DNA of 64,000 bases from Eukaryota sp. TZLM1-RC (GCA_040285825.1 JAUPSS010000010.1:248001-312000); one strand, 5' to 3'. Counted from the first letter of the stretch, positions 1-64,000 are shown. A program made the numbers and translations. The notes: a model not told the origin generated them from the sequence alone.

Positions 1-233
1 GTGGGAACAAGAGAACATTTTCAACTTTCATGGAAGAAAGAGACGGGAGGTTGACAGAAGGAACAGTCATCTGAAATAAGAAGGGCCAATAATTATTGAT
101 GCCGTTAGGCAGATGAACACACGAAGGAGAGAAAGAAATCTGTTGTTTATTAATAAAACTGATTCATAAATGAGTATCACGTCATCAGTCGAAATACAAA
201 GAAACCTACTAATTCAATTTGAGTTCAACAATA
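1..233 (-). mobile_element. 5' end of a Gag-only mini LTR element (family C): 5' LTR 97-233 and gag start codon at 68-70, truncated by the window edge
   Basis: Near-identical to 53700-53930 (LTR, CAATAATTATTG junction at 87-98, start of MTVPSVNLPSLSSMKV ORF). Inserted in the RNase H region of a family B element, which resumes at ACA CCG CTA (TPL). Confidence 0.9.
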
Positions 234-3131
234 ACACCGCTAAATAATAGGAAAGTGAAACCTTTGTCATTCTATAGTAGATTACTTACAGAAACACAAA
301 GAAAATGGTCCACTTTACAGAAAGAACTATATGCAATACTCTTGATTTTAACTGAAAGTTGCTTAGAAAACTACCTATTGACTAGACATTTAACAATTTT
401 CACTGATCACAAAAACATTGCATTCCTGGCCACAGCCCCAGAGAAAAATAGAATTGTAAAGAGATGGCTGCTGATACTATCTGAATTCGACTTTGATATA
501 GTCCATGAACCTGGTGAAGATAACCATTGGGCAGATATGCTATCGAGCAATATTGATTTGGATCAAAACGAGGAAACTCCTTCTATTTGTAGTATAAATA
601 TACCAGATACTTTACTTTCGAATTACGAGATACCTCCACTAGACGATTATTCTGATTCGGACTTTGAAGATATCCCATCAATTTCATCTTTAAGCAGACA
701 CCAAGACTTACCCATTTTTTCTCCTTGGTTCTCTAAAATAACATCCGAACAACAAATTGTCAAAAACAACAATGACTCTTTATTTGAAAATGCAATTCTA
801 GATGAAAAGACTCAAATTTGGAAAAATAATAAAAATAAAATTTTAATTCCAAAGAGCCTCAGAAAACAGGCACTATTATTAATACATGGTTTAATTCAAT
901 CTGGCCACCGCAGCAAAAATGATAGTTTAAACAAACTATCCAAAAGTGACTTCTACTGGCCTAATATGAGAAAGGACCTCATAAATCATGTCAAAAGTTG
1001 CCCAACTTGTCAAAAAACGGCTCCAGCTAAAAGATCAAAAACACCTTCCACAGGATGTCTATGGGCAGATCGTCCATTTGCCAGATTAAACGTCGACACA
1101 ATTGGACCTTTGAACACTGACAACGAAGGAAATAAATATTTATCAGTATTTGTAGACTCTTTTACTGGATATACGATTTTAGTCCCTCTAAAAGAACTCA
1201 ATGCCTTAGAAACCGCAGATGTTTTGATTTGGAACGTTTGCGCAATTTTTGGCATACCTATGTTAATTCATAGCGATAATGGACCTGAGTTCGCCAATGA
1301 GACTTTCAAAATAGTGTGTAACATACTTGCAAAATACAAGGGTCAAAAAATAATACAAATACAAATACAGAAATACAACTACAAAATACAAATACAGAAA
1401 TACAAAATACAGATGTTTATCCAGTTGGTGTTTTAGTCAGAATTTCGAATGTATAAGGTTACTCTCTACGTTTTTTTAATACACTGTTATTCTTTTTTGC
1501 TATTCTTCTCGGTTTTCCTGCTGATGGGCCCACACAAGCGTGCATTAGTGAACTATCGACTTCTTCGTCGATTTCATCAATTAAGCTTTGTGTGTCTTCG
1601 GGAGCGACACTTGTGATCTCGACTGGTTCAGGATCAAATTCAATATCATCGTCATCACAAAACATAACCATAGTTTCCAGCTCAGCAACAATATCACTTT
1701 CAGGAAGATGAATATTATTTTCAATGAATGAGTTGTCAATCTGACTCAATTTATCTCCCCACTTATCTCACTTATCTTAGATCGTTTTATTGCTATTGAC
1801 GATATGGGTCTTAAAACCGGGAGGCGGTTCATGTTTGACAGACTTCTGGTAGTGGGGGGTGGAGGAAGATGTCATAATCAGAATGCAAAACACGGTAAAC
1901 CTAATTTTATAATGTGCAACAAAATACAAAAAAATAGAAATACATCGGAAAAAAATACAAATACAAATACAAAGAAAATACAGAATACAAATAAATACAG
2001 AAAATGGTATTTTGCAAGTATGGTGTGTAATAGATTAGCGATTGAGATGAGTAACTCAATTCCCCACTATTCAGAAAGTAATGGACTTGTAGAACGTAAA
2101 CAGAGACGTTCTCCAATGTTTAAGGAAACTATTAATAGATTTTAATGATTACGGAAATAGGTTCACTTATGTGCCTATATCCCAACTATTATTAAATTCT
2201 ACTAAAAGCAGAAAAACTGGTTTTACCCCATACGAACTTATGTTCGGTTCTTCGATTAGTCCAAGATCAGATTCTGCTAATATATTAGGAAATTTATCCA
2301 AATTTGAAACTAATATCCCTATATTAGATGACATTAAAATGAAAAACACTCGTCTACAAAAAAAGGGAAGAAGCAGAGCGTCACCAAACATTAAATACTC
2401 CGTCTTCAGTAGATAATACTAATTCGTGTTTTATAGTATTTAATATTGGTGACTACGTCTTACGTAAAACCAGGCAGAATGATAAATTGCATGGATCTTG
2501 GAATGGACCATTCTTAGTTATTGACCTTCCTTCCAAATCCACTTTATTATTGAAGAATCTTACTACTGGCACATAATTAAAAGCTGCCAAAAAAGATTGT
2601 AAAATCTATAACGCAGAAAATCCATAGGACATTGAGTTCCTCAAGGCAGTGGCTGCAAGCGATTCCGAAAAACACGTTATAGAGAAAATCCTCTCAGAAT
2701 ACCACTCTGATTCAGGTAGTTTCTGTTCTGTTCAATGGTTTGGCGGTGAGACAACAGAAGAGCCTCTCCATTCGGTTAAACATTCAGGAGCTTATAAGTT
2801 ATTTAGTAAGGATAACAAAGAAAATTGGAAAACGTACCACTAGTCGACGTCAAGGTACCTCCAATGAGTCTACGCCTTCTAAGAGGCCTAGACGTAGTAA
2901 TAGAATTAGGGAGCGGAACTAATTCTTAGTTTTTTATCGATTATTTCTATTATATCGATTATATATATTTATTTATAGTTATTTCGTTACTTGTATATAG
3001 TTTTGTTTCATATTGATATAAGCTGATTTATTTTGAAAAAGGGAAAAAGCAGTGTTGGCGCCTTAAGGCTTATATAATATGAATTGAAAATAAATCAGGC
3101 TTCTCTTTACTACAATAGATTTTAGGCAACA
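234..3131 (+). mobile_element. 3' half of Ty3/gypsy LTR retrotransposon family B (RNase H, integrase, chromodomain-like tail, PPT, 3' LTR 3053-3131), degenerate
   Basis: RNase H motifs (QKELYAI, FTDHKN, DNHWADMLS), integrase HHCC zinc finger (GH...CPTCQ), DTIGP, HSDNGPEF, SNGLVER, chromo-like VIEKIL...VQWFG at 2649-2843. PPT AAAAAGGGAAAAAGCAG precedes a TG...CA LTR. Confidence 0.92.
1322..2022. mobile_element. Non-autonomous TIR DNA transposon (701 bp, hAT- or P-like) inserted into the family B integrase
   Basis: Perfect 16-bp TIRs CATACTTGCAAAATAC (1322-1337) / GTATTTTGCAAGTATG (2007-2022); 8-bp TSD GTGTGTAA (1314-1321, 2023-2030); AAATAC subterminal repeats. Integrase reads FKIVCN|RLAIE once it is removed. 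Confidence 0.9.
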
Positions 3132-3350
3132 ATTCAACCTAATCAGGCCACCCTAGCAAAAACGAAAGTCTTTATAAACTTTCCAAAAGCGATTTCTACT
3201 GGCCAAGCATGAGAATAGATCTCATCAAACATATAGAACGTTGTCCTACTTGCCAGAAAACAGCACCATTAAAGCAATCAAAGACTCCCTCAACTGGTTC
3301 CCTGTGGGCTAACTACCCTTTCGCAAAATTAAACATGGATATTGTGGCCC
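3132..3350 (+). pseudogene. Fragment of a family B-like integrase zinc-binding region
   Basis: Similar to 897-1110 (SGHPSKNESL...FYWP...CPTCQKTAP...TGSLWA). Confidence 0.75.
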
Positions 3351-3417
3351 TGTAATTTGCCCAATAATCTGTTATGCAAATGTGGAGCTGGTTTGACACT
3401 ATCACATTTATTCAATT

Positions 3418-3565
3418 TGATGGTCTAGGCTGGTTAGTGTCAGACATACAGAGTAAAAGTAATGAGATTTATTACGAAGAGGAATTGCATTCTCTCTTCT
3501 TAAACTAATAGGCGTAATACTAATAAACTATCTAAATAAGCTATAAATACTATTCAAGACTAACA
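3418..3565 (-). repeat. 3' LTR of family A element
   Basis: Direct repeat of 10684-10831, preceded on the minus strand by the PPT. Confidence 0.95.
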
Positions 3566-6500
3566 CTGCCTTTTCCTCTCGTTCGAGCGACAAGCCCTGG
3601 AAGCTCTAGTCACAGGAGGTGAACCATTGGAATTGATACGCTTCTTGGGAGGAGCGGATTTAGTACGGCGACGTGCTTTTGAAGTCTTGATAAAGTCTTT
3701 ATACGCGGCAGTATTTTGGACTGTAGACACGTGTTCAGTGGTGATCTCTTTTCCCGGCCATTGCACGTGGCAAAAGTCACCTTCCTGACTGAGCACTTTT
3801 TCAATGATGTGTTCTTCGACATCACCTGCAGCGACCCAGGAGTGGAACTCATCGTTGGTGAACAAGCTGAAGTGCCAGGGTGCTAAATGTTTGATGCTAG
3901 CTTGGACAATCGTACCGGTGCAGAGATTCTTAATATTCACAGACGAATTGGATACAATTTCAGTAATTAGGAAAGGTCCTAAATAATCTCCATGAAGCTT
4001 AGCGGAAGAGCCAGATGCTCTCAATACCAATTGACCAACTTCAAAAGGGTTTGGAGTTGTAGCTCTAGTTAGATTGGAAGCTTTGGAAGCTTGATGGTGT
4101 ACTGCCTTTTCCTGTTTTTCTTTCAACCTTCGAAATTTAGATTAAATTTCTTGAATAAAAGATGACTCAGACGTCGAGCTTTCAATGATTTCAAGAATTT
4201 TGCCAGGGACTGATCTAGGAGACACATCTGAGCCAAAAATCACTTGGTATGGAGGGTGGTTAGTTATTGAGCTCTTGGAAGAGTTGATCAATAATTGCAC
4301 ATAAGGCAAGTATTGAGACCACACATCGTAGGCGTTGAAGTCTACGAGCAATTTCGGTAGGTTTTGCAGGATGTCTCTGTGTCGGCGCTCTACCAGGCCG
4401 TTGGACTGAGAAAACCTAAAATATTGACTTTGACACCTCTATGCCCAAAAATTTGCTTAGTTCGTCAAAGACAGCTTTGGAAAATTCGGGTCCATTATCG
4501 CTGTGGATTTGAAATGGAATGCCAAAGATGGCACAGATTCTCCAAATTAATGCATCTGCAGTAAGATTGGCATTTATTTCTTTTAAAGGCACGATGATCG
4601 TAAACCTAGAAAAGCTGTCAATAAATACGAGGATATATTTGTAGCCTTCTTGATCTTCTGGAAGAGGACCAATAACGTCGGCGTTGACGCGAGCAAAAGG
4701 TCTGTCAGCCCACAATGAACCGGTTGGGGGAACATGCAGTTTGGGAACTGGCTTAGTTTTCTGACAGGAGGGGCATTCTTGGACGTGCTCATTCATGTCG
4801 GTGAGCATGTTAGGCCACCAATAGTCGCTGTTCCTGAGCTTGTTCAGGCTTTCAGCTTTGCTTGGATGGCCTCCTTGCAGAAGTCCGTGCAACAAGTTAA
4901 GAGTGTCCTTAATGAGTGATTTGGGAATCACTATCTTGTTGTCGTGAGTCATATATAAATCATGATTATTGTTATGAACACAGTTGTTGAAAGAGGGGTC
5001 TTTGGAAGCTATGGCAAGCTTCTGTTCGGACCTAATCCTACAGAGCCATGGCTCGAAAATAGGCAGGTCGTTGGAACATCGTTCTCTGATGACCATGATA
5101 CGTTCGAAGTTGTTTAAGTCTTCGATGTAGTATCTTTCATTTTCTGTTCCATCAATTTTATCGATGTAAAATATAGGATGAAAATTTGGAGACATTTGAT
5201 GGGACAAATGATTGATCTCTTGATGGTCTATAGGCGGAACTATTCGAGACAACATATCAGCCCAGAAGTTATCTTCCCCTTTGGTATGTACCAAATCAAA
5301 GCAGAATTCGGAGAATATGGGTAACCATCTGGTTACAATTCTGTTCTTCTCAGGAGCCGTGAACATGTAGGTAAGGTTTTGATGGTCTGTGAATATGACC
5401 AGTTTCCTTCCTTTCAAGTAGTTTTCAAAACCACTTTGAGTTAACATGAGCAGAATGGCATACAGTTCCTTTTGGTTTGTCGGCCAGTTCTTTTGCAAGT
5501 TGGTTAACAACCGGCTGAAGAAGCTGATGGGCCTACATTTCCTGTTGATCAGGGGGGTACCGGGGTCGTCGACTTGTTCGATTTGTTCCCATATGACGCC
5601 GCCTACAGCTATGTCGGATGCATCGCAACTAATTAAAATTTGGTTTTCCAGAGGAGGTAAGCTGAGCGGCATGTGCTTCGCTATCAGTTGTTTGATCTTT
5701 TGAAGGAGTCCGTCGTGCATGTCGGTCCATTGTAGGCGTTGCGCGCGGGATTTGGGTTTAACAGTTGAGTTGTTTCCATCCTTCTTAGTCAATCTGATGA
5801 TAGGAGCGATGAGCTCAGATACCTGAGGAAGCCATTCTCTAATAAAGTTGACTGATCCTACGAGGCTGCGGACGTCTTTGATGGTCTTTGGTCTAGGTAG
5901 ATTCAACAAAGATTCAACGCGAGTGGGATCGATAGTCCGTTGTTTGTTTTGGAAAACACTGCCCAGTATCTTGATTGAGTGTCTGGAAGACACAAAATGG
6001 CACTTTGGAAGTTCCAAGGAAACTCTTTTGCATCTGGCTTGATCAAGGACGCGACGGAGGCGTTCAATGAATTCGTCAAAGGTTGAACCTATGATTATGA
6101 TGTCATCTATGTAAATGAAGACACCGTCTCCAGAGAAGATGTCAGCCATGACGTTTTGGAAAACGGCTGGGACATTCTTGAGGCCAAAAGCTGCACGTTT
6201 GAACATGATACTTTTGCCAGGAATGCTCAGGGCTGTTTTCTGCCAGTCCTTTTCAGCAATCTTTAGTTGCCAAAAGGCTTTGGGGAAGTCAAGGGTGCCT
6301 ATGTAGTTCGCTTGGGAGAAAAATATTAGCACATCGGAGATTCTTGGAAGGTTGGGCTCAACAGGAATGGTGTTGGCGTTGACTTCGTCCTTGCCACTAT
6401 AATCACCGGTAAGGCGGGGCTTACGGTGATCTGGGTAGACCACTGAACAGACAGGGGAGCTGAACTCATGGTTCGATGGAACAGCAAATCCTGAGTCTAC

Positions 6501-7553
6501 GAGTTCGTCGAAAATTTGATTAGCGACCTCTAGCCTGGCTGGATTCAGGGTCCTGGGGGGTCTTCTAACTCTGACGTCTTCATTGTAGAAGTTGATTTTC
6601 ATGAGAGGGCAATCAATACCTTCAGCGTGAGGCTTGAGGGTAAATACGTCTTCGAACTCTTTCAAAGTTTGAAGTAGGGACTTCTTGAAATGGTCGTTGT
6701 CGAGGTTGATGGTACAACCAGATGAGTTGATGTGTTCCAACCAACGTGTGGAAACGTTGACGACTTCTGAAGCTTGTGATATTCGATGATCGAATTCGGC
6801 TTCAGGTAATAGTAATGTGCGACAGGCGTCGTCCATTCTAATGTAAATGCCCTTGTTGTTCATCAGTTCAAGGTGACTCAACAAGTCAGCACCAATGAGA
6901 ATGGTCTCATGTCCAGGAACGATGCTGAACTTGTGTTTCACATGTACAATCTGGGTAACACTACCTAGTCTAATGCTAAGGGTTCCAGAAGCAGTACCAA
7001 GGGAATGTGAGGTAGTTCCATCAGCAATCTTGTAGGATATGGTTTCGTTGGAACGTGCCATGTTACAATTACTGATGACGTCTTCCGTGACTACAGAGCA
7101 TGATGCGTCAGAGTCGATTATGCCTTTAACTTCGACATTGTTGATCGAGAAGTTTAATTGTAGGCAGTTGGTTGTGGACTTCATGGATTGTACCATGAAT
7201 ATTGTATCAGAATCGTATTCAGCTTGTTCTGAGAAGAAATTAGCTTGAATGTTGTGTGTCTTGGTATGTTCCAAAATGGCCAAAGGGTTGATTAGGGAAT
7301 CTTTCCCTGTTGTGCTTTCTGTGTGGGGATGTGTTGTATTTGTAGGGGGTATGGTTTCAAAAATGCGTAAATAGTGACGGGAACGTTTATTATATGATGA
7401 AGAGCCTCTGCCTCTGCCGCGAGTGCCTCTTCGACTACGGAAACCAGAACCTCTAGAACCTCTGCCTCGAGCTTGCTGTTGAGCTTGTTGCTCTCTCCAC
7501 TTTTTGCTTCTTTGGCAGTCCTCACTGGGGCACCTTTCAGTCGGATGACCCAT
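3560..7553 (-). pseudogene. pol: pol region of family A (protease, RT, RNase H, integrase, chromodomain-like), with a frameshift near 4416 and a stop at 4142
   Basis: IIDSDAS (DSG in other copies), LDFPKAFWQ, FGLKNVP, YIDDII, SCDASD, FTDHQN, HHCC, HSDNGPEF, EEHIIEKVL...VQWPG. Confidence 0.92.
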
Positions 7554-10500
7554 TTGTTTACAGAAATTGCATTGGACGTTGGACTCAGACTGAGTGGAAG
7601 ACGGTTGAGTAGAGCTTCCTTCTCGCCGTTGTTGTTTTGGGCGCCTGCCAGAGCTTTAACCTCTTGGTTTGGGGATAGCAGGGGGAGAAGGTACCGTCTG
7701 TCTGCGACGGTTCTCGGTCTGAAATGAGATTCTGTTCTGATACAAGAAGTCAACGTGATTGATCTGGCCCTTGAAAGATCTAGCATTACAGAAATTTTCG
7801 TATTCTATTTGGAGAACACTGAAAAATTCTCCTAGGGTGTGGCCATCTGAATAATAAAATGAATATCTGAGTAATGGGAGGGATTGGACCAGATCCTGAG
7901 GAGTCTGTCCCTGATGATGGTGATACCGATGCTTTCGATGACGTGAGAAGCAATTTCCCATTCGGGAAGTCGGTCGACGGGGTTTCCGTGGATGTTGATG
8001 TGTCTCATTTGTTGTGTCAGACCACGAACATCTTGGATAGCGGTGGAACGCGTTAAGACTCCGCCTATGTTAAGCATGAAGTCTATCCATCTGTTACCAT
8101 AATCTCTTTCAGACCAATCCATGTTTACAGCATGAAGTGCGTCCAGGGCTTGATCCAGTCTACTGAATTGGGTTCTCCTTAGGATCTGTTCCCAAATGTT
8201 GCGTTCGTCTCTGTTGGTTGGGACCATAGCAGAGGAAATTGAAAGGCCAGTGCCTTGATACCTTAAAGCGTTGAGAGCTTCAGGTGTAACGCATTCAGCT
8301 AAGCCTCTGGGACTAATGCGCGTGGCAGATCTGAAGAGATCCCATTCATGAATTGGTTCACTGTCGAACCGTTGATCAGATGCCAGTTCTGCTGATCTAG
8401 CTAGTTCAAGTTCTTCGCGAAGTCTAGCAACTTTGCTGGCCAAAGCAACTTGGGCAGGATCCTCAATGTTGCCTCGAGCCTCGTCTACAATTCTATCCGT
8501 GCGACTCCAGAGGATAAACTTGTTAACAAACTTGAGGAGTTTATCAACGTTTCTTAAATCAGTCGCGTCGAGAGTTGGACGTTTGGGGCGGTCTCTGCGT
8601 CTATTGTCCCTATCTCTTGTCCCACCATGGAAGATAGGAGAAGGTTACTATCGTAAGTACCTGAGAAAGTAGAACGTGAAGAACTAACCGTGGAGTGTGT
8701 TGGTTGAGCCGCATGTTGTGAACTTGTTGAACCAGTGGAAGGAGGTGTGGGTGGAACCACTGATTGTTCCATAGGCTGTGCAGGTGCTGGTGTTTGTTCC
8801 ATTGGTGCTAGCACAGTTGGAATTGAGTCTGGAGTTGGAAACTCATCACTGACTTCTACTACAACATCCTCTTCAGTTTGTTCCATGGGAGGATTATGCG
8901 ACGGTTGTGTTGAGGGTTCTGTAGAAGTTTCCATAGGTTGTTCTGCGGAGGGTGGAACTTCACTTTAGTGAGGTTCAGGAGAAGGTTGTGTCTCTTCAAT
9001 CTGGGCTGGAACCTGGTAAGAAGAGATCGCTGGTTGAACCAAGCGTGTTTTCTCTATACGACCTTCTACCATGACCCATTTTAACATCCTGGATTCTATG
9101 CATCCAGGGAAAACAGTGACAAGCTGGAGGGCTCTTTGAAGATTACCAGATCTTCTGTGGTCAGGACCACAATATGAAGCTATATGGTCAGGACGTCTGT
9201 CGTAAAGAAAGAGTCTTTCACCATATGTGGTTTCGGTAAACCACCACCCTGTTCTATAATCTCTGTCGATAAGGATATCTAGAGATGCATTGTACCCAGG
9301 GCTGAACCTAGGGTAGGGGCAAGGGTTGTAGACGTTGATAAAGAGGTTGTCTTCGTCTCCAGCGAAGCGTCTGAATACTCCCTCTCGTGTAGTTCTCATG
9401 AACCTAACTCCGGGTCTAGGGTCGTGAGTGGGTTCAGGATCATGTCTGGTGTTCTCTGGAGTAATTCTTTCATCAGAGAGGTATGGACCAATCCTTGGAG
9501 TGATCCATAATCCTAAGTCATTTTCGACTCTAGGACCGAAGAAAGGAGGACGCCCATTGCTCATCTCCGTGGGAGGGATGGCTTCGGGGTCTTCTGGAAT
9601 TACTTGAGAATCCCTATATCGGCTATAAGGATTGTGCTGACGGGAAGCACCATGATGAACACTTGAGCTAGCGTAGGAACTAGCTTGAGAAGGGGTAGGT
9701 TGAGCAGGTGTAGAGGATGTTCCTCTTCTAGCTTCAATCTCTCTATCCAGTCTTTTCCTGTGTTCCCAGTTTCGTTCTTCTTGAAGATAACGCTCTAAAT
9801 ATTCTTTAGAGACCTTACCAGAAATTCTGTCAATTTCAGATGGAGGTGCCGTAGGAGGGACCTGGTGTTGAGGTAAAGGGGAGAATTCCTTGGAAGGTTC
9901 CTCGTACTCAACCAAATCTGAAAATATTTGTTCGTACCTTTTCCTTTGCTCTTCAGAAAGATACGAAGGAAATTTCGAAGTGCTAGGAATGGAATCACTA
10001 GCCTGGAGAGAGGAAACAGACAGATTATTAACTCCACTTACTGTTGAAGTTAGAGGAGATCCTGAAGTTGGAACAGCAGGATTTTGGATAGTTCTCCTAA
10101 CAGTTGGAACTGGAGGGAGAAGCTGTTGAGAGTGAGAGGGTGGAACCTCAGTATTGGTAGAGAGGGATGAAGATGGTACTTCAATGACCTCTGTAGGGTG
10201 GGAAGAAGGTTGTTCTTCCAATCCTTCCTTTGTAGCGAGAGAAGGTTGAACAGTCTCTCTGCTCTGAGTAGAAGGTGAAGGTGGTACTTCAGATCTTCTT
10301 TTAGGGAGGGGAGAAGGTGGGACTTCATATTCCCTCAATTGCGGAGGAGGGAAAGGAGCAACGGAATCCTCTGCGTCCTCGTCGTCGTAGGAGACCAACG
10401 AAGGACTTCTTCCTTCCGAAGGAACGGAATCTTTGGGAGGGTTGTCTCCTTCCACAGGAATGGAATCCTGAGGAGGGGAGCTTCCTTCCATTGGAACGGA

Positions 10501-10713
10501 ATCCTCTGGAAGGGAACTTTCTTCCCTTGGGATGGAACCCTCAGGGAGAGTGTCTTCAGGAAGCGCAAAAGCTTCTACTGAAGAAGAGGGCACGGGAGCT
10601 GGGTCTGTCGTTAGTTGAGAGGAAGAGGGACCAGTCTCTTCCTCGTGGATCCTGCGTTGAGCCGTTGACGACCCAATACGTATTGATGGTCTAGGCTGGT
10701 TAGTGTCAGACAT
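7554..10713 (-). pseudogene. gag: Very long gag region of family A: Pro/Ser-rich extension, unknown globular domain, capsid-like helical region, CCHC knuckle; interrupted by stops and indels
   Basis: ORF pieces 8965-10713, 8554-8934, 7832-8643 and 7656-7860 join into the pol frame; zinc knuckle CNFCKQMGHPTERC near 7530-7572; the homologous copy at 58000-60270 reads through some lesions. Confidence 0.8.
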
Positions 10714-10831
10714 ACAGAGTAAAAGTAATGAGATTTATTACGAAGAGGAATTGCATTCTCTCTTCTTAAACTAATAGGCCGAATACTAATAAACTATCTA
10801 AATAAGCTATAAATACTATTCAAGACTAACA
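10684..10831 (-). repeat. 5' LTR of family A element (contains the ORF start codon at 10713)
   Basis: Direct repeat of 3418-3565, followed by palindrome CAATACGTATTG at 10674-10685. Confidence 0.95.
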
Positions 10832-10835
10832 AATT

Positions 10836-11164
10836 GCAATATATTTATTTCTTATCGTTCTACTTTGCATGATGCAGTCAGAAATCAAATCCATGCAATG
10901 TGTAAATGCTATCATATTGAATCATTTGTAGAACCTTTGTTAAGGTCTCTTGATATAAATGAAAACGTAAGAGATTCAGAATATGGAAAACGACTTGCTG
11001 ATGTTGTTGTGCCCTCTTTTGATGATGTCTTGAATGTTGTTGATGTCGTAACAGTGGATGTTTGCAAGAAAAATGCCTTGAGAAATGCACAATCCGAAGT
11101 ATCCCCCCTTGAATTTTTGCTTGATGATATCCAAAAGTTTGTGAGTAGCTACACAAAACAATAA
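10836..11164 (+). mobile_element. Fragment of RLE-type non-LTR retrotransposon (CCHC plus PD-(D/E)xK endonuclease region)
   Basis: HDAVRNQ...VEPL...KRLADVVVP...VVDVVTVDVC, matching 51074-52354. Confidence 0.8.
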
Positions 11165-11317
11165 TGGAATTTAAAGAATCACCTTGTTTCACACCAGAAG
11201 ATGAAACTCTGTTGCTATGAAGAAGAATTCCTATAGTTGTATATTTACTAAATTATATTTAGGTTGACATAATTTTTAATAAACACCATCGGTGATTCAC
11301 CTTCCCAGCCTGAGAAA

Positions 11318-12340
11318 ATGAAAACTCCTACATCCTTGGCACTCAGTATATCAGGTGTATATATAAGCTTTTTGTTTTATGGTCTGTTACAGGAGTCGAT
11401 TACTAAGGAGGCCTGGGATGGCGAGTCTTTCACCTTCTTCTTCTTTCTTGTCAGTCTTACATGTGCTGTCAATGGTCTTTGCGGCTGGTTGTTCCGATTT
11501 GTGTTTCCTTCACTGTGTTATTGCTCATATACCCCGAAGACTCTCCTATTCAAAATATCATTCACTTATGTCGGATCCATGGTCACGTCAAATCTCAGTC
11601 TTTTGTGGCTCACTTATATATCAAAGGTGTTGTTGAAGAGTTGTAAAATGGTCCCTGTTCTGTTAGGTGGTCTCTTACTCAGAAAAACTAAGTATTCTTG
11701 GAACAAATACGTGTCTGTTGTCTTTATTTCTTTGGGCATTGTTGTTTTCATGTATTTTAAACCAAATTCTGCTCATCCGTCTCCTAGGGAGTCTCTTGTT
11801 TGGCCTGGTGTTCTTTTGGCATGTTTATCTCTTTTTTTTGATGGCCTCACTGGTGCTAATCAAGACCTTTGTGTTTCGCACTACAAGACCTCTGTTACCG
11901 AGTTTATGATTTACATCAATTATTATGGGGCTCTTATAATGCTCTTTATTTCGGTTTTCACTGGAGAGGTGTTGTCTGCATTGTCGTTTATTTATCGTCA
12001 TCCCGCTATTCTTCCTACAATTCTCCTATTCTGTGTTGTTGGCGCTATTGGTCAAGTTCTTATTTATCAGGTCCTCAGCCTCTCGTCAGCCTTGGTTCTT
12101 GCAACAGTTACTACCACAAGAAAGTTCTTTACTGTTTTGTTGTCGGTTCTGGTTTTTGGACATCGTCTCCATTATTTACAATGGAGTGGTGTTGTTTTGG
12201 TGTTTGGTGGATTATCTGTTGAAAAATTATGGAAAAGAAAGTTGCCATTAGTGAAAGACAAGACATGTTTTTCTTCTGAGGTGGAGATGTTTCTGGATCT
12301 CAAGTCCGACCAAGTGGATTTGGGAACTCAAAAAGTTTAG
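11318..12340 (+). CDS. SLC35B1: SLC35B1/HUT1-like UAA-family nucleotide-sugar transporter
   Basis: Intact 340-aa multi-TM ORF with YGLLQE, KSCKMVPV, DGLTGANQD, GQVLIY and VTTTRKFFTVLLS motifs. Confidence 0.85.
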   Translation: MKTPTSLALSISGVYISFLFYGLLQESITKEAWDGESFTFFFFLVSLTCAVNGLCGWLFRFVFPSLCYCSYTPKTLLFKISFTYVGSMVTSNLSLLWLTYISKVLLKSCKMVPVLLGGLLLRKTKYSWNKYVSVVFISLGIVVFMYFKPNSAHPSPRESLVWPGVLLACLSLFFDGLTGANQDLCVSHYKTSVTEFMIYINYYGALIMLFISVFTGEVLSALSFIYRHPAILPTILLFCVVGAIGQVLIYQVLSLSSALVLATVTTTRKFFTVLLSVLVFGHRLHYLQWSGVVLVFGGLSVEKLWKRKLPLVKDKTCFSSEVEMFLDLKSDQVDLGTQKV

Positions 12341-12894
12341 TTTTGATTCTTGCACTTGGTATAGTCTTTTTTGTCATAAGTGGATGGTTTGGTTTTTGTG
12401 CTCTTAAATTTTTGTTTAATCCATTTTCGATGTTTATCTGGTCCACAACAGCTCCACATATGTTTTGAAGTAGGCATCAATTTCTACAAATTGAATGCTG
12501 CGTTAATTACTGTAAGAGTCTTTGTAGATGTCACTAAGCAAAATGTTACATGGAACAAATAAAACCAGTAGTCTAAGAAATAAATTGTGACTCACACTGT
12601 CAGGTGATCATCAATGGCACATATCGTGCTTACCTGTTCATATTTTTATTTGACATATATTGAATAATCAAAGACATAAATCTGGGGTTTTCTTGTAGAG
12701 TACAAGTGAAATTTTTTATCTTTTCAATCTTTCTACTTAAACCCTTGTTTCATCTTGACTTGTTGATCGGTGTAAATTTACCACAAAAAGGGCACATCGA
12801 ATGGAGAATCGAGAATGGTACAACGTGAACGTCTCGATTTAATAGTTACTTTCTGCAACAAGTTCAATGGTGTTGTCGTATAAGAACAATGTTA

Positions 12895-14400
12895 ATACAA
12901 ATGTTGATCAACAATGTCGAAGTTAAAGGCATAATTGACTCTGGTGCAACATGCTCAGTAGTCACAGAAGACGTCATCAGTAGATGTAACATGGCACGTT
13001 CCAACAAAACCATATCCTAGAAAATTGCTGATGGAACCACCTCACAGTCCCTTGGTACTGCTTTTGGAACTCTTAGCAGTAGACTAGGAAGTGTTACCCA
13101 GATTGTACATGTGAAACACAAGTTCAGCATCATTCCTGGACATGAGACCATTTTCATTGGTGCCGACTTGTTGTGTCATCTTGAGCTGTTGAACAATAAG
13201 GGCATTTACATTAGAACGGACCACGCCTGTCGCACATTACTACTCCCTGAAGCCGAATTCGATCATCGAATATCACAAGCTTCAGAAGTCGTCAACGTTT
13301 CCACACGTTGGTTGGAACACGTCAACTAATTCGGTTGTATTATCAACCTCGACAATGATCATTACAAAAAGCCCCTACTTCAAACTTTGAAAGAGTTCGA
13401 AGACGTTTTCACCCTCAAGCCTCATGTGGAAGGTATCGATTGTCCTCCTAAGGAAATAAACTTCTACAATGAAGACTTCAGAGTTAGAAGACCCCCGAGG
13501 ACCCTGAATCCAGCCAGGCTAGAGGTCGCTAAACAAATTTTCGACGAACTCGTAGACTCAGGATTTGCTGTCCCATTGCACCATGAGTTCAGCTCCCCTG
13601 TCTGTCTAGTGGTCTACACAGATCACCGTAAGCCCTGCTTTACAGGTGATTACAGCGGCAAGGACGGTGTTAACGCCAACACCATCCCTGTTGAGCCCAA
13701 CCTTACAAAAAACTCCGACGTGCTGGTATTTCCCTCCCAAGCGAATTACATAGGTACCCTTGAACTCCCCAAAGCCTTTTGGCAACTCAAAATTGCTGAA
13801 AAAGACTGGCAGAAAACAGCCCTAAGCATTCCTGGCAAAAGCATTATGTCTAAACGAGCTGCTTTTGGCCTCAAGAATGTCCCAGTTTTCCAAAACGTCA
13901 TGGCTGATATTTTCTCTGGATACGGAATATTCATCTACATAGATGACATAATAGTCAGAGGTACAACCTCTGAACAAGTTCAACGATCGCCTTCACCGCG
14001 TTTTTGAACGAGCAAGAGACAAAAGAGTATCCTTGGGACTTCCAAAGTGCAATTTCGTGTCTTTCAAACACTCAATTGAGATACTGGGCAGTGTTGTCCA
14101 AAACAAGACTAGGACAATCGATTCCACTCGAACCGAATCTTTGTTGAATCTTTCTAGACCAAAAACGGTCAAATTGACTCAGAAGAAGGAGAGAACTAAC
14201 GACAACGTTAAACCCAAACCCAGAGCACAACAACTTCAATGGACCGACATGCACGACGGGCTCCTGACTCAGATCAAAAAACTGATAGCGAAGCATATGT
14301 AGCTAAACTGACCTCCAACGGAGAATCATGTTCTGATTAGTTGCGATGCATCCGACATTGCTGTTGGCGGAGTTATCTGGGAACAAATCGAACCTGTCGA
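12895..14400 (+). pseudogene. Degenerate family A pol fragment (protease-RT-start of RNase H)
   Basis: High similarity to 5580-7145 in the opposite orientation; IIDSGAT, YIDD, SCDASD; stops and frameshifts. Confidence 0.88.
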
Positions 14401-14737
14401 AGGAGGCGTCAACGCAGGAGGAGGAGAAGCATAACTTCCCTCTGTCCCTGTTGAAGAAGGGAGTTCTGTTCCCGACTGAGGACTATGGCAGGAAGAACTG
14501 GAGTTTTGGTTTGGAGCTGGAGGAGGATCAGTCCTACCAGATTCAGAAGCGTCTTTGGAGCCCACCGAAGTGGATCCAATACGTATTGATGATCTGGATG
14601 GATTAGACATAAGTATACCTGAATGTAATGAGATTTATTACCAGGGAAAGAGGATTTCACTCGACTTAAGGGCATGTGCGCATTTGTACAATAAACTATA
14701 AATAAACTATAATTACAAATATTATCCAAGGCTAACA
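14400..14737 (-). mobile_element. 5' LTR (14587-14737) and ORF start of a divergent family A-like element
   Basis: TGTTAG...CATCA LTR, palindrome CAATACGTATTG at 14577-14588, ORF MSNPSRSSIRIGS starting inside the LTR. Confidence 0.8.
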
Positions 14738-14929
14738 CAGAATTGTATTTTCATTTTTTAAAGGTGTTGTCCCCTTGTTGTTTTCTGGTTTATTATTTAT
14801 TGGCCGTTTTTATGAAGGAAAAACTTCAAGTCATTTCTTTTTGGCTAATTTGGTATATGAAGATTAAGACATTTAAATTTTTTGTTTAGTTTCTTGAATC
14901 ATTATATGAGTACTTTTACTTAATTTCCG

Positions 14930-15820
14930 AAAAAAAAGCCAAATGATGAAATTAGATATACAGAAAAAATAAACGAAAGATAAACGGAAGACTATCAGTA
15001 GAAGCCGGTACTTTTTTGAATGATTTCCAAAAAATGGTTTTTTCACTTTTTGTAACCGTTGTACCACGAAGATTTGGATTGTGTGCCACTAATGAAGCAT
15101 TTGTAACAAAAATGTGATTATATTTGAATATCCCCATTAATCAATTATTATCAAAAGAAAAATGTATTTGTTCGAATTCACCTCAGCTCACTTCGCGACA
15201 TGCTCTGAATTGTTCGAAATTGATAACTTATCGTTCTTCATTTAATCATGATGTTAGAGACACTGTTTTCAATATGGCACAAACTGCAAGAATATAGGGT
15301 ATCAAAGAGCATCTGCTGAAGGAAACAATGTCTCTGAATAATTTTGGTTCTGATGATAGAGGTGATGTATACTGTGATTGGATTGATAACTCTGAAGCTA
15401 TTGTTGACTTTGTCTCATGTAATGTTGCAAATGATACTTTGGTTCACAGAAGAAAACTTAATCCTGTAAGTGCTCTTGATTTTCAAGCAAAAGAAAAACA
15501 TAGAAAATATGACAAAGATATCGAAGAAGCTAATGCTGGTAGAAATACACAATTAGTTTTTATTGTTTTCCCATCTTCGATAAAGGGAAGACTATCAGTA
15601 GAAGCAGAAACTTTTTTGAATGACTTCCAAAAAATGGTTCAGGAAAAAACAATGAAAAGATTTGATATTTCTTATGGCGCTCTCGGATTCAATTTGCCAT
15701 TATCGATAGATTACCTCTATTTTTCAATCGAATTAGAGAACCTTTAGCTAGACAGCAAGCAAATCAAGATTATGTACAGGAAATCTTGGTTCATTGAATT
15801 TTGTCCCATTAGTTATGAGT
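14930..15820 (+). mobile_element. Mosaic of RLE non-LTR retrotransposon 3' fragments
   Basis: CIC...HALNC...HDVR, DDRGDVYCD, KHRKY motifs; closely similar to 27730-28510 on the other strand. Confidence 0.8.
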
Positions 15821-16081
15821 TAATTTTGTCAAGTGTGTAAGTTTTATAAAAGTAATTTATATGAGTTCAAAATAAAATGTTGGTACTGTCAAAATTTGGA
15901 ACAACTTTCTGAGAAGTCTAATGAGTTGAAAACTTTTGTCACAACACGATAAGTTTCTTACAAAATTTGTTTAAAACTCATCCCCATTACATTCTTGATT
16001 ACATTCCCCAAAACAAATTCATGCCAAAATAAATTCAGAAAACTTGCAGAGCATTGTTTATGATTTTTGTGGTATTTACAG

Positions 16082-16993
16082 ATGTCTTCTCATGATGCCT
16101 CACTCAATGTACACCCAACATGTTCCATGTGTAAGATTCATAATATAGACAATCATCTACTATTTGTCACAACACCAGAACCTCATGAATTAGCATTTCA
16201 TGTATTCGAATCTGATGACGATAATAATGATAATGTACCAGTGATTGCAGTCCATGGTCTCACACGTACAAGCCATGATTTTGATGAAATCGCTCGCGTT
16301 CTCAAACACCAGGGAACTGTATATTGTTTAGATATGCCTGGAAGGGGACGATCACAGCCTTTAGCTTTGCCTGAGCACTACTCATACAACACTTATGTCA
16401 ATGATGTATTTTCCTTCCTGTCCTACGCCAATCTTGGTTCTGTTAATTGGATTGGTTCCAGCATGGGAGGTATTTTGGGAATGTTGATAGCTTCACGTCC
16501 CAACTCACCTATCAAAAAGTTGGTATTGAATGATATTGGGTATTTTATCCCTTTTATTGCTCTCAAACAGATTTCTGAGAATGTGTCACAGACTGGACCT
16601 TTCCGTTCTTATGAACTAGCGGCTCAGCATCTTCGAAATGTTTATGCTCAATTTGGTTTCACTACAGAAGAAGAATGGAATCACTTTGTGGAAGTTTCTG
16701 TCAAGAAAGTTGACGATAACTACTACTTGCATTACGATCCTGCCATTGCTTCACAATTTCAGAAATCGGTTCAAAACGAGCAGGACATAGACCTCTGGCA
16801 AATATGGGAGACAATTGATATTCCAGTATTGGTTCTTCGAGGTGAAGAATCCATTATTTTACCAAAGGAAGTTGCAGATAAAATGGGAGAAAAAGACAAC
16901 TGTACTGTAGCTGAGATTAAGAATTGTGGACACTGTCCATCGCTCACCAGTAGAGAACACATTGACTTGATAGCTGGCTTTTTTAGCAGATGA
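16082..16993 (+). CDS. Alpha/beta-fold hydrolase of bacterial type
   Basis: HGLTR, CLDMPGRGRS, nucleophile elbow WIGSSMGG, LVLNDIG, HYDPAIA, VLRGEES, GHCPSL. First ATG at 16082. Confidence 0.85.
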   Translation: MSSHDASLNVHPTCSMCKIHNIDNHLLFVTTPEPHELAFHVFESDDDNNDNVPVIAVHGLTRTSHDFDEIARVLKHQGTVYCLDMPGRGRSQPLALPEHYSYNTYVNDVFSFLSYANLGSVNWIGSSMGGILGMLIASRPNSPIKKLVLNDIGYFIPFIALKQISENVSQTGPFRSYELAAQHLRNVYAQFGFTTEEEWNHFVEVSVKKVDDNYYLHYDPAIASQFQKSVQNEQDIDLWQIWETIDIPVLVLRGEESIILPKEVADKMGEKDNCTVAEIKNCGHCPSLTSREHIDLIAGFFSR

Positions 16994-17167
16994 TTTGTAA
17001 ATAAAATCTCAATAGATAATGATATGTTTAAAACAGAGTCGTACTAATACAAAAGATGCAATAAGTGGACAAAGAAAAGACTGTATTAACGAACACTGGA
17101 TTGGGTTACAACTAATGTTCTACATAAGGTCCGCGGATAATAACTAAAAAACGACTGAAGCAGCAAA

Positions 17168-17433
17168 TTAAGCAGTGGCGACGCGAGCACTACGATAAGA
17201 TAAGAGTTAAATCAAACCGGCTATTGGGTCCGAGGGGCTTACCTTGGGGTCCCATAATGACATTGATGAAACGCTTGTTGTAAAGCTGACGTTTCTTGCA
17301 TCTTCCGCACTTGAGCTTGGGTTTATCAAGAGGGTCGACCTTAGGGGTTTGGTTCTTGACTTTACCGGTATGTGAAAGAGATCCGTGGACTTTACCTGAT
17401 GTAAATGATGTTACTCAGATGAAACAAACCCAT
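17168..17433 (-). CDS. RPS30: 40S ribosomal protein S30 (eS30), with introns at 17396-17429 and probably 17190-17217
   Basis: Spliced product MGKVHGSLSHTGKVKNQTPKV...KRQLYNKRFINV...GPNSRARVATA; both introns GTTTG...AG. Absent from the ORF track. The second intron is less certain because unspliced reading also terminates at 17190. Confidence 0.9.
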
Positions 17434-17767
17434 GTTGAACTTGGAGAAGAGAAAGAATTTTCTTAAACATAATTGCCTCAAATGTTCTATGATCACTTCT
17501 GTTAGTTTGTGCCAACACTAAATGCTGTTGTTTTTGGTGTTTTAGAAGAGAATGAACGTATCATACATCGAAATAAATATTTATTGCATTGATTTACATT
17601 AATACATCGTGACTCAAATAAACCACAAACCAAGAACAAGCTTCCCCATGAATTGAATTTTGGGCTCAATGCTCAACAATTGATAGTACAAATGTTTAAA
17701 AATTAAAAAGTAAATAATCTGACATAAAGTAAAAATAGTTTCTATGGATTCAATGATGTCGCTGCTT

Positions 17768-18046
17768 CTAAGCCTGAAAAGAGGGAATTTCCACAATAGT
17801 TGGAACATCAGAATCATGTTCCTTTAAAATAATGCGAATCTTATCGGCCGCAGTGGAAGTGATGATGAGTATTTGAATTGACTGATTGGACACAAACCTG
17901 TGAAAAGCACTTTCCATCTCTGAAACTGGAGTATCAACAGTTACTTGAAAGACGTTATTTTCCTCTTGATCTTGTATTCCTGCTAGTGTCATCCCAGCTA
18001 CAATTTCCTCTTCAGCAATTAATGCATAAAGCTTGGAATCCCACAT
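17768..18046 (-). CDS. VMA7: V-type ATPase V1 subunit F (short C-terminus)
   Basis: ALIAEEEIVAGMTLAGI...ESAFHRF...IQILII...ADKIR...PTIVEIPS matches the ATP6V1F/Vma7 pattern. Confidence 0.85.
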   Translation of the reverse strand: MWDSKLYALIAEEEIVAGMTLAGIQDQEENNVFQVTVDTPVSEMESAFHRFVSNQSIQILIITSTAADKIRIILKEHDSDVPTIVEIPSFQA

Positions 18047-18131
18047 GTGCTGATGGTAGTGGAAGATTTGTTTAAAATACGAGATTTTGATGATTCAATT
18101 GACAGTTGTTCCATTTAACTAACACTGCACC

Positions 18132-20874
18132 ATGTCTCTAAAACAGTCAACAGCAGCTTCTTCTATACAACCTACTATCTCCTTACACAAACAACAATGT
18201 ATAACTCCTTTTTGGGATGGTTTGTAATATTTCCTGTGTTTCATTAACCTTAGGTGGACCCCTCTGTAACTCGCATGACAATCGTTATTTTTACACATCA
18301 AGTGGATCCAATATCCGTGTCATCGACACTCATTCACTTCCAACATCCACCATTCACCCTTCTGAACAAGCTTCCATTGTTTCTATTACCACTGCACCTA
18401 ATCTTCTCGCCGTTTCCCACTCTAATAATATCATTCGTATATATAACACCAACCACACTTCCCTCTCTTCACTCTCTTCTCTTCGTCTTCCCATCAAAAG
18501 CTCTACCGTCACTTCAGCCATGGCATTGGATTCAGATGGTTTTCGTCTCGCTGTGGGAACGACTGATGGACAGTGCTTGGTCTACAACATTGCCAGCTCC
18601 ACAGGTGCTGACCAATCTCAGGTCATGTCACCCAAAGTCGCCTGTATCACTTTGATTGGTTCTAGTCCAATCAAATTGATTAGATTTGTTCAAGGTTGGG
18701 ACAATGAATTTTTGGTTGGTTTTGAATCTGGAAATTTGGGAATCTTTTCAATTAAAAACAAAAAATTTAATGAATTTTTTGACTTTCAATCGAATTTGAT
18801 TGATTTATTGATCGTTAAATCCTTTTTGTTTGCAGTGGGGCACGACGGTAGAGTCTGTATGTTCAAAATGCTCAATCAAAATGATAGCAATCATGATTTG
18901 ATTGATTGCTCACACTATTCAACTGTTTCTTTGATTCAAACCCCATCATCAATCATTTTTCAATCGAACCATCTCTTAGTTGCCGGAAACCAAGGAAGTA
19001 TCAACGTGATTGATATTGATTTCATCGAGGGTTTAATAACTCTCGATGACGATCACAGTCATTTTCCCAATCGGAAACTAACTCCGCTTTTGGAAAGTCA
19101 GTCAATCACGAATTCTGGTACTCCACTAGTGAAGTTGATCAACTGCACTGATGATAACTCTTTTTGGTCAATAGATTCTGAAATGACTTTTACATTGATT
19201 AATTTAGATAATAATTTAGTATTCAAAGACACTGCTGGTTATCTAGGTTTTCCCGAAGATATTATCGATTTAGTCACTATTCCACTCAAGGACTTCACTA
19301 ATGATGGTTTGCAGGGTCAAAAAGTTGACGTGAAAGGTCAGAATGCCGTTGATTTTTTCACAATTGCGGCAACACAAACCAATCATTTATTACTCATTAA
19401 GGATAGTCAGTTTAAACTCTTTACTGGTCATTCTGATATAGTAATGTCAATTGACTGGAGACGAGCTGAAATTTTCAAGGGTTTGGAGAAGGGATCATTC
19501 GGGCTATTAGTTACTAGTGGTAAAGATGGCGTAGTTATTGTTTGGAATATTTGTTATAATCAATCAAAGAATAATTACCTTCCCTTTTTGACACCAATCA
19601 CTTCAATCAAGATGACGTGCCCAGTCAGTTTGGTCAAGCTTGGTCTTGTTAAGAATGATCTTTTTGAACTTTTCACGGTTTCTGCTGATGGAGTTGTTAA
19701 AAAATTCACAGTCAACCACGATGGCAATCCCCAAAATTTAAAAATTTCCAACAATTGGAACCATTACGGATCTTCAAAAGACATCAACTCTTTAGATGTC
19801 TCTGTCAATAATAAATACCTCTCCTTCGCCGGCCAAGACAAAAATCTATCTTTGTTGCTATCAAAAGACGGTTCTGTTGTGTCGAAAGTTCAAAAAGCTC
19901 ATAAAAGAGGTGTGTGGTCAACGGAATTCTCGACTTTTGAACGAGCTATTGTGACCTGTGGAGCTGACGGGTTTGTTAGAATGTGGTCAGTACCAGATTT
20001 ACAGCTAGTCAAGACTTTTCAAGGTCACACGTCACCAGTTCTAAAATCATTTATTTTAAACCCCAATCAAATTTTTTCCCAGTCAGCTGATGGATGTGTT
20101 CGTATTTTCAATGTTAAGACAGGTTCAGTTGATTGTGTTGTAGCAGTCACTAATTGTAAACTTTGGTCTTGTGGGTTCTTTGGTTGGCCAAGGAAAATCC
20201 AACACTTTAAAAGTTTCGAATATGTCACCAAATATTTGGTTTTGGGATCGGCTGAAGGTGAAATTTTCTATTATATTGATAATTCAAGGGACATTTTGGA
20301 AGCTCAGCTTGCTGAACGAGAAGAATTGATACAGCAAAAAGAAAAATTAAATCGTTTATTTAAACAACAAGAATATTTTTCAGCTGCCAAATATGCACTT
20401 TCTCTGGATTTCTCGAAGGGTCTTTTAAAGTCAATTCCCTTTTTGACCAATGATGAGTTGTCACGATTCGTTGAAGAACTTTCCACGCCATTTACTGAGT
20501 GTGTAGGTCAAAATGATGATGTCGGTCGATCAGAATTAGAAAGACTTTTTGATCTGGTCTGTAATTGGACAGGTTTTTCCAAGTATTCTTTTACTGGAAT
20601 CAGAGTGTTATTCACAATTCTGCAGCATTACTCATTTAAAGAATTACAGAAGGTTAAGTCGATAGAATCGTATTTGACAACACTTTTGCCACTATGCCAG
20701 CGTTATTTTGATCGGGTATCACGTTTACAAAAGTCAATAAAAATGTTTGGTCAAGAAAATTCCTCTAGTTTTGAGCTTTCTATGGACTCGAATTCTTTTA
20801 ATGATGTTGGTGAAATTAATAGTATTTTTAATTCTATTTCCGTTTTAGATCGTCAGCAAAGTTTAATTCAATAG
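18132..20874 (+). CDS. UTP13: U3 snoRNP WD40 protein Utp13/TBL3, with a 34-nt intron at 18220-18253
   Basis: WD40 repeats, KDINSLDVSVNNK, AHKRGVWSTEFS, FQGHTSPVLK and a helical C-terminus ending QRYFDRVSRL. Removing the GTTTGT...TAG intron links ATG 18132 to PFWDG|GPL. Confidence 0.85.
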
Positions 20875-21049
20875 TTTTTGTTTAGTTTTGTTTATTAGTT
20901 TTTTAATTGGATTGTTACATTAGTTCATCTTAATAAATAGTTTTGGTGACAAGGTCAATTGCTTTGAAAATTATAATTTTTGCCAATATCTACCCTTAAA
21001 ACGAATTAAGATGTTCACGTTTGACTACAGTTGTCAAAAACTCAAAAAT

Positions 21050-23125
21050 TGTTGTTTGTCCAATGGCAGTTTGTGAAACTCTGCACAAATTTTTTTTTCA
21101 GCTGGCTATTTAAACAGATTCAACGAAAAGCAAAAAAAATTGTTACCATTTCAATACAGTATTAATACCACTGATGGAGTTGCTTCAGCAGCTTTGCTAC
21201 AGATGTTTTATTTCATCAAAATGAACCCAATGTTTGCATGTTGTTGAATTTTAGTAATCCCTTCAATTCAATTCATCGGTGCAATATTCATGGTGCTTTG
21301 CTACAATAATTGCCGGAATTAATGCCTTATTTCCAATCAACATATTGAACATATTCTAATTTGCATTATGGTAATTTTATTTTGAAATCTTCACGTGGTG
21401 TTAAACCAGGAGATCCTTTAGGACCACTTTTGTTTTGTCTGGCCATTCATCCAATTTTGTTACAAATTCAAGCAATGTTGCTTTCCTTAAATATGATTGC
21501 TTATATGGATGCTGTTGTGTTGGCGCCCTAAGGCTTATATAATATGATTAAAAAATAAATCAAATTTTCCTCATTGATTTTTCTTTATTACGAAAGACTT
21601 TAGGCAACAATAATTATTGGCCATTTTAAAGTCAAGGTATACCATTAATAACTCTAACAAACCTTAACACTCAACCAGCAAGATAATTGTAACATGTCAG
21701 ACACCCTCAGAAAAGGATATCTCTGACAATCAGCCATCTTCATCCCTTCAAATGCAACAGGACCAGGAACAACAAACACAACAAACACCTACACACAATA
21801 AGAAGGACAACGAAGCAACGGACCCGGCTCCCACCTCCTCCTTAACAAAAGAAAAAGACGAAAGAGGGACGAGGTCCCTCCTTCCACAAAAGTAGTTTCG
21901 CATGGAACAGGAGCGGAGCTAGGTTCCACATCTCCTTCCAAACCAAAAAACGAGGTAACGAGAACGGACCCGGTTCCCTCTCCCCTCGAGAATAAGAGAT
22001 TTGTCGACGGAGGTAACGAGAACGGTCCTGGCTCCCTCTCCTCTCCAAATGTAGAACCTGTTGTTAAGGTAACGGATGAAAATCCCACCTTAAAGAAGTC
22101 GACCCCTTGAGCAGAGTATGATGAATTTTATGCTCAACTAGATGACAAAAGGAAGACGACTCCAGTGATGGATTCTACAAACTCCTAACAAGAACACGGA
22201 GCTTTACCTTGAATCAATGGACTTTTATCCATTCGAGCAGCTCCCTCCCTTATGGAGCCAAACACAAAAAAAAGTCGACTACATACGAGGTTACGAGTAG
22301 AAACTCCACCTCCACTTTTATTGTACTACAATGGCAAGGCTACGTTCGTTGCTCCTCTGATTTTTATAGTCGTAAAGCCAGTATTTTAACAACAAAAGAC
22401 GCCGCCTTCAGGTTTCTGAAGTTTGTTACTTTGCTGACTGTTATTTTTGATCCAACATAGACCCTGAATGATCATTAGCGAATCCTTTCTTCGATTCCAT
22501 GATACCTTTACTAAACGACACTACCACGTTTCTCGTTTACGAAAAAGCGAAGAAGCAGAACGCCTTTATAAAGCGATTACAACATACACAACAAAGTATT
22601 CAAACATACAGATCTTGGAACGAGGCCCTTTTCAGTTATTGCTTACTACACTATACTAACATTATTATAAGAGAGTCATAGTACATCAATTGTCGATCTT
22701 AAAAACGTAAAACCAGTGTTTGTGCGAATCCCAATCACTACAAAGATAATTGTAGACAATAGAAAACAATAGAATTCAGTATTTAGTTCTCAATATTTAT
22801 AGTTATTTAGTCATTTGTTCATAGTTTTAGTTTCATATTCATATAAGCTGATTTATTTTGAAAAAGGGAAGAAGCAGTGTTGGCGCCCTAAGGCTTATAT
22901 AATATGATTAGAAAATAAATCAACTTTTCATCATTGATTTTTCTTTATAACAATAGACTTTAGGCAACAGTTGTTCTTATTGGTGGTTTAACGATTGTCA
23001 GAGAAGCAACTTGATGTTTCAAAGAATTATTCAACAAAATTGGCCTTCAACTTAATTTACTTAAATGTGTTTTACTTTCAAATTCTCCAGTTTCAACAAT
23101 AGTTGATGCTATTGAAATTCAAAAG
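21050..23125 (+). mobile_element. Degenerate RT region of an RLE non-LTR element, interrupted by the LTR element at 21518-22969
   Basis: SSRGVKPGDPLGPLLFCLAIHP, then AYMDAV|VLIG across the insertion, then IGLQLNLLKCVLL. Confidence 0.75.
21518..22969 (+). mobile_element. Internally deleted non-autonomous family B LTR element (1452 bp)
   Basis: 92-bp LTRs at 21518-21609 and 22878-22969, 4-bp TSD GTTG, palindrome at 21608-21619, PPT AAAAAGGGAAGAAGCAG; no intact ORF. Confidence 0.92.
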
Positions 23126-23129
23126 ATTT

Positions 23130-23440
23130 TGAGTGGTCCAATTGTATCCACGTTTAATTTTGCGAAAGGGCAGTCAGCCCACAGGGAACCAATTGAGGGA
23201 GTCTTTGATTGCTTTACTGGTGCTGTTTTCTGGCAACTAGGACAACGTTCTATATGCTTGATGAGATCTTTTCCCATGTTTGGCCAGTAGAAATCGTTTT
23301 TGGGAAAGTTTATGAAGACTTTCGTTTTTGCTGGGGTAGCCTGATTGGGCTTAACCGTGTATTAGGTTGAGTGCCGTCTTCCTTAGTTTGGTCGGAATTA
23401 TCATTGAATTATGTTGATTTAACCAGATTCCTGTGTTTTT
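23130..23440 (-). pseudogene. Family B-like integrase zinc-finger fragment
   Basis: Reverse-complement similarity to 3135-3345 and 840-1110. Confidence 0.7.
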
Positions 23441-23499
23441 GCATAGTGTAGCGTGTTTGAATACTTTTCTTTCTAATATTTTTTTATTTTGAAACGCAA

Positions 23500-24425
23500 A
23501 CAAAACAACTAAACAAAAAACTAGAACTCAATATCCTCAATACACGCATCAACATCATCAAACCTCTTCAATACGCCATTTTCATATTCTATTCCTAATT
23601 GTAGCAGTGCTTTGGTTATCATTTCGGGAATTGCATCAAGAATACTGAAAACAATTCTGTTGTGCCAGAAATTGAAGTTCAATTCTTTTCCTGCTCTTTC
23701 TTTTATTAAACTTCTGAAACCTTCGAGAACTTTAATGCCAGATATTCCAATGTTACCAAAAAGAGAAACAGCAAATGGAGCCAGCTGATACTTGACATGC
23801 TCAACACATCCTAGCTGAGATAAGGGTTCATTGTACTTTTTTTTTGATTTTGCTCTTTTCAGCAGAGCAAAGTGGAGTTTCATATTTTTTGGCAAAATCA
23901 ATTGCTGAGTCTTTACAAACATCAACAGTGACAACATCAACAACTTAGATCACACCATCAGACCCAGGGGTAATTAAATCAGCACGGCGTTTCCCAAAAG
24001 TATTTTCGTCTTCATTTTCAGATAACATTCGCACAAGTGGTTCAACAAAAGCTTCAATGTGATGACTTTTGCACACAGCGTAAAGTTGGTCTCTAACAGC
24101 ATCGTGAACAACTGAGCGATATGTAATATTAAATTTGCAATTAAATAAATGATTCAGATTGATGAGCTGACCACAACGACAAATCAAATCATTTGGCACA
24201 CTACATGGCCATAGAAAACACCTCATCCTGAAGGCAATTGTCCATTGATGATCATTTAATAATAAGCCATATACATTTGGAATCTGGGAAATGAGACAAC
24301 TTGAGCTACTTTCCTTAAGATCAATTAGAAAGTTTGCAAAAACGGGATTCTTTTCTTTAGCCAAGCTAAGACGAACAGTGAAATCCAAGTTTTCAAAAAC
24401 TTTTAATATCTTTTTCTACAATTTA
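23500..24425 (-). mobile_element. 5'-truncated RLE non-LTR element 3' end
   Basis: CRCG...HLFNC...HDAVRD, KRRADL, FWHNRIVF, ACIEDIEF stop; same family as 51074-52413. Confidence 0.85.
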
Positions 24426-24933
24426 GCAATTTTTTCTCCCTCCCTTAGTCAACCCTCTCGTATTTCACTTTCTGTCACGGCGTCAAAGTCGTATTTTTTC
24501 TGTGTCAAAACGATGCCATTGGCTGATAGTGACTCTGATACTGATTGGAACGCCCAAGTAAAGATTCTACCAGTCAGATCAAGCTCATCTCCTTCACTCC
24601 TCCACTCTCCCCACAATACAAGCTATGCTCAAAATTTATCTCAAAAAAATTTCAATTCAAAAACTGATCATTGTACCAGAAAAAACACACAAAAACCACA
24701 ATTGCGTTCCTTACGTTCTGTTTTGCGCTCTATCAACAACTCCGTTTCTCGAAATTTGTTTTCCCCACCTCAAATTGGAAAAAGTCATAAATCTACCACC
24801 GACAACAATTATGGCTCAACTAACAGAATTCATCATGGCTCGCATGTTGTGATAGATTGGCTTTATTCCAAGAATGCAAACAAGATTACTATAAACAACA
24901 ACAATGCAAAGCAATATTCTAAATAAGTGATCA

Positions 24934-25629
24934 CTAACAGAATGAAGGTAGATTCTCACTATTTACGGGTTCATGAGCACGTACATTGTAAAACTCAGTA
25001 ATACTTGAAAGTATCGAGTTAAAATAACGTGGTAGAGCCTTAAAGAGTGAAAAAACAATTCTGTTCTTCCAAATAAGTTGATCAAAAGAACATCCTGAGT
25101 CTTTTAAGAAACTGTCTAAATCATTCAAGAAAGATAGTCCTTTCCTGCCTAAAGTACCAAAAATAGAAATTCCAATTGGAACAAAAACGATGTTTCTGAT
25201 CCGTTGTTTGTTCAAACGTACAAGTAAATCATTATACTTCGAGTGCTTGCTCCTTTCTGCATTCTTGAGGGTTGATTCAATGTCCAAAGACGAAGACAAC
25301 TTCCAAGGAGAAACAGTTGTACAATCAATAATGAATTCCTGGCCACTATGCCAAGCACATTGAATGTCACCTCTTTTTTGACTTTGAGCAAGCTGCATTT
25401 CATCAAAAACTGGTTCTAGTCGTACTGGATGATGGGCACTCTTCAACAAATCATAAATGCAATCGCGAACGGCATTGTGAATTATCGACCTCTTCTGAGT
25501 GAACTTCCTACAAGATAAGACATGAGTATAGGAAGCAACTGCTCCACATTTACAACGAATATTTGTTAAACACTGAGGGGGAGGTAAGTTCAAACGTAGT
25601 CTCATGTTGTTGTTTGTTCTTCTATTCAA
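24934..25629 (-). mobile_element. RLE non-LTR 3' end with uninterrupted CCHC plus restriction-like endonuclease ORF (divergent family)
   Basis: CKCG...HVLSC...HNAVRD, KRGDI, IIDCT, KHSKY, WKNRIVF. Confidence 0.8.
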
Positions 25630-26573
25630 ACAAAAAAATTAGTTGCTGAAAATTCGCAAGAACAAAAAGAAAAAATAGTTCCTTTAAATCTTGGATCACA
25701 ATCAAAATGTTTGAAAGGTTCTAAAAAATGTTCGATTTGTGGTATCAGTAATCATAAATCTGAACATGCCCTGAAAAACAAAATAGTGAAATTGAATTAA
25801 AATCTGCTCAACAAATCCTCCAATGTTCCATTCCAGTTGATGCCGACCTAAATTGTGCTGAAAAAAATGATTCTGACGATCTTCCTTTAAATGCTTCTGG
25901 TGCTCACTCTCATTCCCCTTCTGAAAACAATAATTTTTGTTGTCCATTTCGCAAAAAAGATGTTACAGATTCAAGAAATGAAAACTTTTGTTTTGCACGA
26001 ATTGTAAAACTGCTGCTACTGTTAGACCTCCAATTCAGATTCCAGTAGAAATTAGCCCCGCAAGTACAATTCCCTTCTCAATGGAAATGCGAAGTTTTAC
26101 TTCTGAATTAAAAAATAATAAGTGGAATATTTCATTTTTCTGGAAATATTTTGCTAAAAAAACAAAAAATGTTTTAAAACAAAATTTTGGAATAAGAAAA
26201 TTGTAAAATCAAAAGTTATCCGAATGTTCTGCTTACGTCGTCGTTATAGAGCTGCAAAACAGTCCTTGTTTTCCTCTTCTTTGGCTGATGCAAATTCTGA
26301 AACTCTTGAAAAACTTCAAAAGTTTTATTCTCAAAAAAATTTCAAGTGCAGCAAGCCTGGTGTTTGTCCTTTTTACGTTGATGATGCCTGTTAAAAAGGC
26401 ATGTGCCACTGTCTGGACATTAGAAGAGTGAATACTCCACTTGGGTCAATCACATCTTCGATCCTTGTTGATACATTTGAAATAAACATAATAATTTATT
26501 TAAATGAATCCCACATAAAAACAAAAATAAACTAAGAAAACCATAAACTAAAATAAAATGTTGATTGAAAAAA

Positions 26574-27554
26574 TTACTCCAATTTACCTTCACAATATCA
26601 TCGTCAGAACCTTCTAAAGGAATTTTAGTTCGTCGCTCTTCAAGTTTTAATTTACTGTAAGAAATAGATCCGACAATTGCCAGTAATAACCCAAATAAAT
26701 TAAATAAAGTTAAAGAAGCATCACCAAAGACATTAAATAAGCCAAAAACTGTTTGGAGAATTGTTTTAATTTGTCCTGTAATTGAAGTAGCTAATCTGTA
26801 ATTCAGTAGCTGAATTATATTGAGTATTTAGGAATATCGTATAATTCAATAACAAACCCATAACTGATGACCCAATTAATACCAACCAAAACCCAAACGA
26901 ACTATAAGATTTAACAGAATAAAAAAATGTGTAAAATGATCCAGAAAAAAGGTTCAAAATTAAAACAAAGAATATTGATATTAAATTATTATAAAATAAA
27001 AGTTCAGTGGTGGAAAGTCTTTCAACTTTTCCCAATTTACTGAATGTAAATATAATGCAGTAGCGAAACAGTTAAATAAACAAACTGCATAACCTAAAGG
27101 GGAAAAATAAAGATCACCAACAGAACAAAAAACGGCACCAGATACCATTAGCAGAATGGAATCTAGTTGTGGTGGGGGAGGAAGCTTACCAGAGGTCCTA
27201 AACCTTTAGAACAACAAGAACAATGATAAGAGTGGAGAATCTTCGAAGAGTCGAAAAGACAGCAATGTTAATCAATCTCAAAGACCAAAGACCGGTAACG
27301 ACCATAGCAAGAAAAGAAAGAGCTAGAGGTAGAACTGACAGAAAGACTGGCCATTTGAGTCGACGTATCTTAATAAACCGGGTGAGGTGAAGAAAAGGGA
27401 GAACAAGCATGGAAAAGGTCATCTGCAAGAGTGTAAGGATGAGAGAAGGTACATTATATCCAGCTAGTGTGTACTTGTTGAAAATGGTGATGGCAAGTGA
27501 AGCTGAACCATATAGAAAGCAAAAGAAGAGACTCAAGGAAGGGTGGTTGACCAT
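26574..27554 (-). pseudogene. SLC35D-like (TPT/EamA family) nucleotide-sugar transporter with three frameshifts
   Basis: TIFNKYTL, LTLLQM, FSTLRRFST, GDLYFSPLGY, LLFYNNL, NYTIFLNTQYNSA and TSITGQIKTILQT lie in shifting frames; breaks near 27200, 27040 and 26800. Confidence 0.75.
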
Positions 27555-27689
27555 CAAAGAACAGACTTGTAAATTAAAAGTTGTAATCCATCTTAAAGAA
27601 ACACTTAAAACCTAAGTTACCGAGTGCGAAGATCTTTTGATTGAACTCGGTGACTGTGCACAGAGTGTGTCAATTATGTTTTAAAAAGA

Positions 27690-29373
27690 TTTTTGTATTT
27701 ATTGAATTTGCACACTTAATTAAATTAACTCATAACTAATGGGACGACTATCATTGAACCAAGATTTCCTCTACAAAATCTTGATCTGCTTGCTGTCTAG
27801 CTAAAGCTTCTCTTATTCAATTGAAAAACCGAGGTAATCTATTAATAATGGCAAATTGATTATGTGAACGCCATAAAAAATATCAAATCTTTTCATTGTT
27901 TTTTCTTGCACCATTTTTTGAAAGTCATTCAAAAAAGTTTCTGCTTCATCTGATAATCTTCCATTTATCGAAAATGGGAAAGCAATAAAAACCAGCTGTG
28001 CATTTCTATCGGCATTAGCCTCTTCAATATCTTTATCATATTTTTTATGTTTCTCTTTTGCTTTAAAATCAAGAGTAGTCACAGGATTAAGTTTTCTTCT
28101 GTGAACCAAAGTATCATTTGCAACATTACATGAGACAAAGTCAACAATAACTTCAGAATTATCAATCCAATCACAGTATACATCACCTCTATCATCAGAA
28201 CCAAAATTATTCAGAGAAAGTGTTTCCTTCATCAGGGGCTCTTTGATACACGATATTCTTGCAGTTTGTGCCATATTGAAAACAGTGTTTCTAACAGCAT
28301 CATGTAATGAAGAACGATAAGTTATCAATTTAGAGCAATTCAGAGCATGGCGCAAAGTGAATTGAGGGGAATTCGAACAAATACATTTTTCTTTTGATAA
28401 AAATTGATTAATGGGGATATTCAAATATAATCTCATTTTTGTTACAAATGCTTCATTTGTGGCACACAATCCAAATCTTCGTGGTACAATGGTTACAAAA
28501 AGTGAAGAATCTGATGACTTGTTTTCACAAACACCCTTTTCCAATAACAATGAGTGGAGATCTTGATTTAAAACAGCCGAGCTGCATATATTACATTTCA
28601 GATGGAAGCTTGATTTTTAATGTTAAAATTTTGTTGAAAAAGAAAACCAAATCATCAATGTATTCAGGACATTGGTTCACCGTGGATTTTAACATGTCAA
28701 AAGTGATCATTGATGGACCAGGCGCTTTTCCAGATGGTGAGTGGTTAATCAATTTAAATATGTGGTTAAATCGAATTGTTTTTACCATTTTCAAATCAAT
28801 TCCTAAAATGATTTCGAAAGCTTTGATGTTTGTCAGTGCACATTACGAAGACATTGCTGATGTAAGGTTTAATAGTGTGGAAGCTTGTTTTGAAGATATT
28901 GACTTTTAGACTGTGCTTTGGAAAATAAATTAAAATTATCAAAATTGTTTTTAATTCAAGTACTTCGAATTATATTTTTAATTTACATTTTAAAAACGCT
29001 TTCAATGCAGTGAAGAGGTCGTCAATCTTGCCCTTGCTTCAAACTCATTTTCCAGAAGCTGAGTCGTTCTTTTACAATTTTTATGGCTCACAGTCGACTC
29101 TTGTATATGAGGAATTCAATCTAATATCATCATCTGGTGTCAAACAAGGTGATCCATTAGGTCCTTTCTTTTTCTGCCTTGCTATCCATCCTTTAATGTG
29201 TGAATTAAAACAAGAATTTCCAAATGTTCATATAACTGCTTATATGGATGACATATCAATAATTGGTCCAATTGATTCATTGAGAACATTTGCTGAAATT
29301 GTTCAACAGCGCTATTATCAAATTGGTCTTTCTCTAAATATTTCCAAATGTTTATTGATTGGTAGAGAGCCTG
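27690..29373. mobile_element. Patchwork of RLE non-LTR fragments: 27690-28745 (-), 28745-28930 (+, 3' end), 28985-29373 (+, RT core)
   Basis: HDAVRN/DDRGDVYCD, KAPGP RT N-terminus, WLNRIVF...EDIDF, GVKQGDPLGP...AYMDDI. Confidence 0.8.
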
Positions 29374-32300
29374 TGATGCCGTTAGGCAGAAATACCAAAG
29401 ATGAAAAGAAGAAAAGAGAGCTTTATTAATTAAAATACTTGTTCTTGAACAAGTGCCACGTCATCATGTGAATTCCTCATCTGTTTACCAAGTTAGTTTA
29501 TCAGTAACAACAACACTACTTCTTCCCATTTTCTTTCAACAGTTTCGTAAACCATTTAGCATAATGAAGATAGGGGATTTGTGAAATACTGAGGCACGTG
29601 GTGTAGATGATTTACTTCGTGCTTAACATTTGAGGGGCAATCACGAGCTAGATGACCTTTCTGATAACATTTAAAACATGTCCCGTCAGTCAATTTGCGA
29701 CACGTATGGGATGAACGAAACTTCATGCCAGCTTGATGCACAGAGTCAGTATTTTCAAGAACAGTCTTTAAAGACCTGTTCCAAGAAGCTACTCGCGTGC
29801 AATCATGTAGTTCATCCTTTGCGGTATTTACCAATATAGGAAAATCGGGGAATACCTCGTCCCGAATTCGAGAAATCAGAAATTTCTGCAATCCTAATAA
29901 AAAAAATATTCGTGGCGAATCTGATCATTAAGGTTGAGTCAGGCATTTTGAGTCCGGAAGCCCTGCTTTTGCCTGAAAAAACCTCCCAGGTAGCAGGATA
30001 TACGTTCACGAACGTCGCCCTTACGGACCTCAAATTTCAACTTAGACATCACCAAGTTGAATCCCTCGTACGAGGAAAACGAAGTGGGGGATCTTAAATG
30101 ATCCAGCAAAATTTCATTGGATGAATCGACCCCAGTTATTGTGAGAACCAATGATTCTAACAAGAAGGGGTCAACGAGGAGCCTTGCTGGAACAAACTTT
30201 TTCTTCAAAGTAGCAGAAGAGTACACCTTCCACTGTTGTAGGAACAACAGAACATCATCCACTTCCATAGAAGCAAGGGACGAATGTGGTAATTGTGTAG
30301 ATAACTTCTGCAATGAGGACCAATAATTACTGATGCCGTTAGGCAGAAATACCAAAGATGAAAAGAAGAAAAGAGAGCGTTATTTATAAAAATACTTGTT
30401 TTTGAACAAGTGCCACGTCATCATGTGAATTTATGTCTGTCTACTAAGTTAATGTATCAGTAACAACAAAACTACTTCTTCCCATTTCATTTCAACAGTT
30501 TCGTAAACCATTTAGCATAATGAAGATATGCGATTTGTGAGATATTGAGGCACGTGGTGTAAATGATTTACTTCGTGCTTAACGTTTGAGGGGCAATGAC
30601 GAGCTAGATGGCCTTTCTGATAACATTTAAAACATGTCCCGTCAGTCAATTTGCGACACGTATGGGATGAACGAAACTTCATGCCAGCTTAATGCACAGA
30701 GTCAGTATTTTCAGAAACAGTCTTTCAAGACCTGTTCCAAGAAGCTACTCGCGTGCAATCATGTAGTTCATCCTTTGCGGTATTTACCAATATAGGAAAA
30801 TCGGGGAATACCTCGTCCCGAATTCGAGAAATCACAAATTTCTGCAATCCTAATAAAAAAATACCCGTGGCGAATCTGATCATTAAGGTTGAGTCAGGCA
30901 TTTTGAGTCCGGAAGCCCTGCTTTTGCCTGAAAAAAACCTCCCAGGTAGCAGGATATACGTTCACGAACGTCGCCCTTACGGACATCAAATTTCAACTTA
31001 GACATCACCAAGTTGAATTCCTCGTACGAAAAAAACGAAGTGGGGGATCTTAAATGATCCAGAAAAATTTCATTGGATGAATCGACCCCAGTTATTGTGA
31101 GAACCAATGATTCTAACAAGAAGGGGTCAACGAGGAGCCTTGCTGGAACAAACTTTTTCTTCAAAGTAGCAGAAGAGTACACCTTCCACTGTTGTAGGAA
31201 CAACAGAACATCATCCACTTCCATAGAAGCAAGGGACGAATGTGGTAATTGTGTAGATCACTTCTGCAATGAGGACCAATAATTACTGATGCCGTTAGGC
31301 AGAAATACCAAAGATGAAAAGAAGGAAAGAGAGCGTTATTTATAAAAATACTTGTTTTTGAACAAGTGCCACGTCATCATGTGAATTTATGTCTGTCTAC
31401 TAGGTTAATGTATCAGTAACAACAAAACTACTTCTTCCCATTTCCTTTCAACAGTTTCGTAAACCATTTAGCATAATGAAGATATGCGATTTGTGAGATA
31501 TTGAGGCACGTGGTGTAAATGATTTACTTCGTGCTTAACGTTTGAGGGGCAATGACGAGCTAGATGGCCTTTCTGATAACATTTAAAACATGTCCCGTCA
31601 GTCAATTTGCGACACGTATGGGATGAACGAAACTTCATGCCAGCTTGATGCACAGAGTCAGTATTTTCAGAAACAGTCTTTAGAGACCTGTTCCAAGAAG
31701 CTACTCGCGTGCAATCATGTAGTTCATCCTTTGCGGTATTTACCAATATAGGAAAATCGGGGAATACCTCGTCCCGAATTCGAGAAATCAGAAATTTCTG
31801 CAATCCTAATAAAAAAAATACCCGTGGCGAATCTGATCATTAAGGTTGAGTCAGGCATTTTGAGTCCGGAAGCCCTGCTTTTGCCTGAAAAAAACCTCCC
31901 AGGTAGCAGGATATACGTTCACGAACGTCGCCCTTACGGACATCAAATTTCAACTTAGACATCACCAAGTTGAATTCCTCGTACGAAAAAAACGAAGTGG
32001 GGGATCTTAAATGATCCAGAAAAATTTCATTGGATGAATCGACCCCAGTTATTGTGAGAACCAATGATTCTAACAAGAAGGGGTCAATGAGGAGCCTTGC
32101 TGGAACAAACTTTTTCTTCAAAGTAGCAGAAGAGTACACCTTCCACTGTTGTAGGAACAACAGAACATCATCCACTTCCATAGAAGCAAGGGACGAATGT
32201 GGTAATTGTGTAGATCACTTCTGCAATGAGGACCAATAATTACTGATGCCGTTAGGCAGAAATACCAAAGATGAAAAGAAGAAAAGAGAGCGTTATTTAT

Positions 32301-35300
32301 AAAAATACTTGTTTTTGAACAAGTGCCACGTCATCATGTGAATTTATGTCTGTCTACTAGGTTAATGTATCAGTAACAACAAAACTACTTCTTCCCATTT
32401 CCTTTCAACAGTTTCGTAAACCATTTAGCATAATGAAGATATGCGATTTGTGAGATATTGAGGCACGTGGTGTAAATGATTTACTTCGTGCTTAACGTTT
32501 GAGGGGCAATGACGAGCTAGATGGCCTTTCTGATAACATTTAAAACATGTCACGTCAGTCAATTTGCGACACGTATGGGATGTACGAAACTTCATGCCAG
32601 CTTGATGCACAGAGTCAGTATTTTCAGAAACAGTCTTTAGAGACCTGTTCCAAGAAGCTACTCGCGTGCAATCATGTAGTTCATCCTTTGCGGTATTTAC
32701 CAATATAGGAAAATCGGGGAATACCTCGTCCCGAATTCGAGAAATCAGAAATTTCTGCAATCCTAATAAAAAAAATACCCGTGGCGAATCTGATCATTAA
32801 GGTTGAGTCAGGCATTTTGAGTCCGGAAGCCCTGCTTTTGCCTGAAAAAAACCTCCCAGGTAGCAGGATATACGTTCACGAACGTCGCCCTTACGGACAT
32901 CAAATTTCAACTTAGACATCACCAAGTTGAATTCCTCGTACGAAAAAAACGAAGTGGGGGATCTTAAATGATCCAGAAAAATTTCATTGGATGAATCGAC
33001 CCCAGTTATTGTGAGAACCAATGATTCTAACAAGAAGGGGTCAACGAGGAGCCTTGCTGGAACAAACTTTTTTTCTTCAAAGTAGCAGAAGAGTACACCT
33101 TCCACTGTTGTAGGAACAACAGAACATCATCCACTTCCATAGAAGCAAGGGACGAATGTGGTAATTGTGTAGATCACTTCTGCAATGAGGACCAATAATT
33201 ACTGATGCCGTTAGGCAGAAATACCAAAGATGAAAAGAAGGAAAGAGAGCGTTATTTATAAAAATACTTGTTTTTGAACAAGTGCCACGTCATCATGTGA
33301 ATTTATGTCTGTCTACTAGGTTAATGTATCAGTAACAACAAAACTACTTCTTCCCATTTCCTTTCAACAGTTTCGTAAACCATTTAGCATAATGAAGATA
33401 TGCGATTTGTGAGATATTGAGGCACGTGGTGTAAATGATTTACTTCGTGCTTAACGTTTGAGGGGCAATGACGAGCTAGATGGCCTTTCTGATAACATTT
33501 AAAACATGTCCCGTCAGTCAATTTGCGACACGTATGGGATGAACGAAACTTCATGCCAGCTTGATGCACAGAGTCAGTATTTTCAAAAACAGTCTTTCAA
33601 GACCTGTTCCAAGAAGCTACTCGCGTGCAATCATGTAGTTCATCCTTTGCGGTATTTACCAATATAGGAAAATCGGGGAATACCTCGTCCCGAATTCGAG
33701 AAATCACAAATTTCTGCAATCCTAATAAAAAAAATACCCGTGGCGAATCTGATCATTAAGGTTGAGTCAGGCATTTTGAGTCCGGAAGCCCTGCTTTTGC
33801 CTGAAAAAAACCTCCCAGGTAGCAGGATATACGTTCACGAACGTCGCCCTTACGGACATCAAATTTCAACTTAGACATCACCAAGTTGAATTCCTCGTAC
33901 GAAAAAAACGAAGTGGGGGATCTTAAATGATCCAGAAAAATTTCATTGGATGAATCGACCCCAGTTATTGTGAGAACCAATGATTCTAACAAGAAGGGGT
34001 CAACGAGGAGCCTTGCTGGAACAAACTTTTTCTTCAAAGTAGCAGAAGAGTACACCTTCCACTGTTGTAGGAACAACAGAACATCATCCACTTCCATAGA
34101 AGCAAGGGACGAATGTGGTAATTGTGTAGATCACTTCTGCAATGAGGACCAATAATTACTGATGCCGCTAGGCAGAAATACCAAAGATGAAAAGAAGGAA
34201 AGAGAGCGTTATTTATAAAAATACTTGTTTTTGAACAAGTGCCACGTCATCATGTGAATTTATGTCTGTCTACTAGGTTAATGTATCAGTAACAACAAAA
34301 CTACTTCTTCCCATTTCCTTTCAACAGTTTCGTAAACCATTTAGCATAATGAAGATATGCGATTTGTGAGATATTGAGGCACGTGGTGTAAATGATTTAC
34401 TTCGTGCTTAACGTTTGAGGGGCAATGACGAGCTAGATGGCCTTTCTGATAACATTTAAAAACATGTCCCGTCAGTCAATTTGCGACATGTATGGGATGA
34501 ACGAAACTTCATGCCAGCTTGATGCACAGAGTCAGTATTTTCAAAAACAGTCTTTAGAGACCTGTTCCAAGAAGCTACTCGCGTGCAATCATGTAGTTCA
34601 TCCTTTGCGGTATTTACCAATATAGGAAAATCGGGGAATACCTCGTCCCGAATTCGAGAAATCACAAATTTCTGCAATCCTAATAAAAAAAATACCCGTG
34701 GCGAATCTGATCATTAAGGTTGAGTCAGGCATTTTGAGTCCGGAAGCCCTGCTTTTTGCCTGAAAAAAACCTCCCAGGTAGCAGGATATACGTTCACGAA
34801 CGTCGCCCTTACGGACATCAAATTTCAACTTAGACATCACCAAGTTGAATTCCTCGTACGAAAAAAACGAAGTGGGGGATCTTAAATGATCCAGAAAAAT
34901 TTCATTGGATGAATCGACCCCAGTTATTGTGAGAACCAATGATTCTAACAAGAAGGGGTCAACGAGGAGCCTTGCTGGAACAAACTTTTTCTTCAAAGTA
35001 GCAGAAGAGTACACCTTCCACTGTTGTAGGAACAACAGAACATCATCCACTTCCATAGAAGCAAGGGACGAATGTGGTAATTATGTAGATCACTTCTGCA
35101 ATGAGGACCAATAATTACTGATGCCGTTAGGCAGAAATACCAAAGATGAAAAGAAGGAAAGAGAGCGTTATTTATAAAAATACTTGTTTTTGAACAAGTG
35201 CCACGTCATCATGTGAATTTATGTCTGTCTACTAGGTTAATGTATCAGTAACAACAAAACTACTTCTTCCCATTTCCTTTCAACAGTTTCGTAAACCATT

Positions 35301-38300
35301 TAGCATAATGAAGATATGCGATTTGTGAGATATTGAGGCACGTGGTGTAAATGATTTACTTCGTGCTTAACGTTTGAGGGGCAATGACGAGCTAGATGGC
35401 CTTTCTGATAACATTTAAAACATGTCCCGTCAGTCAATTTGCGACATGTATGGGATGAACGAAACTTCATGCCAGCTTGATGCACAGAGTCAGTATTTTC
35501 AAAAACAGTCTTTAGAGACCTGTTCCAAGAAGCTACTCGCGTGCAATCATGTAGTTCATCCTTTGCGGTATTTACCAATATAGGAAAATCGGGGAATACC
35601 TCGTCCCGAATTCGAGAAATCAGAAATTTCTGCAATCCTAATAAAAAAATACCCGTGGCGAATCTGATCATTAAGGTTGAGTCAGGCATTTTGAGTCCGG
35701 AAGCCCTGCTTTTGCCTGAAAAAAACCTCCCAGGTAGCAGGATATACGTTCACGAACGTCGCCCTTACGGACATCAAATTTCAACTTAGACATCACCAAG
35801 TTGAATTCCTCGTACGAAAAAAACGAAGTGGGGGATCTTAAATGATCCAGAAAAATTTCATTGGATGAATCGACCCCAGTTATTGTGAGAACCAATGATT
35901 CTAACAAGAAGGGGTCAACGAGGAGCCTTGCTGGAACAAACTTTTTCTTCAAAGTAGCAGAAGAGTACACCTTCCACTGTTGTAGGAACAACAGAACATC
36001 ATCCACTTCCATAGAAGCAAGGGACGAATGTGGTAATTGTGTAGATCACTTCTGCAATGAGGACCAATAATTACTGATGCCGTTAGGCAGAAATACCAAA
36101 GATGAAAAGAAGGAAAGAGAGCGTTATTTATAAAAATACTTGTTTTTGAACAAGTGCCACGTCATCATGTGAATTTATGTCTGTCTACTAGGTTAATGTA
36201 TCAGTAACAACAAAACTACTTCTTCCCATTTCCTTTCAACAGTTTCGTAAACCATTTAGCATAATGAAGATATGCGATTTGTGAGATATTGAGGCACGTG
36301 GTGTAAATGATTTACTTCGTGCTTAACGTTTGAGGGGCAATGACGAGCTAGATGGCCTTTCTGATAACATTTAAAACATGTCCCGTCAGTCAATTTGCGA
36401 CACGTATGGGATGAACGAAACTTCATGCCAGCTTGATGCACAGAGTCAGTATTTTCAAAAACAGTCTTTCAAGACCTGTTCCAAGAAGCTACTCGCGTGC
36501 AATCATGTAGTTCATCCTTTGCGGTATTTACCAATATAGGAAAATCGGGGAATACCTCGTCCCGAATTCGAGAAATCACAAATTTCTGCAATCCTAATAA
36601 AAAAAATACCCGTGGCGAATCTGATCATTAAGGTTGAGTCAGGCATTTTGAGTCCGGAAGCCCTGCTTTTGCCTGAAAAAACCTCCCAGGTAGCAGGATA
36701 TACGTTCACGAACGTCGCCCTTACGGACATCAAATTTCAACTTAGACATCACCAAGTTGAATTCCTCGTACGAAAAAAACGAAGTGGGGGATCTTAAATG
36801 ATCCAGAAAAATTTCATTGGATGAATCGACCCCAGTTATTGTGAGAACCAATGATTCTAACAAGAAGGGGTCAACGAGGAGCCTTGCTGGAACAAACTTT
36901 TTCTTCAAAGTAGCAGAAGAGTACACCTTCCACTGTTGTAGGAACAACAGAACATCATCCACTTCCATAGAAGCAAGGGACGAATGTGGTAATTGTGTAG
37001 ATCACTTCTGCAATGAGGACCAATAATTACTGATGCCGCTAGGCAGAAATACCAAAGATGAAAAGAAGGAAAGAGAGCGTTATTTATAAAAATACTTGTT
37101 TTTGAACAAGTGCCACGTCATCATGTGAATTTATGTCTGTCTACTAGGTTAATGTATCAGTAACAACAAAACTACTTCTTCCCATTTCCTTTCAACAGTT
37201 TCGTAAACCATTTAGCATAATGAAGATATGCGATTTGTGAGATATTGAGGCACGTGGTGTAAATGATTTACTTCGTGCTTAACGTTTGAGGGGCAATGAC
37301 GAGCTAGATGGCCTTTCTGATAACATTTAAAACATGTCCCGTCAGTCAATTTGCGACATGTATGGGATGAACGAAACTTCATGCCAGCTTGATGCACAGA
37401 GTCAGTATTTTCAAAAACAGTCTTTAGAGACCTGTTCCAAGAAGCTACTCGCGTGCAATCATGTAGTTCATCCTTTGCGGTATTTACCAATATAGGAAAA
37501 TCGGGGAATACCTCGTCCCGAATTCGAGAAATCACAAATTTCTGCAATCCTAATAAAAAAAATACCCGTGGCGAATCTGATCATTAAGGTTGAGTCAGGC
37601 ATTTTGAGTCCGGAAGCCCTGCTTTTGCCTGAAAAAAACCTCCCAGGTAGCAGGATATACGTTCACGAACGTCGCCCTTACGGACATCAAATTTCAACTT
37701 AGACATCACCAAGTTGAATTCCTCGTACGAAAAAAACGAAGTGGGGGATCTTAAATGATCCAGAAAAATTTCATTGGATGAATCGACCCCAGTTATTGTG
37801 AGAACCAATGATTCTAACAAGAAGGGGTCAACGAGGAGCCTTGCTGGAACAAACTTTTTCTTCAAAGTAGCAGAAGAGTACACCTTCCACTGTTGTAGGA
37901 ACAACAGAACATCATCCACTTCCATAGAAGCAAGGGACGAATGTGGTAATTGTGTAGATCACTTCTGCAATGAGGACCAATAATTACTGATGCCGTTAGG
38001 CAGAAATACCAAAGATGAAAAGAAGGAAAGAGAGCGTTATTTATAAAAATACTTGTTTTTGAACAAGTGCCACGTCATCATGTGAATTTATGTCTGTCTA
38101 CTAGGTTAATGTATCAGTAACAACAAAACTACTTCTTCCCATTTCCTTTCAACAGTTTCGTAAACCATTTAGCATAATGAAGATATGCGATTTGTGAGAT
38201 ATTGAGGCACGTGGTGTAAATGATTTACTTCGTGCTTAACGTTTGAGGGGCAATGACGAGCTAGATGGCCTTTCTGATAACATTTAAAACATGTCCCGTC

Positions 38301-40041
38301 AGTCAATTTGCGACATGTATGGGATGAACGAAACTTCATGCCAGCTTGATGCACAGAGTCAGTATTTTCAAAAACAGTCTTTAGAGACCTGTTCCAAGAA
38401 GCTACTCGCGTGCAATCATGTAGTTCATCCTTTGCGGTATTTACCAATATAGGAAAATCGGGGAATACCTCGTCCCGAATTCGAGAAATCAGAAATTTCT
38501 GCAATCCTAATAAAAAAATACCCGTGGCGAATCTGATCATTAAGGTTGAGTCAGGCATTTTGAGTCCGGAAGCCCTGCTTTTGCCTGAAAAAAACCTCCC
38601 AGGTAGCAGGATATACGTTCACGAACGTCGCCCTTACGGACATCAAATTTCAACTTAGACATCACCAAGTTGAATTCCTCGTACGAAAAAAACGAAGTGG
38701 GGGATCTTAAATGATCCAGAAAAATTTCATTGGATGAATCGACCCCAGTTATTGTGAGAACCAATGATTCTAACAAGAAGGGGTCAACGAGGAGCCTTGC
38801 TGGAACAAACTTTTTTCTTCAAAGTAGCAGAAGAGTACACCTTCCACTGTTGTAGGAACAACAGAACATCATCCACTTCCATAGAAGCAAGGGACGAATG
38901 TGGTAATTGTGTAGATCACTTCTGCAATGAGGACCAATAATTACTGATGCCGTTAGGCAGAAATACCAAAAGATGAAAAGAAGGAAAGAGAGCGTTATTT
39001 ATAAAAATACTTGTTTTTGAACAAGTGCCACGTCATCATGTGAATTTATGTCTGTCTACTAGGTTAATGTATCAGTAACAACAAAACTACTTCTTCCCAT
39101 TTCCTTTCAACAGTTTCGTAAACCATTTAGCATAATGAAGATATGCGATTTGTGAGATATTGAGGCACGTGGTGTAAATGATTTACTTCGTGCTTAACGT
39201 TTGAGGGGCAATGACGAGCTAGATGGCCTTTCTGATAACATTTAAAACATGTCCCGTCAGTCAATTTGCGACACGTATGGGATGAACGAAACTTCATGCC
39301 AGCTTAATGCACAGAGTCAGTATTTTCAGAAACAGTCTTTAAAGACCTATTCCAAGAAGCTACTCGCGTGCAATCATGTAGTTCATTCTTTGCGGTATTT
39401 ACCAATGTAGGAAAATCGGGGAATACCTCGTCCCGAATTCGAGAAATCAGAAATTTCTGCAATCCTAATAAAAAAAATACCCGTGGGGAATCTGATCATT
39501 AAGGTTGAGTCAGGCATTTTGAGTCGGAAGCCCTGCTTTTGCCTGAAAAAACCTCCCAGGTAGCAGGATATACGTTCACGAACGTCGCCCTTACGGACCT
39601 CAAATTTCAACTTAGACGTCACTAAGTTGAATCCCTCGTACAAGGAAAACGAAGTGGGGAATCTTAAATGATCCAGAAAATTTCATCGGATGAATCGACC
39701 CCAGTTCTTGTGAGAACCAATGATTCTAACAAGAAGGGTCTCAACGAGGAGCCTTGCTGGAACAAACTTTTTCTTCGGAGTAACAGAAGAGTACACCTTC
39801 CACTGTTGTAGGAACAACAGAACATCATCCACTTCTATAGAAGCAAGGGACGAATGTAATAATTGTGTAGATAACTTCTGCAATGAGGACCAATAATTAC
39901 TGATGCCGTTAGGCAGAAATACCAAAGATGAAAAGAAGAAAAGAGAGCGTTATTTATAAAAATACTTGTTTTTGAACAAGTGCCACGTCATCATGTGAAT
40001 TTATGTCTGTCTACTAGGTTAGTGTATCAGTAACAACAACA
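29374..40041 (-). repeat. Tandem array of 11 Gag-only mini LTR element units (~957 bp) sharing 12 LTRs of ~140 bp
   Basis: LTR starts at 29374, 30331, 31287, 32244, 33203, 34160, 35119, 36075, 37031, 37988, 38945 and 39901. Each unit has the junction CAGTAATTATTG, a gag ORF ending in CFKCYQKGHLAR(D/H)C, and a PPT ending ATGGGAAGAAGTAG. Confidence 0.95.
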
Positions 40042-40267
40042 TGAGCTTTACTGAGAGGTATGTTTTGAATACTTTTGTGGACATTCTCAACAAATTGAAA
40101 ATTATGTAGACAATGAGAATGTAAAGAAACAGAAGAAATGTTTTTGACTGGAATTTGTCTTTTTTAACGTAGTTTTCAGCAATAAATTCAATATGATATG
40201 ATAAACATAATATTGATATGATGAATGTTTATGATTTGATAAAAACAATTAACTTACAACAGAATAA

Positions 40268-41050
40268 TGTTGGCGTCGTTATGCTTACATAATATGAATA
40301 GTAACTAAATTAACTTAATTCTAATTCTCGCCGACTTAAAGCATCAATAATTATTGGCCTGTATTAAGTCATAAGGTAAACCATAACTAACAGCATTTCA
40401 TCAGCTAGAAGTCAACCTCAGTCACCCAAAACAGGTGACAGCGTGTCAGACATCTCCAGCCTGATGCTTTCGACATTACACATTCTGACCATAAAATGCA
40501 GCTTAAAAATAGTCAAGGAAACGAGGTTGCGAACCTAACTCCCACTTCCTCCTTCAATGAACACTCAGTTGCAATTGAAAAAATGGACGCGGTACCTTCT
40601 TTATTTAAAATAGATGATTTTAAAACAAAAACTGTATTCCTATTCTGACTCAAACATTGATAAAAGACGGAACGAGAACAAACCCGACTCCTCCTTTCAC
40701 AAATGTAAAAGATTCAGACGCATCAAAAACAGATTACGAGAATGACTTCCTTTCCCCTCTCTAGAGTAAATTCCAGAAAAGATACCAAAAAAGTATCAGA
40801 AATTTTTTCAAACGAAAAAAAACAAACTTATAAAAGCTCTTGAGCACTGAGCAGAGATATTCACGGACCAAGCGCAGAATGTTGCCCCAAAATCTGTGGA
40901 ATAAACAAACGAATCAACGAGATCATGGCCACCCCCATCATTGATTAAATTGATTGGAATGCCTCTCTTTTTAGATCGGTATGTGAGGTGTATAAGGATA
41001 CGCTCTTTTGAGTAACGTGATCTTTCGGATTATGAAAGTATTACGTCACC
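40268..41050 (+). mobile_element. Degenerate 5' end of a family B element (LTR 40268-40346)
   Basis: TGTTGGCG...GCATCA LTR followed by ATAATTATTGGCC and a leader resembling 21610-21720 and 62439-62530. Confidence 0.7.
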
Positions 41051-41055
41051 TGGGG

Positions 41056-42663
41056 ATATGCAGTTTGGGAACTTGCTTAGTTTTCTGACAGGAGGAGCAT
41101 TTTTGGACGTGCTTGCTCATGTCAGTGAACATGTTTGGCGACCTGTAATCGCTGTTTTAGAGTTTGTTTAGGCTTTCAGCTTTGCTTAGGTGACCTTCAT
41201 GCAGGAGTCCGTGCAACAAGTCAAAGGCGTTACTAATAAATGATTCAGGAATCACAATCTTGTAGTCGTAAGTCATAACTAAATCAAGGTGATTATTATG
41301 CACACAGTTTTTAAAAGAGGGGTCTTTGGAAGCTATGGTAAGCTTCTGTTCAGACATTATCTTACAGAGCCATGGCTCGAAAATAGGAAGGTCGGTGGAC
41401 AACGTTTTTTGATGACCATGATGCGTTCGAAGTTGTTCAAGTGTTTGATGTAGTATCTTTCGTTTTTTGTTCCGTCAATTTTATCTATGTACAATATTGA
41501 ATGATAATTCTGAGACGTTTGGTGGGACAGATGATTACTCTCATGATGGTCTGTATGCGGAATCATTTGAGACAATATGTTTGTTCAAAAGTTATCTAAA
41601 AGTGGGAAGAAACGGCTTCAGGATCATTAGGATTGATTGGCATTTTCCTGTTACGAGGAATGTGTTGATGGAAAACACGTTGGTGCAGAATACTAGGATT
41701 AGCATGGGAGCTAGGTTGACTGCCTGAATTGAGCAGTTTTGAGAACGGAAATGGAACTGACTTATGTTGAGCTGGTGTAGAGCATGTTCCTTTCTTAGCC
41801 TGTAACTCTCTATTAATTTTTTGTTTGCGTTCTCAGTTCCGTTGTTTTCGAGTAGGTTCCGTAGAAGGTATTACAATATGATCAGTAGTGAAAAATTCCC
41901 CTGGGTAATCTACTAAATCAGCGAACAACCCCTCGTAAGTCTTCCTCTGCTCTTTGATGGGATAAGAGGGAAATCCTAAAACGCTAGAAGTAGAATCTGT
42001 AGCGGGAGGAGGGGAAAGGGTCAGAATATTTACTCCTCTTATTGTAGAAACGGTTAATAGGAGAGCCTGTTGGTGAAACAACAGGACGTTGAATTGGTTG
42101 CCTTTCAGTTGGGACTCAAGACAGCTGTAGATGAGCTTCTTGTTCCGTTTGAGAAAAATAAAAGGTGGAACTTCAGCTCTTGTTGCCGAAGTAGGGGGAG
42201 GTTAAACTGCCTCACTAATGTGAGAGAAGGGAGAAGATGGGACTTCAGCGCTCCTTTGAGAAACAGAAGGTGGAACTTCTTGCTCCTTTTTGGGGTGAGA
42301 AAGAAGGCATGCTTCAGAAACCTCTTCCTCTTCTTCATATGAAACTAAGGAAGGGCTTCTTCCTTCAAAAGGAACTGTATCTTGAGGAGGGGTACTATAT
42401 TTTATAGGGGCAAAACGCACTGGAAGCACAGCAGCTTCAACGGAAAATGCAGGCATGGAAGCTTGATTCTGAAGATAGTGAGGAAGAGCCTAGGCGAACC
42501 CGTTGGCGACCCAATACGTATTGATGGTCTTGGCTGCTTGTTATGAGGCATACAGTAGGAATGATATGTAATTTATTATGAGGCGAAATGGATTTCCGTC
42601 AATTTGACGTAAAACTAAATAATCTATAATATTGAAAGCTATTGATATTACGCAAGACTGACA
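41056..42663 (-). mobile_element. Deleted family A-like element: 5' LTR 42522-42663, decayed Pro/Ser-rich ORF and integrase zinc-finger fragment
   Basis: Palindrome at 42512-42523, MPHNKQPRPSIRIG start inside the LTR, DLPIFEPWLC...LLHGLLHEGH. Confidence 0.8.
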
Positions 42664-43255
42664 TTTCAACGACTGCAAAAGCGTCAGTGAAAATACTTCA
42701 CATACTCTTGCTTCGAATGGTCGGTTAAAAACAAATGACAAATAAAATGGTTAATAATGTTCTTGTTTCAATTAAAGAAGCTCGTTTAGTTGATTCGGTT
42801 CGTTAAAAGTGTCAATAAATTTATTCATATACAAATTTACTCAGTTTTAACGAACAAGTGGAATGAACTAGTGTCTAGTACATCAGGAGATTGTTTTGAA
42901 ATATTTATTGGTTCTTTCAAGCACGTTCACTGAAGAAACCGAGAAAAGACAATTTTCGGTTATGTAACAAAAAACCGTCGATATTTCCAGTAGATTAATC
43001 GACAATAACCAAAATGACAATTTTGCTTTGAATGGACTTGATGATTTTGTATATTGAACGAATATGAAACAGCTTTGCACGGAAAAGCTTTCTGTAACTT
43101 TTATTATGTCATCATTAAACAGTCACATCAACATCATACAGTTTCAGTTCAATCATATTAACAGTACACAAATGTTGATTGAAATAATTGACATATCAGT
43201 AGAAAAGGCAGGAGAAATGGAAATTTAACTTACAGACTGCAATTTGCAGAAAAAT

Positions 43256-43420
43256 TGTTGCCGTAAGTCTAAAATGATTAAAGAAAGTCTGCTTTATTTT
43301 CCATTCATATGATATAAACCTTCGGGCACAACTTACTTCTTCCTTTTTTCAAAATAAATAAGCTAATAAGAATATGAAACAAAACTATAACAAATAACTA
43401 TACAAACTGAATATTTGTGT
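43256..43420 (-). mobile_element. Family B 3' UTR, PPT and 3' LTR remnant
   Basis: Reverse complement resembles 2990-3131 (TAGTTTTGTTTCATATT...GAAAAAAGGAAGAAG...GACTTACGGCAACA). Confidence 0.7.
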
Positions 43421-43469
43421 TACAGAAACGGTGGTAGGTTTGGAGGAACCTTCTTAAGAGTAGACATAG

Positions 43470-43592
43470 TATACCTGAGTGTAAAGTAATTTATTAAAAG
43501 GGAAAGAGGATTTCCCTCAACTTAAGCGCATGGGCGCATTTGTACAATAAACTATAAGAAAACTGTAATACAAATATTATCCAAGGCTAACA
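43470..43592 (-). repeat. Family A-like LTR remnant
   Basis: Similar to 14604-14737, ending CCAAGGCTAACA. Confidence 0.7.
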
Positions 43593-43691
43593 AAACTAAA
43601 CTATGAGAAGCTATAGTGCGACTAAAGCTAAACTTAACATTTTTTAGTCTTTAGTGAACTGAAGCTGAGTTTTGCGCTAAGTTAACACACA

Positions 43692-45029
43692 TTGTTAACT
43701 CAGTTTCCAATGCTAATTGGGTGCGATCAATTAAATGAAAATGTAACAAAACAAAAGTCAAAACTACAGCAATACATGCTTCTCTATCAATGCTGCCTGA
43801 GTTATCTACGAGGTTTTTCCAAACAGAAGATCTTCGTTGTTAGTGGTCTCCTAGGTTCTATTATACTAGTCTTTGTCGTCTTTTCCTGCTTGTCGGAACC
43901 TTTGGCAACTACTCACACCGAAACTCATCCACCTCCATCACCTAAAGTTGAAGTTACACAGACCTCAAATGTCAAATTCTACGGTTGTAAGCGAGATGCT
44001 GTTGTAGGTGGGGACTTTGATTCCATTAACCATTATGACATTAGCGAGGTTAGAAGAGCTAGCACACCTCAACTCTACAAGGTCTCTACATTTTACGAAG
44101 GGGAGTATTTTCTCAAACTTCAATGCAAGGACACGTTTGGACCATTTCACTTGGGTTCTCAAGGAGTTTTCGAGTATTTAGCCTTTCTTATTGCTGATTT
44201 TCTTAGACTTCCTGTCCCTATTGCATGTCATGTACCTTTAATCCTGGATGCGGCACAATTTCCTTCCTTACCATCCAGCTGTGTTTATAATTATAATGGA
44301 AATTCTGTTGTTATGGGCACTGCCACTCCATCATTAGACTTATCCACTGGCTACAGAAGGTCTAGGTATCCTGGTTATTTCAGAAGGTCTCTACAAGCTT
44401 CAAGGAGAAAGGTTCTTATTCCAGAGGAACACAAGCAAATGGTAAGTGACTTGGTCAGCATTGCTATCATGGACTTTATCATGGTAAATAACGATCGTGA
44501 TGGTAATGCAATGACTAATGTGTTTTATTCAAATGAATTAGAACGGTTTATTCTTATGGACAATGGCTTTATGGGAGGCAGTCCAAAGCTAGAAAGAAGT
44601 ATTTCTATTTGTGACTGGGAATATAGCAGAGATTCCCTTCACAGACCTTCTTTGATTCTTACTCACATGGAGAATCTGACTCCCAAATACGAAGAAAAAG
44701 TTCCTCGCACTGTCTTTTGTGTTCATTCCAAGAAATTATTTAATCATCTCAAGAAGAATTCTGAAGAAGTTACTGCTTTTCTGATGCAACACTTTGTAGA
44801 ATCACCTGTTGTACAAGTAATGATTGATAATTTTGACCTAGCAGGTGATCTTTCAGCAGAGGATTTACTTTTACGTAATGTTGAAGGTTGTGAATTTGAA
44901 GATGGTCTCTCAGGTAGGCAAGTGTTTGTTCAACTGGTAGACATTTTCCATCGAAGAGTTAATAATTTACTGGTCAAGCTGAAGGGCTGTAAGGGTAAGT
45001 ACGGTGCAGAGTTTGTTTGGCAACTTTAG
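43692..45029 (+). CDS. Type II membrane Fam20/four-jointed-like secretory-pathway kinase (true start probably ATG 43710 or 43775)
   Basis: N-terminal TM helix, YFLK, EYLAFLIADFLRLPVP, IMDFIMVNNDR, ILMDNG; Cys-rich lumenal domain. Confidence 0.65.
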   Translation: MLTQFPMLIGCDQLNENVTKQKSKLQQYMLLYQCCLSYLRGFSKQKIFVVSGLLGSIILVFVVFSCLSEPLATTHTETHPPPSPKVEVTQTSNVKFYGCKRDAVVGGDFDSINHYDISEVRRASTPQLYKVSTFYEGEYFLKLQCKDTFGPFHLGSQGVFEYLAFLIADFLRLPVPIACHVPLILDAAQFPSLPSSCVYNYNGNSVVMGTATPSLDLSTGYRRSRYPGYFRRSLQASRRKVLIPEEHKQMVSDLVSIAIMDFIMVNNDRDGNAMTNVFYSNELERFILMDNGFMGGSPKLERSISICDWEYSRDSLHRPSLILTHMENLTPKYEEKVPRTVFCVHSKKLFNHLKKNSEEVTAFLMQHFVESPVVQVMIDNFDLAGDLSAEDLLLRNVEGCEFEDGLSGRQVFVQLVDIFHRRVNNLLVKLKGCKGKYGAEFVWQL

Positions 45030-45211
45030 TTTTTGTTTTGCGGTTGTTTTTTGTAATTAAATTATGTTTTTATTATTGTTTTATTAATAGAATTTAGTGA
45101 AACTTATCAAAAACGAAAAAGCAAAAGACAAGGAAAACAATAGTGAATTTCAATGAATTTATGTGAGTACATCATTCCCAAATGAAATTGACTGAATTAT
45201 TTTCTATAAAT

Positions 45212-46282
45212 GCGAGTCTCACTGCAGATGCATTAATTTGGAAAGTCTGTTTTATCTTTGGCATACCGTTTTAAATCCACAGCGATAATGGACCCGAATT
45301 TTCCAAGGCTGTCTTTGACGAACTAAGCAAATTTTTTTGCATAGATGTGTCAAAGACAATTCCCAGGTTTTCTCAGTCTAACGGTATGGTAGATTGCCGA
45401 CAAAGAGACATTCTGCAAAACCTACGGAAATTGCTCGTAGACTTCAACGCCTACAACCTGTGGTCTGAACATTTGCCCTATGTGCAACTATTGATCAACT
45501 CCTCCATGAGTTCAATAACTAACCACACTCCATACCAAGTGATCCTTGATTCTGATGTGTCGCCTAGTTCTGACCCTGGTAAAATTCTTGAAATTATTGA
45601 AAGCTCGACGTCTGAGTCATTTTTTGTTCAAGAAATTCAATCAAAATTTCGTAGATTGAAAAAAAACAGGAAAAGGCAGCACACCATCAAGCTTTCAAAG
45701 CTTCCAAGCTAAATAGATCATCAACTCCAAAACCTTTTGAAGTTGGCCCATTGGTATTGAAAGCTTTCAGCACCACTGCTAAGCTTCACGGAAACTTCTT
45801 AGGACCTTTCCTACTTACCGAAATAGTTTCTAATTCCTCTGCGAAATTGAAGAACCTTTGCACAGAGACCGAAGTTCAAGCTAGCCTCAAACAATTAACA
45901 TCTTGGCATACCAGTCTTCAAGTTATTGATTAGTTCCACTCATGGGTTGCCGCCGGTGATAATGAAGAACACATCATCGAAAAAGTGATCAATCAAGATG
46001 ACGAGTACTGCCAAGTACTATGGCCGGGTGCAGAGATCATTACTGAACACTTATCCTCAGTCAAGAATACCGCAGCGTATCAAAACTCTCTCAAAACTAC
46101 AAAGGCATTTAGCCGTCCCAAAGTCGCTCCTCCAAATGTTAGTTTTGAATAGTATTAATAGCTCTAGTATTATAGTTTATTGATATTTACTTCTGTTAAG
46201 TTGAGGAAATCCCAATTTTATTCGTGATAAATCTCATTACATTTGAGATCTGTCTAACCCTAACAAACAGCCTAGACCATCA
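45212..46282 (+). mobile_element. 3' end of a family A element: integrase core, chromo-like tail and LTR (46137-46282)
   Basis: HSDNGPEF, SNGMVD, EEHIIEKVI; LTR TGTTAG...CCTAGACCATCA. Confidence 0.85.
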
Positions 46283-46379
46283 AAATTAGAATTTTTAAGT
46301 AGAGCTGACTACAATGCCACGCCTGTTTTACCTACAGCTTTCTGGCAAATGAATTTAGCAGTTTGAGAACTCCGAAGCT

Positions 46380-48600
46380 GTTCTTGACTTTGTCTCATGT
46401 AATGTTGCAAATGAAACTTTGGTTCAAAAAAGAAAACTTAATCCTGTAGATGCTCTTGAATTTAAAGCCCAAGAAAAACGTTGAAAATATGACAAAAATA
46501 TCGAACATCCTAATGATGATAGAAATAGAGCACTTGTCCTAATTGCTTCCCCAATATGTATATACGGAAGATTAACAGTAGAAGCAAACTTTGTTGAATG
46601 ATTTCCAAAAAATGGTTCAAGAAATTACAATCGTGTTGACTGGCAAAACAGGATTGTATTTTCTATTTTTATGGGAATGGTAAAACTAATTTCTGATTCA
46701 CTCTCTTTTTTTGGGAAATTTTCTGAATCTTCATCAATTAATTGTTTTATTAATCTCTTTATGGCGCTTTCGGATTCAAGTTGCCATTATTCATAGAATA
46801 CCTCGGTTTTTCAATCGAATTAGCGACACTTTAGCTAGACATCAAGCAGCTCAAGATTTTGTAAAGGAAATCATGGTTCAATGAATTTCGTCCCATTGGT
46901 TTTGTTTTTTGATTTATTTTTATTTATTTTAATAAAAAAACTATACGACAAAGTTAAAATTCTATATCTTCATAACCCAAATCAGCCAAGAAGAATTGAC
47001 TGGAAGTTTTTCTTTCATACAAGCGTCCAAGAGATAACAAAGCTGAAGATAATAAGGGAATAGCACCTTTGAAAATTGAAACAACAATTCTGTTTTGCCA
47101 AAAACTCTTCCAGTACGATGTTTCACAATTTCAACAAAATCATCCAAGAAAGATAAAGCAAGAGGTCCAAGCGAGCCATGAAGGGAAACTGCAATTGGAC
47201 AGAAGACATAGTGAATATGCGATTCTGCATTCAAGGATCACAATTTTGCTTTGTGTTTGTCAATTTTGGCTTTTTCGAAAACAGTTAAGGGGTCCCTATA
47301 TTTTGATTGAGCCATTGGTATAAAAGAATTATTACACACATCGGTGGATCTCACATCTGTAATAATGGTAGTACCTTCAAGATCTTCAAGCATTAAATCA
47401 CCCCTATTTCGACCAAATGAATTCAAAGTATCTTCATCAACCAAACTAGGGAGTAATGGTTCTAAATAGCAAACAATTCTATGTGATTGTGACATACAAT
47501 AGAGTTGATTTCTTACTGCATCATGAACTTTAGATCGGAAAGTAATAAAATGTTTACAATTAAATAGATGATTAGGGGAAATTTCTCCAGGGATCGATGG
47601 TTTTCTCAACGTTGTAAATTGTTGTCTCGGTAGATGTCTGCAAAAATTCTGCTGCTCGTTTGGTGTATTCCGCTGATTCGCCACTGTCTAACGCCGAAAA
47701 ACAATAAACAAATAAGAAGAACCATTGGCACAATTAGGTAGAGTCGAGCATGTGAATTATCAGTTTGTGCCATTTGCAATTTCTCTTTTTGGCAATATTG
47801 TACCTCCATGTTTACACTTTTTTGAAAATTTCAAAAAAGTTTACTGAATAGATCTCGTAAAAAATCAATTCCACTTTCTGGTTAAATAGATTCGTTTTTT
47901 GCATTTTCAAGTCTATTACAACAATGATTTCTAAAGCTCTTTTAGCTATTGATGTTGGCTGATGAATCTGATATAAATATTTTGGTGACAACTGTGGTGA
48001 TGTGCTAGTTCCCGGTCTTGATGGATCAATGATCATTATTGATGTCAGATCTACTGATGTATCAAACAGCTCAAATGAAAAACTGGCACAATCTTAAATT
48101 TCACCTTTACATAGAGCTGAAGAAGCGAAAATTATTAAGTACACAGAAAAAATCAATAATCTGAATTCCAACTCACATACTCAATACATTCTTTGTCCTT
48201 TTGCTGTTTCTTTATTTGGAACCTTGGGTAAAACTGTGTTATCTTTCTTGGACGATTTCTCATCTATTGTCAAAAATAGAACTGGAAGAATATTTGACCG
48301 AATCTTTTGGCAAAACAGAATTGTATTTTCTATTTTTAAGGGAATGTATAGTCTTGTTTCTAGCTCGTTGTTATCACTAGGAAATTTTTATGAAGAAAAA
48401 ACTGTAGGTAAATTTTCAATGGTAGATGTGGAGTATGAGAAGATTGATTTTTAGTTTCTTTTATAATTTTGTTTGAATAAAATATGTATCGAAAAAAATT
48501 GATGTAGAATATGAACGAAATGCTGTCAGTTGGTTTAGTAATAGTGATGCTTGTTTGGAGGATATTGAATATTAGATAGAATTTTATTTCAATAAAAATA
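46380..48600. mobile_element. Nested mosaic of RLE non-LTR 3' ends from several families on both strands
   Basis: Repeated HDAVR, RGDL and WQNRIVFSIFK motifs; 47956-48497 is inserted into another RLE copy with an A-tail and duplicated ATTGATGT. Confidence 0.8.
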
Positions 48601-48679
48601 CAGTACTTTAAAACAATGATTATGGAAATTGGTCAACCTGTGTACCTATATCCCAACTATTAAAAAATTCAACTAAGAT

Positions 48680-48895
48680 AAACTGGTTTTAGCTTATATG
48701 AAATTATGTTCAGGTCTTTGATTAGTCCAAGAACAGACGCTATTTTTTTAGAGCAAATATATAAGGAAATTTATCCAAAATAAACAACTAATATACCTTT
48801 ATTGGATGACATTAAATTTGAAAATAATCATCTGCCTGAAAAAAGGGAAGAAGCAGAGTGTCACCAAGCTATAAATACTCCGACTTCAGTAGACA
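48680..48895 (+). pseudogene. Family B integrase C-terminal remnant including the internal PPT copy
   Basis: Similar to 2215-2415; contains AAAAGGGAAGAAGCAG at 48841-48856. Confidence 0.7.
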
Positions 48896-49051
48896 ATACT
48901 ATTTAATTCAAATGCTGGAAGATCATTTTTGGGAATATTGATCAGGAATGTGCCACACGGGCGGTGTTTGAGAAAATTAACCTTCAAATCGTGTAAAATA
49001 AATAGAAAATAAATAAAATATTTATAACTTAAAAAAACCAAGTCAAAAGGA

Positions 49052-50638
49052 TTAAACTTGAATTTCAAGACTGATATTTTCTAGCAAAAAATTAAAATCT
49101 TCCTCAAATCGTTCATAAACAATCTTACAGAGCAGACTACCTTTTTCCAGACACTTTCCAGGCTTATAACCTCCAGCATGAATAGAAGGAAGTTTTTCAA
49201 CAAGTGCCTCAATGGATTCTTGAGTTTTAAGCACGGCATAGCTCTTCACCAAAGAGTTATACCACTGAGGAAGTACGTGATAGTTACCAGTTTTAATGTA
49301 CCAATAAGCAAAGATTTCTTGTTCAGAGCCAGACAAGGTGTTTGCACTTTTAACTGTATAATGCCATCCGTTGTAATTCTTAAGCATATCTTGCCAAAAA
49401 TCAATGAAATCATCAGCTAAATTTGGGGAAAAGACAAGAAAACCACCATTGAGGATTGATCCATGGGAAGCACCTGGAGTGGCAAGTAACGATTCAGCCG
49501 GAACTGGTACGTCAAAAAGATGATCCATGGACTGAAGAGGGAAGTAATCCCAGTCGACGCTAATAAGCCGTTTGACAGGTTTCTTGAGGTAATTGTTGAG
49601 TTTTTGAAGGTAATAAGCCTTGACATAAAAGGAAGCTCGGTAGTGAGCAAAGCCAAAGATCTCTTGAGGAGCAAAGTCAAGAACCTGTTGAAAAGTAACA
49701 ACTTCAACATTTGGAATCATACTTGAATCAAGTACCTTTTCAAAACCGTCAGCACAAGAGTCTTGAACAAAAAGAATAATGCGTCTATCAGAGAACTTTC
49801 GGACCTGATGGACAGAGAGCATCATACCAGCCAATGAAGCAGGAGACATCGAGAGAGGGTCACATTGATCAGATCCATCAATAGCAATGAAAGTGTAAAC
49901 ATAAGCAGTATCTCTCTTTCTGTACATTGGTTTATTGTTGTGCAGGTCTTGCTGAGAAAGTACTTTTATATGGGGTCTATCTGAATTGTAATCTTGTTCA
50001 GCTTGCCATATGAGGTTCCATGCTTTCTGTGATGGAACAAACACAGTATATGGAGCAATCAGTTTTCCATTCATCGTTTCAGGAGGAGAAAGTTCCATTA
50101 GTGGAAGTTGAACAATCTCACTCGAATTTATCTTACGACGAGAAACAACAACCCATGCATCCTTAGCAACAGATATCTTGACAGGATAAAATGGATTTAC
50201 ATATAAAGCACGTTGTAAAAGATTGTTGTAATGAGGACGGCCAAGAACAACTTGATGGAGTATAATGTTGAAGTAACCAGCTTCAGGATGTGGAATTTCA
50301 TCTAGACTTTTTACTAGGATAGGAGATACTCCGAATCTTTCAAAAGTGAGGTGTGCAGTTTCTGCTGAGGCCACTGTGGTAGAAATCATGTACCATTTAG
50401 CTCCCAGCAGATTCCCTTCCATATCAGTGAATAGATTCTCAGTGTGTGATGCAGATGCGAGGTGAAAGTGAGCAACTTGTTGAAGTTCATTTAGTGATAA
50501 GACTTTGAAAGAGAAGATGGCAGATACTAACAAGACTAGACCCACAGTGGCTTTTACACCATTTTTCGACTTTGCGCAATGATACTGAACTACAGATGAA
50601 GTGGTTTTTAAGATAGTTAAGGAATGTTTGATAGCCAT
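49052..50638 (-). CDS. Type II membrane glycosyltransferase with C-terminal GT8 (glycogenin-like) domain
   Basis: N-terminal TM helix; DxD in ISVDWDYFPLQSMDHLF, LNGGFLVFSP, GSEQEIF, LPQWYN, IHAGGYKP. Confidence 0.75.
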   Translation of the reverse strand: MAIKHSLTILKTTSSVVQYHCAKSKNGVKATVGLVLLVSAIFSFKVLSLNELQQVAHFHLASASHTENLFTDMEGNLLGAKWYMISTTVASAETAHLTFERFGVSPILVKSLDEIPHPEAGYFNIILHQVVLGRPHYNNLLQRALYVNPFYPVKISVAKDAWVVVSRRKINSSEIVQLPLMELSPPETMNGKLIAPYTVFVPSQKAWNLIWQAEQDYNSDRPHIKVLSQQDLHNNKPMYRKRDTAYVYTFIAIDGSDQCDPLSMSPASLAGMMLSVHQVRKFSDRRIILFVQDSCADGFEKVLDSSMIPNVEVVTFQQVLDFAPQEIFGFAHYRASFYVKAYYLQKLNNYLKKPVKRLISVDWDYFPLQSMDHLFDVPVPAESLLATPGASHGSILNGGFLVFSPNLADDFIDFWQDMLKNYNGWHYTVKSANTLSGSEQEIFAYWYIKTGNYHVLPQWYNSLVKSYAVLKTQESIEALVEKLPSIHAGGYKPGKCLEKGSLLCKIVYERFEEDFNFLLENISLEIQV

Positions 50639-50679
50639 CAATTAGCAGTGGTTAGGCCTAAGTAAATTAAAGAATGAGA

Positions 50680-52440
50680 TTGATTCCATTCTGGAATTCA
50701 CAGTGGAAAAATTACTTGTTGAATTCAAAGAAAAAATTGAATTCTAAACTAAACATTTCATCTAGAAATAAGGAAAATGCAAATCTGTTCTTCCACATCA
50801 GGGAATCAAATGTACGACCACAATCTTCGAAAAGTATTCTTAAGTCATCTAAAATTGAGACCTTTGTTTCCAATGTTTGATTATTGGCCATGAACCAATT
50901 GATTTTTTCATTAGTGACGTCAATGTCCTCTTTATAAATTATGATCAGTCTGGTTTTCGTTTTTTGGGTTGTTATCTCGGAAATATTGAAGAAGTCAAAG
51001 GCCAACTTTCGACTCTGTTGACTCAATTTGGAAATGAATTAGAATCAATAGAAATTTAAATATTGAGAAACATTTGAAATTCTTTTCCCTAAAAATTTGT
51101 TATTCTGGAAAATTTACTCATATTTTGAGATCAACATCACCATCAATTTCTTTGGAGTTTTGTCGAATTTTTAATGAACAAAGAACCAATTTTTTAGCAA
51201 AATTATTGGAAATTGATGCATCTCAGTTACGAAGCCACATTTTTTGTGGTACAAATTTTGGTGGTGTTGATTTTCAGAAATCAAGCTACCTTTGTAAAGC
51301 TGCCTTTATTGGAGGAGGTAAAAATTTTATTTATGAATTGGTGAATCGTTTTCCTGAAAAAATTGATCTCATTGAAAATTGTGGCAGCTCTTATCTTATT
51401 TCTTTGCAACAGGAAATTGAAACTCTTTCACCCAATATTTGGTCTAAATGTTTCCCCTCTGATATTGTGGAACTTCCTCCAAGAAGCTTGCTCTCCTTAC
51501 CACTGACTTTTGCAAAATTGCAGAAAAAAATCTTGAAAGTTTTAGAAAACTTGGATTATATTGTACGTCTTAGCTTGGCTAAAGAAAAAAATCCCGTTTT
51601 TGCAAACTTTTTGATTGACATTGAAGACAGTTGCTCAAGTTGCCTAATCTCCCAAATTCCCAACATTTATGGCCTTCTACTTAATGATCACCAATGGACC
51701 ACTGCAATGAGAATTAGATGTTTTCTATGGCCTTGTTCTTTACCAAATGATTTAATTTGTCGCTGTAAGAGTGTTGTTACGCTTTCCCATATTTTAAACT
51801 GGAAGTATTTTATAACTTATCGCTCAATTGTTCATGACTCAGTTCGTGATCAATTATTTGCCATGTGCAAAAGTTTCAATATAGAGGCATTTATTGAGCC
51901 ATTAGTACGTAAGCTGTCTTCAGATCACACTGATGATTCCTTTGGTAAAAGAAGGGCAGATTTAGTAGCTCCAGGGATCGATGGTGTTCTCAATGTTGTA
52001 GATGTTGTCTCAGTTGATGTTTGCAAAAATTCTGCTGCTCGTTTAGTGTATTCCGCAGATTCGCCGTTATTTAACGCCGAAAAAAAGAAGATAAAAAAAT
52101 ATGAAGAACCTTTGGCACAGTTAGGTAGAGTGGAACATGTGAAATATCAGTTTGTGCCGTTTGCAATTTCTCTTTTTGGCAATATTGGACCTTCAGGGTT
52201 GCACTTTTTTGAAAATTTCAAAAAAGTGTTACTGAATAGGTCTGGTAAAACAATGAATTCCACTTTCTGGTTAAATAGAATTGTTTTTTGCATTTTCAAG
52301 TCTATTCCAACAATGATTTCAAAGGCACTTTTAGCTATTGGTGTAAAAATATGAACGTAATGCTGTGAGTAGGTTCAGTAATAGTGACGCTTGTTTGGAG
52401 GATATTGAATTCTAGATAGATTTTTTTTATCTCAATAAAT
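50680..52440 (+). mobile_element. 5'-truncated RLE non-LTR element (RT thumb to endonuclease, 50880-52413), with a short minus-strand RLE 3' piece at 50680-50880
   Basis: FRFLGCYLG, KFTHILRS, FGGV, CRC...HDSVRD, KRRADL, KIKKY, FWLNRIVF, EDIEF stop and AATAAA. Confidence 0.88.
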
Positions 52441-52832
52441 ATTCCAGTTAAAAAAATGGTACCAAAAATGGAAATCTTAAGTGGGTCAAATTTGTTGTTT
52501 CAGCCTCGTACTGTGTTTGATGTCGATGATGAACTTCGTATTCTCATTTGCTGGATTGTTCTGCAATTTGAGTCTATGTTGAACGTCAGAATTGGAAGTT
52601 CTATTCCAAGGAGATACAGTTGTACAATTAATTATTTGTTCACTTCCACAATACCATCCACATTGAATGTCACCTCATTTTAGGCTCATACTGAAGATTA
52701 CTTAATCAACAAGTGGTTCTAAACGAAAAGATGCCTATCCTGAAAGATTATAAATACAATCATCATAATCATGATCATGTGGTTGCTTTTTTTGAGTAAA
52801 TTTACCACATGAAACAAACTTTATGGTGAATG

Positions 52833-53930
52833 TGATGCCGTTAGGCAGATGAACACACGAAGAAGAGAGAGAAATCTGAGTTTATTAATAAAACTGATTC
52901 ATAAATGAGTATCACGTCATCAGTCGAAATACAAAGAAACCTACTAATTCAATTTGAGTTCAACAACAACACTACTTTTTCCCACTTTTCTGAGGACAAA
53001 TACAGTACTGTCTCAATAGAGGGAAGATATGGGGTTTGTTAAACTCTTTGGTGCATCGTTTGTGTGACACAAATAATTTACCTCATGTTTGATTTTAGTT
53101 GGACAATCGCGGGAGATGTGTCCAGGCTTGTGGCACTTGAATCACGATTGATTTTTTAAATCCTGAGAGCGCCAAGAGGACCTCGTTTTAGTGCCAGCCG
53201 TACGTTCCACATCATTCACTGAGGTTTTGAAACCACGAGTCCATGAAGCAACCCTAGAGCAGTCCAACAGCTCATCAGTAGTGGTTTCGACAAGAGAGTG
53301 AAGATCTGGGAATACATCATCTCGAATTCTCGCTAGTAGAGAACGTTGAAGACCTACGGGAAGAATTCCTCTGGCAAATCGATTCAGAAAAGCTGTGTCT
53401 GGTAACTTCAGTCCGGAAGCCCTACTCTTTACCTGGAGGAAACGTCGCAGGTAACAGGACATACGTTCTCGGACGTCACCAATACGGACATCAAGCTTCA
53501 GTTCTGACATAGCCAGACTAAAATCTTCGTACGTGGCGAACGATACGACAGATTGAAGATGTCTAAGAAGAACATCGTCACTGGAAGAGACGTCGGATTT
53601 CTGGAGAGATAGGGACTCTAACAGAAAAGAATCGACCAAGAGTCTTGCTGGAACAAGCTCTTTCTTAGAAGTCACAGAAGAATAGATCTTCCACTCTTGT
53701 AGGAACAAGAGAACACTTTCAACTTTCATGGAAGAAAGAGACGGGAGGTTGACAGAAGGAACAGTCATCTGAAATAAGAAGGGCCAATAATTATTGATGC
53801 CGTTAGGCAGATGAACACACGAAGAAGAGAGAGAAATCTGAGTTTATTAATAAAACTGATTCATAAATGAGTATCACGTCATCAGTCGAAATACAAAGAA
53901 ACCTACTAATTCAATTTGAGTTCAACAACA
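52833..53930 (-). mobile_element. Complete Gag-only mini LTR element (family C, 1098 bp)
   Basis: LTRs 52833-52971 and 53795-53930 identical apart from one terminal ACA; 4-bp TSD AATG; palindrome 53785-53796; PPT GAAAAGTGGGAAAAAGTAG; no pol. Confidence 0.95.
53010..53768 (-). CDS. gag: Gag of family C element (208 aa to TGA at 53142; the reading frame continues through the zinc knuckle to ~53010)
   Basis: TGA replaces the first Cys of (C)FKCHKPGHISRDC; aligned along its length with the array Gag (LLFLQxWK, LVPARLLVD, GDVRER, RIRD, RVASW, KHEVN). Confidence 0.85.
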
Positions 53931-54546
53931 AATGTTGCTTCTCATAAATAGGAAATTTATTGACTCTCTTAAATCACTTTCATCTAGATCATTAAAGATA
54001 AAGATAAACACTGAATTTTCAAAAAATTGTTGAATCACAAGGGCTTTGTACACAGCCACAATTGTTACAATGTTGACATGTAGAAAGGTAATGTGAATTT
54101 GTCCACATTGAGATTTGAAGAAAACATTATTTAATTATTTTTACATAAAGTATCAATTGATTAAGATAGTTAAGAACCGTTTAATAGCCATGAGCAACCA
54201 GTAGTAGTTAAGGGTTGTCTTAATTGAGTTGTAATATAATAAACTATAAATTTAATGGCTTAATTCACAACATTCAATATCATCAACATCATTGATGACC
54301 TTGACAATACCTAAAGAATGAACTCTCGTGGTCAAATAAAGCTTGAAATAGTTGAGTCAGTGAATCATTGGATTTAAAAACAAAAACTAATGAAGACTTA
54401 TTATCTCCATTCCAAAATATTGATTCAATGGCTCTTTGGTTCTTGTATAAAATCAGACAGATTTATTTTAATCTTGGATTGTAAAAAGGTGATGTGTACT
54501 ATGAGATTTGAAGAAAGATCTTATCGAATTATTTTTACATCAAATA

Positions 54547-55002
54547 CTATTTAGACTTTGCGGCCAATTTATTAGCAGCCTCAGCAGCAGCTGTTATCGT
54601 CTTCAAGCAAGTTTCCACAACCAAGCCACCAATAATCATCTCGTTAAGCAAGAAATGAACCTTTTCAGCGTTGAAAATAATGTCCAATTCGCAGATACTT
54701 TCAAAGAGATGGTCGAGGCATTCTACAAAGATTTGGATAAGGTCGAGAATGGCTAATTCACTCTCTGCTTCATCAATGAGGAATGCAAAATAGAGAGTAG
54801 CATAATGACGATAGACCAGACGGACGTTGGAACCCCATAGGTCTACATGCTCAACGAAGTTACACGCATCTGCTGACCTCGAAGAAAGCGATTTGAAGAT
54901 TGACTTTATGGCTTCCTGTTGTTGTATGTCAGATATGCGCTCATAGAATTTGGCAAGACGCACGACTCCTGAGTTGTTTATGATGAGGACTGCTCTAATC
55001 AT
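54547..55002 (-). CDS. AP3S: AP-3 adaptor complex sigma subunit
   Basis: RLAKFY, RSADACNF, VYRHYATLYF, ESELAILDLIQIFVECLD, CELDIIF, GGLVVET; the CNF and SELAILDLIQ motifs point to sigma-3. Confidence 0.85.
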   Translation of the reverse strand: MIRAVLIINNSGVVRLAKFYERISDIQQQEAIKSIFKSLSSRSADACNFVEHVDLWGSNVRLVYRHYATLYFAFLIDEAESELAILDLIQIFVECLDHLFESICELDIIFNAEKVHFLLNEMIIGGLVVETCLKTITAAAEAANKLAAKSK

Positions 55003-55749
55003 GCTTTGAGAAAGGGAAAAATATCAGATTTCAATTGTTGATGAAACAATTATTTAGAACTTTTACTTCTCAATGAACTCTTTAAAAACATAATTAATAG
55101 AATGAAATTCATTTAACCAAACTTTACTCTCCAAACCCTCGAAATATTGATAAATTATTTTGAGGAGCGAACAAATTGAGTGAGGGGCATATAAAGCAAA
55201 ATCGTTTACACTTTCTCCAATCACTAATGACTTATGATATAAATTTTCTATAATGTTTTAGGGACGTGTATATTTGGTATAAATACACGAAATTTTTGAA
55301 AACAATTTTGAAGAGCTTTTAATTTTCCGACTTATGATGTGATGTCCTTGTTGACCCGAGTTTGATCGTGTTTACTGGCAGAACAGGGTTGTATTTCCTA
55401 TTTTTGAAAAAATAAATTTAATTTCTGATTCACTCTCCTCTTTTGGGAAATTTTCTGAATCTTCAGTAATTTATTGCTTTGATGTAGGGGAGGCAGGTTT
55501 TAAGGATGTGGAGCTTTAGTTGTGTATTTCATGATTTTATTCTTTATTTGATAAATCAAAAAAATTGTTCAATGTTGACCCGAAGTTTTAAATTCCCTAA
55601 TTTCTCAGACAAAGAGTTTTTACAAATACGTGATAACATTACTTCAAGCACTTAAATAGGTTCACTAGCGAGTTCATTCTTAAAAGTAGAACTCCATTCT
55701 TCTCAAAAATGATAAACAGAGTATTCAATCTTACTGTTGCTAAAATATC

Positions 55750-56434
55750 TTGCTGTTGTGAAACTACAGCAGTCTGTTTTAAATTGTTTTGAAGACCTGG
55801 ATTTTTCTAAATGACTTAGTGTGACTAAAATTAATAATCCTGTCTTTGCTGCCCTTTTGTCAAACATTCAAAGTTGCACTAGTTTAATTTCTCAACAACC
55901 AAGGCCATTTGGTCTTCACTTAACAAATGAAGCTTAAAAACAAAACATGCGTTTGAGACTGAGGTTGTATTTAAGTGGACTTCAGATAATTCAACTTGTA
56001 TTTGCAATTAAAAGCCGACTGCCAATTTCTGTCATATTGTGAGTTGTAGGAAGTTTCTTCAATATCGGTCAGTTCTTCTTAATGCTGTTCCTGATATAAC
56101 CTTTGAAATGTTTCAGTGTTACAATTTCAGATGCAAAGTAGAATTTTTGTTGAAGCATTATAGCGATAAAAATTTGTTTGATTCTCGTCGTGGTGATTTA
56201 ATTGCTCCTTTTAAGGATTCCTCTCAGGTTGTAATAATTTTACTACTGTAGACGCCGTTGCTTCAATTTACCGTGATGATGCCTTAGTTAGTTCTAATGG
56301 CCACTTGGACAATGCCGAGGTTCGTAAATGAGACAAATATGATGAGTCATTGAATGATTTAAATAAGAACCTTTGCTCGAAGTTTTCTGTTGTTCCTTTT
56401 GCCTTCTCGAGTTTTGGTACTATTTGTCAGTTTG
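55750..56434 (+). mobile_element. Degenerate RLE non-LTR fragment (same family as 60480-61936)
   Basis: Similar to 61045-61740 (QQPRPFGLHLTNE, SRRGDLIAPF). Confidence 0.8.
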
Positions 56435-59400
56435 TGATGGTCTTCGGCTATGATTAGGATTAATACAGTACACGTAGTGTAATTTATTACAGAGAAAAGA
56501 ATTTCCCTCAACTTAAACTAGAAGTAAATAACAATAAACTATAATACTATTCAAGACTAACACTGTCTTTTCCTCTCTTTGGAGCCACGAGCCCTAGAAG
56601 CTCTTGTCAGAGGTGGAGAAGTACTAGTTTGGGACGTTCCTTGGGAGGAGCATATTTAGTACAACAACGTGCTGTCGTGCTCTTGATAAAGTCTTGATAC
56701 GGGGCAGTATTTCGGACAGTAGACAAATGTTCGGTGGTGATCTCTTTTCCAGGCCATTGCACTTGGCAATAATCAACGTCCTGGCTGAGTACCTTTTGAT
56801 GATGTGTTTTTCGACATTACTTGCAGCAACCCATAAGAGGAACTCATCGTTGGCAGGCAGGCTTGACCGCCAGGGAGTAAGATGTTTAACGCTAGCCTGG
56901 ACAATCGTACTAGTGCAGAGGTTCTTGATTTTCACGGACGAATTCGACACGATATCGGTTATTAGAAAAGGTCCTAAATAATCTCCATGCAGCTTAGCAG
57001 AAGAGCAAGAAGCTCTTAATACCAATTGACCAACATCAAAAGGATTTGGAGTTGTTGATCTAATCAGCTTGGAAGCTTTGGAAGCTTGATGGTGTACTGC
57101 CTTTTCCTGTTTTTCTTTCAACCTACGAAATTGAGATTGAATTTCTTGAATAAAAGTTGACTCAGACGTCGATCTTTCAATGATTTCAAGGATTTTGATA
57201 AAATCAGATCTGGGCAACACATCAGAGCCAAAAATCACTTGGTATGGCGTGTGGGTTGTTATAGAGCTCGTGAATGAGTTGATCAATAATTGCACATAGG
57301 GCAAATATTCGTACCACACATGGTAGGCGTTGAAGTCTACGAGCAATATCCTCAGATTTTACAGAATGTCTCTGTGTCGGCGCTCTACCATAAAGTTGGA
57401 CTGAAACAATCTGGGAATTGACTTAGACACCTCTATGCCCAAAAATTTGCTCAATTCATCAAAGACAGCCTTGAAAAATCCGGGTCCATTATCACTGTGT
57501 CTTTGGAATGGGATGCCAAAGCTGGCACAAACTTTCCAGATTAATGCATCTGCGGTAAGATTAACATTCTTCTGATGCTTGAGATATTCGATGATTGAAT
57601 TCAGTTTCAGGTAATAGTAATGTACGACATGCGTCATCCATACTAATGTATATGCCCTTGCTGTTTATTAGTACTACGTGACTCAACAAGTCCGCACCAA
57701 TGAGAATGGTTTCATGTCCAGGAACGATGCTAAACTTGTGTTTCACATGTACGATCTGGAACTGTGAGGTGGTTCCATCAGCAATTTTGTAGGAAATGGT
57801 TTCGTTGGTACGTACCATGTTGCACCAGAGTCAATGATGCCTTTAACTTCAACATTGTTGATCGAGAAAATTAGATGTAGGCAATTTGATGTTGAGTTCA
57901 TGGATTGGATCATAAAATATTCTATCAGAATCATATCCAGCTTGTTCTGAGAAAAAATTGGTTTGGGAGCTAGTTAACTTTGAAGGTTCCAAGCTAGACA
58001 GTGGGTTGATTAGGTAATCTTCCCATGATTTGCTTTCTGTATGTGTGTGAGGGTGTGATGTCGTTGTAGGAAGTATGGTTTCAAAGACACGTAAATATTG
58101 ACGGGAACGTTTTTTAAAAGATGAAGAAGCTCTGCCTCTGCCGCGAGTACCTCTTCTGCTACGGAAACCAAAACCTCTATAAATTCTGCCTCGAGCCTGT
58201 TGCTGAACCTGTTGCTCTCTCCATTTCTTACTTCGTTGGCAGTCCTCACTTGGGCACCTTTCAGTCAGAAAACCCTTTTGTTTGCAGAAATTTCATTGCA
58301 CTTCAGCGCATGGTGAAGACGTTTGTGGCTACCTCTCCTCTTACTAGGTTTGAGGCGTTTAGTTGGGCCAGAACCTCGTTGTTTGGGGATGTCAGGTGGG
58401 AAGGGTACCACCAGTGGAGGTCAGCATAAAACCTGGTGCTGATGTGTGATCTGGTTTTGGTAGCTGAAATCAACATGATTCACTTGTTCCATGTAGAATC
58501 TGGCGTAACAGAAATTTTCGTATTCTATCTGAAGAACACTAAAGAATTCACCCAGAGTGTGACCTTTTGATGAATAATGTGAGGGGGAGGACCATATTCT
58601 CAAGAGTCTGTCCCTGATGGAGGTAATTCCTACACTTTCTGAAACATAAGTAGTAACTACCCAGTAAGAAATTCTATCCGCGGGAGAAGTAGAACTAATT
58701 GAAAAGGTGCTCAATTGTTGAGAAGGACTTCTAACATCTTGAGTGGCGGTGGAGCGAGTAAGGACTCTACCGAGGTTGACCATGAAGTCAATCCACCTGT
58801 TACCGTAGTCCCTTTTGGTTCAGTCCATGTTTGTTGCTAGGAGAGCTCGATCAGACTTATCCAGTCTGGTAAATTGTGTTCTTCTCAAAATTTGAGCCCA
58901 GATCATCCGTTTGTCTTTTGAGGTTGGAACCGTTGGAGAGGATATGATAAGGTTGGAACCTTGGTATCTGAGGGCATTAAGAACTTTAGGAGTAACACAT
59001 TCAGCGAGGCCTCAAAGGTTCATCCTCATGGCTTGATGCAACAAGTCCCATTCATGAATTGGTTCACTGGAAATGTTTCCAAAGTATTCATCGGAAGGAC
59101 GCTGGTAAACCTTCTCTAGCTTGTTCCAGTTCATCACGAAGTCTGCCAACTTCGTTAGCTGAAGCAAACTGAGCTGGATTCTCTATATTACCTCTAGTGT
59201 CTCTTTGGACTCAATCAGTACAACTCAATAGGATAAATTTGTTAAAAAAAATTTAGAAGTTTGTCAGCGTCTCTCAGTTCCGCTGCATCGAGGAAAGAAC
59301 GTTTAGGGCAATCCCTACGTCTGCCATCTTGATTTTTTTGATCCAATCATGGAAGAGTGGAGAGGGTTACTTTCATAAGTACCTGAAAATGGGAAGTGAC

Positions 59401-60275
59401 TTGTTCTCACTGTTGAATCGCAGTTGGAAGACAGTGGAACCAGGAAATGGAGGTGTATATGGTGCCATAGGTTGAGAAGCTGGTTGAACTGATGCTGGAG
59501 TTTGTTGAACTGAAGAAGTTACTGATTGTCGAACTGTGATCTCAAAATTCATGGAAAATTCACTGCTGACTTCAACAACTTTGTTTGCAGCATTTTGATC
59601 CATTGGGGGTTCAACAAATGTTTCCATGGGTTGGTCAGAGGAAGGTGGAACTTCACTCTGTTGAGGTTCGGGGGAAGGTTGGATTTTCTTAATCTGGGCT
59701 GGTACCTGGTATGAATATATTGCTGGTTGAACCAAGCGAATCTTTTCAATACGACCCTCAACCATAACCCTTTTTAGCATTCTGGACTCAATACGTCCAG
59801 GGAAAACTGTAACAAGCTGGAAAGCTCTTTGAACATTTCCTGATCTTCTGTGGTCAGGACCACATTATGACGCGATATGGTCAGGACGTCGATCATAAAG
59901 AAAAAGTTTTTTACCATATGTGGTTTCGGTGAAACACCACCCTGTTCTGTGATCTCTATCAATAAGGATATCGAGAGAGGCGTTATACCCAGGGCTGAAC
60001 CTAGGGTATGGACAGGGGTTGTATATTTTAATGAAGAGCTTATCTTTGTCTCCAGCACAGCATCTAAAGACACCCACTCTGGTTGTCCTCATAGGAGTAG
60101 AATGACTAGCATGTGCAGGTGAAACAGTGAGGTTGTTTACTCCACTTACTGTGGCAATTGTAATTGGAAATCCTGAAGGTGGTACGACAGGATATTGGAT
60201 GGCTCTCCTTATAGTTGGAACTAAAGAAGGCTGTTGAAAGTGAGAGGGTGCATGAAAACCAAAATTATTCAATGA
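56435..60275 (-). mobile_element. Degenerate family A copy with 3' LTR (56435-56562), RT-RNase H deleted near 57565, and 5' end missing
   Basis: Integrase, protease, knuckle, capsid-like region and the unknown domain all align to 3560-10150; HRISQASE is joined directly to NLTADALIW. Confidence 0.88.
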
Positions 60276-60289
60276 CAGTGTTTAATTCA

Positions 60290-62355
60290 ACAAAGGTTCT
60301 TTGATAAACGAAATTCTTGCAGTTTGTGTCATATTAAAAACAGTGTCTCTAAGAGCATCGTGTAATGAAGAACGATAAGTTGTCAATTTTGAACAATTCA
60401 GAGCATGTCGCAAAGTGAGCTGGGGTCAATTCGAACATATGCATTTTTGTTTTGATAATAATTGATTATTTTTATCAAATACGTTGATTATGAGGAAGAT
60501 GCGATTCGTTTTCTTGGCTCTTATTTTGGAAATTGTGAAAAAGTTAAATCGATTTTGTCAGGTATTTTGGGAAAGATCAAGCAGTAACTTTTAGCTATTC
60601 AAGATTCAGAAATTGACAAACATTTAGCGTTTTCGGTCCTAAATGTGTGTTTTGGATCAAAAATTAATCACCTTCTTCGTTCTTTATCCCCCACAATTTC
60701 TCATGATTTTGCACGTCAATTTAATACTTTGAGAACAAATTTCTTAGGAGATTTAGTAGAAGTTTGTCCATCAAAAATTCCTTATCATGCATTTGTTAGT
60801 CCTAAATTTGGTGGAGTTGGTTTTTCAAAAGCAGAGTATTTATGCAAAAGTGCTTTTATTGGTGGTATGAAAAATTTTCTTTTTGAGTGGAAACTTCGTT
60901 TTGATCATATTCCTTTGAATGAATCACATCCTTTGTTAATTTCTCTTGAAAACATGGTGCAGGAACTACCTGTTGATGTGTGGAATAAGTGTTTTCCTTC
61001 ATGTTTGCCCTCTGTACCTTCGAGATCTTTTACCAATCTTCATCTTGCTGTTGTGAAATTACAGAAGTCTGTTCTAATTGGTTTTGAAGACCTGGATTTT
61101 TCTAAACGACTTATTGTGACTAAGATTAATAATCCCGTCTTTGCTGCCTTTTTATCAGACATCCAGAACTGCACTAGTTTAATATCTCAGCAACCAAGGC
61201 CATTTGGTCTTCACTTAACAAATGAAGCATGGAAACAAAACATGCGGTTGAGATTGGGGCTGTATCCAAGTGGTCTTTTGGATAATTCTGTTTGTATTTG
61301 TAACGAAAAACCTACTGCCAATTTCCGTTATATTGTTAGTTGTAAGAAATTCCTTCAATATCGGTCAGTTCTTCATAATGCCGTTCGTCATGTGACATAT
61401 GAGATGTTCAAGTGTTACAATTTTAGTTGCAAAGTAGAACCGTTGTTGAAGCATTATAGTGATAATAATCTGTTTAATTCACGTCGAGGTGATTTAATTG
61501 CTCCTTTTGTGCATTTTTTGTGGATTCCTCTCAAGTTGTTGTTGAATTTACTACAGTTGATCCCTTTGCTTTTATTTATCGTGATGATGTTTTACTTAGT
61601 GCTAATGGTCATTTAAACAAGGCTGAAGATCGTAAAAGAGATAAATATACTGAGATATTAAATGATTTAAATAAGAATCTTTACTCGAAGTTTTCGTTTG
61701 TTCCTTTTGCCTTTTCGATTTTTGGCAACATTGGACAGTCCGCCTTGAATTTTATCAATGATTTTGGTAATTTGTGTCGTTCAAGTGGTAAGAATTTTGC
61801 AGGGAATTTATGGAAGAATCGTATCATTTTCGCTTTGTACAGAAGTGTTCCCAAGTACTTGAGTTTAATGATGTCCAAGCTGTATAAGGATTCATCAAAA
61901 GTTGGCGTAGAGAATTTTGTTTCTTATGTGTTTTAGTTTGTTTTGTTATGTTTTGTTATTTTTTTTAATAATTGATTAATGGGGATATTTAAATATAATC
62001 TCATTTTTGTTACAAACAGTGAAGAATCTGATGACTGGTTTTCACAAACACCCTGTTCCAATAACAATGAGTGGAGGTCTTGATTTAAAACAGCCGAGCT
62101 GCATAAATTACTATAAAGATTTTTTGATACATTCCAGTCAATCGTTTCTGTAATGTTCGAAGAGTCTATTTTAAATTTACAATTTTTTTCAGGAATATTG
62201 CCATTGAATAATTGAGGAAAGCATCGACTCCATTTTTCTACATCAATTTTTGAAATTTCATTATTTAATGCAAAAACAGTGAAGCTGTGTGCTGTCATTA
62301 GAAAATCTTCCCAATCGACAAATCTTTCAGAAAACTCAAATATTGCATTTCTGCA
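60290..62355. mobile_element. RLE non-LTR fragments: 60290-60470 (-), 60480-61936 (+, RT thumb to endonuclease), 61960-62355 (-)
   Basis: IRFLGSYFG, KINHLLRS, FGGVG, CIC...SC...HNAVR, RRGDL, KRDKY, WKNRIIF. Confidence 0.82.
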
Positions 62356-62357
62356 TC

Positions 62358-64000
62358 TGTTGGCGCCCTAAGGCTTTTATAATATGAATAGAAAATAAAT
62401 TATCTTTATCTCAACCACTTTTGCAACCTAAGGCAACAATAATTATTGGCCGTATTAGGTTATAGGTATACCGCTTACATAATTCACAGCTTTATATTCA
62501 GAGGATATCTTCAGCAGATATCATGTCAGTCTCTCCTCGCCAGGACACTGACTCTTTTAAGATTTTCATGCAACAGCACGACAGAGATGCATATAACACA
62601 TTCACAACAATAGGAGTAGAAGCAAAGAGTGAGGATTCGGGCTCGAGACCACCCTCGGCCCCCCCCTCAAGAGAAACCAATGGAACCAGGCACGGAACCA
62701 CCTCCCGCCTCTTCCAAATCAAAAACAATGGAACCAGGCACGGAACCACCTCCCGCCTCTTCCATGTCCAACAAACCAGATAAGGTTTCAGGAACGGGAC
62801 CACCCCCCTCCTCACCTAAAGAAAATGTTGGGTTAAGCTCGGATACTTCGTCTGTCCTAAAGGACTACGAAGAACTCCAGTCCGTTTTAGAAGAAATGGA
62901 CGACGATGAAAAAGAGCTTCGCCAACAGATAACGAAGGACGCGGAAGCTCACCTTGAACCAACAGATTACTGTTTGTTTGAGCAGCTCCCTCCCCTTTGG
63001 AAGCAAATATCAAAATCTGGTAGAAATGTGGGATTCCAGACTCTGGGCCATAAAGGGGACCCTAATAGAGTCTACGAATTCCCTCAAAATGAGAGAAGAG
63101 AACTCATTAACGCGTTGGACACTTTGAGTAGAGAGACCTATGGACGCGGGGCAGAACGCCGTCCTAGGATAACCGGTATGGATAGAGAGATCCATGTGAT
63201 TCTGGCAAAACCTATCAAAGATAGGCCTGATTGGGAAGCCATTCACTTAGATCAGTTCGGGAGAAGGATTAGGTTCTTACCCATCGAAAGAAGGAGCAGA
63301 ACCGATACCGACGACATCCTGGAAACCAAATTACCGGCATGGTTGGACTCGCACTTTGATACGATCATCCATAACTACTCAGAGGTAGAGGATGGGGCTC
63401 CTACTTGTTTCAGAGAATACATGGAACAAGCAGACAGCACAAATCCAAAATCAAGTAAGTTGGATCCCGTCAGTGACTTCTTTGACGCGGACGCCCTAAA
63501 TAATATACTTACGGAACGTTCAAGCGTATCCACATTTAGGAGCCGCCCAAATAACTTCATTCAGCAATTCGGGGAATCAACGACAAGGAAGAAGAAGTTC
63601 AGGTTCTTGGTCACGGGCGATCAATCAACAGAGCTCCACCAGAGACCTAAACTTCCTATAATTGCCCCAATTATATCTGAAAAAGAGCAACCGGTACAAG
63701 TCTGTTCCATTGACGTACTCCCTGATCACATCCCAACAGTAGATGTGACAGAACGAGCAAACAGACCTACCAGAGTGGTTCAGGGACCATCAAGTCCCTC
63801 CCAACCCATGCTCACTAGCGCATCAGAAGACGAAGTCGAGTTGAGAGGACCTAGTTTAGATGAAACACCTCCTCCTCAACCCCCTCGTAGAAGAGTTACT
63901 TCTGAGGAGCCTCTCCGTTTGGAAGACCTCCAAGCTTCTAGAAATATTTTGGATATGAGTATAGCAAGTAGTCTTCAGAGACATGTGGACTCTCAGCCTA
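62358..64000 (+). mobile_element. 5' end of a family B element: 81-bp LTR (62358-62438), palindrome and decayed Pro-rich ORF, running off the window
   Basis: TGTTGGCGCCCTAAGGC...CCTAAGGCAACA followed by ATAATTATTGGCC; 48-bp-period repeat at ~62679-62764. Confidence 0.8.

Follow-up and report, generated by a model that had tools for sequence, protein, structure and literature searches.

LTR retrotransposons whose only gene is gag were described in 2015 as TR-GAG elements in angiosperms and in the brown alga Ectocarpus, and were not found in Drosophila or in a red alga (PMC4350172). They measure 2.5–4 kb, with LTRs of about 485 bp, a tRNA-type PBS and a 5-bp target duplication, and their Gag is of the copia type in most families described (PMC4350172). 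Wheat contains a further set, RLG_Quinta, RLG_Sabrina and RLG_WHAM, which are non-autonomous gypsy derivatives that have kept Gag; the partner of RLG_Quinta, the autonomous RLG_Cereba, was matched to it by motif, on the basis of an identical PBS and identical LTR termini (PMC11302176). The background given in an earlier note on the DNA considered here, according to which TRIMs are non-coding and TR-GAGs were described from plants, is correct but incomplete with regard to the TR-GAGs of the brown alga (PMC4350172) and to the wheat Quinta, Sabrina and WHAM elements (PMC11302176).

The window, that is, the whole stretch of 64,000 nucleotides that was analyzed, is AT-rich eukaryotic DNA (33–46% GC) from TZLM1-RC, in which host ORFs without introns (a UAA transporter, Utp13 and a hydrolase) are separated by many transposable elements. 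TZLM1-RC is probably S. litria. TZLM1-RC, GEM-RC1 and TZLM3-RCL are Skoliomonas metamonads, free-living anaerobic protists with Nanopore assemblies polished with Illumina data, and retrotransposons have no occurrence in the paper that describes these genomes (PMC11316075). The window contains an LTR element, referred to as element A, that carries gag as its sole gene. It most probably represents an old lineage of non-autonomous, Ty3/gypsy-derived Gag-only LTR retrotransposons, which would borrow Pol in trans.

Anatomy of element A and its Gag protein

Element A (52833–53930) is a complete LTR element with its gag on the minus strand. The LTRs, 4-bp target-site duplication and polypurine tract that the earlier note had reported are all present. 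The LTR pair (52833–52968 and 53795–53930) is identical at 136 of 136 positions and has TG..CA ends, the duplicated tetranucleotide AATG can be read from both flanks (52829–52832 on the left, 53931–53934 on the right), and a polypurine tract (52972–52990, minus strand) adjoins the 3' LTR, with an equivalent tract ending in GTAG in all families. In the sense orientation, the 136-bp 5' LTR occupies 53795–53930 (minus strand; 100% identical to 52833–52968). Comparison with other copies, whose LTR is 139 bp long with one extra TGT at its start, assigns to the 3' LTR the interval 52833–52971 (minus strand), consisting of 136 bp and a 3-nt TGT start. The 5' LTR includes a TGACGTG motif and the sequence AATAAA, both of which are conserved across families. 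The identity of the LTRs indicates that the elements were active recently.

Read along the minus strand, the order is 5' LTR, 26-nt leader, gag (53768 to 53013), about 20 nt, polypurine tract and 3' LTR. The gene takes up 756 bp of the 828-bp interior, the remainder being the leader of about 26 nt and a trailer of about 45 nt. The Gag frame (53013–53768, minus strand; 251 codons plus stop) comprises a capsid and a CCHC nucleocapsid portion, and is 98% identical to the intact 251-residue protein P0001. Annotated TZLM1-RC proteins match this Gag at 98% identity, and GEM-RC1 and TZLM3-RCL contribute more distant matches. The claim of a single frame of about 250 codons with a CCHC knuckle therefore stands in so far as the frame fills the interior and passes the zf-CCHC threshold, but in the window copy it is closed by an in-frame TGA (53142–53144, minus strand), which, judged by the relatives, replaces the codon of the first Cys of the knuckle and splits the frame into 208 and 42 codons. 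This stop is a singleton among the 14 sampled A copies. The knuckle itself (53103–53144, minus strand), with its first Cys lost, matches Pfam PF00098 with an E-value of 2.8e-5 and 24.5 bits against a cut-off of 20.8. Broken gag frames were searched as separate pieces and stops were not read through; the 208-residue N-terminal piece of the window copy gave no Pfam match. Domains of protease, RT, RNase H and integrase are absent from element A, and the Pfam matches are confined to zinc knuckle and Gag. Close to the C-terminus, a peptide motif L-x-N-P-[IL] (53028–53042, minus strand), followed by S in most families, is conserved in the Gag-only families A, B, C, D and G, whose codons for it differ synonymously.

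A perfect 12-nt palindrome at the junction of LTR and leader, with 2 nt in the former and 10 nt in the latter (53785–53796, minus strand), has counterparts in other elements. Of 12 elements, 10 have a perfect palindrome of 12–20 nt across the end of the LTR, whether they are Gag-only or autonomous, with 7 different sequences in all. No conserved TGG-type tRNA PBS was found across the families, the sampled DNA (about 270 kb) holding no tRNA genes for comparison, and inspection by eye revealed no Tf1-style complementarity between leader and LTR. The junction palindrome is a candidate for an RNA dimerization or priming site that would stand in place of a tRNA-type PBS.

Taken alone, the Gag sequence yields a zinc knuckle and one weak Retrotrans_gag match in Pfam. 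A profile search of 1.84 billion representatives returned 397 matches, among them long proteins whose N-terminal 240 or so residues cover the whole Gag profile, namely P0044 from GEM-RC1 (1148 residues, E-value 2e-37) and metagenome proteins of 1434–1492 residues. A further long Gag-bearing protein, P0179, was found through cluster membership. In P0044, P0179, P0063 and P0069, the homologous N-terminal Gag is followed by protease, RVT_1, RT_RNaseH and rve domains in the order typical of gypsy elements, and three of the four metagenome long proteins scanned also contain a chromodomain. The Gag-only proteins align to the Gag of P0044 by BLASTP with 26–34% identity (E-values of 1e-24 to 1e-42), and P0001 does so over its full length with 32% identity (E-value 5e-41). 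Searched by sequence against the PDB, the Gag profile retrieves the Gag proteins of RSV (2e-6) and Ty3.

The expectation of a capsid fold is borne out by structure prediction. An AlphaFold (AF2) model computed from a 34-sequence alignment has a pLDDT of 87.2 and is all-helical up to residue 180 or so, after which come a linker and the knuckle; it supersedes an earlier AF2 run with a 6-sequence alignment, which had reached a pLDDT of 63 and only weak fold matches. The best PDB folds found with Foldseek are the PNMA2, Ty3, dArc1/2 and PEG10 capsids and the Ty1 capsid C-terminal domain, with probabilities of up to 0.85–0.91, but with E-values of 0.3–1 and TM scores of 0.47–0.66 on the target. The best viral folds are caulimovirid coat regions, retroviral Gag and ORF1 of a fungal metavirus (E-values down to 9e-4). 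Judged by homology and by this model, the sole gene of the element is predicted to encode a two-lobed capsid domain and one CCHC nucleocapsid knuckle.

Copies, families and the tandem array

Other copies in assembly GCA_040285825.1 are 98–99% identical in DNA sequence to the window element. Approximately 270 kb of TZLM1-RC DNA was sampled in all, of which the survey of family A covered about 145 kb around the intact Gag protein P0309, together with L001. Besides the window copy, this survey yielded nine A insertions, of which six are monomers, two are dimers and one is a trimer. The unit length is fixed at 1098–1102 bp in 10 independent insertions, which means that the deletion breakpoints do not vary. 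All 10 of these insertions have a perfect 4-bp duplication when the full TGT start of the LTR is counted, and the nine further duplications each differ in sequence. Within the DNA of this survey, no A LTR is joined to anything longer. All sampled copies are bounded by LTRs and have target duplications, at sites that differ, and no LTR-less syntenic single-copy locus was seen among them.

A count of copies and intact ORFs, proposed in the earlier note, revealed that the elements are numerous and that most A frames are open. Protein clusters at 90% identity have 58 members for family A, 42 for B and 11 for C, spread over many contigs; the members listed are mostly full length, and one identical Gag protein occurs on seven contigs. 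More than 100 genes annotated as 'hypothetical protein' in these assemblies are transposable-element Gags. The sampled DNA contains 14 A and 24 B copies, with intact frames in 12 of the 14 A copies and in 7 of 13 B copies of L002, a sample biased by the fact that loci were fetched through intact proteins.

At least seven diverged Gag-only families are present across the three Skoliomonas assemblies. The layout of LTR, leader, gag, polypurine tract and LTR, with a total of 1.03–1.2 kb and LTRs of 100–139 bp, was verified in A, B and F of TZLM1-RC, in C and D of GEM-RC1 and in G of TZLM3-RCL. The LTRs of family C (L003) are 129 bp long and 99% identical, those of D (L004) 121 bp and 98%, and those of F (L009) 111 bp and 98%, the last with the duplication GACT. 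Family G (L008) has 100-bp LTRs that are 100% identical, a GTTC duplication and a total length of 1031 bp. Family E of TZLM3-RCL is represented by a decayed copy that has kept gag, the knuckle, the polypurine tract and one LTR start.

Comparison of the families points to constraint on the protein. Between B of TZLM1-RC and C of GEM-RC1, dN is 0.155 and dS 1.15–1.8, which gives a ratio of about 0.09–0.14; between the gag genes of A and B, dN is 0.29 and dS is saturated. As saturation of dS affects most comparisons, the dN/dS ratios are approximate. Identity at codon positions 1, 2 and 3, a measure independent of saturation, is 0.67, 0.82 and 0.41 for A and B, and 0.78, 0.89 and 0.52 for B and C. 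Within families, shared variants comprise 4 synonymous and 4 non-synonymous changes, at few sites and with one copy that carries compensating indels. The ratio between subfamilies, which the earlier note had singled out as informative, is therefore far below 1 (about 0.1 for B and C), and the substitution pattern indicates that Gag has been under purifying selection throughout the radiation into at least seven families.

A tree of the Gag domain places 12 short proteins on one side of a branch and 10 autonomous ones on the other, with weak support (62/74). Nine short Gags from all three species form a clade with a support of 97/94, and a second clade, from TZLM3-RCL, has 95/95. The species are interleaved, B pairing with C and F with D, which implies that several families predate the species splits or moved between species. 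At 75% identity and with a finite dS, the B and C Gags, which come from two species, are closer than a host proteasome fragment, which is 62% identical with a saturated dS over 73 orthologous codons only.

The window contains two further stretches of related DNA. The second A copy, placed by the earlier note at positions 1–233, is confirmed as a fragment at the window edge (1–237, minus strand) that includes the start of gag and the 5' LTR; it matches element A with 97% identity and interrupts a gypsy RNaseH–integrase ORF (219–1436) with RT_RNaseH, Integrase_H2C2 and rve domains. The second stretch is a head-to-tail array of a B-type subfamily (29374–40041, minus strand), in which 12 LTRs alternate with 11 gag interiors at a period of 956–959 bp. 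It is about 68% identical to element A, and its units are about 90% identical to an intact B gag of L002. A 16-nt motif of the LTR end occurs 15 times, as compared with 0.28 occurrences expected by chance. TRF, with a longest period of 500, did not detect the array. The description of the array as a diverged sister subfamily with the same layout holds for its LTRs, interiors and divergence from A, but every frame is broken and there is no target duplication. All 11 units have indels and/or in-frame stops when compared with an intact relative, and the same 1-nt deletion is common to 10 of the 11. Both A copies and all array units of the window are defective. The sequences bordering the array differ (cctg and tgag); the left flank is a non-LTR reverse transcriptase ORF that has no continuation on the right, and the two flanks are unrelated. 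A simple insertion was for these reasons rejected as the origin of the window array.

The growth of such arrays is illustrated by L012, where a host segment occurs twice, about 5.25 kb apart, with the same flank and GTTT duplication but with a monomer in one case and a trimer in the other. Multimers thus grow or shrink at the DNA level after a single integration. The simplest route would be unequal recombination between LTRs at an existing insertion, and the window array, with its common lesions, missing duplication and unrelated flanks, fits DNA-level growth followed by decay. Arrays with a period of about 1 kb in these assemblies are concatemers that share LTRs, and not satellites.

The Nanopore origin of the assemblies (PMC11316075) suggests another source for long arrays and frameshifts, namely misassembly of a repeat. 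The lengths of the array units vary by 1–3 nt and many of the indels fall in A/T homopolymers, so that some of them may be assembly errors. On the other hand, arrays of the same kind are found at several loci and in two families, and the units also differ by substitutions and in-frame stops; we consider it improbable that artefact explains the arrays and lesions. Such an artefact touches copy number and frame status only, and not the existence of the element.

The state of the array also bears on whether the short elements are dead deletion derivatives, that is, decayed leftovers of full-length elements that have no selected function and are duplicated at the DNA level only. The window array by itself would agree with this, since its units are all broken, have indels in common and lack a target duplication, and arrays do grow by recombination. 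This explanation is contradicted by the ten dispersed insertions with distinct target duplications, by the intact frames of most sampled A copies, by a dN/dS between families far below 1 and by the identical layout in three species, and we give it hardly any credence. The fixed unit length, the low dN/dS, the presence of at least seven families in three species, the Gag clade and the lack, in the sampled genome and the annotated proteins searched, of any pol joined to these LTRs or this Gag instead support what the earlier note had proposed, a stable lineage rather than a one-off deletion. Both element A and the array units are members of this lineage, which is non-autonomous and has Gag alone.

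Autonomous relatives and the supply of Pol

Autonomous elements of comparable design are present in GEM-RC1. L006, L007 and L010 are 4.2–4.3 kb long, with LTRs of 101–110 bp that are 96–100% identical, and L010 has a 4-bp duplication; in P0044, P0179 and the L010 element, gag and pol form a single ORF. Their LTRs follow the design of the Gag-only elements, with a TGTT start, TGACGTG, the poly-A signal AATAAA, a CA end and an ATG within about 25 nt, and both groups have the junction palindrome, a polypurine tract ending in AG and a 4-bp duplication. The likeness of the LTRs is one of design, their sequence identity being low. The homologous Gag and these common cis signals indicate that the Gag-only elements derive from Ty3/gypsy (Metaviridae).

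In the sequences searched, no close helper came to light. Of the autonomous Gags, that of P0044, from another species (GEM-RC1), is the nearest, with about 32% identity, and the maximum to any autonomous element is about 34%. The search for an autonomous element with this Gag and LTR, suggested in the earlier note, revealed no gag-pol element with A or B LTRs or Gag in the 270 kb or so of sampled genome or among the annotated proteins returned by the searches. A word search with the Gag region of P0044 among the long proteins retrieved only P0044 itself, and the TZLM1-RC pol proteins found from the pol of P0044 show only faint Gag similarity (E-values of 1e-4 to 1e-6). Within the window, tblastn of the Gags detected no related Gag in the gypsy elements, and tblastn of P0044 matched pol only (33–44% identity).

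The autonomous gypsy copies of the window are degraded. One of them, Gypsy-W (3417–10831, minus strand), is a degraded Ty3/gypsy element of the autonomous type with 149-bp LTRs that are 98.7% identical and a Pol with PR-RT-RH-IN. It has several features in common with A and B, which are the LTR ends TGTT..CATCA, a similar polypurine end, the type but not the sequence of the palindrome, and L-x-N-P-L. The last of these lies between the knuckle or nucleocapsid and the protease of the window gypsy copies (7281–7295 and 57999–58013), and is rare among other long proteins (1 of 132). Alignment of Gag with the capsid-like ORF of Gypsy-W by hhalign gave a non-significant probability of 2.5%, so that the Gypsy-W Gag is not detectably related, and the pol of Gypsy-W has no close match among the TZLM1-RC pol proteins. 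In the genome of the window (about 270 kb at the DNA level), no single autonomous family was found that has the same PBS and LTR termini as these elements, Gypsy-W being the best candidate. Its shared features make Gypsy-W a candidate for the type of helper, although the link is thin.

The preferred explanation remains a lineage that carries its own Gag and borrows Pol, one of the two roles put forward in the earlier note. Discrete units of about 1.1 kb integrate with 4-bp target duplications. Each element would be transcribed from its own LTR and translated into Gag, which may package the RNA of the very element that encodes it, while an autonomous gypsy element present in the cell would contribute protease, RT/RNase H and integrase in trans. 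Selection would maintain gag if copies that provide their own capsid were packaged preferentially, and defective copies, such as that in the window, could still be carried by the Gag of sister copies.

A different role for the protein, likewise raised in the earlier note, is that of a dominant-negative Gag that poisons the capsid assembly of autonomous gypsy elements, as Ty1 p22 or Fv1 do for their targets; the restriction could be exerted by the elements themselves or by the host by means of them. Purifying selection on Gag, the degraded state of the autonomous gypsy copies in the window, and the abundance of Gag-only copies, of which at least the second window copy lies inside another transposable element, are in line with such restriction. 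The genes are, however, inside mobile units with duplications, identical LTRs and conserved cis signals, so that it is lineages in transposition, and no fixed locus of the host, that selection acts on, and no syntenic single-copy domesticated locus was seen. In addition, the targets of known Gag-derived restriction factors are close relatives, whereas an identity of about 32% is all that links these Gags to the nearest autonomous one. We therefore regard restriction as a doubtful account of why gag is kept.

A supply of Gag to other elements deserves somewhat more weight, even if it is unlikely on present evidence. Since gag-pol as one ORF implies that Gag and Pol are made in equal amounts, the short elements might give excess Gag to single-ORF gag-pol elements and be mobilized in return, as in the Quinta/Cereba model proposed in wheat (PMC11302176). 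The single-ORF gag-pol of P0044, P0179 and L010, with the same LTR design, would suit such a partnership, and the tail motif in common with Gypsy-W could be a shared processing or docking site. Co-assembly is nevertheless doubtful when the identity of Gag to any autonomous element does not exceed about 34%, and a partner with matching LTR ends and Gag was not found in the TZLM1-RC sample. Such mutualism overlaps with the borrowing of Pol by a Gag-only lineage and does not exclude it.

The borrowing of Pol by an old Gag-only lineage can also be carried a step further, in a tentative scenario for which we see some room. The elements would form a satellite clade of single origin that radiated and outlived or left its parent, and would obtain Pol from distant gypsy elements through the LTR ends, the palindrome and the L-x-N-P-L-S motif. 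Such a clade may also cross between Skoliomonas species.

Comparison with known Gag-only and satellite systems

With the present elements, the range of Gag-only, TR-GAG-like retrotransposons, so far made up of plants and a brown alga, comes to include Metamonada, a new eukaryotic supergroup for them. Two LTRs of 100–139 bp and a gene of 250 codons represent about the most compact form possible, and the elements stand out by this minimal size, by their deep radiation into several families and by the lack of a close helper among the sequences searched. Three genomes with diverged, recently active families and 4.2-kb single-ORF autonomous relatives provide a clean natural system in which to ask why a parasite of a parasite keeps a capsid gene, be it for cis-preference, mutualism or interference.

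The Skoliomonas elements have the defining features of TR-GAGs with the exception of a recognizable tRNA PBS. They have LTRs framed by TG..CA, a target duplication, a polypurine tract, a length below 4 kb and at least two copies; their single ORF is a Gag with a zinc knuckle, to the exclusion of protease, RT, RNase H and integrase; and they occur in multiple copies with signs of recent activity and with no close autonomous partner found in the genome. They differ from TR-GAGs in their size of 1.03–1.2 kb, their LTRs of 100–139 bp, a 4-bp duplication and a Gag of the gypsy type, as well as in their occurrence in Metamonada, the junction palindrome in lieu of a recognizable tRNA PBS and their membership in one deep multi-species clade.

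With Quinta, Sabrina and WHAM, they share an intact Gag ORF, in wheat maintained over tens of millions of years, and a division into sublineages whose Gags have diverged strongly (PMC11302176). Quinta differs by its known partner, an extra domain of unknown function, a length of several kb and targeting to centromeres (PMC11302176). By contrast, the interior of the Skoliomonas elements consists of Gag alone, and the TZLM1-RC sample yielded no partner whose ends and Gag match. TRIMs are alike in their miniature size, short LTRs, dependence on proteins acting in trans and LTR-sharing tandem arrays, but have a non-coding interior, in place of which the Skoliomonas elements have a selected ORF of about 250 codons.

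Full-length Ty1 gives rise to p22 by internal initiation, and Fv1 belongs to the host as a fixed gene in single copy. By analogy with Ty1 p22/p18 and Fv1, the Skoliomonas Gag is a Gag-only product that could interfere with the capsid assembly of related elements, but it is the full product of a mobile element of its own. Nor do the copies resemble a domesticated Gag gene of the Fv1, Arc or PNMA kind, as those examined lie between LTRs and at different sites. Satellite viruses such as satellite tobacco necrosis virus offer a last parallel, in that the elements would likewise make their own shell and use the replication enzymes of a helper. The parallel has its bounds, since satellite viruses are extracellular RNA viruses and the Skoliomonas element is an intracellular retroelement that presumably depends on its helper in a similar way.

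Genomic setting and tandem arrays

The window is a TE-rich island, not a gene desert. Three host genes, encoding a UAA sugar transporter (11318-12340), an alpha/beta hydrolase (16067-16993) and Utp13 (18217-20874), are retained as unbroken ORFs amid the TE insertions. The minus strand of positions 3417-10831 is occupied by a gypsy element of 7.4 kb with LTRs of 149 bp, the gag region of which is broken into several ORFs. A 582-aa proline/serine-rich ORF, for which there is no Pfam match, precedes its capsid-like region. The window also holds a related copy of this element (~56.5-60.3 kb) and partial copies in inverted orientation (12.9-14.4 kb).

Locus L012 directly shows that arrays with shared LTRs can grow or shrink once integrated; its insertions belong to family A, the Gag-only family of the element at 52833-53930. 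One host segment is present there in two copies, ~5.25 kb apart, and both carry the identical insertion, with the same flank and the same GTTT duplication. One host-segment copy contains a monomer (L012, 2655-3754) and the other a trimer (L012, 7912-10937). In locus L017 (10937-14403), an A dimer is adjoined by a further head-to-tail array, in which three units and one partial unit repeat every 1097 bp; its 149-aa ORF resembles the C-terminus of a protein from a non-LTR retrotransposon. Such ~1-kb-period arrays seem to be common in the TZLM1-RC genome.

Gag-only proteins within and between species

Gag-only proteins of several families end in the peptide L-x-N-P-[LI]-S-S-L, and two autonomous gypsy copies of the window have it as well, in the stretch that separates zinc knuckle from protease. 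The peptide maps to window positions 53028-53042, 29571-29585, 7281-7295 and 57999-58013, all on the minus strand. Its codons differ synonymously, implying that the signal acts at the protein level. As a candidate site for protease cleavage or for docking, the peptide may connect the Gag-only elements with a helper.

The Gag proteins of family B from TZLM1-RC (L002, 6001-6753) and family C from GEM-RC1 (L003, 6001-6771) share 75% identity with a finite dS of 1.2-1.8; for a piece of the host proteasome alpha subunit (L011, 2418-3198 against L004, 16580-16801), identity is 62% and dS is saturated. The comparison hints at a transfer of Gag-only elements between species, the host sample of 73 codons being far too small to decide. 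In a decayed family E copy of TZLM3-RCL, a few telomere-like TAACCC repeats (L005, ~8634-8650) are inserted between the capsid part and the zinc knuckle of gag.

LTR promoter motif and junction palindrome

A CRE/bZIP-like motif, TGACGTG(G)CA, is conserved at mid-LTR in families A, B, C, D and F and in the autonomous elements L006 and L007. It is located at 53876-53888 in the LTR of element A and at the equivalent place in the others, ~30 nt upstream of AATAAA. The LTRs that harbor it are very short, and the motif probably constitutes their promoter core.

Gag-only and autonomous elements alike display a perfect palindrome of 12-20 nt that bridges the end of the 5' LTR and the adjoining leader, present in 10 of 12 Skoliomonas gypsy-type elements (10 of 11 families). 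It occupies window positions 53785-53796 and 10672-10685, and the 5' LTR end in L003, L004 and L006-L010. The palindromes comprise seven distinct sequences, so that palindromy is maintained as both arms change together. The 12 elements examined share no conserved primer site of the TGG tRNA type. The palindrome may represent an RNA dimerization site or a component of a tRNA-independent priming scheme; palindromic dimerization sites are known from Ty1 and Ty3.
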